A DNA stretch of 64,000 nucleotides from Trichoplax adhaerens (lineage: Eukaryota; Animalia; Placozoa). The DNA is taken from the NCBI RefSeq assembly GCF_000150275.1, contig NW_002060947.1:294695-358694 (forward strand). Reading direction: 5' to 3'. The first letter of the stretch is position 1, and every line of letters begins with the position of its first letter. The translations under genes were made by a program, and so were the position numbers. Of this stretch, positions 1 through 64,000 are shown in pieces. The notes below the pieces were generated by a model. The model ran no database searches. It worked only from the letters and a program-made list of their open reading frames with translations, and was not told the DNA's origin.

Positions 1-654
1 AATGCCATTGTGAAGAATATAATTCAATCAAAATCTCAATTAGAATTTTGATGGAGGGAAATCAATTTTGAAATTTACCGATATAATCTAATGATTGGTC
101 CTCTCAATAACGGTATCTTTGTAAGCAGCGTTGATATATCAATATATTTATTACCTGTGATAGTTTATTACAGGTACTGCAGTATCAAATCGATAATGAC
201 TCAAAGTTTTATTGAAAAGCCTAATCTATACCTATTTTGTGATTATTACGACTAAATGGACAATCTCTAGTACATATCATAGTCAATAAGCTAGATTCTG
301 TTCAAAAATATAAACAAAGATTCATTTTCAAAGAAGTTTTTAACGAATCAAATATACACTTTTACGTGTGATCCTACTTTTATCCTCCCTTTTTGTCTAT
401 TATTCGTATATCTCGTATTAATAGTAATATGGTACGTAGGATAATTAGTCTATTACTATAGTTTTTTAAGAAGGTTATACAGCAAGCGATCTAAATATAG
501 CAATAGCGATAGTAAGAACGGAAAAAAAGCAATTTTCGTATCTAGGATATTAAGGGTCACTAATAACCCATTGCATACTGATCATTATCATAGCAGCGGT
601 TTAATATTATATTATAATCAAATTAATGGTATACTAGCAGTATGATGTGTATGA

Positions 655-1830
655 TCACGAAAATTAAAAATTTGTAGAAAATTAAAACCTGATTACATCT
701 TTATACAATAATAATCTATCTAATTTCGCTCTAGCCTGATATATCTACAAGAAAGAATTCCAGTCAGAACTACTGAATAATCCAAACTTACTAGTTTATA
801 TACAATACTTTTCGTTGCGTTTGCAGCCGCAATCAAGATAGCAATATTTTACCTTATTCTTCAATTATTATTATTAACAACGAAATTTAACAGCGAACTA
901 TTTATAATCCAATATGGCAATAGCTACAGTAATTACGTAGACATTGTTTATATCAGCTAATATGTATGATGAACTTAATATATTCTAATATATGAATTAC
1001 TTATTGTTTCGGTATTATACACTATAACATCTAGATTAGAGTAGAAATATCTATGTAGGATAATTTTGTTGATTAACCCTTATTTAAAGACTTTCTAATT
1101 TAGATATGTGATGTTTAAATGTAGCACAAGCTTGTATGGCGATATATAGAAACAGCCTACTCAAATAAATAGTTTAATTTGGGAATCAAGAATAATTTTC
1201 TTACAATTCAAATCACCGTGATTGTAACTTACTTATCGTAGATTGTAGATCATCATAGAAATGTTCCGTGATAGGACATATTGTAATCTGACAATGTTGT
1301 ATTTGTCATTCGATGTCTATGTTCGTAAATACTGTTTTCTTCATTAGGTAGCAGTAGATAAAATTAGCTATTAATTCATTAGCAGGTTTCAACGTTAGTA
1401 TTACTAACTAGGATGTATTTGCTATTGTAGAAGAATATATTAATGCGATATATTGTATAATTAAATGAGTTATTAAGATTAGTATTTAACGTAAGATACG
1501 AAGGGTCTAATTCTTTTTGTAGTCTACTGGTATAGGAAAAGTGTTCCTAAAAGAGTAGATATTACTCCCTGATCTTTGGTTCAGGGAATTAACTTATTGA
1601 TCGTGCATTAGGTTATCTTGTTACAAAGCTGTTTATAACACTAATCTACTCTAACATCTACAATCAATAGTGACTCAACATTCTACCGTCTTAAATTACG
1701 GTCTATGTCTATAAGCTATTGAATATGCCTTAGATAAATAGAAAGCTGCGATTCTGTAAATCATATTAAGTAAAGCTAATAATCTATAATTCAAAGATAA
1801 GTCACGCTATGCAAAGCTATTATCAATAAT
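655..1830 (-). repeat. Old dispersed repeat family B, copy 1 (interrupted by a solo LTR at 1005-1640); boundaries approximate
   Basis: The sequences on both sides of the LTR (about 655-1004 and 1641-1830) align by eye with the uninterrupted copy at about 9030-9647, e.g. AGAACTACTGAATAAT and CCAATATGGCAATAGCTAC/CCAATATGGTAATAGCTAC. They also align with the reverse complement of about 53168-53783. Confidence 0.7.
1005..1640 (+). mobile_element. Solo-LTR-like element, family A (older, diverged copy)
   Basis: Homologous along its length to the other family A copies. Termini TGTTTCGG...TATAACA; flanks CTTAT/CTAAT (5-bp TSD, 1 mismatch). Confidence 0.8.
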
Positions 1831-2502
1831 GTTTAAGGCTTTCTTAACTAAAATCTTAGTAGATGACGGTTATTTGATGCAGAAACAGTCTTAAATTTAG
1901 GAATAGATAGGTTAAAATGATAATTATAATTGTACATTGCCTAAACGGGATGTATTAATCACCTTTAATGATCTTCAGATTTGAAAGCACCTTTTAAAAG
2001 TTTATATCAAACGTTCTAGGGTAACAATCTAATATATGCTTGTTAGTTTGTGTTTAGATGTATTGTTAGTTCGATGGTAAAGTAATAAATTCAAAGGATT
2101 AGAATGTATTTTAATCAGTGTTAATGAAATTTCTTTAATATATTTATTTAGTAAGTTGTTAAAGACTAGGCGACTCGTATAACTAAACCAGTTTTATGCA
2201 TCTACGTATATTCAATAAGCTGTAATATTACGATTAATAAAGTAAGTGGGATTTCTAGCGAGATTAGAAACTGAGCAAAATATTATTTTGATTTAACTAA
2301 ACATTGGAACACCAACTACTTAGTATTAAAATTACAAATTTGTAGTGTAATGAAAATCTGCTCTCAATATGACAAGTTAAGAGTGCTATTAAGTGATAAT
2401 TGGAATTTTTCATTTTTGCTGCATTTATTTAAAGCTGATAGTTTATGTATAGCGGTTTCTAAGAGAAATATTACCAATCCAAAAATCGGTCTTTCAAGTT
2501 GC

Positions 2503-3134
2503 TGTTACAATGTTATATACTGTATTAGAGTAGAAATATCTATGTTAGGATAATTTTGTTAGCCTATACTTATTTAGTTGAGAATTAATTTGGATATACT
2601 GTGTTTTAATATAGCACTGACTTTTTATGACAGTGACATACACATATACTGAAATTAATACTGTAGTAATATTAAGGAATGCGAATTATCTTCTTACTGT
2701 TCGAATCATTGTGATTGTAACTTACTTATGGTAGATTGTAAATTATCGTGGAAATGTCCCATGATAGGACATACGTAATCCTATTATTCTGTATTATTCA
2801 TCAGTTGTCTATGTTCGTAAATACTGCTGTCTGCATTAGGGAGCAGCAGCTAAAATTAATGTCTAATTCAGTAAATGATTCCAAAGTTAATCGTACTAAC
2901 TATAACTCATGAACTATTGAGGAAGATTATATAAATGCAGTATATATCGTGTAATAAAGTGGATTCTCAAACTTAGTGTTTAACGTAAAATACGAGACGT
3001 CTAAGCCTTAGTGTAGTCTACTAGTAGAGCAAAAGTGTTCCTGATAGTGCAAATATTATTCCTTAATGCAAAATTCAAGGAATTGACTTATTGATCGTAC
3101 ATTACGTTATCTTGTTGCAAGCTGTTTTGTGATA
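2503..3134 (+). mobile_element. Solo-LTR-like element, family A
   Basis: Termini TGTTACA...TGTGATA; flanks GTTGC/CTTGC (1 mismatch); internal TATATAAATGC followed by AATAAA. Confidence 0.85.
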
Positions 3135-6100
3135 CTTGCCGTGGCATTAATACTTATTTACTGGCTGTCAACTGGAATAACTATTCTTCCTCCACATACA
3201 ATAGTAATCTTGACATATTAAGACTTTAAAGTAATATACTTATCCTAAATAATTGCAAGTAATGGTACTGGTATATGCCAAATGATTGCCTATGCTTAGA
3301 TCTATCATATACAGAAAATAGCCTCATGGAAACTACTATAATCTTTGAATTTATCACCTTGGCGTGTTGTTTTAGCTTTTTGCAAGCCAAAGTCTTCAGT
3401 GTTTTAGCCAATTAGGTGTTTAAATTTTTAACACTTAATTCATGATATCATTAATAAAAACACTTTAAATAGTAATTTTACAATTAAAAAAATAACTCTG
3501 TTATTGGTTATACATTTATGTATCTGTTATAACTTTGTGCAGCAATTACATGATGTAGTACGGTATTTGGATTCACATGGTAGCATAACGATTGATTAGA
3601 CATAAGTGATTTATTATGATTACCAGACTCGCCGAGGTTCTTTAATTGTAATGCTCTAATCTAGGCTGGAATCCTAAGTATACTATAATGAACAACTATC
3701 GGTAATATTTTTCAGAGTAGCTAAAGCGATCGGGCTTTCATATCCTGAAAAGGATATTGTAATAGTATCAATTATATCAACATCTATTAAATTAAAGTAA
3801 CCGGGTGAGTTCTTTGATTAGTTTACAATTACTATTATAGTCCGGCAAATTAATTAAAAATAAAGTAAACTTTTAAAGGATGCCAATGCACAGCTGAATT
3901 TATACAGTCGACGTAATCATTGTGATTTTAATCTGCATTCAAATTTTAATCGCTTAATTGCTTAAATTTTGAATATTTGATGATATTCTATTATTTTTAA
4001 TTCTAGGGTTAAATAGATATTTGTTTAAATCTGATTTCGAATTGGAATTTGTAATTTTTTTGGGGGGTATGGTATGTGTTTTCGTTAGAGAAAATCCTGT
4101 TAATTTAAAAACATACTGTAGATATTTGTCAATTACGAACCTTCGTGGCATGAGCTGTTTCCAACAATAGATACTTTAGAAAGGACCATAATGGTGTCAC
4201 AAGATCGATTACGTTAGCTACTTTGAATAAATTGCGGTATAACTGTATGGGATATTAAAGAGACTTGCATTAAACTTTTATTGATTACTCGTTTCAATTA
4301 CCTAGCTTTTGAATGAATTGTAGCGATGAACTATACGTAGGAAAGTTGATGTACGAAATTTATCATGTGATAAATATTAATGCTATTTATAAATATACTG
4401 AAAATAAACATAGTATAGAGAACTAAGTTTATCAGCGTTAATGAACAAGTATTTCTATTAATTATTAAAAGGATATGGATGAATAATTATTTGACTACCA
4501 GGAAAATTTATTTTGAGAAACAAGAGGCATACCAATTTATGTTATGAACCTGAATTTTCGTAGTGATGGCGATACGAGTATTCAATAACATCAAACTAGT
4601 GAGGAAGCTGTAATAATCCTAACGATTTTGGGACATATCAAAACTGTGCTTATTAGTGCATTATGCTAATTTATTTAAAAATTTTATGATTTCTATGGAA
4701 ATACTACAAAATGATTGCACTGCGTGATTTACTCTACAAATTTCATTAGATGATTAAAGAAAGAGCTTTGCAATACAGTCTGCTGATTTCAAGCTTTGTC
4801 ATTACCGTATATTTTCTATCAAATTTGAAAAAGTCTAATAATATTGGAAAATTTTATTTATAAGATGTGAATTGAATATCTTTCTGAACTTTCCGGAATG
4901 ATTTTAAATTATAATTATTAGATGCAATAATCACGCAAGAAACTTTAAAATTGAAAGTAGTTATTATATAACATCATGATAACTGTCTTAGGAAAGATAT
5001 TCTAAATAGACTATGTAATTGCTGTCAAAATCTTCACAAGCGATAGATTCTCAATTTAGCAGCCGTAATGCTGTTCTTTAAGTATCGCTGAAACAAATAC
5101 AAATCGATACTTAGTTAATGATAGCAGCGTTGCTAAAACAAAAATCTAATTATTTATAGGCAACGTTCACCTTATTCCTACACTTCTTAATCAAAGGGTG
5201 ATATAACACTCAGGCGAATATGCAGATTAAACTAGATATACTGTAGCTTGTAATTATTTACAAGGCCGTTTATATAAGACTACCTATTGATATCTTTAAA
5301 ATCCTTCAAAACAAGCTAGAAAAACGCAGCAAAAATAAAAATATAATACTTTTGAGATCTATTAAAGCCTTCTTTCACAAGGGAATAAAAAATTGAATGT
5401 ATGAAGTTAAATGAAAGTTAAATAGAATGTTGCGTGCACCTTTTTTGCTATACTCTTTGTAATTTCTAGCTTATAATCTCGATTGCGTTTTTGCCTCAAA
5501 CATAGTTATGCTATATTTCTGTGACCCCGAAGATATCTATACCCTGATATTGTCTATAGACAATGAAAAGTAATTGAAAATTAATATCAAAATCTTTGTT
5601 ATTGCTAAGTATGTCTATTTAAATAATAAAGGAAAAATATTTATAATTATAAAAATAAATGTTGAACTCCCAATTGATCAATTAAATGACGATAAAATAA
5701 GTTTGAATTGTTATAGTTACTATTTATATTATTATTGATACAAAAGCATTGATTTCAGAAAGCAATTATAGGTCTCTATAATATCATTGAAATGAACAAT
5801 AAATAGCTGCGTATATGGTGATAGAATTTCAATCAAATTATTTATTCTACGATTGAATTCCGGTCTCAATTATATATACAAAATTATCGATTGTCACGTA
5901 CATAGTTTAATTTCGATTAAATATCTTAAATAAGAGGAATTCTCAACCGAGAGTATCATTAAAATAAGTTCCTTTGGTAAATGGATGAAATCAACACCAG
6001 AAGGATTTCTTTGCATTACTGATTCTGAAATGTGATGAATTTAATTGACCGTTGATCTGTAGGTTAGTCGTAGAGGCTTCCATGAAAAACTTAATATTAT

Positions 6101-6601
6101 TTGATTGCGTAGTTATTTCGTGCACTTTAAAAATGTATTCCTTCCAGTAAATATTTTCGTGCGTGATTTATATATTAAATACAAATTGCTTTTAATTTCA
6201 TTTCATACTGCTCCGTTACCAATAAAACCATCTACTCTGTGCAAGAAAATAATCGTACATTAATCTTACGCCTTTTTGCTTATCTCTACATTAGCCCTTT
6301 TACATCTGATATAGTAACAATCGCTCTTTAAAATAATCTCATTTACTTTCGTTATTGTTCTCTATCTGTAAAATTTACTTTAAAAGTATCATAAAATAAA
6401 TCTAAGTGCAATCTGATTAGAACTGTCTAGAGGTTGAACTTTAAATGACTTATGATCCGTGTAGATTTGAAGTCTTTTCCCTAAAACCAATAGCATTAGA
6501 CTCTAATATTTGATATTTACATTTTAAGCTATTAAGGAGAGGTTAAGAATTCCAACTATCCTGGTAAAGATCTTTATGACTAATTGTCATTGAATAACAG
6601 C

Positions 6602-8409
6602 ATGGCAAATCTCACTGCACAGCGTAACATTAGGAGTTCATCTATTGCCAAATCTTTTATGCATGTAATTAGTATCTTAGAATTTTGCCTTTGCATCTTG
6701 TTCAATATGCTGGTCGTGCTATTTTTTCTTCGAAAAGGAAGGAGAAGGCTGTCATCAACACAATTTCTCATCGTAGCAGTATCAGTCACGGATATGTTTT
6801 ACACTTGTAGTGGGTAAGTATGGTGATAGAATTTTTTTTAATTTATAGTAGACTTTAAGGGTAATAGAACTACTTGGATCATGTATCTTATAGTATTCAA
6901 CTTTTACCGTCGGTTTCTATTTGGAAAATTTGTCAAAGTCAATGCTCCAAGCTGAACTGATAAATGCTCGACATCGTTAATCTATATGGCTGTACTTCGT
7001 TATTTAAGTAAAATACGATAAATTTTATGCTATTTATTAGCAGTAGAGCAATACGAACTATTGATTAGCGCATTAGATAGCTCCAAAAGTTAAAATTTGA
7101 ATAAAGTCAGTTGATAATTAATACTGCAATGGATCTCTGAAATAATCATTTTGAAACTGGTAAATTAATAGGACTATGTAAAGAAAACTTATCATATTTT
7201 GGGCTTCCATAAGCATTAGCGGCAAACAATTATATCTTTGAAGCCATTTAAGCACCATAAAAATAAGATTGAAAAATCTACAAATATATATTTGCATCTA
7301 GCTATTCATTTCAATTTATTACATTACTTATTTCTAATAGCCATTAAAAACTGAGCTTACTTTGATTAAATCTTAATCGCAATATTAGCAATATTCATGT
7401 TAATTTACATGTTCTGGGGCAATACGTTTTTGCATTATACACCCGATTTTTAAAAATAAGAAAGACAGAATCATGAAGAGATTTCCATTCTTAATTCAAG
7501 CAATCTACTAAATTACATAATTTTTAATCTAGGGTTGCAGCCGCTTTAATTACTGGGATTTTTTCAGAAACAAGTGAAAGCGCCTTTTCAGTAATTAATC
7601 CAATTATTTGTCAGTTAATGATAACTTTTCAATTTATACTTATTGAAGCCAGTGTCTTAACGCGTTTCCTTCTATCAATGGCTCGCTATGCTGTCATTAC
7701 GAGAAATATGAAAACTATCAACACAGGAACAATGCAAAAGCTACTTACATTTCCAATCATAAAATGGATGCTTTTTATGGTTTGGACAGGCTCCATTTTG
7801 GTAATAACCATACCAAAATGGCTTCCTCCAAATTCAATATTTCAGCAGCAGAATAAAACTGTTTTAATCTCCTGTTCAATTTTGAGTTCTAGCGAATTGT
7901 CATCGGACGAGAAATTCTATAATTTCATCTTGTCCATTTTAACCATTGTTGTGCCAAGCCTGTTCATCCTGAATAATTATGTCCTCATTCTCAAGCACTT
8001 AAGTAGCAGTGCACGGCGTGTCAGTAGCTATAATGGAGGACATTTGGCAGTAGCCTATGCTAAACTAATCATGAACCAAAATCGTCGAACCTCAATTAAT
8101 GCAATAGAAAAGCAAATGTTGCGTATATATACACTAAAGCGTAGGCGCTCTCAGCAGCGACAGTTAGCTACAACTGTTATGATTCTTTCCTCGACATTAA
8201 TCATTTCTTATTATCCTATTGTAATTATTAATATTGCCGCAAACTTTACTACAGTATCTGTATCTAGTCTTTACGTGCAAGTTGTATTATCGATTTCCTA
8301 TCTTATTAGCATTGTTGCTCCAATGCTGTTATTAGTTCGTAATAGAAAACTGCAGTCATATGTAAAGTCTTGGTTTAAAACAAACTCTGTGTCTCCAATT
8401 GATCAGTAA
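6602..8409 (+). CDS. Class A (rhodopsin-like) orphan GPCR, 2 exons (6602-6813, 7533-8409), about 362 aa
   Basis: Exon 1 encodes TM1-TM2 (LFN...VSVTDMFY) and ends GG|GTAAGT. The acceptor TCTAG|G rejoins in frame with ORF 7618-8409. The product has a Cys at the start of TM3 (ICQL), ARY in place of DRY, a TM4 Trp, an ECL2 Cys, TM6 SYYP and TM7 IVAPMLL; seven hydrophobic segments in total. Confidence 0.85.
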
Positions 8410-9029
8410 TGCTTTTGCCGTTATTTTTATACTGATGTCCTACTTTATAAAGCGTTGCATTGCACCAAAAGCCTAAAATTTTGAATTATCAAATTTCATT
8501 GCCACTTTTCTCCTGCAATTTGATAATAAAAGCATTAATGAATGAGAAGCTAACAAAAATTGTACCGAATTCTTTCTCAAGTTTGAGCATTTTTATCAGA
8601 AGTATGGAATAAATAGCTTCAAACGTAATAAAATTATTAAGTTACCCCTTCGTTAACATATATTTAGCCTGTGCAGATTTGCTTTCCAGAAGATCCATGC
8701 TTCCTATGGTAACGATGAAGATTATTTTTACAGTATGCTTGAGTATTAGTAAACTTCTTTATTTTACAAACTGTTTTATACACTGCCCTAATTCATTACT
8801 ATTATCTAGTCATGCATTTATTTTCCACGGCAACCCTAGTTATTGCTATAGTACCGTAAAAGTCCTGAAATAATAATTTACTAACTTCGAAGTTCACGGT
8901 AACTAAATCATTACCAAAGCCCTATTTATTTCTTTCCCAGAATTCCTGTAAATGAAGAAATTGAACATATGAGGTAATCTTGAAGAATATTTAGATTAGA
9001 CACACTCCTTGCTGACTGTAATTTAAGCG

Positions 9030-9647
9030 ACTACAAAATTCCAAATTACTAAAATTAAAACTTTACTAGATCATTATACAAAGATATCAATCTAAATACT
9101 GCTCTACTCTAATCGAATGCAGTTACTAGAAAGGCTTCTAGATAGAACTACTGAATAATTCAAAGTTGCCTGTTATGTGCTTTTCATATTATTTGTTGCT
9201 GTAATCAACATAGAACATTTCACCTTATTTTACACTTATTTAGATTACAATTATTATTAGCAACAACAATTTATAGTGGACTACAATCCAATATGGTAAT
9301 AGCTACTGCATTCACGAAGACATTATTTCTGTCAGACAGTAGGTACGATGAACTATCTATATTCTAATACATAATTTACATATCTGCTTTTATTTCTAAC
9401 TTCAATCGTGACTCAAATACTCTACTGTATATGGTCATCTGTACTCTGATATAGAATCTTGAATTATAGTTTACGCCTATGAGCTACTAAATATGCCTTG
9501 CGATAAATATATGAAGCTACGATGCCGTACATGATTTGAAATATGGCTAATAATATACGATCCAATACTAGGTTACACTACATGAACTTATTGGCAAATA
9601 ATGGATATAATCTTTGATTTCGTACACAAAGCGATGTAATTATGACA
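9030..9647 (-). repeat. Old dispersed repeat family B, copy 2 (uninterrupted, about 620 bp); boundaries approximate
   Basis: Aligns by eye with 655-1004 plus 1641-1830 and with the reverse complement of 53168-53783. Confidence 0.7.
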
Positions 9648-11435
9648 TGCGCTAAAAATACTTTTACTATACATGTTTAGTCATAGTGCGATTTATCATA
9701 AAACTTGACCTTATAGTAAACTTATTTGAAAAAGAGCCAGCTAAACAGCTGTAACGAAGCCGCTTATATCGATTAATCATACCAGATTAAATATATAATT
9801 CAGTAAAGTTTAAATTGACAGCTATAACTATTTAAAGATACTTGTAAATGAAATCTTTATAATTTGGCCTGAGAAATTTTTTTTCCGGTTCATAATTGTG
9901 ATCAATGCGATTACATGCAAAATTTATGAATTACACTGCTTACATCAATTATTACTAGAGTAGCTCGTTAATACTTTCTGAAGCACCTCTCATTGGCATA
10001 ATTTGGAAACTTATTCAGCTAATTATGCGGAAGTTTATTTTATTCTATCAATAAGGAGTGTTGGAAAACTACAATGCATTTTGTGTACAAAATAATGAGG
10101 CATGACCAAGGCTTACGGACAGTTTAATAATTATATATCTTAATTTTATTTTCCATAGCCCGTTAGAATCACAAGCGATACATTCATTTCAATTATCCCA
10201 CCTTAGTCATTGCTAGTTATATACAGTCTTGATTGCCTTTTAAGATTTTTACTATTGGGTTAATCATTTATTCGCTAAGACAGTATCTTAGAGAGTATTT
10301 CTATAAGTATAAAAATCAGCACGGAATATTCTGGAAAAATTTTGATCATATAAACAATCCAATGTATTATTATACGTCATTTTAAAAATTTCACTGAAAA
10401 CAATTCCGAGACAACAACGCTTTTAATTAATTGTTTGCTATCATAACCGCATAAACTGCATGCGTGGCTATGTTATTGGTAGATTGAAAACTTTTCCTAT
10501 CATTAAATAATACTTATGACATAAAACACAAATCAAGCTTAAAGAATGTCAGTATTTCCGCTAATTTCAAATGTGATGAATTACGAAATCAGAAATATAT
10601 ATATTGGTATTATTACGTGTGAAGATTGGCAATTGTTGTGTGCAGAACTTGGGGAAATTAAATCAATTTTAATAAAAAGCAAAGAGGTTCTCAGCTATAT
10701 TTGTGCTACAGTTCTGGGAAAACAAGGTGTTAATTAATGATAGTTAAAGTTTTTATTATGCTTTTGGATACTTTTAAATGATTAAAAAATGTGGACTGCT
10801 TGCTTTAAGATAACTGTACTTATAGAAAACTACCGGTACTTCTCTAAATCAGTTATGTAGAATTTCAAATTTCAAATATCTGCTTATATTTCATTTTAAA
10901 GTTAGCGACTAGTAACTCCCATAAAATTTAAAAGACATTCTAAATTAACTGGTATAAATTATGTACTGTAATAAAAACGACAAGAGTTAATGTTACTTCT
11001 ATAAGCTGTTTCGCCTCATTTATTTTGTTTGCTGTCCACAGATTATCTCCATATAGATCAGGCTCTAAATTATTTTTAAGTTTACATAACTGGGTCAGAA
11101 TTCTTGTAAAAATTAATAAAGAAATCAAACTTATTCGATCGCATCATGATGTTCATAATTCATTATTAAGCCAGGACAACTTTGGCATTCATGAGGATTG
11201 TCTATAACTTATTCAATATCTGTTAATAAATAAATGTTATTAACAATTAATAAAATCTTAATTACTAATTATTAAGGCTAATGATACAATTAATTGAGGG
11301 AGTCTGTACTCCGTCACAATGTTATATCACTATTAAAAAATAGCTATATGATGATTTGTTAGTGTATTTATCAATCATATTAATAAACTAAATTCTGTTG
11401 CTATAAGCCAGTACCCCAATATTCGAATGAATTTA

Positions 11436-11485
11436 NNNNNNNNNNNNNNNNNNNNNNNNNNNNNNNNNNNNNNNNNNNNNNNNNN
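11436..11485. other. Assembly gap (50 N)
   Basis: Run of N characters. Confidence 1.
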
Positions 11486-11958
11486 ATTCGGGATAATTGA
11501 TCAATCAATACACAATATAATCCCACTTAAGCCATAAAAATCAGTTCGAAAAATTTTAAGAATGAATCGCCGAATTTTTTAGGATGGTATTCCTATAATT
11601 TTGGTTCTATAAGGGGTAATCAAACATAATGTTATCGTCCTAACTTTGATACTTAACTCTCATTTCCGTATAAATTTGTAGCTAAACAATAGGAAAAGCT
11701 AAATTGAGCTACGAACTGATCATAAATTCTCTTCAGTCATATAAAAATATCATCTCACAATTTCATAATCGTTACTGAAGAACTGAAGTGAGTTGTTGCT
11801 ATAAAGTGCCGGCATCGGTCAGTGGTATTTCGCCTAAATATTATAAATAATTATAAAACCGTAGCTACGGTGCAGGACCCTCATTAGTAAAGTGATCCTT
11901 TATGTCGTTACTTAGATGACTTGCATATTAAAATGAAGATAATTTGTTAAAGACTTAA

Positions 11959-12588
11959 TGTGACAGTGTTAAATACTGTATTAGAGTAGAAATATTTATG
12001 ATAGGATGATCCTGTTAGCCTATCCTTATTTAGTTAACTTCTAATTTGGATATACTGTGTTTTATTATAGCACTGACTCTTTATGACAGTGACACTTATA
12101 CACATACTGAAATTAATAGTTATAATAGGGAATGCAAATCATCTACTTACAGTTCGAATCATTGTGATTGTAATTTACTTATGGTACATTGTAAATTATC
12201 GTGCAAATGGGCCGTGATAGGACATATCGTAATCTGACTATTCTATATTAGTCATTACATGTCTATATTCGTAAATACTGTTGTCTGCATTAAGGGAGCA
12301 GTAGCTAAACTTAATGTCTAATTCAGTAAATGATTCCAATGTTAATCGTATTAACTATGACTCATGAATTATTGAGGAATAGTATATAAATGCAGTATAT
12401 CGTGTAATAAAGTGGATTCTCAAACTTAGTGTTTAACGTAAAATACGAGGCGTTTAAGTTTTTGTGTAGTCTGCTAGTAGAGTAACAGTGTTTGTGATAG
12501 TGCAGATATCGTTCCTTGATACGTGGTTCAAGGAATTGACTTATTGATCGTACATTACGTTATCTTGTTGCAAAGCTGTTTTGCGACA
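11959..12588 (+). mobile_element. Solo-LTR-like element, family A
   Basis: Termini TGTGACA...TGCGACA; flanks CTTAA/CTGAA; TATATAAA at 12383-12390 and AATAAA at 12406-12411 (U3-R-U5-like layout). Confidence 0.9.
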
Positions 12589-14930
12589 CTGAATAAGACA
12601 TATTAAAATCTGGACCTTATAATGATACTTACTTACCATGTTAAACTAGAAAAAATTTGCTAATTGTTATCGATACAGTAGCTATTTGCTGATGATAATA
12701 TATTCGCCGCCAACAATAGTATAAAATTATTAAATATGTAGTAATTATAAAAGAAAAATCAAAATTTCTTTAGAAAAAGATCTTCTAATTTCATCTTTTA
12801 TTCGTTTTATGGAAAAATTAGAAAAGAATATTTTACTTTTTGCAGTTATAGCCATAATCATTGCCCGAATGTTAATCCTCATCTATAAAATCAGAACTAG
12901 TAACTTTTAGTAGATTATTTACCGTTAATCTTACGACAAATTTATCCTTGATGAATTATATTCATAGTGCCAATAATTAGACTAACGTAAATCAGGAATA
13001 AATTTGAACTGCACCAGCTTGGTATTTTATTATGGAGATGGCCTTACTATATCGTTTAGTTTATATATGCGTACGCTAATGCTGAAATGCAGTAGGGTAA
13101 TAACCCAAACTTCAAATGACTTGCTCTATTACTGTTATGGATTTAAGTTACGTCATTACTAGTGGGTCCTACTATTTTTTATTGCATGATTCTTTGCATT
13201 TATTCCTGTCGGTGAGCGTACGGTACAAGTACGGTTACGTATCAGCTAAGCATAGTTATATAAGATGTTGAAACAATCAATAAAGGTAGATATTCACGTG
13301 GAAGCATAGTTGCTAGTCTCGCTCCAGTCATCTGAGAGTTTTGAAGTATTTGTACGCTATGATCTAACAATTACTTATTAGCAACTATTATTAAAGCTTT
13401 AAAGTATTGTTAAGATGAAGTTACAATTATTTTTTGCTGATAAGAAACCCTTTCAGTCCATAAAAATTGTTGATTAGAATACATGTATTCTTTAGTAAAT
13501 ATTCATAGCAACCATAAATTCACTTTTAAACAATCGGTAAACAAACTATTTTGCCTTTATCAGATATCTTATCAATCGATAAATTGTAATTAAACATATA
13601 TTAAAATTCGAATATATCATAACAATAATTTAATGGTTATGATTATTATTATGATTAATTACTTTCAATTTGAAATTTTCATTTTCAGGCTAGACTTCCA
13701 ATTTACGTTAATTTGCGTAGAAAACTAGTATATAAAAATTATCTTGTATTTGGACTGATACATTATAATTCGAATTTGATTTGAAAAGTTAGATTAATCT
13801 TTTGTTCCTTACAGCCTTAACGATATATTAGTTCAAATATGAAACTTTTAGGCTATTCAGTTGTACTCATCTAATTTCTTTATGTATTTTAAAAATATTA
13901 CCATTGGGACAGGTATGAGTAGTTTCGATCGAATTATCTTTAAGGCATGGCTAAGTTAATACTACTTACTGTACCATAACACAAGAAATTGTAAAATGAA
14001 ATATTGACAAAGAATTCATATACTTAGTAATTTTTTATTTAGTTGATCAAATGGTTAATACCGATAATTTTAGTCCTTCATTTTTCAGTACTAGAAGAGA
14101 GATGTGGAATAACATGCATACACTCTATAATCATTAGAAGTTGATTAATTTTCTCTTTGCAACACTTAAATGTTAGAGTAGCTATATCGTAATTAGTACT
14201 ATATTCGTTCTTCAATAACTGTAGCCATTAAATAATTTATTGGCAATTTAGTTTTAGATATAGGAGCATGAAATTTAACCAGGATGATAGGATTCTTAAT
14301 GTTACTTATGGATTTTCAACTTTTTGCTAGATGCATATGTGATCATTAGCAAATATGATAGAATATAGGGATATTATTTACGGAGTAACTGCTATACAGT
14401 ATCCGAACACTTACGCGTATTCACTGGTTGTTATAATATGGTAACTCATCCAGAGATGTAACATAGAAGTTTATTACTAACATTTTAACGAAATATTGAG
14501 GATAATTAATATTGTTATCGAAGCATTGATAAATATTGCTCATCCCACAGCACTATATAAATTGATAGATCTGTTAAAAAACTTTGGGTTCATCAGTTTG
14601 CTGTAGCTGTTAGAGACAAACATTTGCTTTATTTTTCTGATGGTGGGAGATAGGCAGTATTTTATTATAAACATAAGGTAAATGTCGATGAGGACAAGTT
14701 TGATATTGGGCTCTTTGTAGTTTAGTTTTCGCTATAAATTCCAATTTGTAATACGGTTACTCGTATTATTGGATAGCCTATCCGCAAATGTGCGAACAAC
14801 TATTTATCTACGACATTTCACATATTAATTTAGAATTGTATAATTTTACAATACTATCAAAGTTTCGATAATTGATATTTACATAGTTTTGCTATAAATT
14901 AGTTAATATTCTCATTATAATTTAGGGATC

Positions 14931-15551
14931 TGTCACAAAACAGCTTTGCAACAAGATAACGTAATGTACGATCAATAAGTCAATTCCTTGAACCACGTAT
15001 CAAGGAACGATATCTGCACTATCACAAACACTTTTGCTCTACTAGCAGACTACACAGAGACTTAAACGCCTCGTATTTTACGTTAAACACTAAGTTGGAG
15101 AATTCTCTTTATTTCACGATATACTGCATTTATATACTATTCCTCAATAGTTCATGAGTCATAGTTAATACAATTAACCTCGGAATCATTATATATTAAT
15201 TTTAGCTACTGCTCCCTTAATGCAGACAACAGTATTTACGAATATAGACATGTAATGACTAATATAGAATAGTCAGATTACGATATGTCCTATCACGGAA
15301 CATTTTCATGATAATTTACAATCTACCATAAGTAAATTATAATCACAATGATTCGAACTGTAAGTAGATGATTTGCATTCCCTATTATAACTATTAATTT
15401 CAGTATGTGTATAAGTGTCACTGTCATGAAAAGTCAGTGCTATATTAAAACACAGTATATCCAAATTAGAAGTTAACTAAATAAGGATAGTCTAACACAA
15501 TTATCCTAACATAGATATTTCTACTGTAATACAGTATTTAACACTGTAACA
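14931..15551 (-). mobile_element. Solo-LTR-like element, family A (inverted)
   Basis: Reverse complement of family A; termini TGTCACA...TGTAACA on the + strand; perfect 5-bp TSD GGATC/GGATC. Confidence 0.92.
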
Positions 15552-16095
15552 GGATCAAAGCTTGATCTAAGAGAGTTATTTAGCCTGTACGGCTTTGATA
15601 GTATAGGTTGAGGTTATTGATTTGTTCTAAAAGATAATTTACGAGGACGAGCGACCTGATATCAGACTCGTAGTACTGGTTTCCGTACTGCCTAAGTTTG
15701 TAATAGTGCCCCAAAATTTTAATTAAGGTTTTAGATGGTTCATTATATATTTATCTGTCTGGATAGAGCGATAAATGTGAGAGATGTAGCTATTCTTTAA
15801 ATCACTGAAATGGTTTAATTATGGTAATAGTCATTAGTTATGTAGAATGCGTATTTCAACTAGAGTGCTTATCACGATCAGTTTTTTGATTAGACAACTT
15901 ACCATAAATAACAGATCTGATGGTCTAATTTCTTAAATGTCTATCAAAAAATGTATCTGACTGAGGATTTTTGCGAATATTGCTACTTTTAAAGATTTAC
16001 AAACAACTTGGACGCCCATTACAACATCAATGTTATGTAAATGAAGGAACAGAGAATAGAACATATTTATTGCTAAAATTATTTTCTCATTATAT

Positions 16096-16143
16096 ATATG
16101 TATGAACGTGACCGACTTCGCATACAGTTACGTTCATATATAT
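16096..16143. repeat. Short palindromic element (19-bp arms, 10-bp spacer), copy 1
   Basis: ATATGTATGAACGTGACCG-ACTTCGCATA-CAGTTACGTTCATATATAT, with arms 16/19 complementary. An inverted second copy lies at about 57406-57447. Confidence 0.7.
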
Positions 16144-19100
16144 TATCAGTTACATCTTGCATGTAAACAAATTTAAAGTTCATCCTTGACAACTGAATAT
16201 ATCATCCATACAGCTATTTCTTACGTATTTTTCAAATAAGTAAACATCCTTAACAAATAACTCATCCGTAATCATGCATAAGTGTAACTTCTAAGCCTAA
16301 TTAAAATTAAACAATTTTTGATCTAAAATTTAATCTTCTATGTATTCCCTTTTATAAACTCTAGCCACTGGTACAAGTGATAAAATTTTTAATTATAGCA
16401 TTTTAAGTAGTAGCTGAGAATAAGTTCTGGCTACTATATCTAGTGTTTAAAAATTTGATAATTTACCAAATCGGTTTAAATCACTATGCTATTCGCTAGC
16501 ATCATAAGACTACTATTATCAGCTAACTTTAGTTTATGCTGAATAATAGAAATTATATCAATAAGTTACATTAATGAATTAAAGATATACTGTATTAACA
16601 AGCAGGTTTGGTCTAATTACATCTAAAACCACAATGTACAGAGTTGAGCAAAGATTGATTATATGTTCACTGGACACCTATAGTCAATAAATTTTGATAA
16701 GAGTTTGTGATTTTGTCATAATCCAACGTTATAATAAGAAAGGACTAGTTAAAACTAGGAAACGATACCGGAAGGCACAGTTGTAATTATTCTTCTACAA
16801 CTGCAGCTTATTTTATTTCTTGAAAAATTTTACTTATGTAGAAAAAAATTATTTACATAAATAAGTTATTTTTTTATTCCTTTCCCAATTGAAAGTTCAT
16901 GATACTGGTAAGCTTGCGAAAAAGTTCTTCTGCTTTACATAACTCTCTCTGTTTATCCTATCTTAAGTAAGGCTTTCAAATTTCTACTATTAAACATGCA
17001 GTTATATCCAAATTGTTAAAATATTCGTATATTAATAATATTTTCCTTTCAGTTTAGTAATAGTAATCTGCATCACTAAATACATATTACCTACTAAGCA
17101 CTTAAATGGCCTACGTTTGAACGTATCTCTACTTAATTATTTTTTTAATTGCTAGCATTATAACATTTATTATTTATGGTACAAACGAACAGTATAGTAA
17201 CACCTCTGAAATTATAGAGTTTCTGTAAGGTTGAAGGTTGGATTTAATTCATTTAGCTTTTCGCACATTTTTATCGAGTGTTGCCAAAATTTTGACATTC
17301 CGTCAAATTTTGTTGTTACTGTCTGCCAGATACTGTTACCCTTCTTGATAAGTTGTCAGCTGTTGTTAATAGTAGATATACTGTATGGAATATATAAAAT
17401 GTCTTTCATTAAAGTTTCACAAATTGCAACATCGATCAAGAGTATTGTATCGCGTTATGTTAAGTATAAGTGCAGAAGCAATTATTATTTTCTAGTTTCA
17501 TTAGTGAAAGTAAAGTGAATACGGATTATGAATATGAAAAAAATGGCACGATTTGAATATGATGGTTCTGCAGTTATGCATAAAATGATTATGATTATAA
17601 TGAGCATGGAAAGAATTGTTAAATAATGGTATTCATAACCTTTCATTTAACTAGATTTTGATTTTCTTATTACTTGAAGTCTAATACCGGAAAATTTTGC
17701 TTGTTTAAAGAACCGGATGTAAATTTAAATCTTTATAGGAATAGATCCTTATCATGATATAAATCTTGGAAATTAATGTAAAGTAGCCATATTACAGGAT
17801 TGCAGTATATCGTAAGGTGACGTAGATTGATCATGACGATGTTACTGCTATAATCAAATGTCAATAATGCAAATCAATCAATCAGTTTTTCGTTTTTACT
17901 CAAAAATTTTATTTTGCTAAAACTTTTGGAGAAGTTTTTTAAATTTTAAATGGAAGCGAAGTTTTAATAGAGATTCCGTAGATAACAGTTGAGGCAGAAG
18001 TGATAATTTTTTGTCCGTAATCAATCATCTGGCTGTTCAATTCTCAACTTATTCATTAGAGAATTCCATTTTATAGAACTCGGACTTACGGAATACCTTG
18101 ATATTTATGAAAAAGACAGACGACCTGGGTGATTCCTTTATTTTATTATTCTTGCTTGAAATATCTGTTTCGTTGCTACTTAAAATTACGTTATGAACAA
18201 TTACTTAATTGAGACCATTCTTTAGAATTCATTTTCCAACTGAATAGTTCATTTTTATCAATTTAAAAATATTACCATGCATGTATGCAAGCATTTTCGC
18301 TTTTCCATACTTCAATTTTGGTTTATAAAATATTCGTTCTTTTAAGCGATAGCTCAATGCTTGCCGATTAATTATCCAATAAAATTAAAAATTTCTGTCA
18401 AAAAACTCTTCTGGAAATGTCTTACTCTTGCATGCGAGCATTGTGTTGTGAAACTACCATTAGAGATAATCAAGTAGCTGTAACTTAAATACACATTATT
18501 ATAATCCTTTAGCTCGCTTCTAATCCTAATATTAACTTTACTTCAACTTTAAACAGACTTTATATCATCAGCTTTATAAATATTTGGTTCAAGTTGAGTT
18601 ATTTAGCTAGCCAGATGTTAACTTAATACATGTTTAATTGCCATATGATAATATATGAGATCATTTATCGTAAAATTTATAATGCATTATTTGTTATCAA
18701 GTTTACCCTTCCTCCCGCTGATTAAACAGTAGCAATAAAATGTTTATAGGAAGGGTTGTTATATCGGATATACATCCAAAAATATCAAATACACATGATG
18801 TGGTGTTCTTTAGTTACCATTTAATTTTTTGATATAAAACATTTTAATCGTTACCATTTCTATATTGCCATCTGTAATATCAAATACCAAGTAATTGTTT
18901 AATCGTTAACTAATGGTTTATATCAATTGAATTGCCGATATATCCAATCTTATCAACATCTTACGTCCAGTATTCCAGTAGATTCATGAGCCTGTTCATA
19001 TTTCTACTAATGTTGGTATTGTATTTTACAAATTGTGACGTCTGTTGCAGTTCCGTCTAGTTTCCTCTTTATAATTCTTGTACTGTCAGACAGCTTAGTG

Positions 19101-22100
19101 CTAGGAGATGATATGCGAAATTAAATTTAACGGATTTATTTCGGAAAAATGCCATGAATTATACCTATTGTATTTTAATCTGAAATAGCGATATCATTTA
19201 TATCTATTTATTAATATAATTCCGCTAATTTTAATACTAGTTAGCATGTTATGGAAATACGTAATTTTGCGCTACACATTCCCGTAAGAGTTTTGGTATT
19301 GATTCAATGTTAACATACTTTTTTGTATAATTCCTCCAATGCTAACAGGAAACTACAGATAGTAGCCTTTTTTGCTCGTTCCTTTAAACAAGAGCTTTAC
19401 TAATATTTTTTAATTAATGAAAATTTTACGTAATGACCACAACCTTGAAAAAATTTACTGCTTTTTTAATCGTTTGACATACCAAGTTCGTTATATCATA
19501 GTTGCGGTTGTGGGTTTTAAAATTTTAATAGTGGTAAGGCATAATTTTTTTCAATCTTGCAACATAACCATTGCAAGGGGTTAGCTTACTGTCACTTCTA
19601 GTGTTGTACTGCATACATACTTACATAGCATATCTATAATAGTCGTATAGTTTTAATGACAGAGATAGCTGATCTATAATTAATGTCATGTTTCTTCTTT
19701 GCATCATAGAAAAATGTTCAGAAGCTATTTTTTAGTACCTATGATCCTTTTACAGTAGCACATTATACGCGATTAAACAATCAGATAATATAATTAGCTT
19801 AAATATACCTAACTTATCCTTACTCAAAGAAAATGGTCTTTTTATTAAGTTAGGGTCAGGGTTATGAATCTTATTTTGGCTTTCCTCGATTACTAAACGA
19901 AGCATACTACAAGCAAGCCATTTCTACCTTAATCTCAAGTTTATATTATAGATAGGGTCTTTGCATTTTCAGATCAAGTAATTTATGCTACACAGATTCA
20001 CAGTAATTATCCGGGAATTTAATTTATTTAAATAGAAACGATCTTCTCCAAATACGTTGCATCTTAACTTCGCATGTTAGCTTATCATTTAGTCCTTCGC
20101 AGTCTAACCCTTTCAAATTCCTACAGTAATAAAAGAAGATTTTTATAGAAGCTTAAATAAAATTTTTCCTCCGAATGATTATCAATAATGCGTCATTTAT
20201 CATAATTTCCATCATATTCCAACTTGATTTTGGTAGACGGCAGGTTGAGATCTCTTAAGTGCTCTTTTCCGTAGTTGTAGTGTCACAATTTTACGCGTCT
20301 ATATTCTTACATGATCTTGGCAATTAAAACCATTTCCGTTTTAGTATCACTTAAATTTTTAGGGCTTATTCCGCAATGATTAGTACCGATGCTATTAATA
20401 TTGAGGCCTGGTGACGTTTTTTACGTGGACAATTTATTAATTTCATGTCTTAATAAAATTAAATTCTTAAATTTTAAATATTATTTAGAATTATTTCTAT
20501 TGAAATCAACGGGAAGTAAAGGGATTTTTACTATACTTACGGTATTCATATAACAGTCTCAACTATATTTATAGCTGCTGAATTATTATGTATTGAAATA
20601 CTAAGGAAAGATTTTAAGTTATTATTGCTGCTTTATTACATAGATAGCTCTAATATAATGCGGATATAATTTAATTTCATAAACCCACAATACTCCTCGA
20701 TGTTGCAATACTTCAGGACTGCATATCAGATTATGGAAGGAACTATATCCAAACAATTTGTAGTAAGCGTAGAATATTCAAATTAGGGCTTTTAAGATGA
20801 ATTTATAGTAATCCTCCAAAGAACTGTATAATTAAATAAATATTTCCAAAAATTTAATATTTTTTATAAATAAATAGCCAAAATCGCTTTTATACTCTAT
20901 TTAATTACTATACATATTCGTATATGACAACCGATCTTGGCCGGAATTACAGCAATCAAGAAGTTACATAGATTAATGTATTGAGAATGGATTCTATTGT
21001 AAATGGAAATTAAACCAAAGTATAGACGGCATTAATTTTAATTATAGATCGTGAAGGTCAAATCATGGCCGTTTTATTCGTTAGTGTTAGTTTTGACGTA
21101 AGACTAAGTAAGGTCACACTATGCAAACAAGGTGATCAAAATCTACTATTCCAGTGTTAATCTGGCAGATAGGAAACATAATATACCAGCTCTCATATTC
21201 CCAATTTATTGACTTACTTGCTGTCTTGGCTCAATATAAATTTTTAAGCTTTTTAACTTTTCGACAAGATGGAGTAAGAAGAATATTTATACGTACATGG
21301 AAAAGTTAATTTTGCAGAAAGCATGACCCAAATTTTACGAAATTTTTCTAACAAAATTGTAACATATAGTACTGGATTGGCTGAAGATAATTATGCCTTG
21401 GCTAATCGTGCGTAAAGTGGGTGAAAATAATAGTTATCACTTGATAGCACATTATTACAAAAATGGCTGAATATTTAGCATTTGATACAGATAATCAAAC
21501 AATAGTGAAAAACGGCTGATAGCCATTAAATCATTGGGTTTAAGAAAATTCCTAATAAGTTAATCAATTATCGAAATGAGTAATCAAGAATTTTTATCAC
21601 AGTCAATCGCAAACACAAGTAAAACACGCAAGATATTGTATTGAACTAATTAGTTAAAATGTCCATGTTTTGATTACAGTTAGCCTTGAATTATATAAAA
21701 CTAATCAACCATATCAAAATGAGATAACTGCAAAAGATTCAATTACGATGGCTGTCTCACACTTATTTGTCTAATTTTCCCAACTTTGGATTATCAGATC
21801 AATTTAATACTTTCTAATTAGAAGTTATATGAAGCAGATGCTTTAAGATAGTTATAAATCATTATGAAAGAAAAACGATAATAATTAAAGGCTTGATTAC
21901 TGACTGCGTAGAAGAAATCCTTAAGTGATAGTTGAAAGAATAAGACATATAAAAGATAAAGGCTTCATCTCAACTGCTTCACTATTGGATGTGTTTGATT
22001 CATTAATCAGTTGAACCTCTATATTTATGATTTTATTAATTATAAATTGTTCGATAAATGATTAATTTGACATAACTTTTTCTTTACGCTGATTCACTCG

Positions 22101-24384
22101 CTTTCTTAAATTATTTTTTTCCCGTGAAAATGATACCAAATACATCTTATTCGTTATTGGATATAACTGATACTTAGATTATACTACTGCGATCCAAGGA
22201 ATAATTTTATATAAACTCAAGCAATAATAAGCGAGTATAATGCTTTTTGCATATCTATTACATGCATTCCTCATTTTTTGGATTAATGATTAAGCTATTT
22301 TAACTTTCGATTGCTAGCTTTTGATAGTAACTAATTAGTCACGCTTAATTAAGGGTGTAGTTAGTTTTTAATACAGATCTAATTTCTCTTGTATTTCTAA
22401 TGTCAGTCATTTCATTGATAAAGGATATAAAGTAATAAATGTATGGTTGAATAGAATTCTAGACCTTAAAAGTCATTATCATATGCTAATTTCTGAATCG
22501 AAGCATTAATTTCAATTTCTCTTTATCAAACAATTAGATAGATTCATTTATGCAAAAATAGTTTTTTAAATAACACTGAAAAATGTTTGATTTCTTCCAT
22601 GGAAATGTTTGTTTACTAGTCTATAGAATTTGTAAAAGATGATAACATATAATATCGTAGTCACAATCTCCGATTGAAATGAGATTTCTTGATTGTTTCC
22701 TCATAATTAATAATTTTTGATTATTTAATACGAGAAAACTGACACTGCTAAATCTTTGATTTTTTAAATAGTTTAAATTGTCTACATTTCAGTGATTAAA
22801 TCAATTGCAAATAGTAGAAAATATCCTTTGATAAAACATTCTCAATGGAAAAATTGATATATTAGTCATTCGTTCTCCCATTGCCGAGCCCATAACATGT
22901 ATCCAAAATCACTGTATCTTTTAGAATATGAGAATGTGAAAGTAACACTTTATTAGTCTTGGTCATCAGTCTAATGCGATATACTGAATCTGCGTTAAGC
23001 TCGATCGAATGGTAGATCTTATATTTCTTTTTCTTTCTTCTGTTCATACATACATGTATTTAATGCAGTAAAGTTCGATATCAATAGAAATATCCTTTAA
23101 GAACTGTGAAAAAAGAGGATCGAAAATTAAAATGAAGAAGCAATGCCGAAATATTTGAAGGGTAACATTATTGTTACGTCAATCGAGCAATAAAGAGAAC
23201 AGAATTACAATTATAATTGCTTATTTCTATCATCTTTTTATAAGCTAATTCTAACTGCTAACTACAGAAACTACTCTTACAGAATTAAGCAGACATTGAT
23301 ATTGAATGGATCTCGCAAAAAATCCTCCTTTAGTTGTATTTGCTTGATATAAATCATCCTGATAATTGTACGTAACAATAAATAACAGAAACTTATTGTT
23401 GGAATATATGAAAGAATGAGTAATTGTAATAATAATGCACATAATGTATGTATTTATAAGGAATGGCAAAGTTCCTACTTTTTCTTTTTTTGTTAAAAAT
23501 CATTACTAACGTATCCTTTTAGATAACAGTTATTTTTCTGCTTACCTAACGTAATCAATACTACCGCACATGCCCAATACTATACGAATCGATTGTTAAA
23601 AGTAACCATGTATATTTGGTCAATTCTATTTGACGATATATTAATTAACACAAACTGTATTAGCAACGGTGAGTAAATTCAATTGGCCTTCAAATTCGGA
23701 TATTGTACAGAATCCTATTACTTTAACTTACATACTCCTTTGAGTTTTACCACTCATACTCATTACCGAATAAAAATTTTCACTTATTCCGTTACAAATA
23801 AGGATTCCGTAATATCACTAAGTTAAAAGTTAAGTATCCAATATATAAATTACAGTTACTTAATAGTGTGATGTTCCATTTATCTTTTCTTTAGTCAATC
23901 TAAACAAAATAGGAATAGAATATTAGACAATAGCTCATGAGAATAAAATCAATAAGTAAACAGATAACGACGAAGCGATTTGCCAGGTACAGATATAATC
24001 AAATACGACATGGCATTAGATAACAGATTCTATCTTATCTAATTGATAATTTTTTTACGTGTCCAAATCTACATTTTGAATAATTAAGATGCAAAATGCT
24101 TTTACAAGTAAGATAAACCAGACAACAATAGGTATTATTTCAATTTCAGCTTTAATAGGGTTGCAGACTTTCATATTTTAACAGTTTTTTCAATATTGGC
24201 CACGCTGTTGATGAGCTTAGCATGCTTGTCTGGTAAAACGGATAGAACTACATGATCGGTCGACCTAACCAATCTATTTTGTTACATACTTATAGCGGGT
24301 TTTAAAGAAACAAGCAAACGTGATTGACCTTGGCTGTTATACGTATAATTTGGACAAGAAAGAGTATCAAACTTTGGTATTATC

Positions 24385-27300
24385 ATGGATAACTGTACTA
24401 ATTGCTATCTCAATTTAAATCTTTCAAAATTAAGCGACACACATGAACAACTAAGTTCCCGCATTAGTATCATCATCGTGAATTTGATGTTCTTGTTGTT
24501 GGGATTAATATTCAATCTAACTCTTTTCAATTACTATATTTGCAAGAAGAAATTGATGACGGTTACAGAAGAGCAAATTGTTAGCTTGGCAATATCTGAT
24601 ATGCTATATATCATGATTGGGTAAGTTGATATTCATTACTAACTGTTAGTCAATTTAGTTATATTTCAGAATTCATTAATTATAAATCATGGAAAACTGA
24701 TTTAAGATTAACATAAAGGAGTTTAGGAACTCAAATGGCTTTTAATAAATGGGTGGTTATATCAATTTTTAAGCTATTTACTGCCATGGCCAGCTTTATT
24801 TGATTCTCATTGTATTAATTAGTGATTATTTCTAATACTTAAAATTGGAAGTAATTATTATTTTATACCCCTCATTGTGAATTAGAATCATTCTAGCGAG
24901 TCCATCAGTTAGGAAGGAAACTCTTTTTATAGGAAGATTACATACGGGCTTCCAATGTAAACTAGTAAAACATGAAATGTGCAGTAACCTTAGCAATTTT
25001 TACAGAGTAGCTAGTACTTTAATGTTATTTTTCTAGCCTTCTTTGGACAGTTTTCAACTACTGATGATGTCTAATGCATGAAATGATGAAACTGACTCTG
25101 ACTCAGCTAGATATACTATGAGAACATAAGTGTAGACTGCATTTAAAGTTGATGGAATATTATCATGAGTACATCGCCATTAAAATTTTAATAGTTCCAC
25201 GAAATAAAGCAACATATTTTAGTTTAATGGCGTTAATGCTTGAAATTAGTTCACCGTTACTTATAACAAACAAGCAATCAATTTTTTTATGATCTTCTAA
25301 TAGTTCTACGGTAATGTTACATGATAAGTGTTACATTTCACAAGAGCGAATACAAAAAGCAGTTGTTTTATATTTTTACTCTGAAAAATCAACATTTACA
25401 ACACATGCGCACATTTTATAAACAAGAAATTACTATAATTTTAATTAATGAAAGACCACGCTGTCTGACTAAATCAGAAAATTGCTATTAAATGTTTGTA
25501 TTACACCTATTGATGAGAATTTCAATTTTTCACCTAACTATAATTGTTATTTAAGCACGTATATTACAATATGGAGCATTCTATGTAATTGCTCAGCGAT
25601 CGATAAATTTAAAATTATTATTGTAAATTTTTTCTCAAAGGCTTTGATGATGCATCATTATCTCATGAACTGCAATACTATGAAAGGGAAAGCGAAATAA
25701 TTTTAGTTCTTACATTTACACAGCTACAAGTAATGATTAGTAATTGTGACAGTGTTATATACTGTATTAGAGTAGAAATATCTATGTTAGGATGACCCTG
25801 TTAGCCTATCCTTATTTAGTTAACTTCTAATTTGGATATACTGTATTCTAATATAGCACTGACTTTTTATGACAGTGACACTTATACACATACTGAAATT
25901 AATAGCCATGATAGTGAATGCAAATCATCTACTTACAGTTCGAATTATTGTGATTGTAATTTACTTGCAGTAGATTGTAAATTATCGTGGAAATGTTCCG
26001 TGATAGGACATGTCGTAATCTGACAATTCTGTTTTAGTCATCACATGTTTATGTTCGTAAATACTGTTGTCCGCATTAAGGGAGCAGTAGCTAAACTTAA
26101 TATATAATTCAGTAAATGATTCCAATGTTAATCGTATTAACTATGACCCATGAACTATTGAGGAATATTACATAAATGCAGTATATCGTGTAATAAAGTA
26201 GATTCTCAAACTTAGTGTTTAACGTAAAATACGAGGCGTTTAAGTCTTTGTGTAGTTTGCTAGTAGAGCAAAAGTGTTTGTGATAGTGCAGATATCGTTC
26301 CTTGATACGTGGTTCAAGGAATTGACTTATTGATCGTACATTACGTTATCTTGTTGCAAAGCTATTTTGTGACAGTAATATATAATAATCTTATTATCTT
26401 ATTGAAGATTAATGCCATACCATCATAAACTACTAATCTACACATTGGGATGTATTGTAAGATATTATTAAAGAATTAGCAAGCTTCTTCTATTACGAAA
26501 AATATCAAGATTTGCTTTACAGTAAATTATGTATCGATTTAAGAATTATTATGAACATTTTATTTGTTCATATTAAGGTGTTCATTATGTATTATTCAGC
26601 AGTATGAATAACATAATTTTGTATACTAATAGTTGTAAATGCTAATAATCTTATATTTTATATACGCTCTTTATTTTTGTAGGTCTGGCACCCAATTACT
26701 AATAGCATTTGCCACCATAAACAATCAATTACCTATTTTCTTATATGATTCAATCGCTTGTCGACTTCTTGCTGCTATTCAGGCGTCGTTGGCCAAAGTT
26801 AATGTCTATACTATGACATTGATTTCGGTTACCCGTTATGCAGTCATTGTTAAACCTATTAAATATCAACCCTATCTCAAGCCAAGATATAATCGGATTG
26901 TTCTTGCCATTATTTTTACCCTATCCTTTGGCTTATCGATTTTGCCTGTTTTTCAGTTATGGGGAAAATATCAATATTCTAACCAAACTGGTTTATGTTT
27001 TCCACTATCGACGGCAGAGAATGATCCAGCTGTTGTTTCTTATGAAGTTACCATGGATTTAACATTTATATTAATACCGTCTGTTATTATGTTTTTTAGT
27101 TACTTTAAAATTATTTTACTTTTACGTCTAAGCCGACGCCAAATTACAAGTTACCACAACAATAGTACGAAAAGCATTAATGCAAGCAATTCTACTAATA
27201 CATTGTCAGCAACTTCATCGATTGCAAAAGTCGTTTCTTTTACCCTTCAAAGTCGTCTATCATTTCATCGTAAAAATAGTGTTAGCTTTCGCTCCAGCAT

Positions 27301-27553
27301 TCGCCAACTTGAATATCGATTAACCAAAACGATTATGCTAGCTTTCATTGTCTTCTTAATATCTTATTTTCCCCATTCAATATCATGTACACTTGCACTG
27401 TTTGGTATTACCATATCATCGACAACATCAACAATCCTACTTCATTTAACATACGTTAATGGTATACTTGGTCCGTTAATTTATATAACTAGAAGTGCTA
27501 GAGTGAGACAGTCGTTACGGTGTAACCGACGCATTATTCACGTTGCACATTAA
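24385..27553 (+). CDS. Class A (rhodopsin-like) orphan GPCR, 2 exons (24385-24620, 26683-27553), about 368 aa
   Basis: Exon 1 encodes TM1-TM2 (IFN...LAISDMLY) and ends GG|GTAAGT. The acceptor TGTAG|G is in frame with ORF 26639-27553. Motifs: ACRL (C3.25), TRY in place of DRY, ECL2 WGKYQY...C, TM6 SYFP, TM7 ILGPLIY. Confidence 0.9.
25745..26374 (+). mobile_element. Solo-LTR-like element, family A, inside the GPCR intron
   Basis: Termini TGTGACA...TGTGACA; perfect TSD GTAAT/GTAAT. Confidence 0.92.
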
Positions 27554-28634
27554 AGGAATTAATTACATATTATAATTATTTGTGCTATTAGCCAATATCG
27601 TAAATATCAATTTATTATAGATAACATCAACAGTTTCGAATAAATACAGATACCAATCTGCAACTTTAAGTTGAATAAGTATAATACTTTTCATTACAAT
27701 TAGCGTGGTAGAGTATTTGCAAAATTTTTATTGTTGTCTAGACAACGCTTTGATTAAAATTTTAGTGAATAATATGCAGTAACGCCATTGTCGCCATAAC
27801 ATTTTTTATCACCATATCAGTAAAGTTGATAATATTATGGTACGTAAAGACAAAAGATTAGCGTGGCTAACAGAATTTGAAGTGATCTATGATATGTAAA
27901 AAGTATTTACTTTCATTAGCGAAATTTGCAACTATTAATACAATGGAACCAATTCGTACTTGTTAGTAACCATCAATTTAAATTATAATTTGCCGGAAAT
28001 TTCGTTGCTGATTTTCGCATTGAAATAATTTAACGTTCTTAGTGTTAGTACTCAAATCTAGCCATATATACCCAATACTGATGCCAAATATTCTCTACAG
28101 TTCTTCAACATGTTGTTGTATGAAATTTAGGAATTAATAAGCTAGGGTGATACCTAACTTACATGTGCCAAAATATTGTTAGCGAGCAATTTATAAGCAT
28201 GGACAATTTTATCTCGGGACAAAATTTTCACAGCTAAAGTGGCATTATTGTAATTGCTTAATAAGCTGTTGAAGGCAATAACTAAATTGTTATTAGATGT
28301 TGTTGACACTGCTCATTGAAGTCGCAACACATTATTATATACGGTAAACAAAATACGTCTGCCATACTTTCAAAGCAACCGTTTCCGATTGTCAGTTGAA
28401 TGGACTGTTATACAATTTTTAATACTCGAATAAATTCCTTTTCAATCGATAGCTATAGGACAATAACAACAATCCAAGAATAAAATTGATTTTTTGTGAA
28501 CTTAATCTACTAATTATCGTACACAACTAGATTTTGCAGTAATAACATAATTCTGCAGGATGTACGCTGCTAAAGTTTCAAATAAATATCAGGTACAAAA
28601 TTTAATTACGTACATTACTATTTTAAAGTACATG

Positions 28635-31600
28635 TTAAGCATTCTTGTTATACAATATAGATTGAATTAATTCTTTGACGTCCGAGATGGATAAGTAATG
28701 CAACCGTTGAAGAATGCGCTTTTCACTAATTCCAGCTTCCATTAATTTAGCTGTATTCCCGCAAAGAAGAGCGTCATCCAGGTCATGATTCCAACCAATA
28801 AAGTCTAGAGTGTAACGATTGGGAAATTAATCAAAGATCTAGTCTATTGGATTTTACTATCAGTAGACAAAATCTAATAACTTATATACCATCTTTCGTT
28901 TTGTTATGCTTTAAATAATAACGTGTGTCATCACACTTTCCAGACAAAGCACGATAGACGCATGCCACTCCTGCCTCCGCCATTTGCATACTAGCAGCAA
29001 GAGCCTAAATTATTGGATATTCCAGCTTATTCTATAGATTAACTAATTCATATTCTGTATCGATAAAAAATAATTGCATTTAATTATTAGATAGTGGTCA
29101 TTTCTTAGCTAACCTTGATTTCAGCGTTGGTATCTTTTCTCATATCTTTCTCCCACATGCACTCTATAAACATAGTATATGCAATAAATGTGGCCAAAAT
29201 TATGAGTATCGACAGTATTCCTTATTGATTTAATATTTGGAATCAAATTTTAAAGTAAAATGCTCTCGCGCTTTATAAGGTTTTAAAATGTAAACTACTT
29301 AAGGTGTTACATGTGCAGTTAACTATTAATTAGTTTTCTTTCATAATACCATGGTGTTTCCGCATTTCTTGTACTTGATCGGCAACGCTATGTGCAGAAT
29401 ATCTGTCGCTAGATTTTGCATCCCGTAGTTCATAACCGAAATCGCAATAAAAGTATTTGCTAAGGATTTCCTCGTTGATTTGATTACTAAATTCCAAGTT
29501 TACATTTTGATCGCCAGTTGAAATTTTCGGAATATCAGGATCGTCGTTTTGTTGATTTAAATTTTCTTCGTCAATAAAAACGATTTGTTTTCTATGATTT
29601 TTCTCATCAACTGCTGCGGATGCTTCATTATCCAATATCGTACCTTTACAAAACTTATCGTGGTTATCATCACCATTATTTAATCGAACTTGATCCTGTA
29701 TTGTAACTATTATATTAATGAAAGATTTTAATAACTAATATTCACAAGCTTTACGATACTTTTACTAACAATCAATTATCTGCTGTTGTTTATGCTTGCT
29801 CGATAATGTTAGTAAATCATCAAGTGATTCGCGGCCATCCTTATCAATATTATTCAGGTACGCTAGCGAATAAAAGGGTATAAATGGAATTTCGTAATTT
29901 ATGATTCTCTTATGAATTAAATCTACCATCAATCTAGATAAATATTTTATAGTTACTTTAGCAGTAATATTGATATATTAAAGCAAACCTGAATTTTTTC
30001 CATCATCACTGTTAATTTGTATATTTTCATAGTCCAAATCACTGTTATATGCTTCACCTCCACCGACAACAGGACATTCATCCTCACCTTTTGCTGGAGC
30101 CAGCATGCCATTTTGGCTATTAACTTGTGGTAAAATAACTTGACTATCGTATTCATGACCAACAACACGGTCATAAAGGGTAGGTTCTGGTTCATTTAGT
30201 ATAATTTCCTCTTCCTGACACTCTTTATCATTTTCGTTTTCAGATACAAGATCAATTACTGGCGGATGTGAATTTTGTTCAGGCTTGCGAGAGGAACAGA
30301 TTGAAGCAACTTCAAAGCTTGTGTCAGTCCATAGTGTGATACTTGGCTCTCTTTTTAGCCGCTTGTTGCTTCCGTTGCTGATGGATATTTTCGATTCACC
30401 TTATAATCAGCGAAATAGCTGAATTATGATATGTTAAAAATATCTATGTCCTCATGCTATTATTAAGATAACATACTTTGATGCTTCATGACTTCTACTT
30501 GTAACTCTTTCTGCGATTTTACTGCACGACGATAGTGCTTTCGCATCAACTTCTTCTTGTAATGGTCCTTCATCGATTGCCACGAATGACAAGTTATCTA
30601 CATACACAGTTCATTTTTCGTATTAGAGCTATTGACAAGTCTATTATTAATGAATACGAGTATTGTACCGTATATAAGCATTACAAAGATTGAGAAGGAA
30701 ATAAAGTTGCTACCTTTTTCTTTTCCATCTTTTTCCAAATTTCATTACCACCAGCTGGTAATGCAGGACTACCATAGTTTTCAATATACTCTAAGATAGC
30801 AGCATCTTCGGCAGTAGTGTAAAATAAACGACTGAATAGAAAATACAACGATTATTTCCCATCTTATCTTACGTAATAAGCTATAGACTTTTATTGTATT
30901 CGAGTGCATTGCTTTCTTCTCAGTCATAGTAGTTCTTAGAAGTATTATCACTATACCGTATATCGTATGTATATTCATGCGCTAAACTGGAAAGCATGAT
31001 GTGGATATACATGTTACGAATACTGATCCTGGATGCAGAAATGTTTATCATAGTATACATTCATCTTCCGCTATACTACATCTCTAATAGCTTTACACAA
31101 ATTTTCTTCGACAGAATCTACCGTGTAACATTAGTAGCTATTTGTAAGATCCTTCTTGAACTGGTATTGCTTTCTTTATATTCTTAGATATGACATAACA
31201 ACTGACCCTGTCGATGATTTCTTAGTGCAAGTTTCAACCGCTCCTGAACGACTATCCGGACACCTAAGGAGAAAAAGTCAATTTGATAGTTTTGATAACA
31301 AAGTCTCTACTTGTTAATTCAATAGTCTAACACTTACATATAACTTTCAATGTCTTGAAGAGCATTATTGGCTACAGAATCGAATATGAAACTTGCGGAA
31401 ACATAACCAAGAGGCGTTAGAGTATCAGGTTCAGCAAGTCTAAGTAAACAGTGTTACACGTACAATTGTCAATAATTTCATCATCATTCTAAGTATTTAG
31501 ATACAAGCTTAACAACACCAATGTTGATAAAATTTGATTCACAGCGACAACAATATCACTAGAATAGATAAAGTCCCTATTGCAAACATAATTTTAACGA

Positions 31601-32029
31601 TATTGTTAGCCAAACACTACCTGATTACACCATCAGTAGGATGGACAATAACTTGACCGCCACAACTCTGAAAAATTGTAAAAGAAAGCACATCACTGAC
31701 GTATTGCTTTTACAGCAAGTAGCAATGTACTCATTGCTACTTTATACAAGTTTTCTTGATACCCTCAATTAGCCGTAGCTCATACTGAAAAATTTTTATC
31801 TGTACTTGCGACAATCGATTGGAAGATTAAACTTGCATCGCTACTGCTTTTTAAATTAATCTATCAAAGTCCCAAAAAATCTTGACTCCATTGCAAACTG
31901 GATGTTCAGAAATGAACTTACCTCGATCAACGGGCGTACTTTCCCTTTCGTAGGACATGGTTTAATATAAAATTTCATCGGTTTACCATCTGCATCTTGG
32001 AATAGATTTCGATTGAGGTTATCCCCCAT
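28635..32029 (-). CDS. TERF2IP: Telomeric repeat-binding factor 2-interacting protein 1 (RAP1), multi-exon
   Basis: The spliced reading gives an N-terminal BRCT domain (LFQDADGKPMKFYIKPCPTKGKVRPLIE|SCGGQV...YVSASFIFDSVANNALQDIESY) and a Rap1 Myb domain (GRLFYTTAEDAAILEYIENY...GGNEIWKKMEKKK|ITCHSWQSMKDHYKKKL). An acidic low-complexity middle is followed by an RCT-like C-terminus (GWNHDLDDALL...RILQRLHYL). Introns are GT-AG; middle exon boundaries are less certain. Confidence 0.9.
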
Positions 32030-32261
32030 TTTTCTCAACACTAGCTATACTGTCGTCAGCCTTGTATGTTAAAGCAAGAGCGATCAATATTCGATTTCGA
32101 ATATCCGTCATAAATAGGCTTAAAGGAATATTGAAGTCAGGAAGAAATTGCGGGCAAGCATTGGCAAACAGGAACAGCAAGATCTAGCTAGTGCAGCTAG
32201 CGACGACAACCTTGAGAATTTGAGTAGATTGGATATCAGCCAAACTGAGTCTGCGCAACCG

Positions 32262-33700
32262 ATGGCCTGGATTAGTGCCAAAGCTTTTAAGCTTTTAGTG
32301 AGGAATTTCCAGAAGAATTCCTTTCAGAAGTACTGTACTTGTACCTAGTTTTGGTGGGGGTTAACGTTGATATTATTGTTTTTATTGCCATATCAAACTG
32401 TCAGGGTGGATTCTAAGTCGTTGATTCCCGGCTAATAGATAAGATTTTGCTCGATTGGATGTTACTGAGGCTGACATCAATCCGATTGAAGGATCGAACA
32501 GCTCATAATTGTGCATTTATCGTCACAGAAATGAGCCAAAGTTTGTTGATGCTGCTAGCCCATTAATGAACCGGGGACCACCGTATAACTACAGGATGCT
32601 TTACTTAATTACTAAATAATGTAATGTACATTGTGTTAAGGAGGTTACCGTAAACTTAGTTATACGATTTTGTAACTGTAGAACGTTCCATTCCAATTAT
32701 ACAGTATACTTAATTATGAGGTTGTAACTTGATAGCGATCCATTCCGTTCATTCTGTAGTAGAAAGCCGGTTCTTTAATCGGGCAGTTTGCTATTGTCCC
32801 TGATAAAATTAAATATTTATTTTACAGGGTTTCTGTTTGATCATACTATAGCCCGTATTCTCCAAAGATAATGTTATAATTACAGAACCTTGCACTGTAC
32901 CTGGGACTAAATAGATAACCCCTCATTTACTGGCCCGTGATTGCACAATGTTTTGCAACAAAATGGCTTTAGGTTACGTTACAGTAGTAGTTCCATACCA
33001 GTTTGCAGGCTTTAGCTGATAAAATATGCTTCAAGTGCATACCTACTGAGTAGTTTGAAACATTGCAATGTGTGCTATAGCAATTCTATCAGTCTTATCA
33101 TACTGCAGTATTCATATTAGGATTTTTATCACTAGACCCGACTACTTGCAGTTTTGCTTCTATATTACACTACTAAATGAATGCATTCATGAGCTCTACA
33201 TTATTATGTACGCATAATGATACACAACTACAATAATCGTATCTTAAAAGGTACTACATACGTACAACGTAAATGTTACGCTATCTAAAGTTTCTTAGCA
33301 TTATCAGGCATCGTATTGTATAAAAAGTTAGGCAGTATTATCTTCTTTCTAAACTAGATTGCATTTGCCACCAGTGTATGACTTTACTACTAGGGGAGAG
33401 CGATATGATAAGAAAACTGCCAATAAAGCAAACGAGCTATAATCAACTCATTTATTGTATCCAGTATGGTCTTGACTTGTCGCATAAGGCGTTAGCAACT
33501 AATTGAATTAATTTAATGGTATTTCTACTAACATTTTTGCTATTCCAGATTGAATTCGTTCCATTACACTGTAGATATTTTTCATCAATTCGGTAAAGGA
33601 CGGTAGTGTTATCAATACTCCTAACTGCTAGTAATGGCCTTTATACAGCAGGATTATCTACCAGCTGATATATACTACCGTAGAAAACATTACATGCACA
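32262..33700 (+). other. Possible unidentified spliced gene divergent from RAP1; structure and end unresolved
   Basis: The ATG at 32262 opens MAWISAKAFKLLVRNFQKNSFQK, a basic/hydrophobic stretch with no acidic residues that resembles a mitochondrial presequence. Several good + strand acceptors follow (e.g. TTTTTACAG 32827, TATTCCAG 33549). No consistent protein could be assembled. Confidence 0.3.
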
Positions 33701-34325
33701 TTGCATGGACTTGGCTCTGATTTGTTAATCTGCATGATACGCAAACTATACGTAGCAATCCAGCCCAAAACTTAACAGTAAACTTTTAAAAGTTGCTATG
33801 GCTATTTTAACCGGAGAGTTCATAAGCAAATTCGGCTAGTTTCTATCCGATAAAAATATTTTGCAATATCATCTCCTGCTTGCTGTAAATCTATTATGAA
33901 TTGATTTGTATATAGTATTTATGATGTTTACTATCATAAAAAATGGAGGTTATTAACGTTTTATGATGAGAACTACAGAATTACAGTAAATCTCAATAGA
34001 CGGTAGTATCGGCTTGGATACGAGGCACGTTATACATAATAGTAATCAGTCAGCACAGGCAATAATTACGATAACATCCTTGAAAAGAATTCAACGTAAC
34101 TTAAATGTTTTGAGGTACCGTTATTATTTAGTGATAGTTTCGATTTACCATATAAAGAATCACGGTCGTATAAATTGCATTGGTTATGTACAGTACAGTA
34201 TAGTAATACTTCCGTGACGCTTACGCCATGGATTTGCATTGCAACCATCCATCTGAAATCAAAACAGCTCATTAAATTCGATTCTCCAATCAAAATTGTT
34301 CCCATCGATAGAGTATCACGCGGGA

Positions 34326-37300
34326 TCACAGGCCGGCCACACTATCTACGCTTTGTGATCCAATTTTCGTTTCGTGAATAAATTCCAAAGTAATATCTCC
34401 ACACCATTCATGGGTAATGCCTTTATGGCGAAGCATTGAACTAAGGCGAACAGAAGACTGGCTACAATGCAAATGGTAAATCAGTTACAAGTCATGCTTT
34501 AATGTACACTAGCATTATGGAGTAATGACCATGAAGTAAGCTAATTGCTAGAAATGCGCGATGATAAAGTCATCGATGAATGAGTCAGAATACCTAGAGT
34601 CGACTCGAAAGACATCAGCTGGAGTTAGAATATAAGTATTTCGGAAGCTATTTTTAGGTAAAGACATGGCCGTTACGGAAATATTCATTATAGGTACTGA
34701 AACCTGTAGAGGTAAATAAGATCAAAACGGCAATTACCGTTATTGTATCGCAGGCGCAGAGCTGAATTTATCGCAAAGTATTTCTAAGATGGACAAAATT
34801 AGGTTGTTCTAGATACTGTAATGTTTTGAAAGCTGCGCTTACGTAGCCAATCATCAAATCAAAAGTTGACTTTTCCTCTAAACGATACCAAACTGAGGCA
34901 TTTAAATATCTATGGTCCTTCTCAACTGAAAGGTGAAACTGCTCATTCCAGATCGGATCCTAATAAGTTATCAAAGCATAAATCGTAATTAAAGGTAGTA
35001 CAGAATTGACCTCTACACATAAGAAATGATGTCATTAATTAATCAATACTCTTACAGGTAGTACAACGTGAGACATTATAGCACAAAACTTCGCGATTTT
35101 GATTAATATATCTTACACAAGTTGTAGTAATTTCTGTGGTTCTACTAGTGCTCTCTCCCCCAAGGTCGTCAGCAACATTCACCACGGTATCCTCTTCATT
35201 GTCAGTACCGTCATATAGTATCCAATCTATGTAATTACAGGAAGTTAATAATTAGAAGCCTTGTAGGCTTGGACAGACTGTCGACGAGATTAGATTGTTA
35301 CAGATCTTATATGATAATAGCAGAACCTTTCCCTGGGTGAGTGTTATCGTCAAGTACACCAAATTCACTATTTGAAACAGCAGCGGCTAATTTAGCAGAG
35401 TCTCTTTCTACAGTGCTTTCTCCTGGAACCTCAGAGGTTGCATCATGTAATTGGTGAGATCCCATTGGCTTAATTTGCTTCCGTTGAATTTTTAAGTTAA
35501 ACCTGAAACCAAAATGTTCATAAACGTAAATAATAAAATGCAGAACATATACTCATACGCATTTATACAGCAAAGCAGCCATTACGGCTAACCTGTTCTT
35601 GCCCTTGATTTGCTTTACCACTTCTTTTAATGAAGAAAGGGCTTGGTTATCGACAGCAATAATTACATCGTCCTAAAGATTGTTTAGTTAGCTAAAATTC
35701 ATAGATGATAATTTTGATAATTTCTTGATCTACTAGGTACCCTTTTCAAATTTGCACGATCAGCTGGTGAATTCGGGATAACTGATTCAATTATAACAAT
35801 CTCAGCTTTCTGACCAGAACGTGAACTTCTTCTCATATCAAAACACTGTAATGAGGTAATTTCAGCTAATATATATCCAACGTGCCAACTAGCTATATTA
35901 TTTGTTTGCAGTTAGAATATACATGACGTACCTGTTTGAAGGTGACTCCAAAAGGCGATGTTTCGTCTTTTTCAACTACAGTATCATGAGTTACCCAATA
36001 ACCATACGGGAGTCCAACTTTGCCACTCATAGCACAAAATCCTGCGGAATGTATGTAGGATATTTCGCATAAAAATATAATCATTTGGCCGGTTTAACAG
36101 CAACGTAATAAGTGTTTACGCAACGAAATTTTCTAACATATCACCTAATGATAATACACAATAAACCGATGTCGCTTTTACTGCTCGAGATAGACGAGAG
36201 CAGCTCACCACTTTCACTGATAATTGCCCGCAAGACAATTTATTGTTGTGTATGTATACCTGTGTATATAGCAGTACACATAATCGATTATATCTTACGA
36301 AAAATCTCCTACATTTAGCCTACAAATATAGTTCGGTCTTGCAACTTTACTCACGTCTTGACGGTCATCCTATAATTTGTTTTTGTTATCGAAACGTAAG
36401 TGAATTTACAATAATGACTAATTGCTCATGAAGTTGAAATTTTTGATCAAACATATGATATACTATGCATGTGATTTTCAAAACTTTTCCTTACCTCGTT
36501 ATCTAGTCTTGGTATAAACGGCTTCATACTAAAAATAATTAAATTCATTATTATGAACTGTAAAGAAGAATTCGCAATAATTTTGGGAAGGCCGTGGGAT
36601 TATTTAATCGTATACTTGATTGTTGAAGATAATACATACCGAGGTACAGCATTGGGTAAAGTATGTTTCTTCCTTAAGGATCTTCTCAACTATCAATATT
36701 AACAATCTAAATTTAGTTTCCATCCGAGTTTGCATTAAGTCTGATACAAATGCAACAGATAAAACCATTACTTGGTTGGTTATAAGCGAAGCTAATTGTG
36801 GAAGTTTTCTCCCTTCAAATAATGTTTGAGCTTGAAATTGTATCTCAGGCTCCTAGGCATGAGTAAAAACGATTATATTTGAAGATTCGGAATATTTGGC
36901 GGCTGATTATAAGTAGGATAGGTTAAACACCAGCATACTTTGTAAAAGGAAAAAGACCAATGAGAGAATGGATGTCGAGTCAATTTTAAGCCAACTTTTC
37001 CTTTTAAGCTAACAACTTTAACGGAAACGTATGCGGATTTTCCAAAGATCTAAATGACAATATTAAGACAGTTAATAATCTCTGCTAACGAAATCTAAAG
37101 ATTGTACGAAGAACGGTCCAATTGTTTGCATTCTCACCAGATCGACATCAATTGCTAATTGGAATCCACCACTAACACGGACGAGTTACATTGGTATTAC
37201 AGTGTTAATTAAGTTAAAAAGAAAGAGTCAACGCCCATTTGCATCATACCACAATGTTTCATTTTATCTGTATATCGTTTAATGTACGACTCTGGTTATA

Positions 37301-38978
37301 CCTATAACTAATGTCGAGAGCGAAATCAATTTCCTAGATGGTAATCGTAAATAAAACCTAATAAGACATTATTTTTGTGGAGAGAAGTGAATATAGTATA
37401 CGGCTTCAGGCCATAGTAAATTGATAATCATGGACATGCTTACCTCTGGTACTTTGCTGGTATTGTTGTCCTTCGAGCTTGTTCTAACGATAGAAATCTT
37501 TTTGATGATCGGTAGTGAACTTCCTAATGAATAACCATTAATCTAAGCATAGAAAAATAGAACACTTATCAAGAATTCATATAGCAACCTAATCTGACGA
37601 TAATACGTTAAGAAAGCTGGAGGCTGCTGTAAGAATTTATGCGGTACGTATACGATTAATAGAATTTTAATAATTATATTACTTTCTATCAATTTTGAAA
37701 GTAAAAATGAACTTAACTTTCAAAGTAAGATGAACACATATCAACCATAATCTAAGTGATAACCAAATTGTTTCAACGTGACATACCGTAATACCAGTAA
37801 TAATTTTTCCAGCCGTAGTTCGTAGCAAATCCTCGAATTCTCCGTGGATTTTCTTTAAAAATATTCTACGGTATAAATATAAGTATTAATAAGCTATTTG
37901 AAAATTTACAATTACACGTCACATCATACTGCATCACTACAACACTACAGGCATTACGTTTTAAGCAGTCATTGGCCGTCATAGAATACCTGCATCATCC
38001 TCCTGTACAATAAAGAGCGCCTTAAAACAAAATATCTGACCTTCTAACAGCATCATTATCCTTCCATTCTCGGAATAGATAAGCCATAAACATATTAAAC
38101 CAGCTACATGTTTCTGATTCAGGCCTGCTGTCTGCTTCGAGTATTTTAAGCAAATTCTAAATTATTGGATATACGCAAAACAGAAGAAATCATTAACACC
38201 TATTTTCCAATAACAGCAACATTATGAGCTGATAATTAATTGATAAAATTTAAATACTGTACACTATATATATATATATATATATAGGGTATACATACTC
38301 GTACACATGTACGGTATTTGTAATATGATGTTGAATAAGATGTCTATATGTTAAGTAAACTTCAATCGTAGCCCTCACCTGCTTCATATTTGCCATTATA
38401 CTATAATATCAAGGATCATTTCTTTAGTATTGAAATGCTATATAGCATATGTAGGTGCTTACGTATAATTTTAGTCCTCTTTTCCGGACCGTGATCAATG
38501 ATTATATTAGCTACTAATGTATAACAATGCTAAAAGGGGGAAAATGGTCCTGAAATATAGTACTTCTTGGACGTTATACATTGACTAATTCCAGTACCGT
38601 TGATTGATACAAAATTGCTGCACAAGGTACTGATAGTCAGACTTGATTTAAATGTATTATCGGTAACTGATAATAGCAAACATAACTATTTCTATTCTTT
38701 AGATCATCGTTAAAACTGATGATGCTGTGACTAATCAACTAATTAACTGAGGAATGAAGTGTTGCTAATCATTAAGTGCAATAGCAGCTAGTAGAGAACT
38801 ATCTTGACGGATTATAATTATTTGATAATACCTTATCTAGTTCTACCGCTGCCCAATCATTCGATTTATCAGCATTAACTTTCGGTAAAGACCAAAAACT
38901 CTTGTAATAAATGTAACATTGCAGGAAGATGGTTGTTACAACACCGGCAAGAAAACTTGTAATGATTATAGTTATCAT
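34326..38978 (-). CDS. PDZD8: PDZ domain-containing protein 8 (ER membrane-contact lipid transfer protein; TM-SMP-PDZ-C2), multi-exon
   Basis: Exon 1 (38978-38832) is a TM anchor, MITIIITSFLAGVVTTIFLQCYIYY. SMP exons read ETCSWFNMFMAYLFREWKD, KKIHGEFEDLLRTTAGKII, GGFQLAIDVDL, FGKSAYVSVK...HPFSHWSFSF, FEGRKLPQLASLITNQ and RKKHTLPN. PDZ reads FGVTFKQ...IESVIPNSPADRANLKR|DDVIIAVD and C2 reads DPIWNEQF...YLNASVW. The last recognised exon is HKGITHEWCGDITLEFIH...TGA; the 3' end is tentative. Confidence 0.9.
38265..38286. repeat. (TA)11 microsatellite in PDZD8 intron 1
   Basis: Direct reading. Confidence 0.95.
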
Positions 38979-41900
38979 GCGTGCAAAATACGAGCTCAGT
39001 GATTATTACACGTAGTATACAACAGCAGTGGACGATGAACGGCCAATTTTGCTGGAACAGGTGAGATGTGATGCTTAATGGGTTAGTTACTTTATTTTTA
39101 GTCCCGTAATCAACGTACTGATGTCGTATTAGAAAGATATTTGAATCATCGCTGCTTGAATTAGAAATTGATGTTGTTGAAGTTTGCAATTACATGCATT
39201 CGTAGTCACATCGAGCAGGATTAATTGACTGTAATTGAGTTGACTTTATGCCACTATTGGAAGAGTACTTGAGATTAGGAATGGAAAGTTATACGCTCTC
39301 CTCCTCGTTTGAGCGTCCAAAATACAGTACTTTAGGATACAATCGAGTAAATAGGAAATTTTTCAGCTTCAAGAGTGACTATCGAGTAGTGTTCCGAATG
39401 AAGATGGATAAGATGGGCTTAATATTCTCTCAGCTAGGAGACTACAGTAAGTTGAGATTTCCTAATCCAATGTCTCAAACGTTACTTGCCCAACACTACG
39501 TCATCGAAACCCATACAGTTGCAGCTTGTGAAGACTACTGACTGCGTCATAGTATCGTTGGAGTGATCGGACCACTACTAGAATACCTGGACTGGACAGT
39601 GGACATTGGACATTCTTTTGAACGGACAGACATTCGGACTCATTCGGTCATCAAATTGTGTTAACCACTTCGTTATGGCGGTTCTGCAGAGAGTCGACTC
39701 TGAATTGACTGATTTTTACTAAATTAGGTAACATGTTATATTTCATTGCCTGTTGCTAAGCTCTGCCTGGAAGCAATAAATTTAGATCATAAATGTTTTG
39801 CAGATTAATACGAGTGATTTCGAAAAGAGCCACGGAAGATCCATCCTGAGTAATAATTTTCGACATTTTCGGCCTCAATTAATATGAAAAGTCCGTCCAT
39901 CCGAGGAGTGTCTAGTCGTCCGGACTACAGTGTACTGTATTTCTGCCGTGGTCCACGATTGTACAGTACAGTGTACTGTACAGTGTACAGTAATAGAAGA
40001 TGACGTATTGTACACTGTAAAGGACACGATTCGAGAACTCGAGGTGGCTGCTCGCCATTAACGGAAATCGCTAGCTTCAAGACTTATGCGCATATTATTT
40101 TTTATAGATATACCGATATATATTTCATTTTAATTTCAACGATAGCAGATTAGATGGCATCATATCATTCTAAGATACTAGTCGAATCCCACTCATCATA
40201 CTTCGCGTACTCTATATACTTGTTATTCTTACTTGTTATTAATTCATTATCACTGCACTCTTTCATACTGGGTAAATAGATGAACGCACAATAAGACAGT
40301 CGTTGTTGGATAGTTTTTCAATACTTGGGTAGAATTAATTTAGAGGATATCAGCTGCAACGAGGATGTAATCCAACATCGAGTTATCTATAGAGAATTAT
40401 TATTTTCCCTTGGTTGGCTTTTGATTCAATGGTTATACATGATCGCACTCGGCAAAAGAGTAATTCACGTAGTACTACAGTAGCTGTTTCCACTTTCACC
40501 CAGCTGCCGATAGGGTCTTAGTAACTGTAAAAACATCAAATATACAATGTTTGGTAGCTTAGCGATATCATCAAGTTAATCAACGTCAACATGCTATGAA
40601 CAATTACCGTCCACTATCTCATTTCTTGGAAAGTCATTCTATTTTTCATCCTATTAACAACCATATCACTTTTTATTGTGGAACTTATTGTAATGCAAGT
40701 AAATTTCTAGTAACAATGAATTATATTTGAATTCGATTCTTTGTCGCAAATATCGGATACGGATGTGATGATTTTCTAGAATTCATATAAAGCTGGTAAA
40801 CGTTGGTTTAGGAATTGGCAATAACAATCCATTATGATCGCATCATGCTTCTTTCCAAGCATTGAATAAATAATCGTACATAATATTTGTTTTTATGCTC
40901 TTTAATAACTGCAAATTTTCAGAATTGGATTCAATCAAGGGACGTTTGTGAGGCATATTTTTTAAATTTTATTTGTAGCATAAAGATACAATACCGCTGC
41001 TTAAGCATTGACGAAATTGACTTTTAATAATTTACAATAAGCCCTTAATCAATAGTAAATAGCTCCTGTGGTTAAAAGTTAATTAAAACTTAATGGATTA
41101 ATATAATGACAAAGTTGCGCTAGACGTGTCTTACATAGGGATGGGTCAATGATAATTTAGATTACTGGACTAGCACATAGTCAAAGATCAAGCCTTATAG
41201 AAAAAATTTTCCGCCAATAACATATTCGATAGAAAATACCCAATAAAACGTAGCAAGCTACAGTTTGAGTAAATATCTGAGAACTGGTTTGGTTTTCACT
41301 ATAGGGACGGAATTTAAAATGAAATACATATGTATCATGAGGTCTTTGATTGAGACAACTTTAGCTGCAATAGTGAATTTTTACCGTAATTTGGGCCACA
41401 TGAAATTGTAAAGCTGCAACTTGAATCTATTCAAACTCGAAAGTAATATGGTTAAATTCATCGAGAACTTTTTATCAGTTGGATTCATATTAATGGATAC
41501 CAAATTTGCTTGTGTCCTTCCGCGGTACAATATAATTTCCTAAGATTCTTCATATTAAAATCATAAGCACTGACGCAACGATGGATGCCATCTAATGACA
41601 ACTTGTCTATTATTTCTTATCATTTGATAACTCCATCCGATATATACAAGAAGAATAGACGTTTTTATTAGTTCACTTTATTGTGCGATAATTACGCACA
41701 CTATGAAATTTTATTGTATTTTGCTTCCCTAATAATACACTTACAGATGATGCACGTATTAGATAAAAATGTAATTATATAAATTTATAGAACAATTCCG
41801 AATTAATCTTGTCTTTAATTGATTAACTCTATACAAAAATTTAAGTAGAAAAAATTAGTTTGAAAACGGATATGTAATGGCTTGACTGCTATTACTTCGG

Positions 41901-44900
41901 GTATACAATATGAGCGATGCAAGTGTTCTCATTCATCATATTATTCACTGTCCATAAATAATTGATTTTATGACTGTGCAATGTATAAAAATCTATAGTA
42001 TATAATTTTTGCTTCATGAACTAAATTAAAATAAAGCTATATCTCTCTCATAAACTGGTTTTGCTCCAAGAGCGTTTATTGTCACAAATTTGCTCCTAAA
42101 TAATCTCGTTTTTGAAAAAATACCAAATTATTAAAATTAAGCGATTAGTTAGCAGTTCCTTGCTAATTGTCTTCATTCATAATTTTAAAGAGGACATACA
42201 TAACTATATTGGTATATCAGAGCTACCTGAGGTACTGTAAAGAAATGGAATTATATGCGGTATATACAGAAATGGCGATGACGCTGGACTTGCAAATGAT
42301 AATATCATTAATAAATTTCTGAAATTTTAATTATCATAGCTTGATAACCTGATTATGAATTCATTTAATTAAGTGGAGGATATAAAATACGCTCAATATT
42401 AAACTGTACGAGATACGACTTAGATTATAATTTATCATTTCCTGATAAATATTTGTTGCTACCTAATTTACAATCAAATCATCTCTCAACTTCTATCTTA
42501 AATGAAAATCATAAGCTTTTACAGTATATTGTAGTTACAATGTCGATTAAGATTATTACTAATTTATAAGAGCAGTAGGTGCTTATATAACTTAGCTATA
42601 AGTTTATACAGTATATAGTTAGATTCCAATAAATATTTTAAAAAAATTTTAAGTGTATAATATTAAACAGGATGCCATTGTAAAAGGCCCAACGCCGGTG
42701 CATCGCAAGCTATTCAACTTAAGATAGATTTCCTATAAACTATTAACCTTGTTATTGAAGTCTATGTCGTACAGGAAAACTTACTTAAAAATTCTCTTTT
42801 CTTCTCAAGTTTTTTAGATAAAATTCTACGCATTATAAGATTTCAGCACAATTACAACGATCTCTAGCATGATCATTCATAAATTTGAATGATAATTTCT
42901 TAGAATATCTATTTCAAAGCCAGATTACTTAAAGTTATAGAGAAGGTTTCATAGTTTATAATTAGTAAATTATGAAGATTTTCATTCTTATCAAAATCAT
43001 GCCTTAATGGCTTACATGAAAGATTAAAACTAATTTCAAAAGTTAAAGCTTTTCATTAATTCTTCACAATTATTAATTGAAGTATGCGCTTAATACTTTA
43101 TGTACACGAGATTACTTAGTATGATGCTTGATTTTTTTTGTCAATAAACGATCTTAAAAGTCTAATAAAGAGTTGCTATTTCTCGCCTTAAGCTTTAATT
43201 TTGATAGGACTATTCGTTTAGCTTAAATGGAAGAAATATTATTAAATTTAAGGTTGAGCTCTATTGAATAAATACATGTCAGAAAGGTTATTTACTATTA
43301 GAAACTTATGTTGTCAAATCTAATTCCAATCATTCTAAAAAAGCAATTCTACATTACGACCTTTTAGTATTTTCTCTCTCAATGTTTTTCATGACGTCAT
43401 TATACAATGGCATATTTTAAATAACAAACAAAATTAAAAGCCGTTTTCTTTCAATTTTATGTTCTTGTTTTTAATGTCATGGTTAAATTACGTAAGTAGA
43501 ATATCTGGCGTATCTTGTATTCAATTATATTTACATGTAATAGTGATCACAATGTATTCGCACTAACTAATTGAAATTTATATAATGAACTATATTACAG
43601 TATACAAGATAGGATGTAGTGCTCAATTTGACCATTAGTTATGGTGATATGAATTTTGTGCTTAATTAGTATTCACATAAATTATGTAATTATTATGTGC
43701 TATGATATGTTGCCATGGAAGTAGGCCTCTTGTCCAAAACAGTGAGATCCCTGCACTACGGTAGGAAAAAATCACAATAATGGAAGGGTCAAAATCTCTT
43801 ACAGTAAAGCTATCCTAATATATTATAGTCGTTCTAATAATTAATTTCTAATAACATCTACTATTGTGATCATCAAGACCGATAGCTTTATTTCAGACAT
43901 TGTGATTGTGATATAGTATTCTGGTTCAGCAGTTAGGCTTAGTCTTTTATCTACGTACAAAAAGAAAATTATACATTCCTTTTGCTAGAATTATCGTGAT
44001 CTGGCTATGTGTATGCAATATAAGGAATATACGTGTAGCATATAATATCTTGACTAAGATATTAGTATAAAGGTTGTAATGGATATTAATAATCGCACGG
44101 AGGAATATAGAATTGAAATTACCATCAGAAATGTATATTTATTAATTTATTTATGCTACTTAATTATCGCATACTTTAATTGAGTTAGTCAACCATAGGA
44201 AAATCATAACTTAATCGTTTTCTATAATGAAACAATTGTAAATCAATTTCATCCTGTGTTTGTTTATTATAAACCATTTCGAAGAATTAGTTGACGATAA
44301 AATTTCACGTACTGTTATGTTGATAATATCAAGTGTTTACTATTAAACATACAGTATTAGAATAATGGACATAAAATAATACAAGTATTCATGATATAAC
44401 TTAAAAATTGAATTAAGCAAAGCAAAACAGTCAAAAACATTAGCACTAAGAGAATTGGAGAAACACTGAAGATTTCTATAAAATTAGCAAGTAAATGCAG
44501 AATAAAAGATATAGCTTGTTTTCAAATTCCTCACTCACTACCGGTATGGATCTTTAATTCTCATATGATTTCGTGTTTAAGCATCTTCTTATCATTAATG
44601 TAACAATGCAGAATAGGTCAGAGAGATTACTGTAATGTTGTTGTTTGTAAATATAAATTTTAGTTATTAGAGTCCATTCTAGTATAGCCCAGCTATATCA
44701 CCAACCGTGATTATTAGAAAACTCAAATGAAGCATATATTTTTAAGCGAACATTGTTTATAAAATGTATAGCAACTTTCGAAAGTGCTAGTATGAAAGCG
44801 ACTTTTCTTTAATAATAGTTTTATAGCGGCGTAATTAAACTTTGTAGTATGATAATCCTGAATTCAAATTGGAAATTTCTAAAGTATAAGATCTTTATAC

Positions 44901-47686
44901 AAGGGTTCTTACCTATTACATAACTAATGGATATCACTCTAGTTGTTTCAACCTGTGTATTTATTATGTTATTCTACCATTAAATCTACTTTTTACCAAT
45001 TCGAAACACTAAAGTATTATTACATATAAATAATAAATGCAGAAGTACGATGGTTTCAGATCTCCATTTCGGATATTTTTGTAAATTCTTATTATGATAC
45101 CGTACAAAGGTACGAAATTCTTGTTTTTGGTATTTGCTTAATTAAATAATGCATCAAAGTTATCTTATTATTCGTTTCAAATACTGATTTCGGCAATATC
45201 ACTTAAAGATGTAATTACCATGAATTTTTCCCTTGATTTCTACGCTAGCTAATATAACTATATAATTTTAATACATAAAATTTAATTTTTATCATCGTAA
45301 ACATAAATTACTTCGAATATGAATAATGCTCGAAGATAATTGTGGACATGCGAATAGAAGATGTTTTAGAAAAGGTTTTTTTATCGATGCCAAGCTACTC
45401 AAAAGCGAACCATAATTGCATTTTGTATGCATTGATGACAGTTTATCAATTATCATGCTTTGATGCACATTCTTATGATTACTGTGAACTTGTTTCATGA
45501 TTCAATGCAAATTAGTATTAAATTGATAATTATGTAGGTAAATAGTGAAATGGGTTACTACAGTCTGTTAGCTTATGAAAATTGAATTCATAGTTGCTAT
45601 CTAGAAAAGGATAATATTACTTTCACTGCTTCTTGATTGCCAACCTTCAGTACTGAGATATGCCGAGGAATATGAACTACAGTCACCTAATTACTATTTC
45701 CTTTTTAAACAGGCAGATATTTAGTGGTAAATGGTAATTGATATCGAGCATACATGGATACCAGAGTTGACGCAATATTTCTATTATTTTCTTTAATGAT
45801 CTCCTGCGTTAATCAACGTTTACTGAAAAACAGTAATTAAATTAGTTATACAGTATAGAAGGCACAAATGGCGCCGCGCCGTATTGTCGGTGTGTGACGC
45901 CGATATAAACAATAATTACACCGCGTAGAAAAGTCTACTATGCCATTGTAGCTTTAAAAACATACATTTATTTGTTTTGTATGGTTTAGTTGATGCAATT
46001 CTAGATATCGGTATATCTGATTAATTTCTTCCTGATATCTATTGTATATTTGATCGGGGTTAATAAATAATTCATAGACCATAAATATCGAATACTGAGT
46101 GGTACCTCAATACTAGATATTACTTTACCGTAATTACATAATTTAGAAAAGGGATTTGAATTCTAAGTAGTAGACAGATTATTTATGACCATCATAAATA
46201 ATAAATTTTTAGTCGCCACATTATCAGAATTCATTGTTCAGTTAATGTGTGAAGTCTACATGTTTCATATTTACTGCAACGCAATAAAAATTTTATGAAT
46301 GCGGTAGTTGAAAGCAAATATTGATTACTTTCCATTCCGGATGACTCAATTCCTTATGTTGATAATGCCAACTTAAATATTTTCCTTGCATTTAATTCCT
46401 CGGAATTTAGCTATGAAAAGAATTCTGTATAGGCATATGAGACCACTAAAATTTATTAAATATTAAACATTAGGTTTTGTAGATCAAGTCAAGATAATCG
46501 CTTAATTAATTTAAACTATGGTACGGCATCCTGCATATTTGAATTGTTGCCTAAATAATCCACATTCTATCCAAAATTATCCTTTAAAGATAGCAGTAAC
46601 TACTAGTTTTAAGCTAAGCATTCAACCCATTTTTTTTACTTTGGATTGCTAATATGTTGATCAATATAATAGATGCCATAGCCCCTTATGCACTATATTT
46701 AGATATTATTTTACATTTCTTTTAATATCTGGCTACATCTACCGTCTTCAATAAGGTTTTACCGTTAAGAAATTTATTCTTTTATTTATTATTAGAGCTT
46801 AACGTTTACAGAATAATGTTGCTAAACATTAGTAAGTTTTAATTAATAAGTTACATATTTGTTATAGCAACGAATATTTTCAGGTAAGTATTAATTTAAA
46901 GTTAGTACTTATTATGTTTAATAATTGTTGCGCATATGCAATTTTATATTGTTTTCATGCTTGCAGATACAGCATAAGGTGCAATTAATCTATTAATCTA
47001 TTGACTGCTCAGCAATAGGCTTAGAAAAAAAGGCACTTAATAAAGTATAAATTAGTTTACTGTTCAGCTTAAGCTGGCATTGTTATACATGACTTTATCT
47101 TTGTATACTCCTAGTGCTAAAGCGCAAAATAATTATGCATATGAAATTACTATTTACTTGAGAATTTACGACTTATTAGATAATATCAAAAAATTTTGTG
47201 ATATGCGAACACCTACTCAATACCATCCATTTCCTATGCATTTAATAATGATATCATATGAGTTCTAATTATTCTAATTGTATTACTATAAATTAAGGAA
47301 AATTTAATTTGAAGATGAAATGGTGCCAATTATTCGTGAATTTAGGATATATAAATCTTTATCGGTACTTTGCTAGATCTATTATAAATGATTTAATTCT
47401 TTAGTTAAATAAATATAAATAAACAAAATTTGATACCGAATATTCATCTTAATTACTAATGTAATTCTTTCTTTTCATAAATTACTGTATCGAATCGATC
47501 TCAATATTCTCAAAATATATTCTGCATTCAAATTGAATAACTGATCAGCGATATATTCTTGGCTATTATAGTTTTACTCTTAAAGATAAATCAAAAATCG
47601 AATTTACTCGGGTATTAATATAATTAAATGAACTTCGAGATTACGAGAATTATTAATATTAATCATATTTATGATTATTGGAACTG

Positions 47687-48784
47687 CTATAAATGAAAGG
47701 AATTCGATGGTTCTGATGTCAACCATGGACCAATTACATTTTTATTGCGAGGATGGCAGAATTTAAAACACATTATATTTCTTCGATAATATTCCCATTG
47801 CTTAATCACTAGGTTGCGTAACCGAGAGTTAGAAGAGATATAAATAATTGGATTAACAGCACAATTTGTATATGGTAGCCATACGAAAATGATACCTAAA
47901 ACATCCACTTTGTTAGCAAGTTGATTAGGAGGATTAATGGTATATATGAGAACTTGTATAACTGCGGGTAACCAACATAAGATATTAGTACCAACAATTA
48001 AAGCCGTTGTACGTACTGTTCTAAGCAAACTTGCTTCTTTGTTTCCTTTAATATCTATCGATTTTTGTTGACTTTTTACCCATTTCTTATATGCAACGCG
48101 AAAAATAAAGAGATAAGCAATAGCTACCACAGCTACGCTATTTAAAATTGATGCGGCTGAAATTACATTAAATAGGTAATTATCTTGATAATCGTGTAAG
48201 TCAATACCACAGTAATAAGTACTATTTGTATACCTATATCGTCCTAAACCATAACGTTGTAATGATAATAAGGGTAGCATAGCTACAATTGATGGAAATA
48301 GCCATGACGTACTAATCATAAAAGCTGTCCTAGATGGTGTTGTTATACGCTCATATCGGAAAGGCCAAAGTACTGCTACAAATCGATCCATCGTGATGGT
48401 AATGCTGGTATTTAATGAAGCTCCAAATATGATATAATTAATGTATGCTGATATTTGACAAAATGTATCATTAAATAGCATTTTACCTTGAATAGCCGAA
48501 TAGGCCATAGGTGGTAAAACAATTATTGCTGTTAATATGTCTGCAACGGCCAAATTTGCAATCAAAAACGACGATGTTTTGTGCAAGCTACGGCATCTAT
48601 AAATGGCATAAAAGATATAGAGATTGCCAGCCATTGCAGTAGTCATGATAATAGCGATAAAAGTTACTAAAATAGGTAATAAAATAGCTAAGTCAGTGTC
48701 ATCGGAGTTATTGAAGGAGTAGTCGTGGGAAATTTTATCATACGATGAATTAATATCCATAGTTGGTCGACTTAGGTTATTCAT
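47687..48784 (-). CDS. Class A (rhodopsin-like) orphan GPCR, intronless CDS, about 365 aa
   Basis: Canonical motifs: GN (TM1), LAVAD (TM2), DRF, SW (TM4), CWLP, NPIIY, plus N-terminal glycosylation sequons. The first in-frame ATG is at 48784; the ORF track starts at a GTG. Confidence 0.95.
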   Translation of the reverse strand: MNNLSRPTMDINSSYDKISHDYSFNNSDDTDLAILLPILVTFIAIIMTTAMAGNLYIFYAIYRCRSLHKTSSFLIANLAVADILTAIIVLPPMAYSAIQGKMLFNDTFCQISAYINYIIFGASLNTSITITMDRFVAVLWPFRYERITTPSRTAFMISTSWLFPSIVAMLPLLSLQRYGLGRYRYTNSTYYCGIDLHDYQDNYLFNVISAASILNSVAVVAIAYLFIFRVAYKKWVKSQQKSIDIKGNKEASLLRTVRTTALIVGTNILCWLPAVIQVLIYTINPPNQLANKVDVLGIIFVWLPYTNCAVNPIIYISSNSRLRNLVIKQWEYYRRNIMCFKFCHPRNKNVIGPWLTSEPSNSFHL

Positions 48785-51547
48785 GCTGGTATTCACGTTG
48801 GATTCGATGTCTTAATATTTCTTTTCTATCATGCTTTAGTCAAATTCTTGGATTAAAATATGTTAAAATCTAAATGATATGAGTTATAATAAATACTCAG
48901 AGAGAACAGCGGATTGAAAATCGTTCGCTTAGTGGTTTTGGCTTTTCTCCTTTAGCTTATTGATTGGATGTATAAATTAGTTAGTCTAAAATGGAAAATC
49001 AAATTGATCAGGAGGATAAATTATTTTAAATGTTGCTTCGTCACTGATACAGAGATTCTATTACATTATGTCTGCGGAGGGTTGTATTCATAGATATTAT
49101 AATCTGTCACCCGGTAAAAGAAATAAAATCATGAATGGGTACACAATAATACCTTTACTTTCACAAAGGTACAATATATTGAGGGCTTATTTTCCATTAG
49201 AATAATTGATCGACTAAAAATGACGTGAGCGTTTTAGTTATTCCTATTGTAACAGCAGAAATCGCTTCTATTATGAATAAAATGATCTTACCTATAGAAA
49301 AGAAACAATAAATACCTAGTTAGTGGCAAAAAGAGGGAAAATAACTATTATCGCATAGTAGTAATGCAGTTTAATGCATCATAATAGCAAGGACAAATGA
49401 AGATAATAGTAGAAAGTATTGAAGTCTAATAGGACAAATTGTAAAGTCTAAAGATATTTGAATAGAATCCTGCATCCGCTACATGACGTATGCAGCGCAA
49501 GCCTATGATCAACAGTCTATTTCTTGAAATTAATTGCAAAACAATGACTTTATTTAGACTAGTCCAAGAATATCCAGGATGTAAAGATGAATAAAAGCGA
49601 TGTTATACCCGTAATCCATAAAATAATATTGTTATGCGCAGTCGCATGTTAAATATTTATAGATATTTATAAAATTAATAAAAGGAACGAAAATTAGAGT
49701 AGGCTAGCTGTTTCGTTACTATCTCATCATTCTGTATGATCAAACTGTATATTTCGGTTATCTAAAGTTAGTTAACTTCTGTACTATGAGCACTCATGAT
49801 TTTACGATATTTATCATAAAAGGAAACTAACATTAATCAGTATGTAAGAATTTGCTATAAGTGTTTATAATCGCCGTAATCAAAGAATAGTTTAGTCACA
49901 ATACTGCTTCGGTCTTAATCTTTAAGTTAAGTAAACCAGTCTTCTGTAAGTAATATGCGATAAAAATATAATTAATGAATGATAATTATAAATATATATA
50001 TTGTATATATAACATATATATTATTCATGTCTAAGCAAAATTTCCAGCAGTTTATTTCGCATTTTCATAATCCATGAAATTTTAATTTACTGTTTCTAAT
50101 AATACTCATTAAAATTGATTGTTTAAAACGATCAGGATGTCAAACTGAAAAAAGTTGCTCCAATCTATAAAATTAAATAAATTTTGAACGCATAACAGTT
50201 GAAAGTTAAAGGTCGTTGATATCTACCTGTAATGAAAATAAGATATTGTGTTATTCTTTTAGCTTCATAGCTGGGCGTAAATCATTCCAATAGAACATTA
50301 AAAAGCATAAATGAATATCGAACGGAATTTGAATAGCAATTTAATCAAATTATCATTTTACAAAGATATTTTAAATTTAAAATCTAATAACTCATATTGA
50401 ATGCCATTCTTCACTTTTTAATAGTGTTATTTGCATCGAAAATTGAAAGGAAAATATAAAAAAGTGAAAAATTCAATTCTTAAGCAATCAATGCATGAAT
50501 TTTGCTCATTAGCCATACGAATGGATGTATTGTAGTGCACAGCATATTGAGAATTTATCAAGTACTTTACAACCCGTAATATAATGAAGGATAGTTCAAT
50601 ATGGATTTATTATCACTGCATTCATTGTAAATTTCTGATTCAGATTTCTAGTATATACTCGCGAATTTATAAATCATGATGCTGAAAGTTATTAAAGATA
50701 CGTTCCATTGCTACAACAAGAAAACATCCAATGTACCAATGCAATGTTGATTATTAATTAATCTTGTAAGACAGAATAGCATAACTGTGAAGTGATATAA
50801 ATAGCAGATTTTCTTTTAATTTAACCTTTATTCCAGAATTAATTTGGAAGCTATTTAGTTCAAAGTAATACATTTGCCTGTAAAATATAGAAATGATAAA
50901 ATTTCAGGCTATTGTTATGATTTCACTTACCATTGCAATATTTAATTTATTCTTTCAAAAGCATCTTTTTGGTTGAAAATCTCCAGCCTGTAGAATGGAT
51001 CTTAAGACTAACATTATATATATTGTAGTAAAATTAATTCGTACTTTCAAGGACTCAGGCAATAAATAGATTCAATAAGTCGTATTTTCATATACCTTAT
51101 ACTTTAGCTTGGTCTAAATAATAAATATAGCTTCTACAAAAGAATCTGCACTTTTTATTTGAAGTTAGTAAATTAGTAATCTGTAAGATACCATAATTCT
51201 GATTTATATTAACCTTTGCTTTTATCATTGTGGTCGTTAAATGAAGAGTTATTTACACTTTTCATTCAGACACTAAATGATTGATTTACTTGAATCATTA
51301 GATCTCAATCTCAAGTGTCAATAGCGCCTCCAACCAATAAACTTAATCCAAAATTTTAGAGTAACTATTAATATAAAAATCAAATTTATTCCAGTAATTA
51401 TAAGAATACATGTCTATTTCGTAAAGAGCTATACCTCATTGCTTAAATTAAATCTCGTTAAACAACGTACTATTTAATTGCAAATGCCGCGACATCTTTA
51501 GCAGCTATAGAAGTACAGTATTAGCATAATTACAGCTACTCCAGTGT

Positions 51548-51980
51548 TGTCACAAACCAGCTTCGTGACAAGGATAACGTAAAAAAAATCTCTAAGTTAC
51601 TATAGTCTTCCGGAATTCAGTATCCCTTAACTACCTCACAAGAATTTAGACGCCTTTGATTCTACGTTAAAACAACTAGACAATTGAGAACTGCGTTATT
51701 CAACTATCTGACGGGCTTATATACCCTTCTACAGCAGCTAACATTCACAAGTCATCTTATAAAAATACTTAGGTGAGAACATCTACTAACTAGTTTTTCA
51801 CAGTCGGACTACAATATGTCCATTCACAGAATTATTTCAGAGCACATTGCAGTACATCACTGTAACATATTTATAATTAGAATAATTCTTATTGTAAGTA
51901 ACTAATTGTAATATATTATCACTATAATATATTAACCAAATTTAGATAGCTATTTCTTCACGGTAGTTCGTACCGTGACA
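51548..51980 (-). mobile_element. Solo-LTR-like element, family C (433 bp)
   Basis: Termini TGTCACAA...TACCGTGACA; perfect TSD AGTGT/AGTGT. The first ~35 bp resemble the family A end, and TATATAAG lies on the minus strand at about 51716-51723. Confidence 0.85.
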
Positions 51981-52460
51981 AGTGTATACAGTAGTAAACG
52001 CCTTTTACTCTACGCATAGGCGATAAAAGAGTAAGTATTTGGTGAATAATGTTTTTATAACAAGTAATACAATAAAGACAGACAAGCATTACATTAAATC
52101 GCCAGTGCTTAATACGTGCCTAGTGAGATAATATAATGATAAGCGTTATGTACTTCCATCAATAGGTATTAAAACTTAAATAAAAAGAACTATGACGATG
52201 CCATTATTAAATTATATCTTGATATTATTTCTCTTCTTAAACGTTGATACGCTTGACTATACGCAAAAAATATAGGTAAATTAATGGTAGTTGGATAATT
52301 GAATAACAGGAATACAAAGTTATGGGGAGAAAAGACGAATTAAAACCAGGATAGACTAGCAAAATATAGTTTTAAATTTACGCGAAATCTTTTTAATTGG
52401 CACTATTACTCCACAAATTTTGACACCCATGGTGGTATAAATTAACTTTTATTGCGATCA

Positions 52461-52670
52461 TCTTACTTAAAATAACAGAAAAGTAGTAAAGCTACATAAA
52501 TTGAATTTAAATACACGGACTGTACAGTACAGTACTTTTGTACAGCATACAGTACACGGATAACGGTAAAAAGTTACTGAACCTCTGACAGGTCTATCAA
52601 ATGGTAATACTATCTGTTAAATGAGCACATTATCGTAAACCGTCAGCAAAGTGACGGGAGTTTGCACTAG
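52461..52670 (+). mobile_element. Non-autonomous Helitron-like element
   Basis: The 3' hairpin CCGTCA-GCAAAG-TGACGG (52640-52657) is followed 9 nt later by CTAG|T. A candidate 5' end A|TC lies at 52461, with an internal (TACAG)n-like tract. A second copy is at 63456-63630. Confidence 0.75.
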
Positions 52671-53167
52671 TACTCCTAATTCATAACGATCAATGACTGT
52701 AGGTATAAAATTAAATTTTAACTTGAAAAATTATAAACTGCTCGTAATTACCAAGCAGTCTCATAAGACACTAGCTTAGATACGCATCAGCTATGAGATT
52801 TCAATATAAGATTAACTGATTACGTAAATTTATGCAAGTAAAATACAATTTTTACATTTCACCAAATGTTTAAACTATAATATGATTAGACTACATTTCA
52901 GTAGTTTAACTTTGATACTACTAGATATGTATGATATTCAAATTTATAGCTCAAATTATATAATGGAGTCATTAGTTTACTAGAGCATTGTTGTATTGAC
53001 CTAAAAATGAAAAATGAAGATCGATATCTATTATCTTTATTACTTCACTTTCATAGAACTATTCTCTTCTTAGTTTGTTGATTTATTAGTAGCACGATTT
53101 CAAATAATAAAGCAAATAAAATTATGGATTCATTTACTGAACAGAATCATAGGCATAAAGAATTTTT

Positions 53168-53783
53168 TGTTCGTATGAGTGTTATTTATCTTAAGAATTA
53201 AATGCTATATCTACAGTATGCTGCATTGATTACTGTAACGAAACTTAGTATTGTGATCGTAGACTTTTAGCCATGTTAGTAAGATGTACGAAAGCACGAC
53301 TTTCTATATTTATCTTAAGATGTATTTGGTAGCTCGCTACTATGGACTGCAGTGGTAGATTCTATGCTATAGTATAGATGACTATATATAGCAAGATGTT
53401 GAGTTACTATTAAGGCTAGAGGTAAGAATAGAACTGTAATCCATATATTAGGATATGCTTAGTTTACCGTACTTTGACTGCCAAGAATAATATCTACGAA
53501 AATATTGTACTTGTTCCCAAATCGGATTAATGATGGTCCGCTGTAAAATGTTGCCACTAATAATAATTTGACTATGCGTAAATTAAAGTAGAATAACGCT
53601 ATGCTGATTGTGGCTGTGACTGGTATAAAATGAATATACGCTGGCAACTTTAGACTATTCAGTTCGTTCGCTCTAGAAGTTCTTCAATAGTTGTATTTGG
53701 CTAGAGTAGAGCTGTGTGCAGCTAGCCTTTGCATTAGATCTAATAAAGTTCTAATTTTCTACTACTTGGGAATTTTCGTGATT
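53168..53783 (+). repeat. Old dispersed repeat family B, copy 3 (opposite orientation to copies 1-2); boundaries approximate
   Basis: The reverse complement aligns with 9030-9647. It starts TGT, ends TTTTCGTGA and contains TATAAAA then AATAAA. Confidence 0.65.
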
Positions 53784-54611
53784 GGATTTTATCATAGTTA
53801 CATATAATTATTTAACGAAATTTGATATTGATAACACCTAAAATCGATAAATTCGCTATGGTTATGTACTTAAGAATTCTAAAAAATGTTTACAATTAGC
53901 TATCTAGTAAGCACCCATCTTCCTTTATTGCAGTCTTATAGGGAGAATGAATAGATGAAGAAGAATACTTTAAGAATTGCTTTGATGTTAACAACAGTAA
54001 TTATTGACATTTCCTTTTTGTAACTAATTTATTCAATTATCTGCTCCTACTGCAGAAATTCTTGATATTTCAAATGTAAAGGACAATAATATTGCAATAG
54101 GCAGCTATAAAATTGAAAAAGTACACTATTTAAATTTAAAAATAACTCTATAAGAGTGTCAACTATTATTAATTGCTCATCCTTCTACCGGAAAAAAACT
54201 AATAACTGTATCTTACAGTTAGATTAGTAATTATAAGAAATTATAGTATAGGTAAACATATTAGAGATTCATCATAGCGAATATAAAATGAAGTAACAGA
54301 AACAGTAAAATAATGCAGTTATATCTTTGATAAATACTCGCATACAATGAAATATGATGATATTAACTGTATCATATCCAAAAAATATTATAAAGGTACC
54401 TTGATTAACAATAATATAGCGTTCCTGCTTCTTTCACCACAGAATTAATTTACAATATAGTCTTCGTGTAATTACTACAGTTAAATGAATTAAAAAGACG
54501 AAAAATAGTCTAAATTATAGATTTATGATCACCATTAAAGGCCGATTTAAATACTTTCACCGTAATCGAATGTCAATAAATAAAGTTTCCCAGGCATGAT
54601 GTTTACTAGTA

Positions 54612-55162
54612 TGTCACAATCACGTTTTTGTGGCATAGTATCTCTACTTATCGTGTAAAACTTAGCTAAGTACGGTACAATCCCGACACTGAACAAGTGC
54701 TACTGGAACTACGCTTCCTATTAGAATACCAACTTCTCGGGTGTGGGACTACACTTCTTTGACCGTCACTAGGTTACTTGATTACACAAGTAGTTAAGCC
54801 TAGGCTTTTGAACAGATAACTATCACTACAGTTTATTCTCTTCTATGCCTTTCTCCTCGTCCACATTACATCATAGTTAGCCTTTATATACTTTCTAAGA
54901 TATTTACTATTTACATTAATCTCACGTAGGAGATTTCACAACCATAACCTATCCAGTAATAATCTTACAACACGACTACAAATCGTGTCAGCATAAACAA
55001 CTCTCTAACACAAAGGTTGCACAGCATCAATATTTATATTTCCCTAGTCTATCCTCATATTCGAATACATACAAAATAACTAAGGACAGTTGATCATCAA
55101 AACACCTTACTAACAAACACCATAACACTTCTAACTCATCACGGCAAAAAGGTACCGTGACA
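54612..55162 (-). mobile_element. Solo-LTR-like element, family D (551 bp)
   Basis: Termini TGTCACAA...TACCGTGACA; perfect TSD TAGTA/TAGTA; minus-strand TATATAAA (about 54890) followed by AATAAA (about 54835). Confidence 0.85.
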
Positions 55163-55535
55163 TAGTAATTCATTATGTTTCTTTCATCTTTCATAATTCA
55201 AAATTAAAAGTATATTTGCGATTTAGAATAGAGGTGACCTTGTCCTAAAATAATGCTATTTACAGGAAGTAAGGCCAAGATAATAGCTAGGCATTTTATT
55301 ACTCATTTTCGATTTTGTCTACTCTTCTTAGTTCTCAATTTTATCCTGTTATTACGCACGAATAGTTTACATGCCTATTTAAAATAAAATATGAAATCAC
55401 TCATTAGTGCTTTATATATTAAGATCAAATTAACGAGAGTATTATATCGTTTATACGTTTCTTTTCGAATTTCTTTCAGGAATTAGATCTAGGCATCATT
55501 ATCTGTGAACAACTAGCAATGCGCTTCTATAACTG

Positions 55536-56166
55536 TGTTACAGTGTTATATACTGTATTACAGCAGAAATATCAATGTTAGGATAATTCTATTAGACTAT
55601 CCTTATTTAGTTAACTTCTAATTTGGATATACTGTATTTTAATATAGCACTGACGTTTTATGACAGTGACACTTATACACATACTGAAATTAATAGTTAT
55701 AATAGGGAATGCAAATCATCTACTTACAGTTCGAATCATTGTGATTGTAATTTACTTATGCTAGATTGTAAATTATCATGGAAATATTCCGTGATAGGAC
55801 ATATCGTAATCTGACTATTCTGTATTAGTCATTACATGTCTATGTTTGTAAATACTGTTGTCTGCATTAAGGGAGCAGTAGCTATAATTAATATCTAATT
55901 CAGTAAATGATTCCGAGGTTAATTGTATTAACTATGACTCATGAACTATTGAGGAACAGTATATAAATGCAGTATATCGTGAAATAAAGAGAATTTCTCC
56001 AACTTAGTGTTTAACGTAAAATACGAGGCGTTTAAGTCTTTGTGTAGTCTGCTAGTAGAGCAAAAGTGTTTGTGATAGTGCAGATATCGTTCCTTGATAC
56101 GTGGTTCAAGGAATTGACTTATTGATCGTATATTGCGTTATCTTGTTGCAAAGCTGTTTTGTGACA
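55536..56166 (+). mobile_element. Solo-LTR-like element, family A
   Basis: Termini TGTTACA...TGTGACA; perfect TSD AACTG/AACTG. Confidence 0.92.
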
Positions 56167-56596
56167 AACTGGTTCAATATAGGTTATATATTATTGAAAA
56201 ATGATAATTTAGTAGGCTAGTCAAATAATTTTTTCCTTTATTATTTTGTATTACCTTAAAGACGGATTAAAATATCTTAAAGCAATAAATTATATGATGA
56301 TAATGTGATCGGTGATCAGTACTAGATATGGGTGATGTAATTGCAGAGGTAGCTTCGGTATGTGTTAATTGTTTATACTAACTGTCATTATTTATCGTGG
56401 CTTTACAATAACTTTATAAAAGAATATTTTTCATTATGGAAGTTAAACATAGAATTTACTCTATGTAGAACTGGAGACAATATGTTAGTGTTATAAAAGC
56501 TCTTTTAATAATGATAGTTTAATCAAAGACTGTAGTGTACGGGTTGTTATTCCTAGATTCGTAATCTGTCAATTCAAAATTCTGAATTGTTAAAAT

Positions 56597-57025
56597 CGAG
56601 CAAATCCCTAATGTGGCACAAAATAGTCAACATCGTATAATTGACTTATAACAACTAAGTTTATTAACGTCCGTGTATCGTCCGTCGTAGATGAATTCTA
56701 ATTTCTTCTCCTCATAATAACAGTCGAAAATAGCTAAGATAAACCGGATAATTGACTTAGCCTCCACGATAACAGTTCTATACAACTTATACAAATTATC
56801 ATCAATTGCTCCTCTACACAGGAGGCATCAATCACATTAGTACATTACTTAATAACCTTAATTAGTATGGCTATCAGCTACGGCCTTATATAGCGCATAC
56901 TAAATCTTTGTCGTTTCATCATACTAGCCTTATCAACACTTACTTTATTAAGACTTACAGTTCTTTACACCTACTATCAGTGTATTACCTACACAAAACT
57001 ACTGTAATTAGCTAAAATCGCTACA
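56597..57025 (-). mobile_element. Possible degenerate solo LTR (about 430 bp)
   Basis: Has TGTGGCA near the left end as in families D and E, ends ...ATCGCTACA, carries a minus-strand TATATAAG at about 56885 and shows the same C/A skew. There is no clean TSD. Confidence 0.35.
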
Positions 57026-57405
57026 AAGACCTATCGAATGTAGCTTTTAAAATATTTTTGTCTTTACTACTACTCAGACTTAATTTTTGTAAAGTGATTT
57101 CGAGCTGGTCTACATATCGAGCAGTTTGGATAAATTCATTCATTTAACACGTATTTTTGTAATGAATTTCGTTTACTGTCATATTCGCTGACGCTTTAAC
57201 GCAAATTTATTTAATTGATATTCGCTGTTAATATAATCAATCGACTCGATTTGTTACGACTCAACCGTTCTTACTGCAGCTTTCCTAATACTTTAAAAAT
57301 ATTTCAAATTGTACCAATGCTAATAAAACCGCTTAAAATGGTTGATTGATTCATGATTCTTAGTAACCGATATTGATATATGGAATTTAATCCTGTCATT
57401 TGTTG

Positions 57406-57447
57406 TATATCTGAACGTGACCGTATGCGAAATCGGTCACTCCATAT
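57406..57447. repeat. Short palindromic element, copy 2 (inverted relative to 16096-16143)
   Basis: TGAACGTGACCG-TATGCGAAAT-CGGTCAC; the spacer is 9/10 identical to the reverse complement of the copy 1 spacer. Confidence 0.7.
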
Positions 57448-58692
57448 CGACCGTTTCCCGAAAAATAGTTTAATTTGCGCAATTTTTGCTCAAAAATACA
57501 TTCTCTCCCAGGTAAAATCGAAACTGAGCTAGTTAATGGATAGGTGTTTACGCGTATGTGTTTACTATGGTAGCAGTGGTGCCATTTTAGACAATATGTA
57601 AGCATAACCTTTGAAATAGTTATTTTCTTGTATTTAACTGTTACTCTCACAAAAACTGAACTTTGTAATACAAAGGATCGTTTTTTACATTATATTTGCC
57701 TCATTCAATCAATTCGTAGAGACAGTAATTTCAAGTTAGTCATCTCTTTCCGTCTACATTAATTTATAATCTAATTCTATAGCTATTCTGAAGCATATCA
57801 ATGAAATAAAGTGATATTAATTTGTCATAAAGTAGAACCATTGAATAGGCATGCCATAAGTATTTAATTTACAAATCGCTGTAAAGATTATGTTAAGTAC
57901 AATTGATGATATTCATGCAGCTGAAACTTGAGCAAAATTCTTCTTTAGATCTAACTATATAAAAATATTCAAACATAGCTATACTTGCTTGCTACGTCAT
58001 GAATTATGCCTAAGTCTATTTAACTTTTATTTTCATAAATTTAAAGGTTTAAAGAAAAAATTCCATCGTGATAATATAAATTTTTTCATTACATATAAAT
58101 CTGTCATCCCTTGTGTTCGAAAAGTGTTGGGCACCATTACCGAAATAATGTGATATGTTATCATAGCGTCAAAAGATTTTATTAAAATGGACTAATAGCC
58201 ATGTTTAATGATGACACCAACAATTAGATTTTAAAACTCATGATATGACCAAAATAATCAATAAATTTTTACTCATTATGCAATACGAATGCTAACTTTT
58301 ATTCAATGATTTGGCAATACAGTGAATGGAGCCGCATATCTAACAAATGGTTTCGTTGTAGTGATAGTAAGTTAATTCGTATGGCTAAGGACAATAAATT
58401 ATTAGCATAAGAGATTATTCTCTATTGCTTAAAAATGTGCCCGTTTTCATTTTAAAATTTACTAATAACAATTTACTGAAGAAAACTAGGACTGTAAGAT
58501 AGTTTGTTTATTCATGATATTAAGTAGAAGCCAAATATTATAAATTGCGCACTGAATTATAATGTCTTGCTTGAGCTATTAAAAATGGTTCAATCTGAGG
58601 ATTAATCAACTAAATTGCAGCGTCACAACACTTTAAATTCTAGTTAGCAATGACCAAATTAATACTGAATAAATAAAGAGAACGGCACCATG

Positions 58693-59790
58693 TTAATATC
58701 TCATGCACCTAGATAAAGCTACGAAAGCTTTCTCTAACTTTCTAGTGTATATTCTAGAATTTTTTCTTCCCGTAGCTATTTTGGATTTGGCAGTATTATA
58801 GCCATTCAAACTGGCTGTGTATATAGACAAGATTTCATCGCACAAAGATTGCGTGCCTGTAGTTACGGTTCCTGTACAGAATCTGGTTCTTAAATTATGA
58901 TAAGACTTATATAGTGCATAATTTTCATTTCGTTCTTTGGTAAATTTGGATATATTTTTTCGTGCAAGATAGAGCATTCTCCGATATTTACGGTAAGTTC
59001 TCAGTTCTTGCTGATAACTAGCACACTTTCTTCGCCCAAACATTCTAGACAAATCCTTTGCCTGTAGCGAAAATAAAAGGAATTGAGGCCCGATTAACGG
59101 TAATATTTCCGCTTAAGAAATAGATATTTAATGAATATCTTGAACGTACAGTATAAATTTGATTCCTTTAGAAAATAATAAATTATGGTCATAAATTATT
59201 ACAGTTGGAATCATAGACGCAATGAAATAGATTATACAGCAATAAGATGGAATAATTGTTGTATAAAAATATAACAAAAAGTAATATCCTTATTCTGCGT
59301 CGCAAATATCATGCCTACATAAAGTATCTAATCAAACTCTTAATTTACCCCAATTAGAAGGTCTTCCTGATGCTTATTTTCACTATCACTTAGATCTTCT
59401 CCGAAGTTCTCAACTTCATCATTCATTTCAGCTTCTTTATTTTCTGTTGTTTCTGGCTCACGGTTTTCTTTTTCAATTTCAGCGCTATATTCATCTTCGT
59501 CCTCATCACTTTGATAAGAAAAATAAAGACCAGTATACTTAAGTAATGAAATATGAAAGAAACATTGTCAAATAGGTGCATCATCCTTGTACTTCTGACT
59601 ACCTTTCTTGTGACCCGAAGCCGCGCTTTACTTCATTCCATTTCACATGTGGTATATCTTCGACTGGTTTTTCACTATCGGTAAAATCATAATTCCGTTG
59701 GGATCCTTCTGGTTCAACCACTGCTGCCATCGATATAACCAGAAGTTGTGCCAAAATTGCGAAGATGCATAGTCGAGAATTTAAAGACAT
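58693..59790 (-). CDS. Secreted preproprotein: signal peptide, acidic pro-region, cationic 4-Cys C-terminal domain; 3 exons (59790-59603, 59508-59349, 59061-58693), 238 aa
   Basis: Exons join in frame through GT-AG introns (188+160+369 = 717 nt). Signal peptide MSLNSRLCIFAILAQLLVISMA; exon 2 is acidic (SDEDEDEYSAEIEKENREPETTENKEAEMNDEVENFGEDLSDSENKHQEDLLIG); exon 3 is R/K/Y-rich. Confidence 0.85.
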
Positions 59791-59913
59791 GATGCCTATA
59801 TCAGTATTACTGAAAGAATTTCAAAAATATGTTTTTCCTTAAGAAATATTATCCTGCAATGTCCTTTCTATAAGATAACGATGAATTGAAGTGCTACTGC
59901 TCTAAATAGTTCA

Positions 59914-59921
59914 TTTATATA
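59914..59921 (-). promoter_or_regulatory. Candidate TATA box of the secreted preproprotein gene
   Basis: GGG-TATATAAA on the minus strand, about 125 bp upstream of the ATG, with an initiator-like TCAATT about 25-30 bp downstream. Confidence 0.55.
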
Positions 59922-60970
59922 CCCTGTACTCTCGCATTAAAGTATGGACGTTCATGGCTCATTAGGAATGTACTTATAGTCAGTACTCCACCTTAAATTA
60001 ATGATGCTTTACAAGGAAAAACAGGTTAACATTTTGTCTTCATTAAGATTACTTTCGTATTTTTTGTAGATAGCTGTGAATGGTAGCCATTATTTTTTAC
60101 TAAGAATGCAGGCTTTTGTAATCTTATTGCAGTATGAATTGAAGGGTCATAATTGCTTTCGATTTATTGTTAAATGATTCAACGCTATATAGTTGATCTT
60201 CTTATGACGAAATTAGACTATGCAAGTCATTTTGGTCTACTCAAATCAGCAATGTAAGCTGCATCATGAGGTAAACTTAAATCGCAGTGCTTAATTGTAT
60301 TTTCACCAGGACATTAATATTATATGTATCAGAGTATGATAACAATATAATAAGTAGCTTTTAAAATATAATATATTCACTATTCCAGGTGAATCCAATG
60401 TTGTTATCAAATCATGGCAATAAGGCGGTTTTAATATAGCATTAGTGACTATAATTGAATGGCTATGAGTTTCTTGATGCTTATCTTTCTTATTATTGGA
60501 TGGTAGGCATGCTTTCTATAAATCTTTTTCACTAGGAGTTCTGGCTTTGCAAATACCCTATAATTATCACTCAACAATACCATAACCACTAATAAGAATA
60601 GCTTTATAATGTCTCTTGAATAGTCGCCATGGCGTCAGTTAGGTAAATGGCTCGATCAAAGAATATTTCGATAGGTAAATGATGCTATTATCCAATGGCA
60701 AAATTAACTGGGTCGGCATGACTTATCAATCATTGCTGCTAAATTGTAGAAACAGGTACACAGCTATGTAATAATAATTGCTACAGTCTGAATCTTCAAG
60801 TTACTAAAAGCTAAAATAGTAGACGCCAAAACAAGTGATTGGATAGTTTTCCTATTTCTTTAATTATAATTAGAAAAATATTTAGAAAGTTCCTGTTCTG
60901 TCGATGTTCAAGAACTTCATTCATTTTAGATTACATTAATTAATAATCTTATGTCCAATAAGTACAACGG

Positions 60971-61556
60971 TGTCACAACCCTCACTTGTGGCAAAGGAAA
61001 GTAAAGAACTCTAGTGTAGTTACTTAAAACTTGGGCTATTTCTCCTAGTACTTTCAGTTTCCATGAGAGAAGTATTTGAGAACTCGATTTCTCGGCTGAT
61101 CTCCACAGAAAACTGACTAATTATTACACTATTCTTCACGATATGAGTCTTGCCGTTCTTGAGCAATTACTAACTTTATTCTACAAACACACGCGCTTAA
61201 ATAGGTTTCTACAGTGAATTCCAATATTAACGAGTGAGAATTCATACTTCACAAGTTACATTAATTAGTATAATACCATTACTAAATATACATGTCGATA
61301 TTCTCAGACTTAGATAGCTACAAGCTATCAGGTGTTAAGACGCTTAACCTTTGTTCATATACGGCTCAATTTTTAGAGATTAACACACCTTACGAACCTA
61401 CAGTAAATTAACTGTTAACAACTTATATTTCTATCTCATTTCTACCGTCCTATTATCAGCTACAAACGCATTAAACATAGCACATAACCTTATCTTATCT
61501 ATTCATAAGCATTCATTAATCAACAGTTACTTAATTAGTAATGGCGTACCGCGACA
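60971..61556 (-). mobile_element. Solo-LTR-like element, family E (586 bp)
   Basis: Termini TGTCACAA...TACCGCGACA; flanks AACGG/GACGG (1 mismatch); minus-strand TATTTAAG followed by AATAAA. Confidence 0.8.
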
Positions 61557-63208
61557 GACGGCTGCAGTCAGAATTTGCTCCTGATTAAATATTTATGCTT
61601 GCTTGGATATCTTTTATTAAACATATAATAAGGAACTCGTGTAAGAATCTCTCTTAAGATAGTTAAGAGTGAAAAATACGTTGAACTACTCATTCGTGTA
61701 ATAAATTGTGTTTGATAAGGTACGAATTAATGCACTTTCTTGTTGTTTTAATTAATGCGAATGGTGCTATTATACAGATTATTTGCTGATTTACCAAAAA
61801 ATAGCTATAATTATAACTATCCGTACAATGGCATATGAACACTATTGACTGTATTCGTGGGATTGATCACAATTAAAAGATTAATACACAATTATTAGCC
61901 GTGAAATCTGTTTATTCAAGTCAAGGTATTAAATTAGATTGAATTTATCACTAGCTAATACTATATGTGCAATAGATAACACGTTTTGGCCGAAATACTT
62001 CATAATCTTCATTCTAAATGAAGTATTTAATGCTGCTTCGGTTACTTTGCTGATGAACTTTATAATTGCAATTTAGCAATTTTGTATCGCACTGACAAAA
62101 ATCTATCTTTTAATTCTCGGTAAACAACTTCACTCTATCTTCTTTCTGCCAAGATAATAGGGCTCATTAGGAATGAGGAACAAATTACTGATGTGTAAAG
62201 TAGAAAAGGAGATATTATTATATTTTCTGTATAATTAATTATTAATCCTATTGGAAATATACTCGAGATGTACTGGTATCATCATTTCACTTGAATACAG
62301 ATGAACACTACCGTTTTTAAGTGAACGATTAACTCAAAGTATTCGTAAATCCCTTTTATTCAAGTTTACATTTTGAGAAGCTATCGTTGCGGAGTTGGGT
62401 AAACAAAACCTAACACTATTCTCCGCCGCTAATGATGCTTAATATATGGTAATATAAGTAATAACATTAAGTATTCAAGAACTTAAGACAAAACGAAATC
62501 AAACGCAGTAAAATACTCATTTAGTGAAGTATCCAATTAGATTCTATTAATAAACAGTTTATAAAGTGCAATAAAGTGTATTCAAAATATTAAAACTAGA
62601 ACTAGTGTTGCAGGTAAATTTCACTTTATTACGTAAAATTGGCTCACCTAAATCTGTCGAAGACTATCTACCTTCAGTCTACAATTGTCTCGCCTATTTC
62701 AAATAAACGTATGAATTATATTAAGTTGGTTATACTATCTGCCATAAATATCACCTAAAAATAGTGAAGATACCAATAAAAACTTATAACCAATGGTATA
62801 ACTTGGGCTATTTCATACAATCTTATAATTCTGGCCTTAAGCTAACTCGAGGCTGCATTGCATGAAGTCTAGAATTATATTTTCTATAAACCTCGATTTT
62901 ACTTAATATTTAAAAATGCACTTAGTTGTTTTTAATAAGTGCTTGCTTTAAGAAAGCTTTCAATCATCTTAATAGAATTGATTCTTTTAGTTGTTTTCTT
63001 AATTTATGCACTCTTTTTTAAATAACTAATCATCCCTTCTCCAAATCCTGTTTTAGTCGATTTCAGACGCTTAATCCATTAATTGAAAGCAATTTATTTA
63101 CTTTCTACAAAGATCACCGTTAATCTATTGATGAATAAATCAAATCCTTTTCTTACTAACAAGGATACAGTAGCTATTACTCCAGAACACTACAAATAAA
63201 TAGCCCAC

Positions 63209-63738
63209 TGTTACGGTGTTATCTCACCATTTGAATAGATTTACGTAATCTTAGCTAATATGGTAGAACTGATGATAACTTGATGTTGTTGTTTACTAAT
63301 TATTGTCGATATATGACCATATTATGTTAAATGGATTGTTTGACAGTATCGGTAATATGTAATAATGATTACTATGACTTAATAGAATAATCTTATACTA
63401 TCTCTTAATCGTAATCATGTGTAATGAGGTATCGAAGTTGTTCTTGTTATTGTTACTAGTGCAAACTCCCGTCGCTTTACTGACGGTTTACGATAATGTG
63501 CTCATTTAACAGAGATTCAGTAACTTTATACCGTACCGTGTAGACCTGTCAGAGGTTCAGTAACTTTATATCGTGTACTGTGTACAGTACTGTACTGTAC
63601 TGTAATGTACTGTATGCTGTACAAATGCACGGTATATAAGTCGTCTTTACGTAAAATAAAAAGGGCGTTTAAGTTATAAGTTTGCTTAAGGACTTTTATC
63701 TTGCGTTTCCTTGCCACAAGCAATTCCGGTTTGTGACA
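63209..63738 (+). mobile_element. Solo-LTR-like element, family F, containing a nested Helitron-like insertion
   Basis: Termini TGTTACGGTG...TTTGTGACA; perfect TSD CCCAC/CCCAC; TATATAAG at about 63633 and AATAAA at about 63655. Confidence 0.85.
63456..63630 (-). mobile_element. Non-autonomous Helitron-like element (5' end unclear), nested in the LTR
   Basis: Reverse complement of about 52515-52670. It ends CCGTCAGTAAAGCGACGG-GAGTTTGCA-CTAG|T on the minus strand and carries a (TACAG)n tract. Confidence 0.75.
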
Positions 63739-64000
63739 CCCACATATGAGTTTATTGGCAAGTTTATACCAGTACATTTACTCCTGGAATATGGATATCC
63801 ATTTCGCCTTCATGAAATTTACTACGAGGAAGTTACCGAATGATCATCATCCTTAGTCGTAGTTGTTAATTTTAATACTTTTGATCGGTAGAATGATATC
63901 AATCAAAAAGATTACTAGAAAGTCATCGGTAAACATTCTTTAATCTAATTTTCTGTTTAAAAGATACTTGAGCCACTCTAGCGTAACGATTAACTCAAAT

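What the first reader, a model, noticed from the sequence alone, without database searches (positions are those of the whole stretch)
58693..59790. Candidate new secreted effector: acidic propeptide plus cationic, disulfide-stapled helical hairpin
Seen: a 238-aa precursor whose exons map onto functional modules (signal/leader, strongly acidic exon 2, strongly basic exon 3). The C-terminal ~115 aa have four cysteines spaced C-x48-C-x11-C-x44-C, i.e. two near-equal R/K/Y-rich arms around a short T/G-rich loop. Established: a signal peptide, acidic pro-region and cationic mature part is the layout of self-neutralised antimicrobial and toxin precursors such as Hydra arminins and frog dermaseptins. 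Inference: the arms form an antiparallel helical hairpin locked by C2-C3 at the turn and C1-C4 at the ends. This would be far longer than typical AMPs and could be a membrane-lytic, prey-lysing or immune protein. The predicted mature start MFGRRK recalls, from memory, the FFGRLK start of the placozoan AMP trichoplaxin. I recognise no known domain.
Basis: partly seen in the sequence, partly recalled or inferred. Interest (0 to 1): 0.8.

Follow-up and report, generated by a model that had tools for sequence, protein, structure and literature searches.

The report
Placozoan cationic helical-hairpin defence precursor
This is a spliced, expressed placozoan gene for a protein with an acidic front half and a basic back half that is predicted to fold into a long two-helix hairpin, and it likely acts as a secreted defence protein of a little-studied, immune-like epithelial cell state.

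Summary
The gene is real: three minus-strand exons give a 238-aa frame, and both introns are spliced out in 6 of 6 RNA-type runs laid. The only relative found is Trichoplax sp. H2 TrispH2_009858 (98%). There is no Pfam or PDB sequence match. The layout is a likely signal peptide, an acidic pro-region (net -22) and a basic C-terminal part (+20) with Cys spaced 48-11-44. Structure models give a two-helix hairpin; a homodimer model passed its controls (0.66 vs 0.41). The disulfides are compatible with this fold but not shown. A published atlas puts the H1, H2 and Cladtertia orthologs in one conserved 'epithelia_unknown' module rich in SH2/STAT, Death and LITAF genes, apart from AMP1 and AMP3. The tripartite layout is already known in Trichoplax (trichoplaxins, arminin-like AMP1-4); the hairpin mature domain is not. 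Verdict: new variant of a known kind, likely a host-defence protein; activity untested.

The parts
59914..59921 (-). TATA box
   Evidence: pattern found; lies 27-34 nt upstream of the 5' end seen
59791..59887 (-). 5' UTR; likely transcription start at 59887
   Evidence: run X12 contig ends at 59887 with a loose end that I recognise (recalled) as a template-switch adapter; an X10 contig also reaches 59887
59603..59790 (-). coding exon 1 (residues 1-63): leader and first part of the pro-region
59725..59790 (-). likely signal peptide, residues 1-22
   Evidence: most hydrophobic 15-mer of the protein (hydropathy 2.6); helix 3-22 in the model; SignalP not available
59509..59602 (-). intron 1, 94 nt, GT-AG, phase 2
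   Evidence: joint in 6 of 6 RNA-type runs
59349..59508 (-). exon 2 (residues 63-116): strongly acidic pro-region, net -19 over residues 64-116
   Evidence: low model confidence up to about residue 102
59062..59348 (-). intron 2, 287 nt, GT-AG, phase 0
   Evidence: 287-nt skip in 6 of 6 RNA-type runs; a minor intron-retaining contig in X5 and X6
58693..59061 (-). exon 3 (residues 117-238 and stop): cationic domain, pI 10.3
59026..59037 (-). Gly-Arg-Arg-Lys (residues 125-128): likely convertase cleavage and amidation signal
   Evidence: sequence; Gly-dibasic sites occur throughout the placozoan precursors printed in PMC12013895 S8; the H2 allele keeps a basic residue; cleavage not shown
58879..59025 (-). 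predicted helix 1, Cys129 to residue 177 (net +10)
   Evidence: heptad test p=0.06
58840..58878 (-). Cys178-x11-Cys190 Thr/Gly-rich turn, uncharged
58699..58842 (-). predicted helix 2, Cys190 to residue 237 (net +7)
   Evidence: heptad test p=0.005
58792..58929 (-). neutral turn-proximal head (residues 161-206, net 0), holding nearly all of the predicted dimer interface
58057..58692 (-). 3' UTR, at least 630 nt
   Evidence: contigs of X5 and X12

Best explanation
This spliced placozoan gene encodes a 238-aa protein with an acidic front half and a basic back half, which is likely a secreted host-defence precursor whose acidic part would mask a cationic two-helix hairpin until it is cut off. Likely steps: (1) the leader sends it into the secretory path (inferred). 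(2) Cys178-Cys190 and Cys129-Cys235 staple the hairpin (fold predicted, pairing inferred from spacing). (3) The pro-region (-22) neutralises the C-terminal part (+20) during storage (charges shown, binding inferred). (4) A convertase cuts at Gly-Arg-Arg-Lys 125-128 and frees a 13-kDa rod of about 110 residues (inferred). (5) Two rods pair through their neutral turn-end heads (predicted), presenting two polycationic open ends that bind anionic microbial surfaces or polyanions and damage or clump the microbes (inferred). A published atlas places its orthologs in a minor epithelial module; reading that module as a STAT/IRF-linked immune state is my inference.
For: Gene and splicing. Charge balance and segregation. 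Hairpin: AlphaFold2 on exon 3 alone gave helices 2-61 and 68-121, mean pLDDT 76.7; the full-length model has the same helices; the Atlas's own model aligns to long hairpins at TM 0.57-0.74; helix 2 heptad p=0.005. Homodimer: score 0.66, best of 3 controls 0.41, contacts agree at least 96%, pLDDT at least 87. That mark was reached by 21 of 30 microbial homodimers and 0 of 23 monomers; in eukaryotes by 17 of 29 homodimers (animals 7 of 16; only 1 of 7 without a solved relative) and 0 of 30 monomers. Residues 135-158 have hydrophobic moment 0.47-0.58 with strong positive charge. Context: orthogroup OG_10291 has 3 rows (H1, H2, Cladtertia H23), and all 3 are in multi-species module gc005 with membership 0.788, 0.945 and 0.974 (PMC10580291 Tables S3/S4). 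gc005 is enriched for SH2 (p=3e-11), TPR_12, Death and LITAF, and its modules list STAT-, JAK2-, IRF1/2-, PARP14-, APAF1- and CMTR1-like genes. Precedent: a tripartite Trichoplax precursor gave trichoplaxin-2, active at 0.25-2 uM (PMC7436000).
Against: No activity, secretion, cleavage or disulfide has been shown. Only 2 of 5 models of exon 3 and 1 of 5 full-length models were confident, all folded without an alignment. The dimer pass may reflect generic coiled-coil likeness. The atlas authors call gc005 only 'epithelia_unknown'. The gene's own H1 module (37 genes) has no STAT; the STATs are in a sister module. gc005 is also enriched for aspartic proteases and synaptobrevins, so it may be a secretory or stress state. 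No strict STAT site lies within 58400-61500. I saw neither the H1 nor the Cladtertia protein, so conservation of the Cys and the charge is untested.
Confidence: 0.5

Rival explanations
1. It is a secreted signal (a cytokine- or growth-factor-like ligand) of a JAK-STAT-linked epithelial response. The hairpin dimer would form a four-helix head that engages a receptor, the basic ends would tether it to sulfated glycans, and the acidic pro-region would act as a latency or folding aid.
For: Orthologs share modules with JAK2-like (H2) and STAT3-like (H23) genes. The predicted dimer buries a neutral head and leaves the basic ends free. There is no membrane-inserting segment.
Against: No receptor is known. 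The fold is a two-helix hairpin, not a single-chain four-helix cytokine bundle. Near-exact charge neutralisation is more typical of cytotoxic precursors (recalled). One module (H1) has no STAT.
Confidence: 0.17
2. It is a membrane-lytic, prey-lysing or anti-predator toxin.
For: The layout is that of self-neutralised cytolytic precursors; the N-terminal half of helix 1 is amphipathic and basic; placozoans digest prey externally (PMC12013895 abstract).
Against: The orthologs are not in the lipophil or gland modules. There is no hydrophobic hairpin. Colicin and Tc-toxin rows in the fold search are 5-9% identical coiled-coil stalks, tied with dynein and PI3K p85 at Z 10-11, below the tool's bar of about 13 for helical folds.
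Confidence: 0.12
3. It is a structural or storage protein of mucus, glycocalyx or secretory granules: a Tyr/Arg/Lys-rich rod that cross-links polyanions, with no killing role.
For: 28 Lys+Arg and 11 Tyr in 122 residues; rod-like dimer; epithelial module.
Against: It is not in the main dorsal or ventral epithelial modules, and the module's named genes are signalling and defence-like rather than matrix genes.
Confidence: 0.13
4. It is mainly a peptide-hormone precursor: the product is a short Phe-amide peptide ending at residue 124, and the hairpin is a carrier.
For: One Gly-dibasic site (125-127) after Phe, preceded by acidic residues, as in the placozoan precursors of PMC12013895 S8.
Against: There is a single copy and no repeats. 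The gene is not in a peptidergic module. Neither the gene id nor 4 short motifs of it appear in the supplement that lists the mass-spectrometry peptides.
Confidence: 0.08

Closest known systems
Trichoplax arminin-like AMP1-4 (Ta 55945, 56030, 60631, 64402; PMC12013895)
   Same: Same animal group; 150-250 aa; signal peptide, acidic N-terminal region and basic C-terminal region.
   Different: They end in Gly for amidation; this protein ends Met-Arg-Tyr. AMP1 and AMP3 are in the ventral-epithelium module, this gene in gc005. Its H1 ortholog has another id (wf_g4966). No sequence match was found.
Trichoplaxins (trichoplaxin-2, PMC7436000)
   Same: Tripartite precursor from Trichoplax with a cationic helical C-terminal part.
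   Different: Trichoplaxin-2 is a 20-residue linear peptide without Cys; here the basic part is about 110 residues with four Cys. The trichoplaxin-1 sequence was not seen.
Hydra periculin-1 and arminins
   Same: Anionic N-terminal and cationic C-terminal regions; periculin has Cys in the cationic part (PMC11767717).
   Different: Periculin has eight Cys and is a germline product; arminins yield alpha-helical C-terminal peptides. No homology was detected.
Eosinophil major basic protein precursor (recalled, not checked here)
   Same: Similar sizes: leader, acidic pro-piece of about 90 aa and a disulfide-bonded basic domain of about 117 aa, toxic to microbes and parasites.
   Different: Its mature part is a C-type lectin fold, not a helical hairpin. 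An analogy of layout only.
Generic antiparallel coiled-coil hairpins (colicin E receptor arm, YscO/FliJ, PI3K iSH2)
   Same: Overall shape: Z 10-11, rmsd 3-5 A over about 120 residues.
   Different: 4-12% identity, Foldseek E at least 0.04, unrelated functions. Shape only.

Membership tests
Trichoplax arminin-like AMP precursors (PMC12013895) | 150-250 aa with a signal peptide | tested here: met
   238 aa; hydrophobic leader; SignalP itself not run
Trichoplax arminin-like AMP precursors (PMC12013895) | highly acidic N-terminal and basic C-terminal regions | tested here: met
   residues 23-125 net -22; residues 126-238 net +20
Trichoplax arminin-like AMP precursors (PMC12013895) | C-terminal glycine for amidation | tested here: not met
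   ends Met-Arg-Tyr in the window and in H2
Trichoplax arminin-like AMP precursors (PMC12013895) | expression with AMP1/AMP3 in the lower (ventral) epithelium module | tested here: not met
   AMP1 and AMP3 are in Tadh.bisque4 (gc001a); the orthologs of this gene are in gc005
Trichoplax arminin-like AMP precursors (PMC12013895) | sequence homology to AMP1-4 | tested here: inconclusive
   only the H2 ortholog was hit; I could not confirm that AMP1-4 are in those libraries and did not see their sequences
Trichoplaxins | short linear Cys-free C-terminal mature helix | tested here: not met
   basic domain of about 110 aa with four Cys, against 20 aa for trichoplaxin-2
Trichoplaxins | N-terminal likeness to trichoplaxin-1 | not testable with these tools
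   the recalled hexamer is in 0 papers of the library; the original paper was not seen
Hydra periculin | eight Cys in the cationic part | tested here: not met
   four Cys; definition from PMC11767717
Alpha-pore-forming toxins (colicin or ClyA type) | hydrophobic membrane-inserting hairpin or tongue | tested here: not met
   best 19-residue hydropathy in exon 3 is 0.49
Class I/II helical cytokines | structural match to a cytokine bundle | tested here: inconclusive
   the monomer is predicted as two helices; low-confidence single-sequence models and crowded helical hit lists cannot exclude a match
Placozoan neuropeptide precursors | repeated peptide cassettes flanked by dibasic sites | tested here: not met
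   one Gly-dibasic site and no repeated cassette
Antimicrobial peptides and proteins (functional class) | kills or inhibits microbes | not testable with these tools
   needs an assay

The most novel reading that the evidence does not exclude
Placozoans have a conserved, unrecognised JAK-STAT/IRF-linked immune state of epithelial cells (atlas module gc005), and this protein is its secreted output: a new disulfide-stapled hairpin dimer that acts as a cytokine-like alarm signal, a microbicide, or both, in an animal far older than vertebrate interferons.
Probability: 0.2. Interest if true: 0.85.

Novelty: new variant of a known kind. Interest (0 to 1): 0.5.

Why it matters
If it is antimicrobial, it adds a new scaffold to animal host defence: a 110-residue stapled hairpin dimer, where the known Trichoplax peptides are about 20 residues. 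It also gives a single-copy marker, shared by three placozoans, for an unexplained epithelial cell state whose gene list looks immune-like. That makes it testable whether one of the simplest animals has an inducible STAT-linked epithelial defence, and what that state secretes. If it is inactive, it is one more lineage-restricted secreted protein.

Tried and rejected
No whole genome is held for this window, so a genome-wide paralog search was not possible. Within the window tblastn found no paralog (best other E 0.54). A DNA-like run shows flat background depth (about 93) over the gene at 80% likeness, so there is no close second copy. Homology searches found only the H2 ortholog or nothing: exon 3 against 215-2000 aa (1 of 68 candidates) and 67-214 aa (none); the full protein against 130-417 aa (1 of 179); phmmer on 1.84 billion representatives (self only); Pfam (0 families); PDB sequences (best E 0.52); ESM Atlas feature search (blank twice). 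Fold searches gave only generic hairpins, and no cytokine or antimicrobial fold was among the rows shown; this absence excludes nothing. An IRF-type motif at 61050-61061 was rejected: 11 of 100 shuffles gave one, and it lies in a high-copy repeat. No strict STAT or NF-kB motif was found in 58400-61500. RNA editing at 59060 was considered; intron-retaining contigs appear to share the letter, so an allele is more likely (inferred from contig ends). Positive selection was not supported: 7 of 9 coding variants change a residue, and 78% is expected by chance. Contig depth was not used as an expression level. Earlier findings of this scan: none in 3 answered look-ups. No paper's main text names the gene or its accession; searches on Trichoplax with antimicrobial, STAT/interferon or JAK/cytokine terms listed no study of it (listings only). 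The original arminin paper is not held.

Full report
1. Observation. The finding lies on the minus strand of an AT-rich window (GC 28-37%). Splice-site inspection and translation give exons 59790-59603, 59508-59349 and 59061-58693, with GT-AG introns of 94 and 287 nt and a 238-aa product. Exon 2 has 23 Asp/Glu against 4 Lys/Arg. None of 20,000 shuffles reached the observed charge segregation.

2. Transcript. Of 22 listed runs I laid 7. Six RNA-type runs from 5 studies show both joints; only one of these is on record as RNA. The seventh behaves as DNA: one unspliced contig over 57411-60434 at background depth. The intron-2 joint is printed at 59056/59344, five letters from my canonical cut but with the same 287-nt length. 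Contig lengths fit the canonical cut with a G>A allele at 59060 (Ala117Val); this is my inference, and the frame does not change either way. One contig runs through all three exons to 59887 and ends in what I recall as a template-switch adapter. A TATA box lies at 59914-59921.

3. Relatives. The only hit in four protein searches is hypothetical protein TrispH2_009858 of Trichoplax sp. H2, 238 aa, 98% identical over exon 3 (cluster of 1). The window is therefore placozoan. Pfam, PDB sequences and Atlas features give nothing. No paralog is in the window, whose long open frames include three rhodopsin-family GPCRs.

4. Fold. AlphaFold2 on exon 3 alone predicts helices 2-61 and 68-121, mean pLDDT 76.7, with 2 of 5 models confident. 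The full-length H2 protein gives a leader helix, a low-confidence region to about residue 102 and the same hairpin, with 1 of 5 models above pLDDT 60. Helix 2 has a clear heptad with Cys190 and Cys235 in core positions (p=0.005); helix 1 is weaker (p=0.06). Arms of 49 and 45 residues differ by about one turn, so the pairs 178-190 and 129-235 are geometrically plausible, but I could not read distances from the models. Fold searches return only generic coiled-coil hairpins. A two-copy model of residues 124-238 scored 0.66 against a best control of 0.41, with at least 96% shared contacts and pLDDT at least 87. The mark was reached by 21 of 30 microbial homodimers and 0 of 23 monomers, and in eukaryotes by 17 of 29 homodimers (7 of 16 animal; 1 of 7 without a solved relative) and 0 of 30 monomers. 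It supports a dimer but does not show one, and may reflect likeness to solved bundles. The interface (Ala165, Leu166, Ser169, Leu173, Phe177, Leu189, Ile193, Ile196 and neighbours) lies near the turn.

5. First, the charge is polarised along the rod: residues 124-160 are +11, 161-206 are 0 and 207-238 are +9. The turn end is a neutral head and the open end is polycationic. There is no membrane-spanning segment, so the intact hairpin is a poor candidate for an inserting pore former. Second, Phe124-Gly-Arg-Arg-Lys matches the Gly-dibasic cleavage and amidation signal seen throughout placozoan precursors. The mature domain more likely starts near Cys129 than at Met123. The trichoplaxin resemblance could not be checked. 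Residues 23-125 are -22 and residues 126-238 are +20, close to exact neutralisation.

6. Cell context. From PMC10580291 I read sections 9 and 11, passages, and parts of Tables S3 and S4 (S4 was cut when stored). Orthogroup OG_10291 has 3 rows: T. adhaerens H1 wf_g4966, H2 TrispH2_009858 and Cladtertia H23 PlH23_010500 (I saw the H2 row and the other two). All three belong to modules of the multi-species group gc005, labelled 'epithelia_unknown'. AMP1 and AMP3 are in the ventral-epithelium module instead. The first 30 of 142 enrichment rows for gc005 include Asp proteases, SH2, TPR_12, Synaptobrevin, Death and LITAF. I saw 29 of 51 members of the H2 module (JAK2-, APAF1-, EIF2AK4- and CMTR1-like genes among many unnamed ones), all 37 of the H1 module (LITAF, TPR-COR-Death, LRR; no STAT) and the first 7 of the H23 module (synaptobrevins, STAT3-like). 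Sister gc005 modules hold STATs, IRF1/2, PARP14 and NB-ARC genes. In Nematostella, IRF2 and STAT5A homologs mark poly(I:C)-activated immune cells (PMC13319465, passages). Reading gc005 as an immune-like state is my inference; the passages I read do not say so. Neither the gene id nor the motifs I searched appear in the peptide table.

7. Mechanism. Most likely (0.5): a stored, self-neutralised precursor is cut at the Gly-dibasic site and releases a stapled hairpin dimer whose basic ends bind anionic microbial surfaces. Shown: gene, splicing, charges, Cys spacing and published co-expression of the orthologs. Predicted: hairpin and dimer. Inferred: secretion, cleavage, disulfides and activity. 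Rivals are a cytokine-like ligand (0.17), a structural polyanion binder (0.13), a prey-lysing toxin (0.12) and a peptide-hormone precursor (0.08).

8. Comparison. The tripartite layout is already described in Trichoplax: five arminin-like precursors with C-terminal Gly (PMC12013895; abstract, passages, section 7, part 1 of section 6 and S8 seen) and trichoplaxin-2 (PMC7436000, passages). This gene is not AMP1-4 by id, lacks the terminal Gly and sits in another module. The fifth arminin-like gene is not named in what I read, and figure S7 is an image that I could not see, so overlap is not fully excluded. Periculin has eight Cys (PMC11767717, passages). PMC12466427, PMC9495127, PMC6321704 and PMC11747439 were seen as passages only and added nothing on this gene. 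It may work like these precursors but is not a member of any of their families on the features tested.

9. Verdict. A real, expressed, placozoan-restricted gene, and a new variant of a known kind. Interest 0.5: the layout is familiar, the mature fold and the conserved immune-like cell context are new leads, and nothing functional is shown.

Noticed in passing
PMC10580291 Table S3, module group gc005: A conserved 'epithelia_unknown' module group in all four placozoans is rich in STAT/SH2, IRF, Death, TPR, LITAF, PARP14-like genes, cathepsin-D-like proteases and many unnamed genes; it may be an undescribed immune-like epithelial state.
   Followed up: partly
window 59060: All 6 RNA-type runs laid appear to carry A here (Val117), while the window and the H2 protein have Ala117; inferred from joint positions and probably an allele.
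   Followed up: partly
window 58752-59772: At least four haplotypes of the gene appear across the window, the H2 record and the runs; 7 of 9 coding variants change a residue and none touches a Cys.
   Followed up: partly
window 59062-59348: A minor intron-2-retaining contig is present in runs X5 and X6, with a partial one in X8.
   Followed up: no
window 51400-57470, 60970-61560 and 63080-64000: High-copy repeats (summed depth thousands to over 100,000 against about 90 in the DNA-like run) flank the gene; one holds a perfect IRF-type motif at 61050-61061.
   Followed up: partly
window 7528-8406 (+), 26639-27550 (+), 47690-48811 (-): Three long open frames matching rhodopsin-family GPCRs (PF00001).
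   Followed up: partly
window 29333-30400 (-): Two neighbouring acidic open frames (134 and 140 aa) without a Pfam match, probably exons of one gene.
   Followed up: no
window 59623-59628 (-): A second dibasic site (Lys55-Arg56) in the pro-region could release a 32-residue N-terminal peptide.
   Followed up: no
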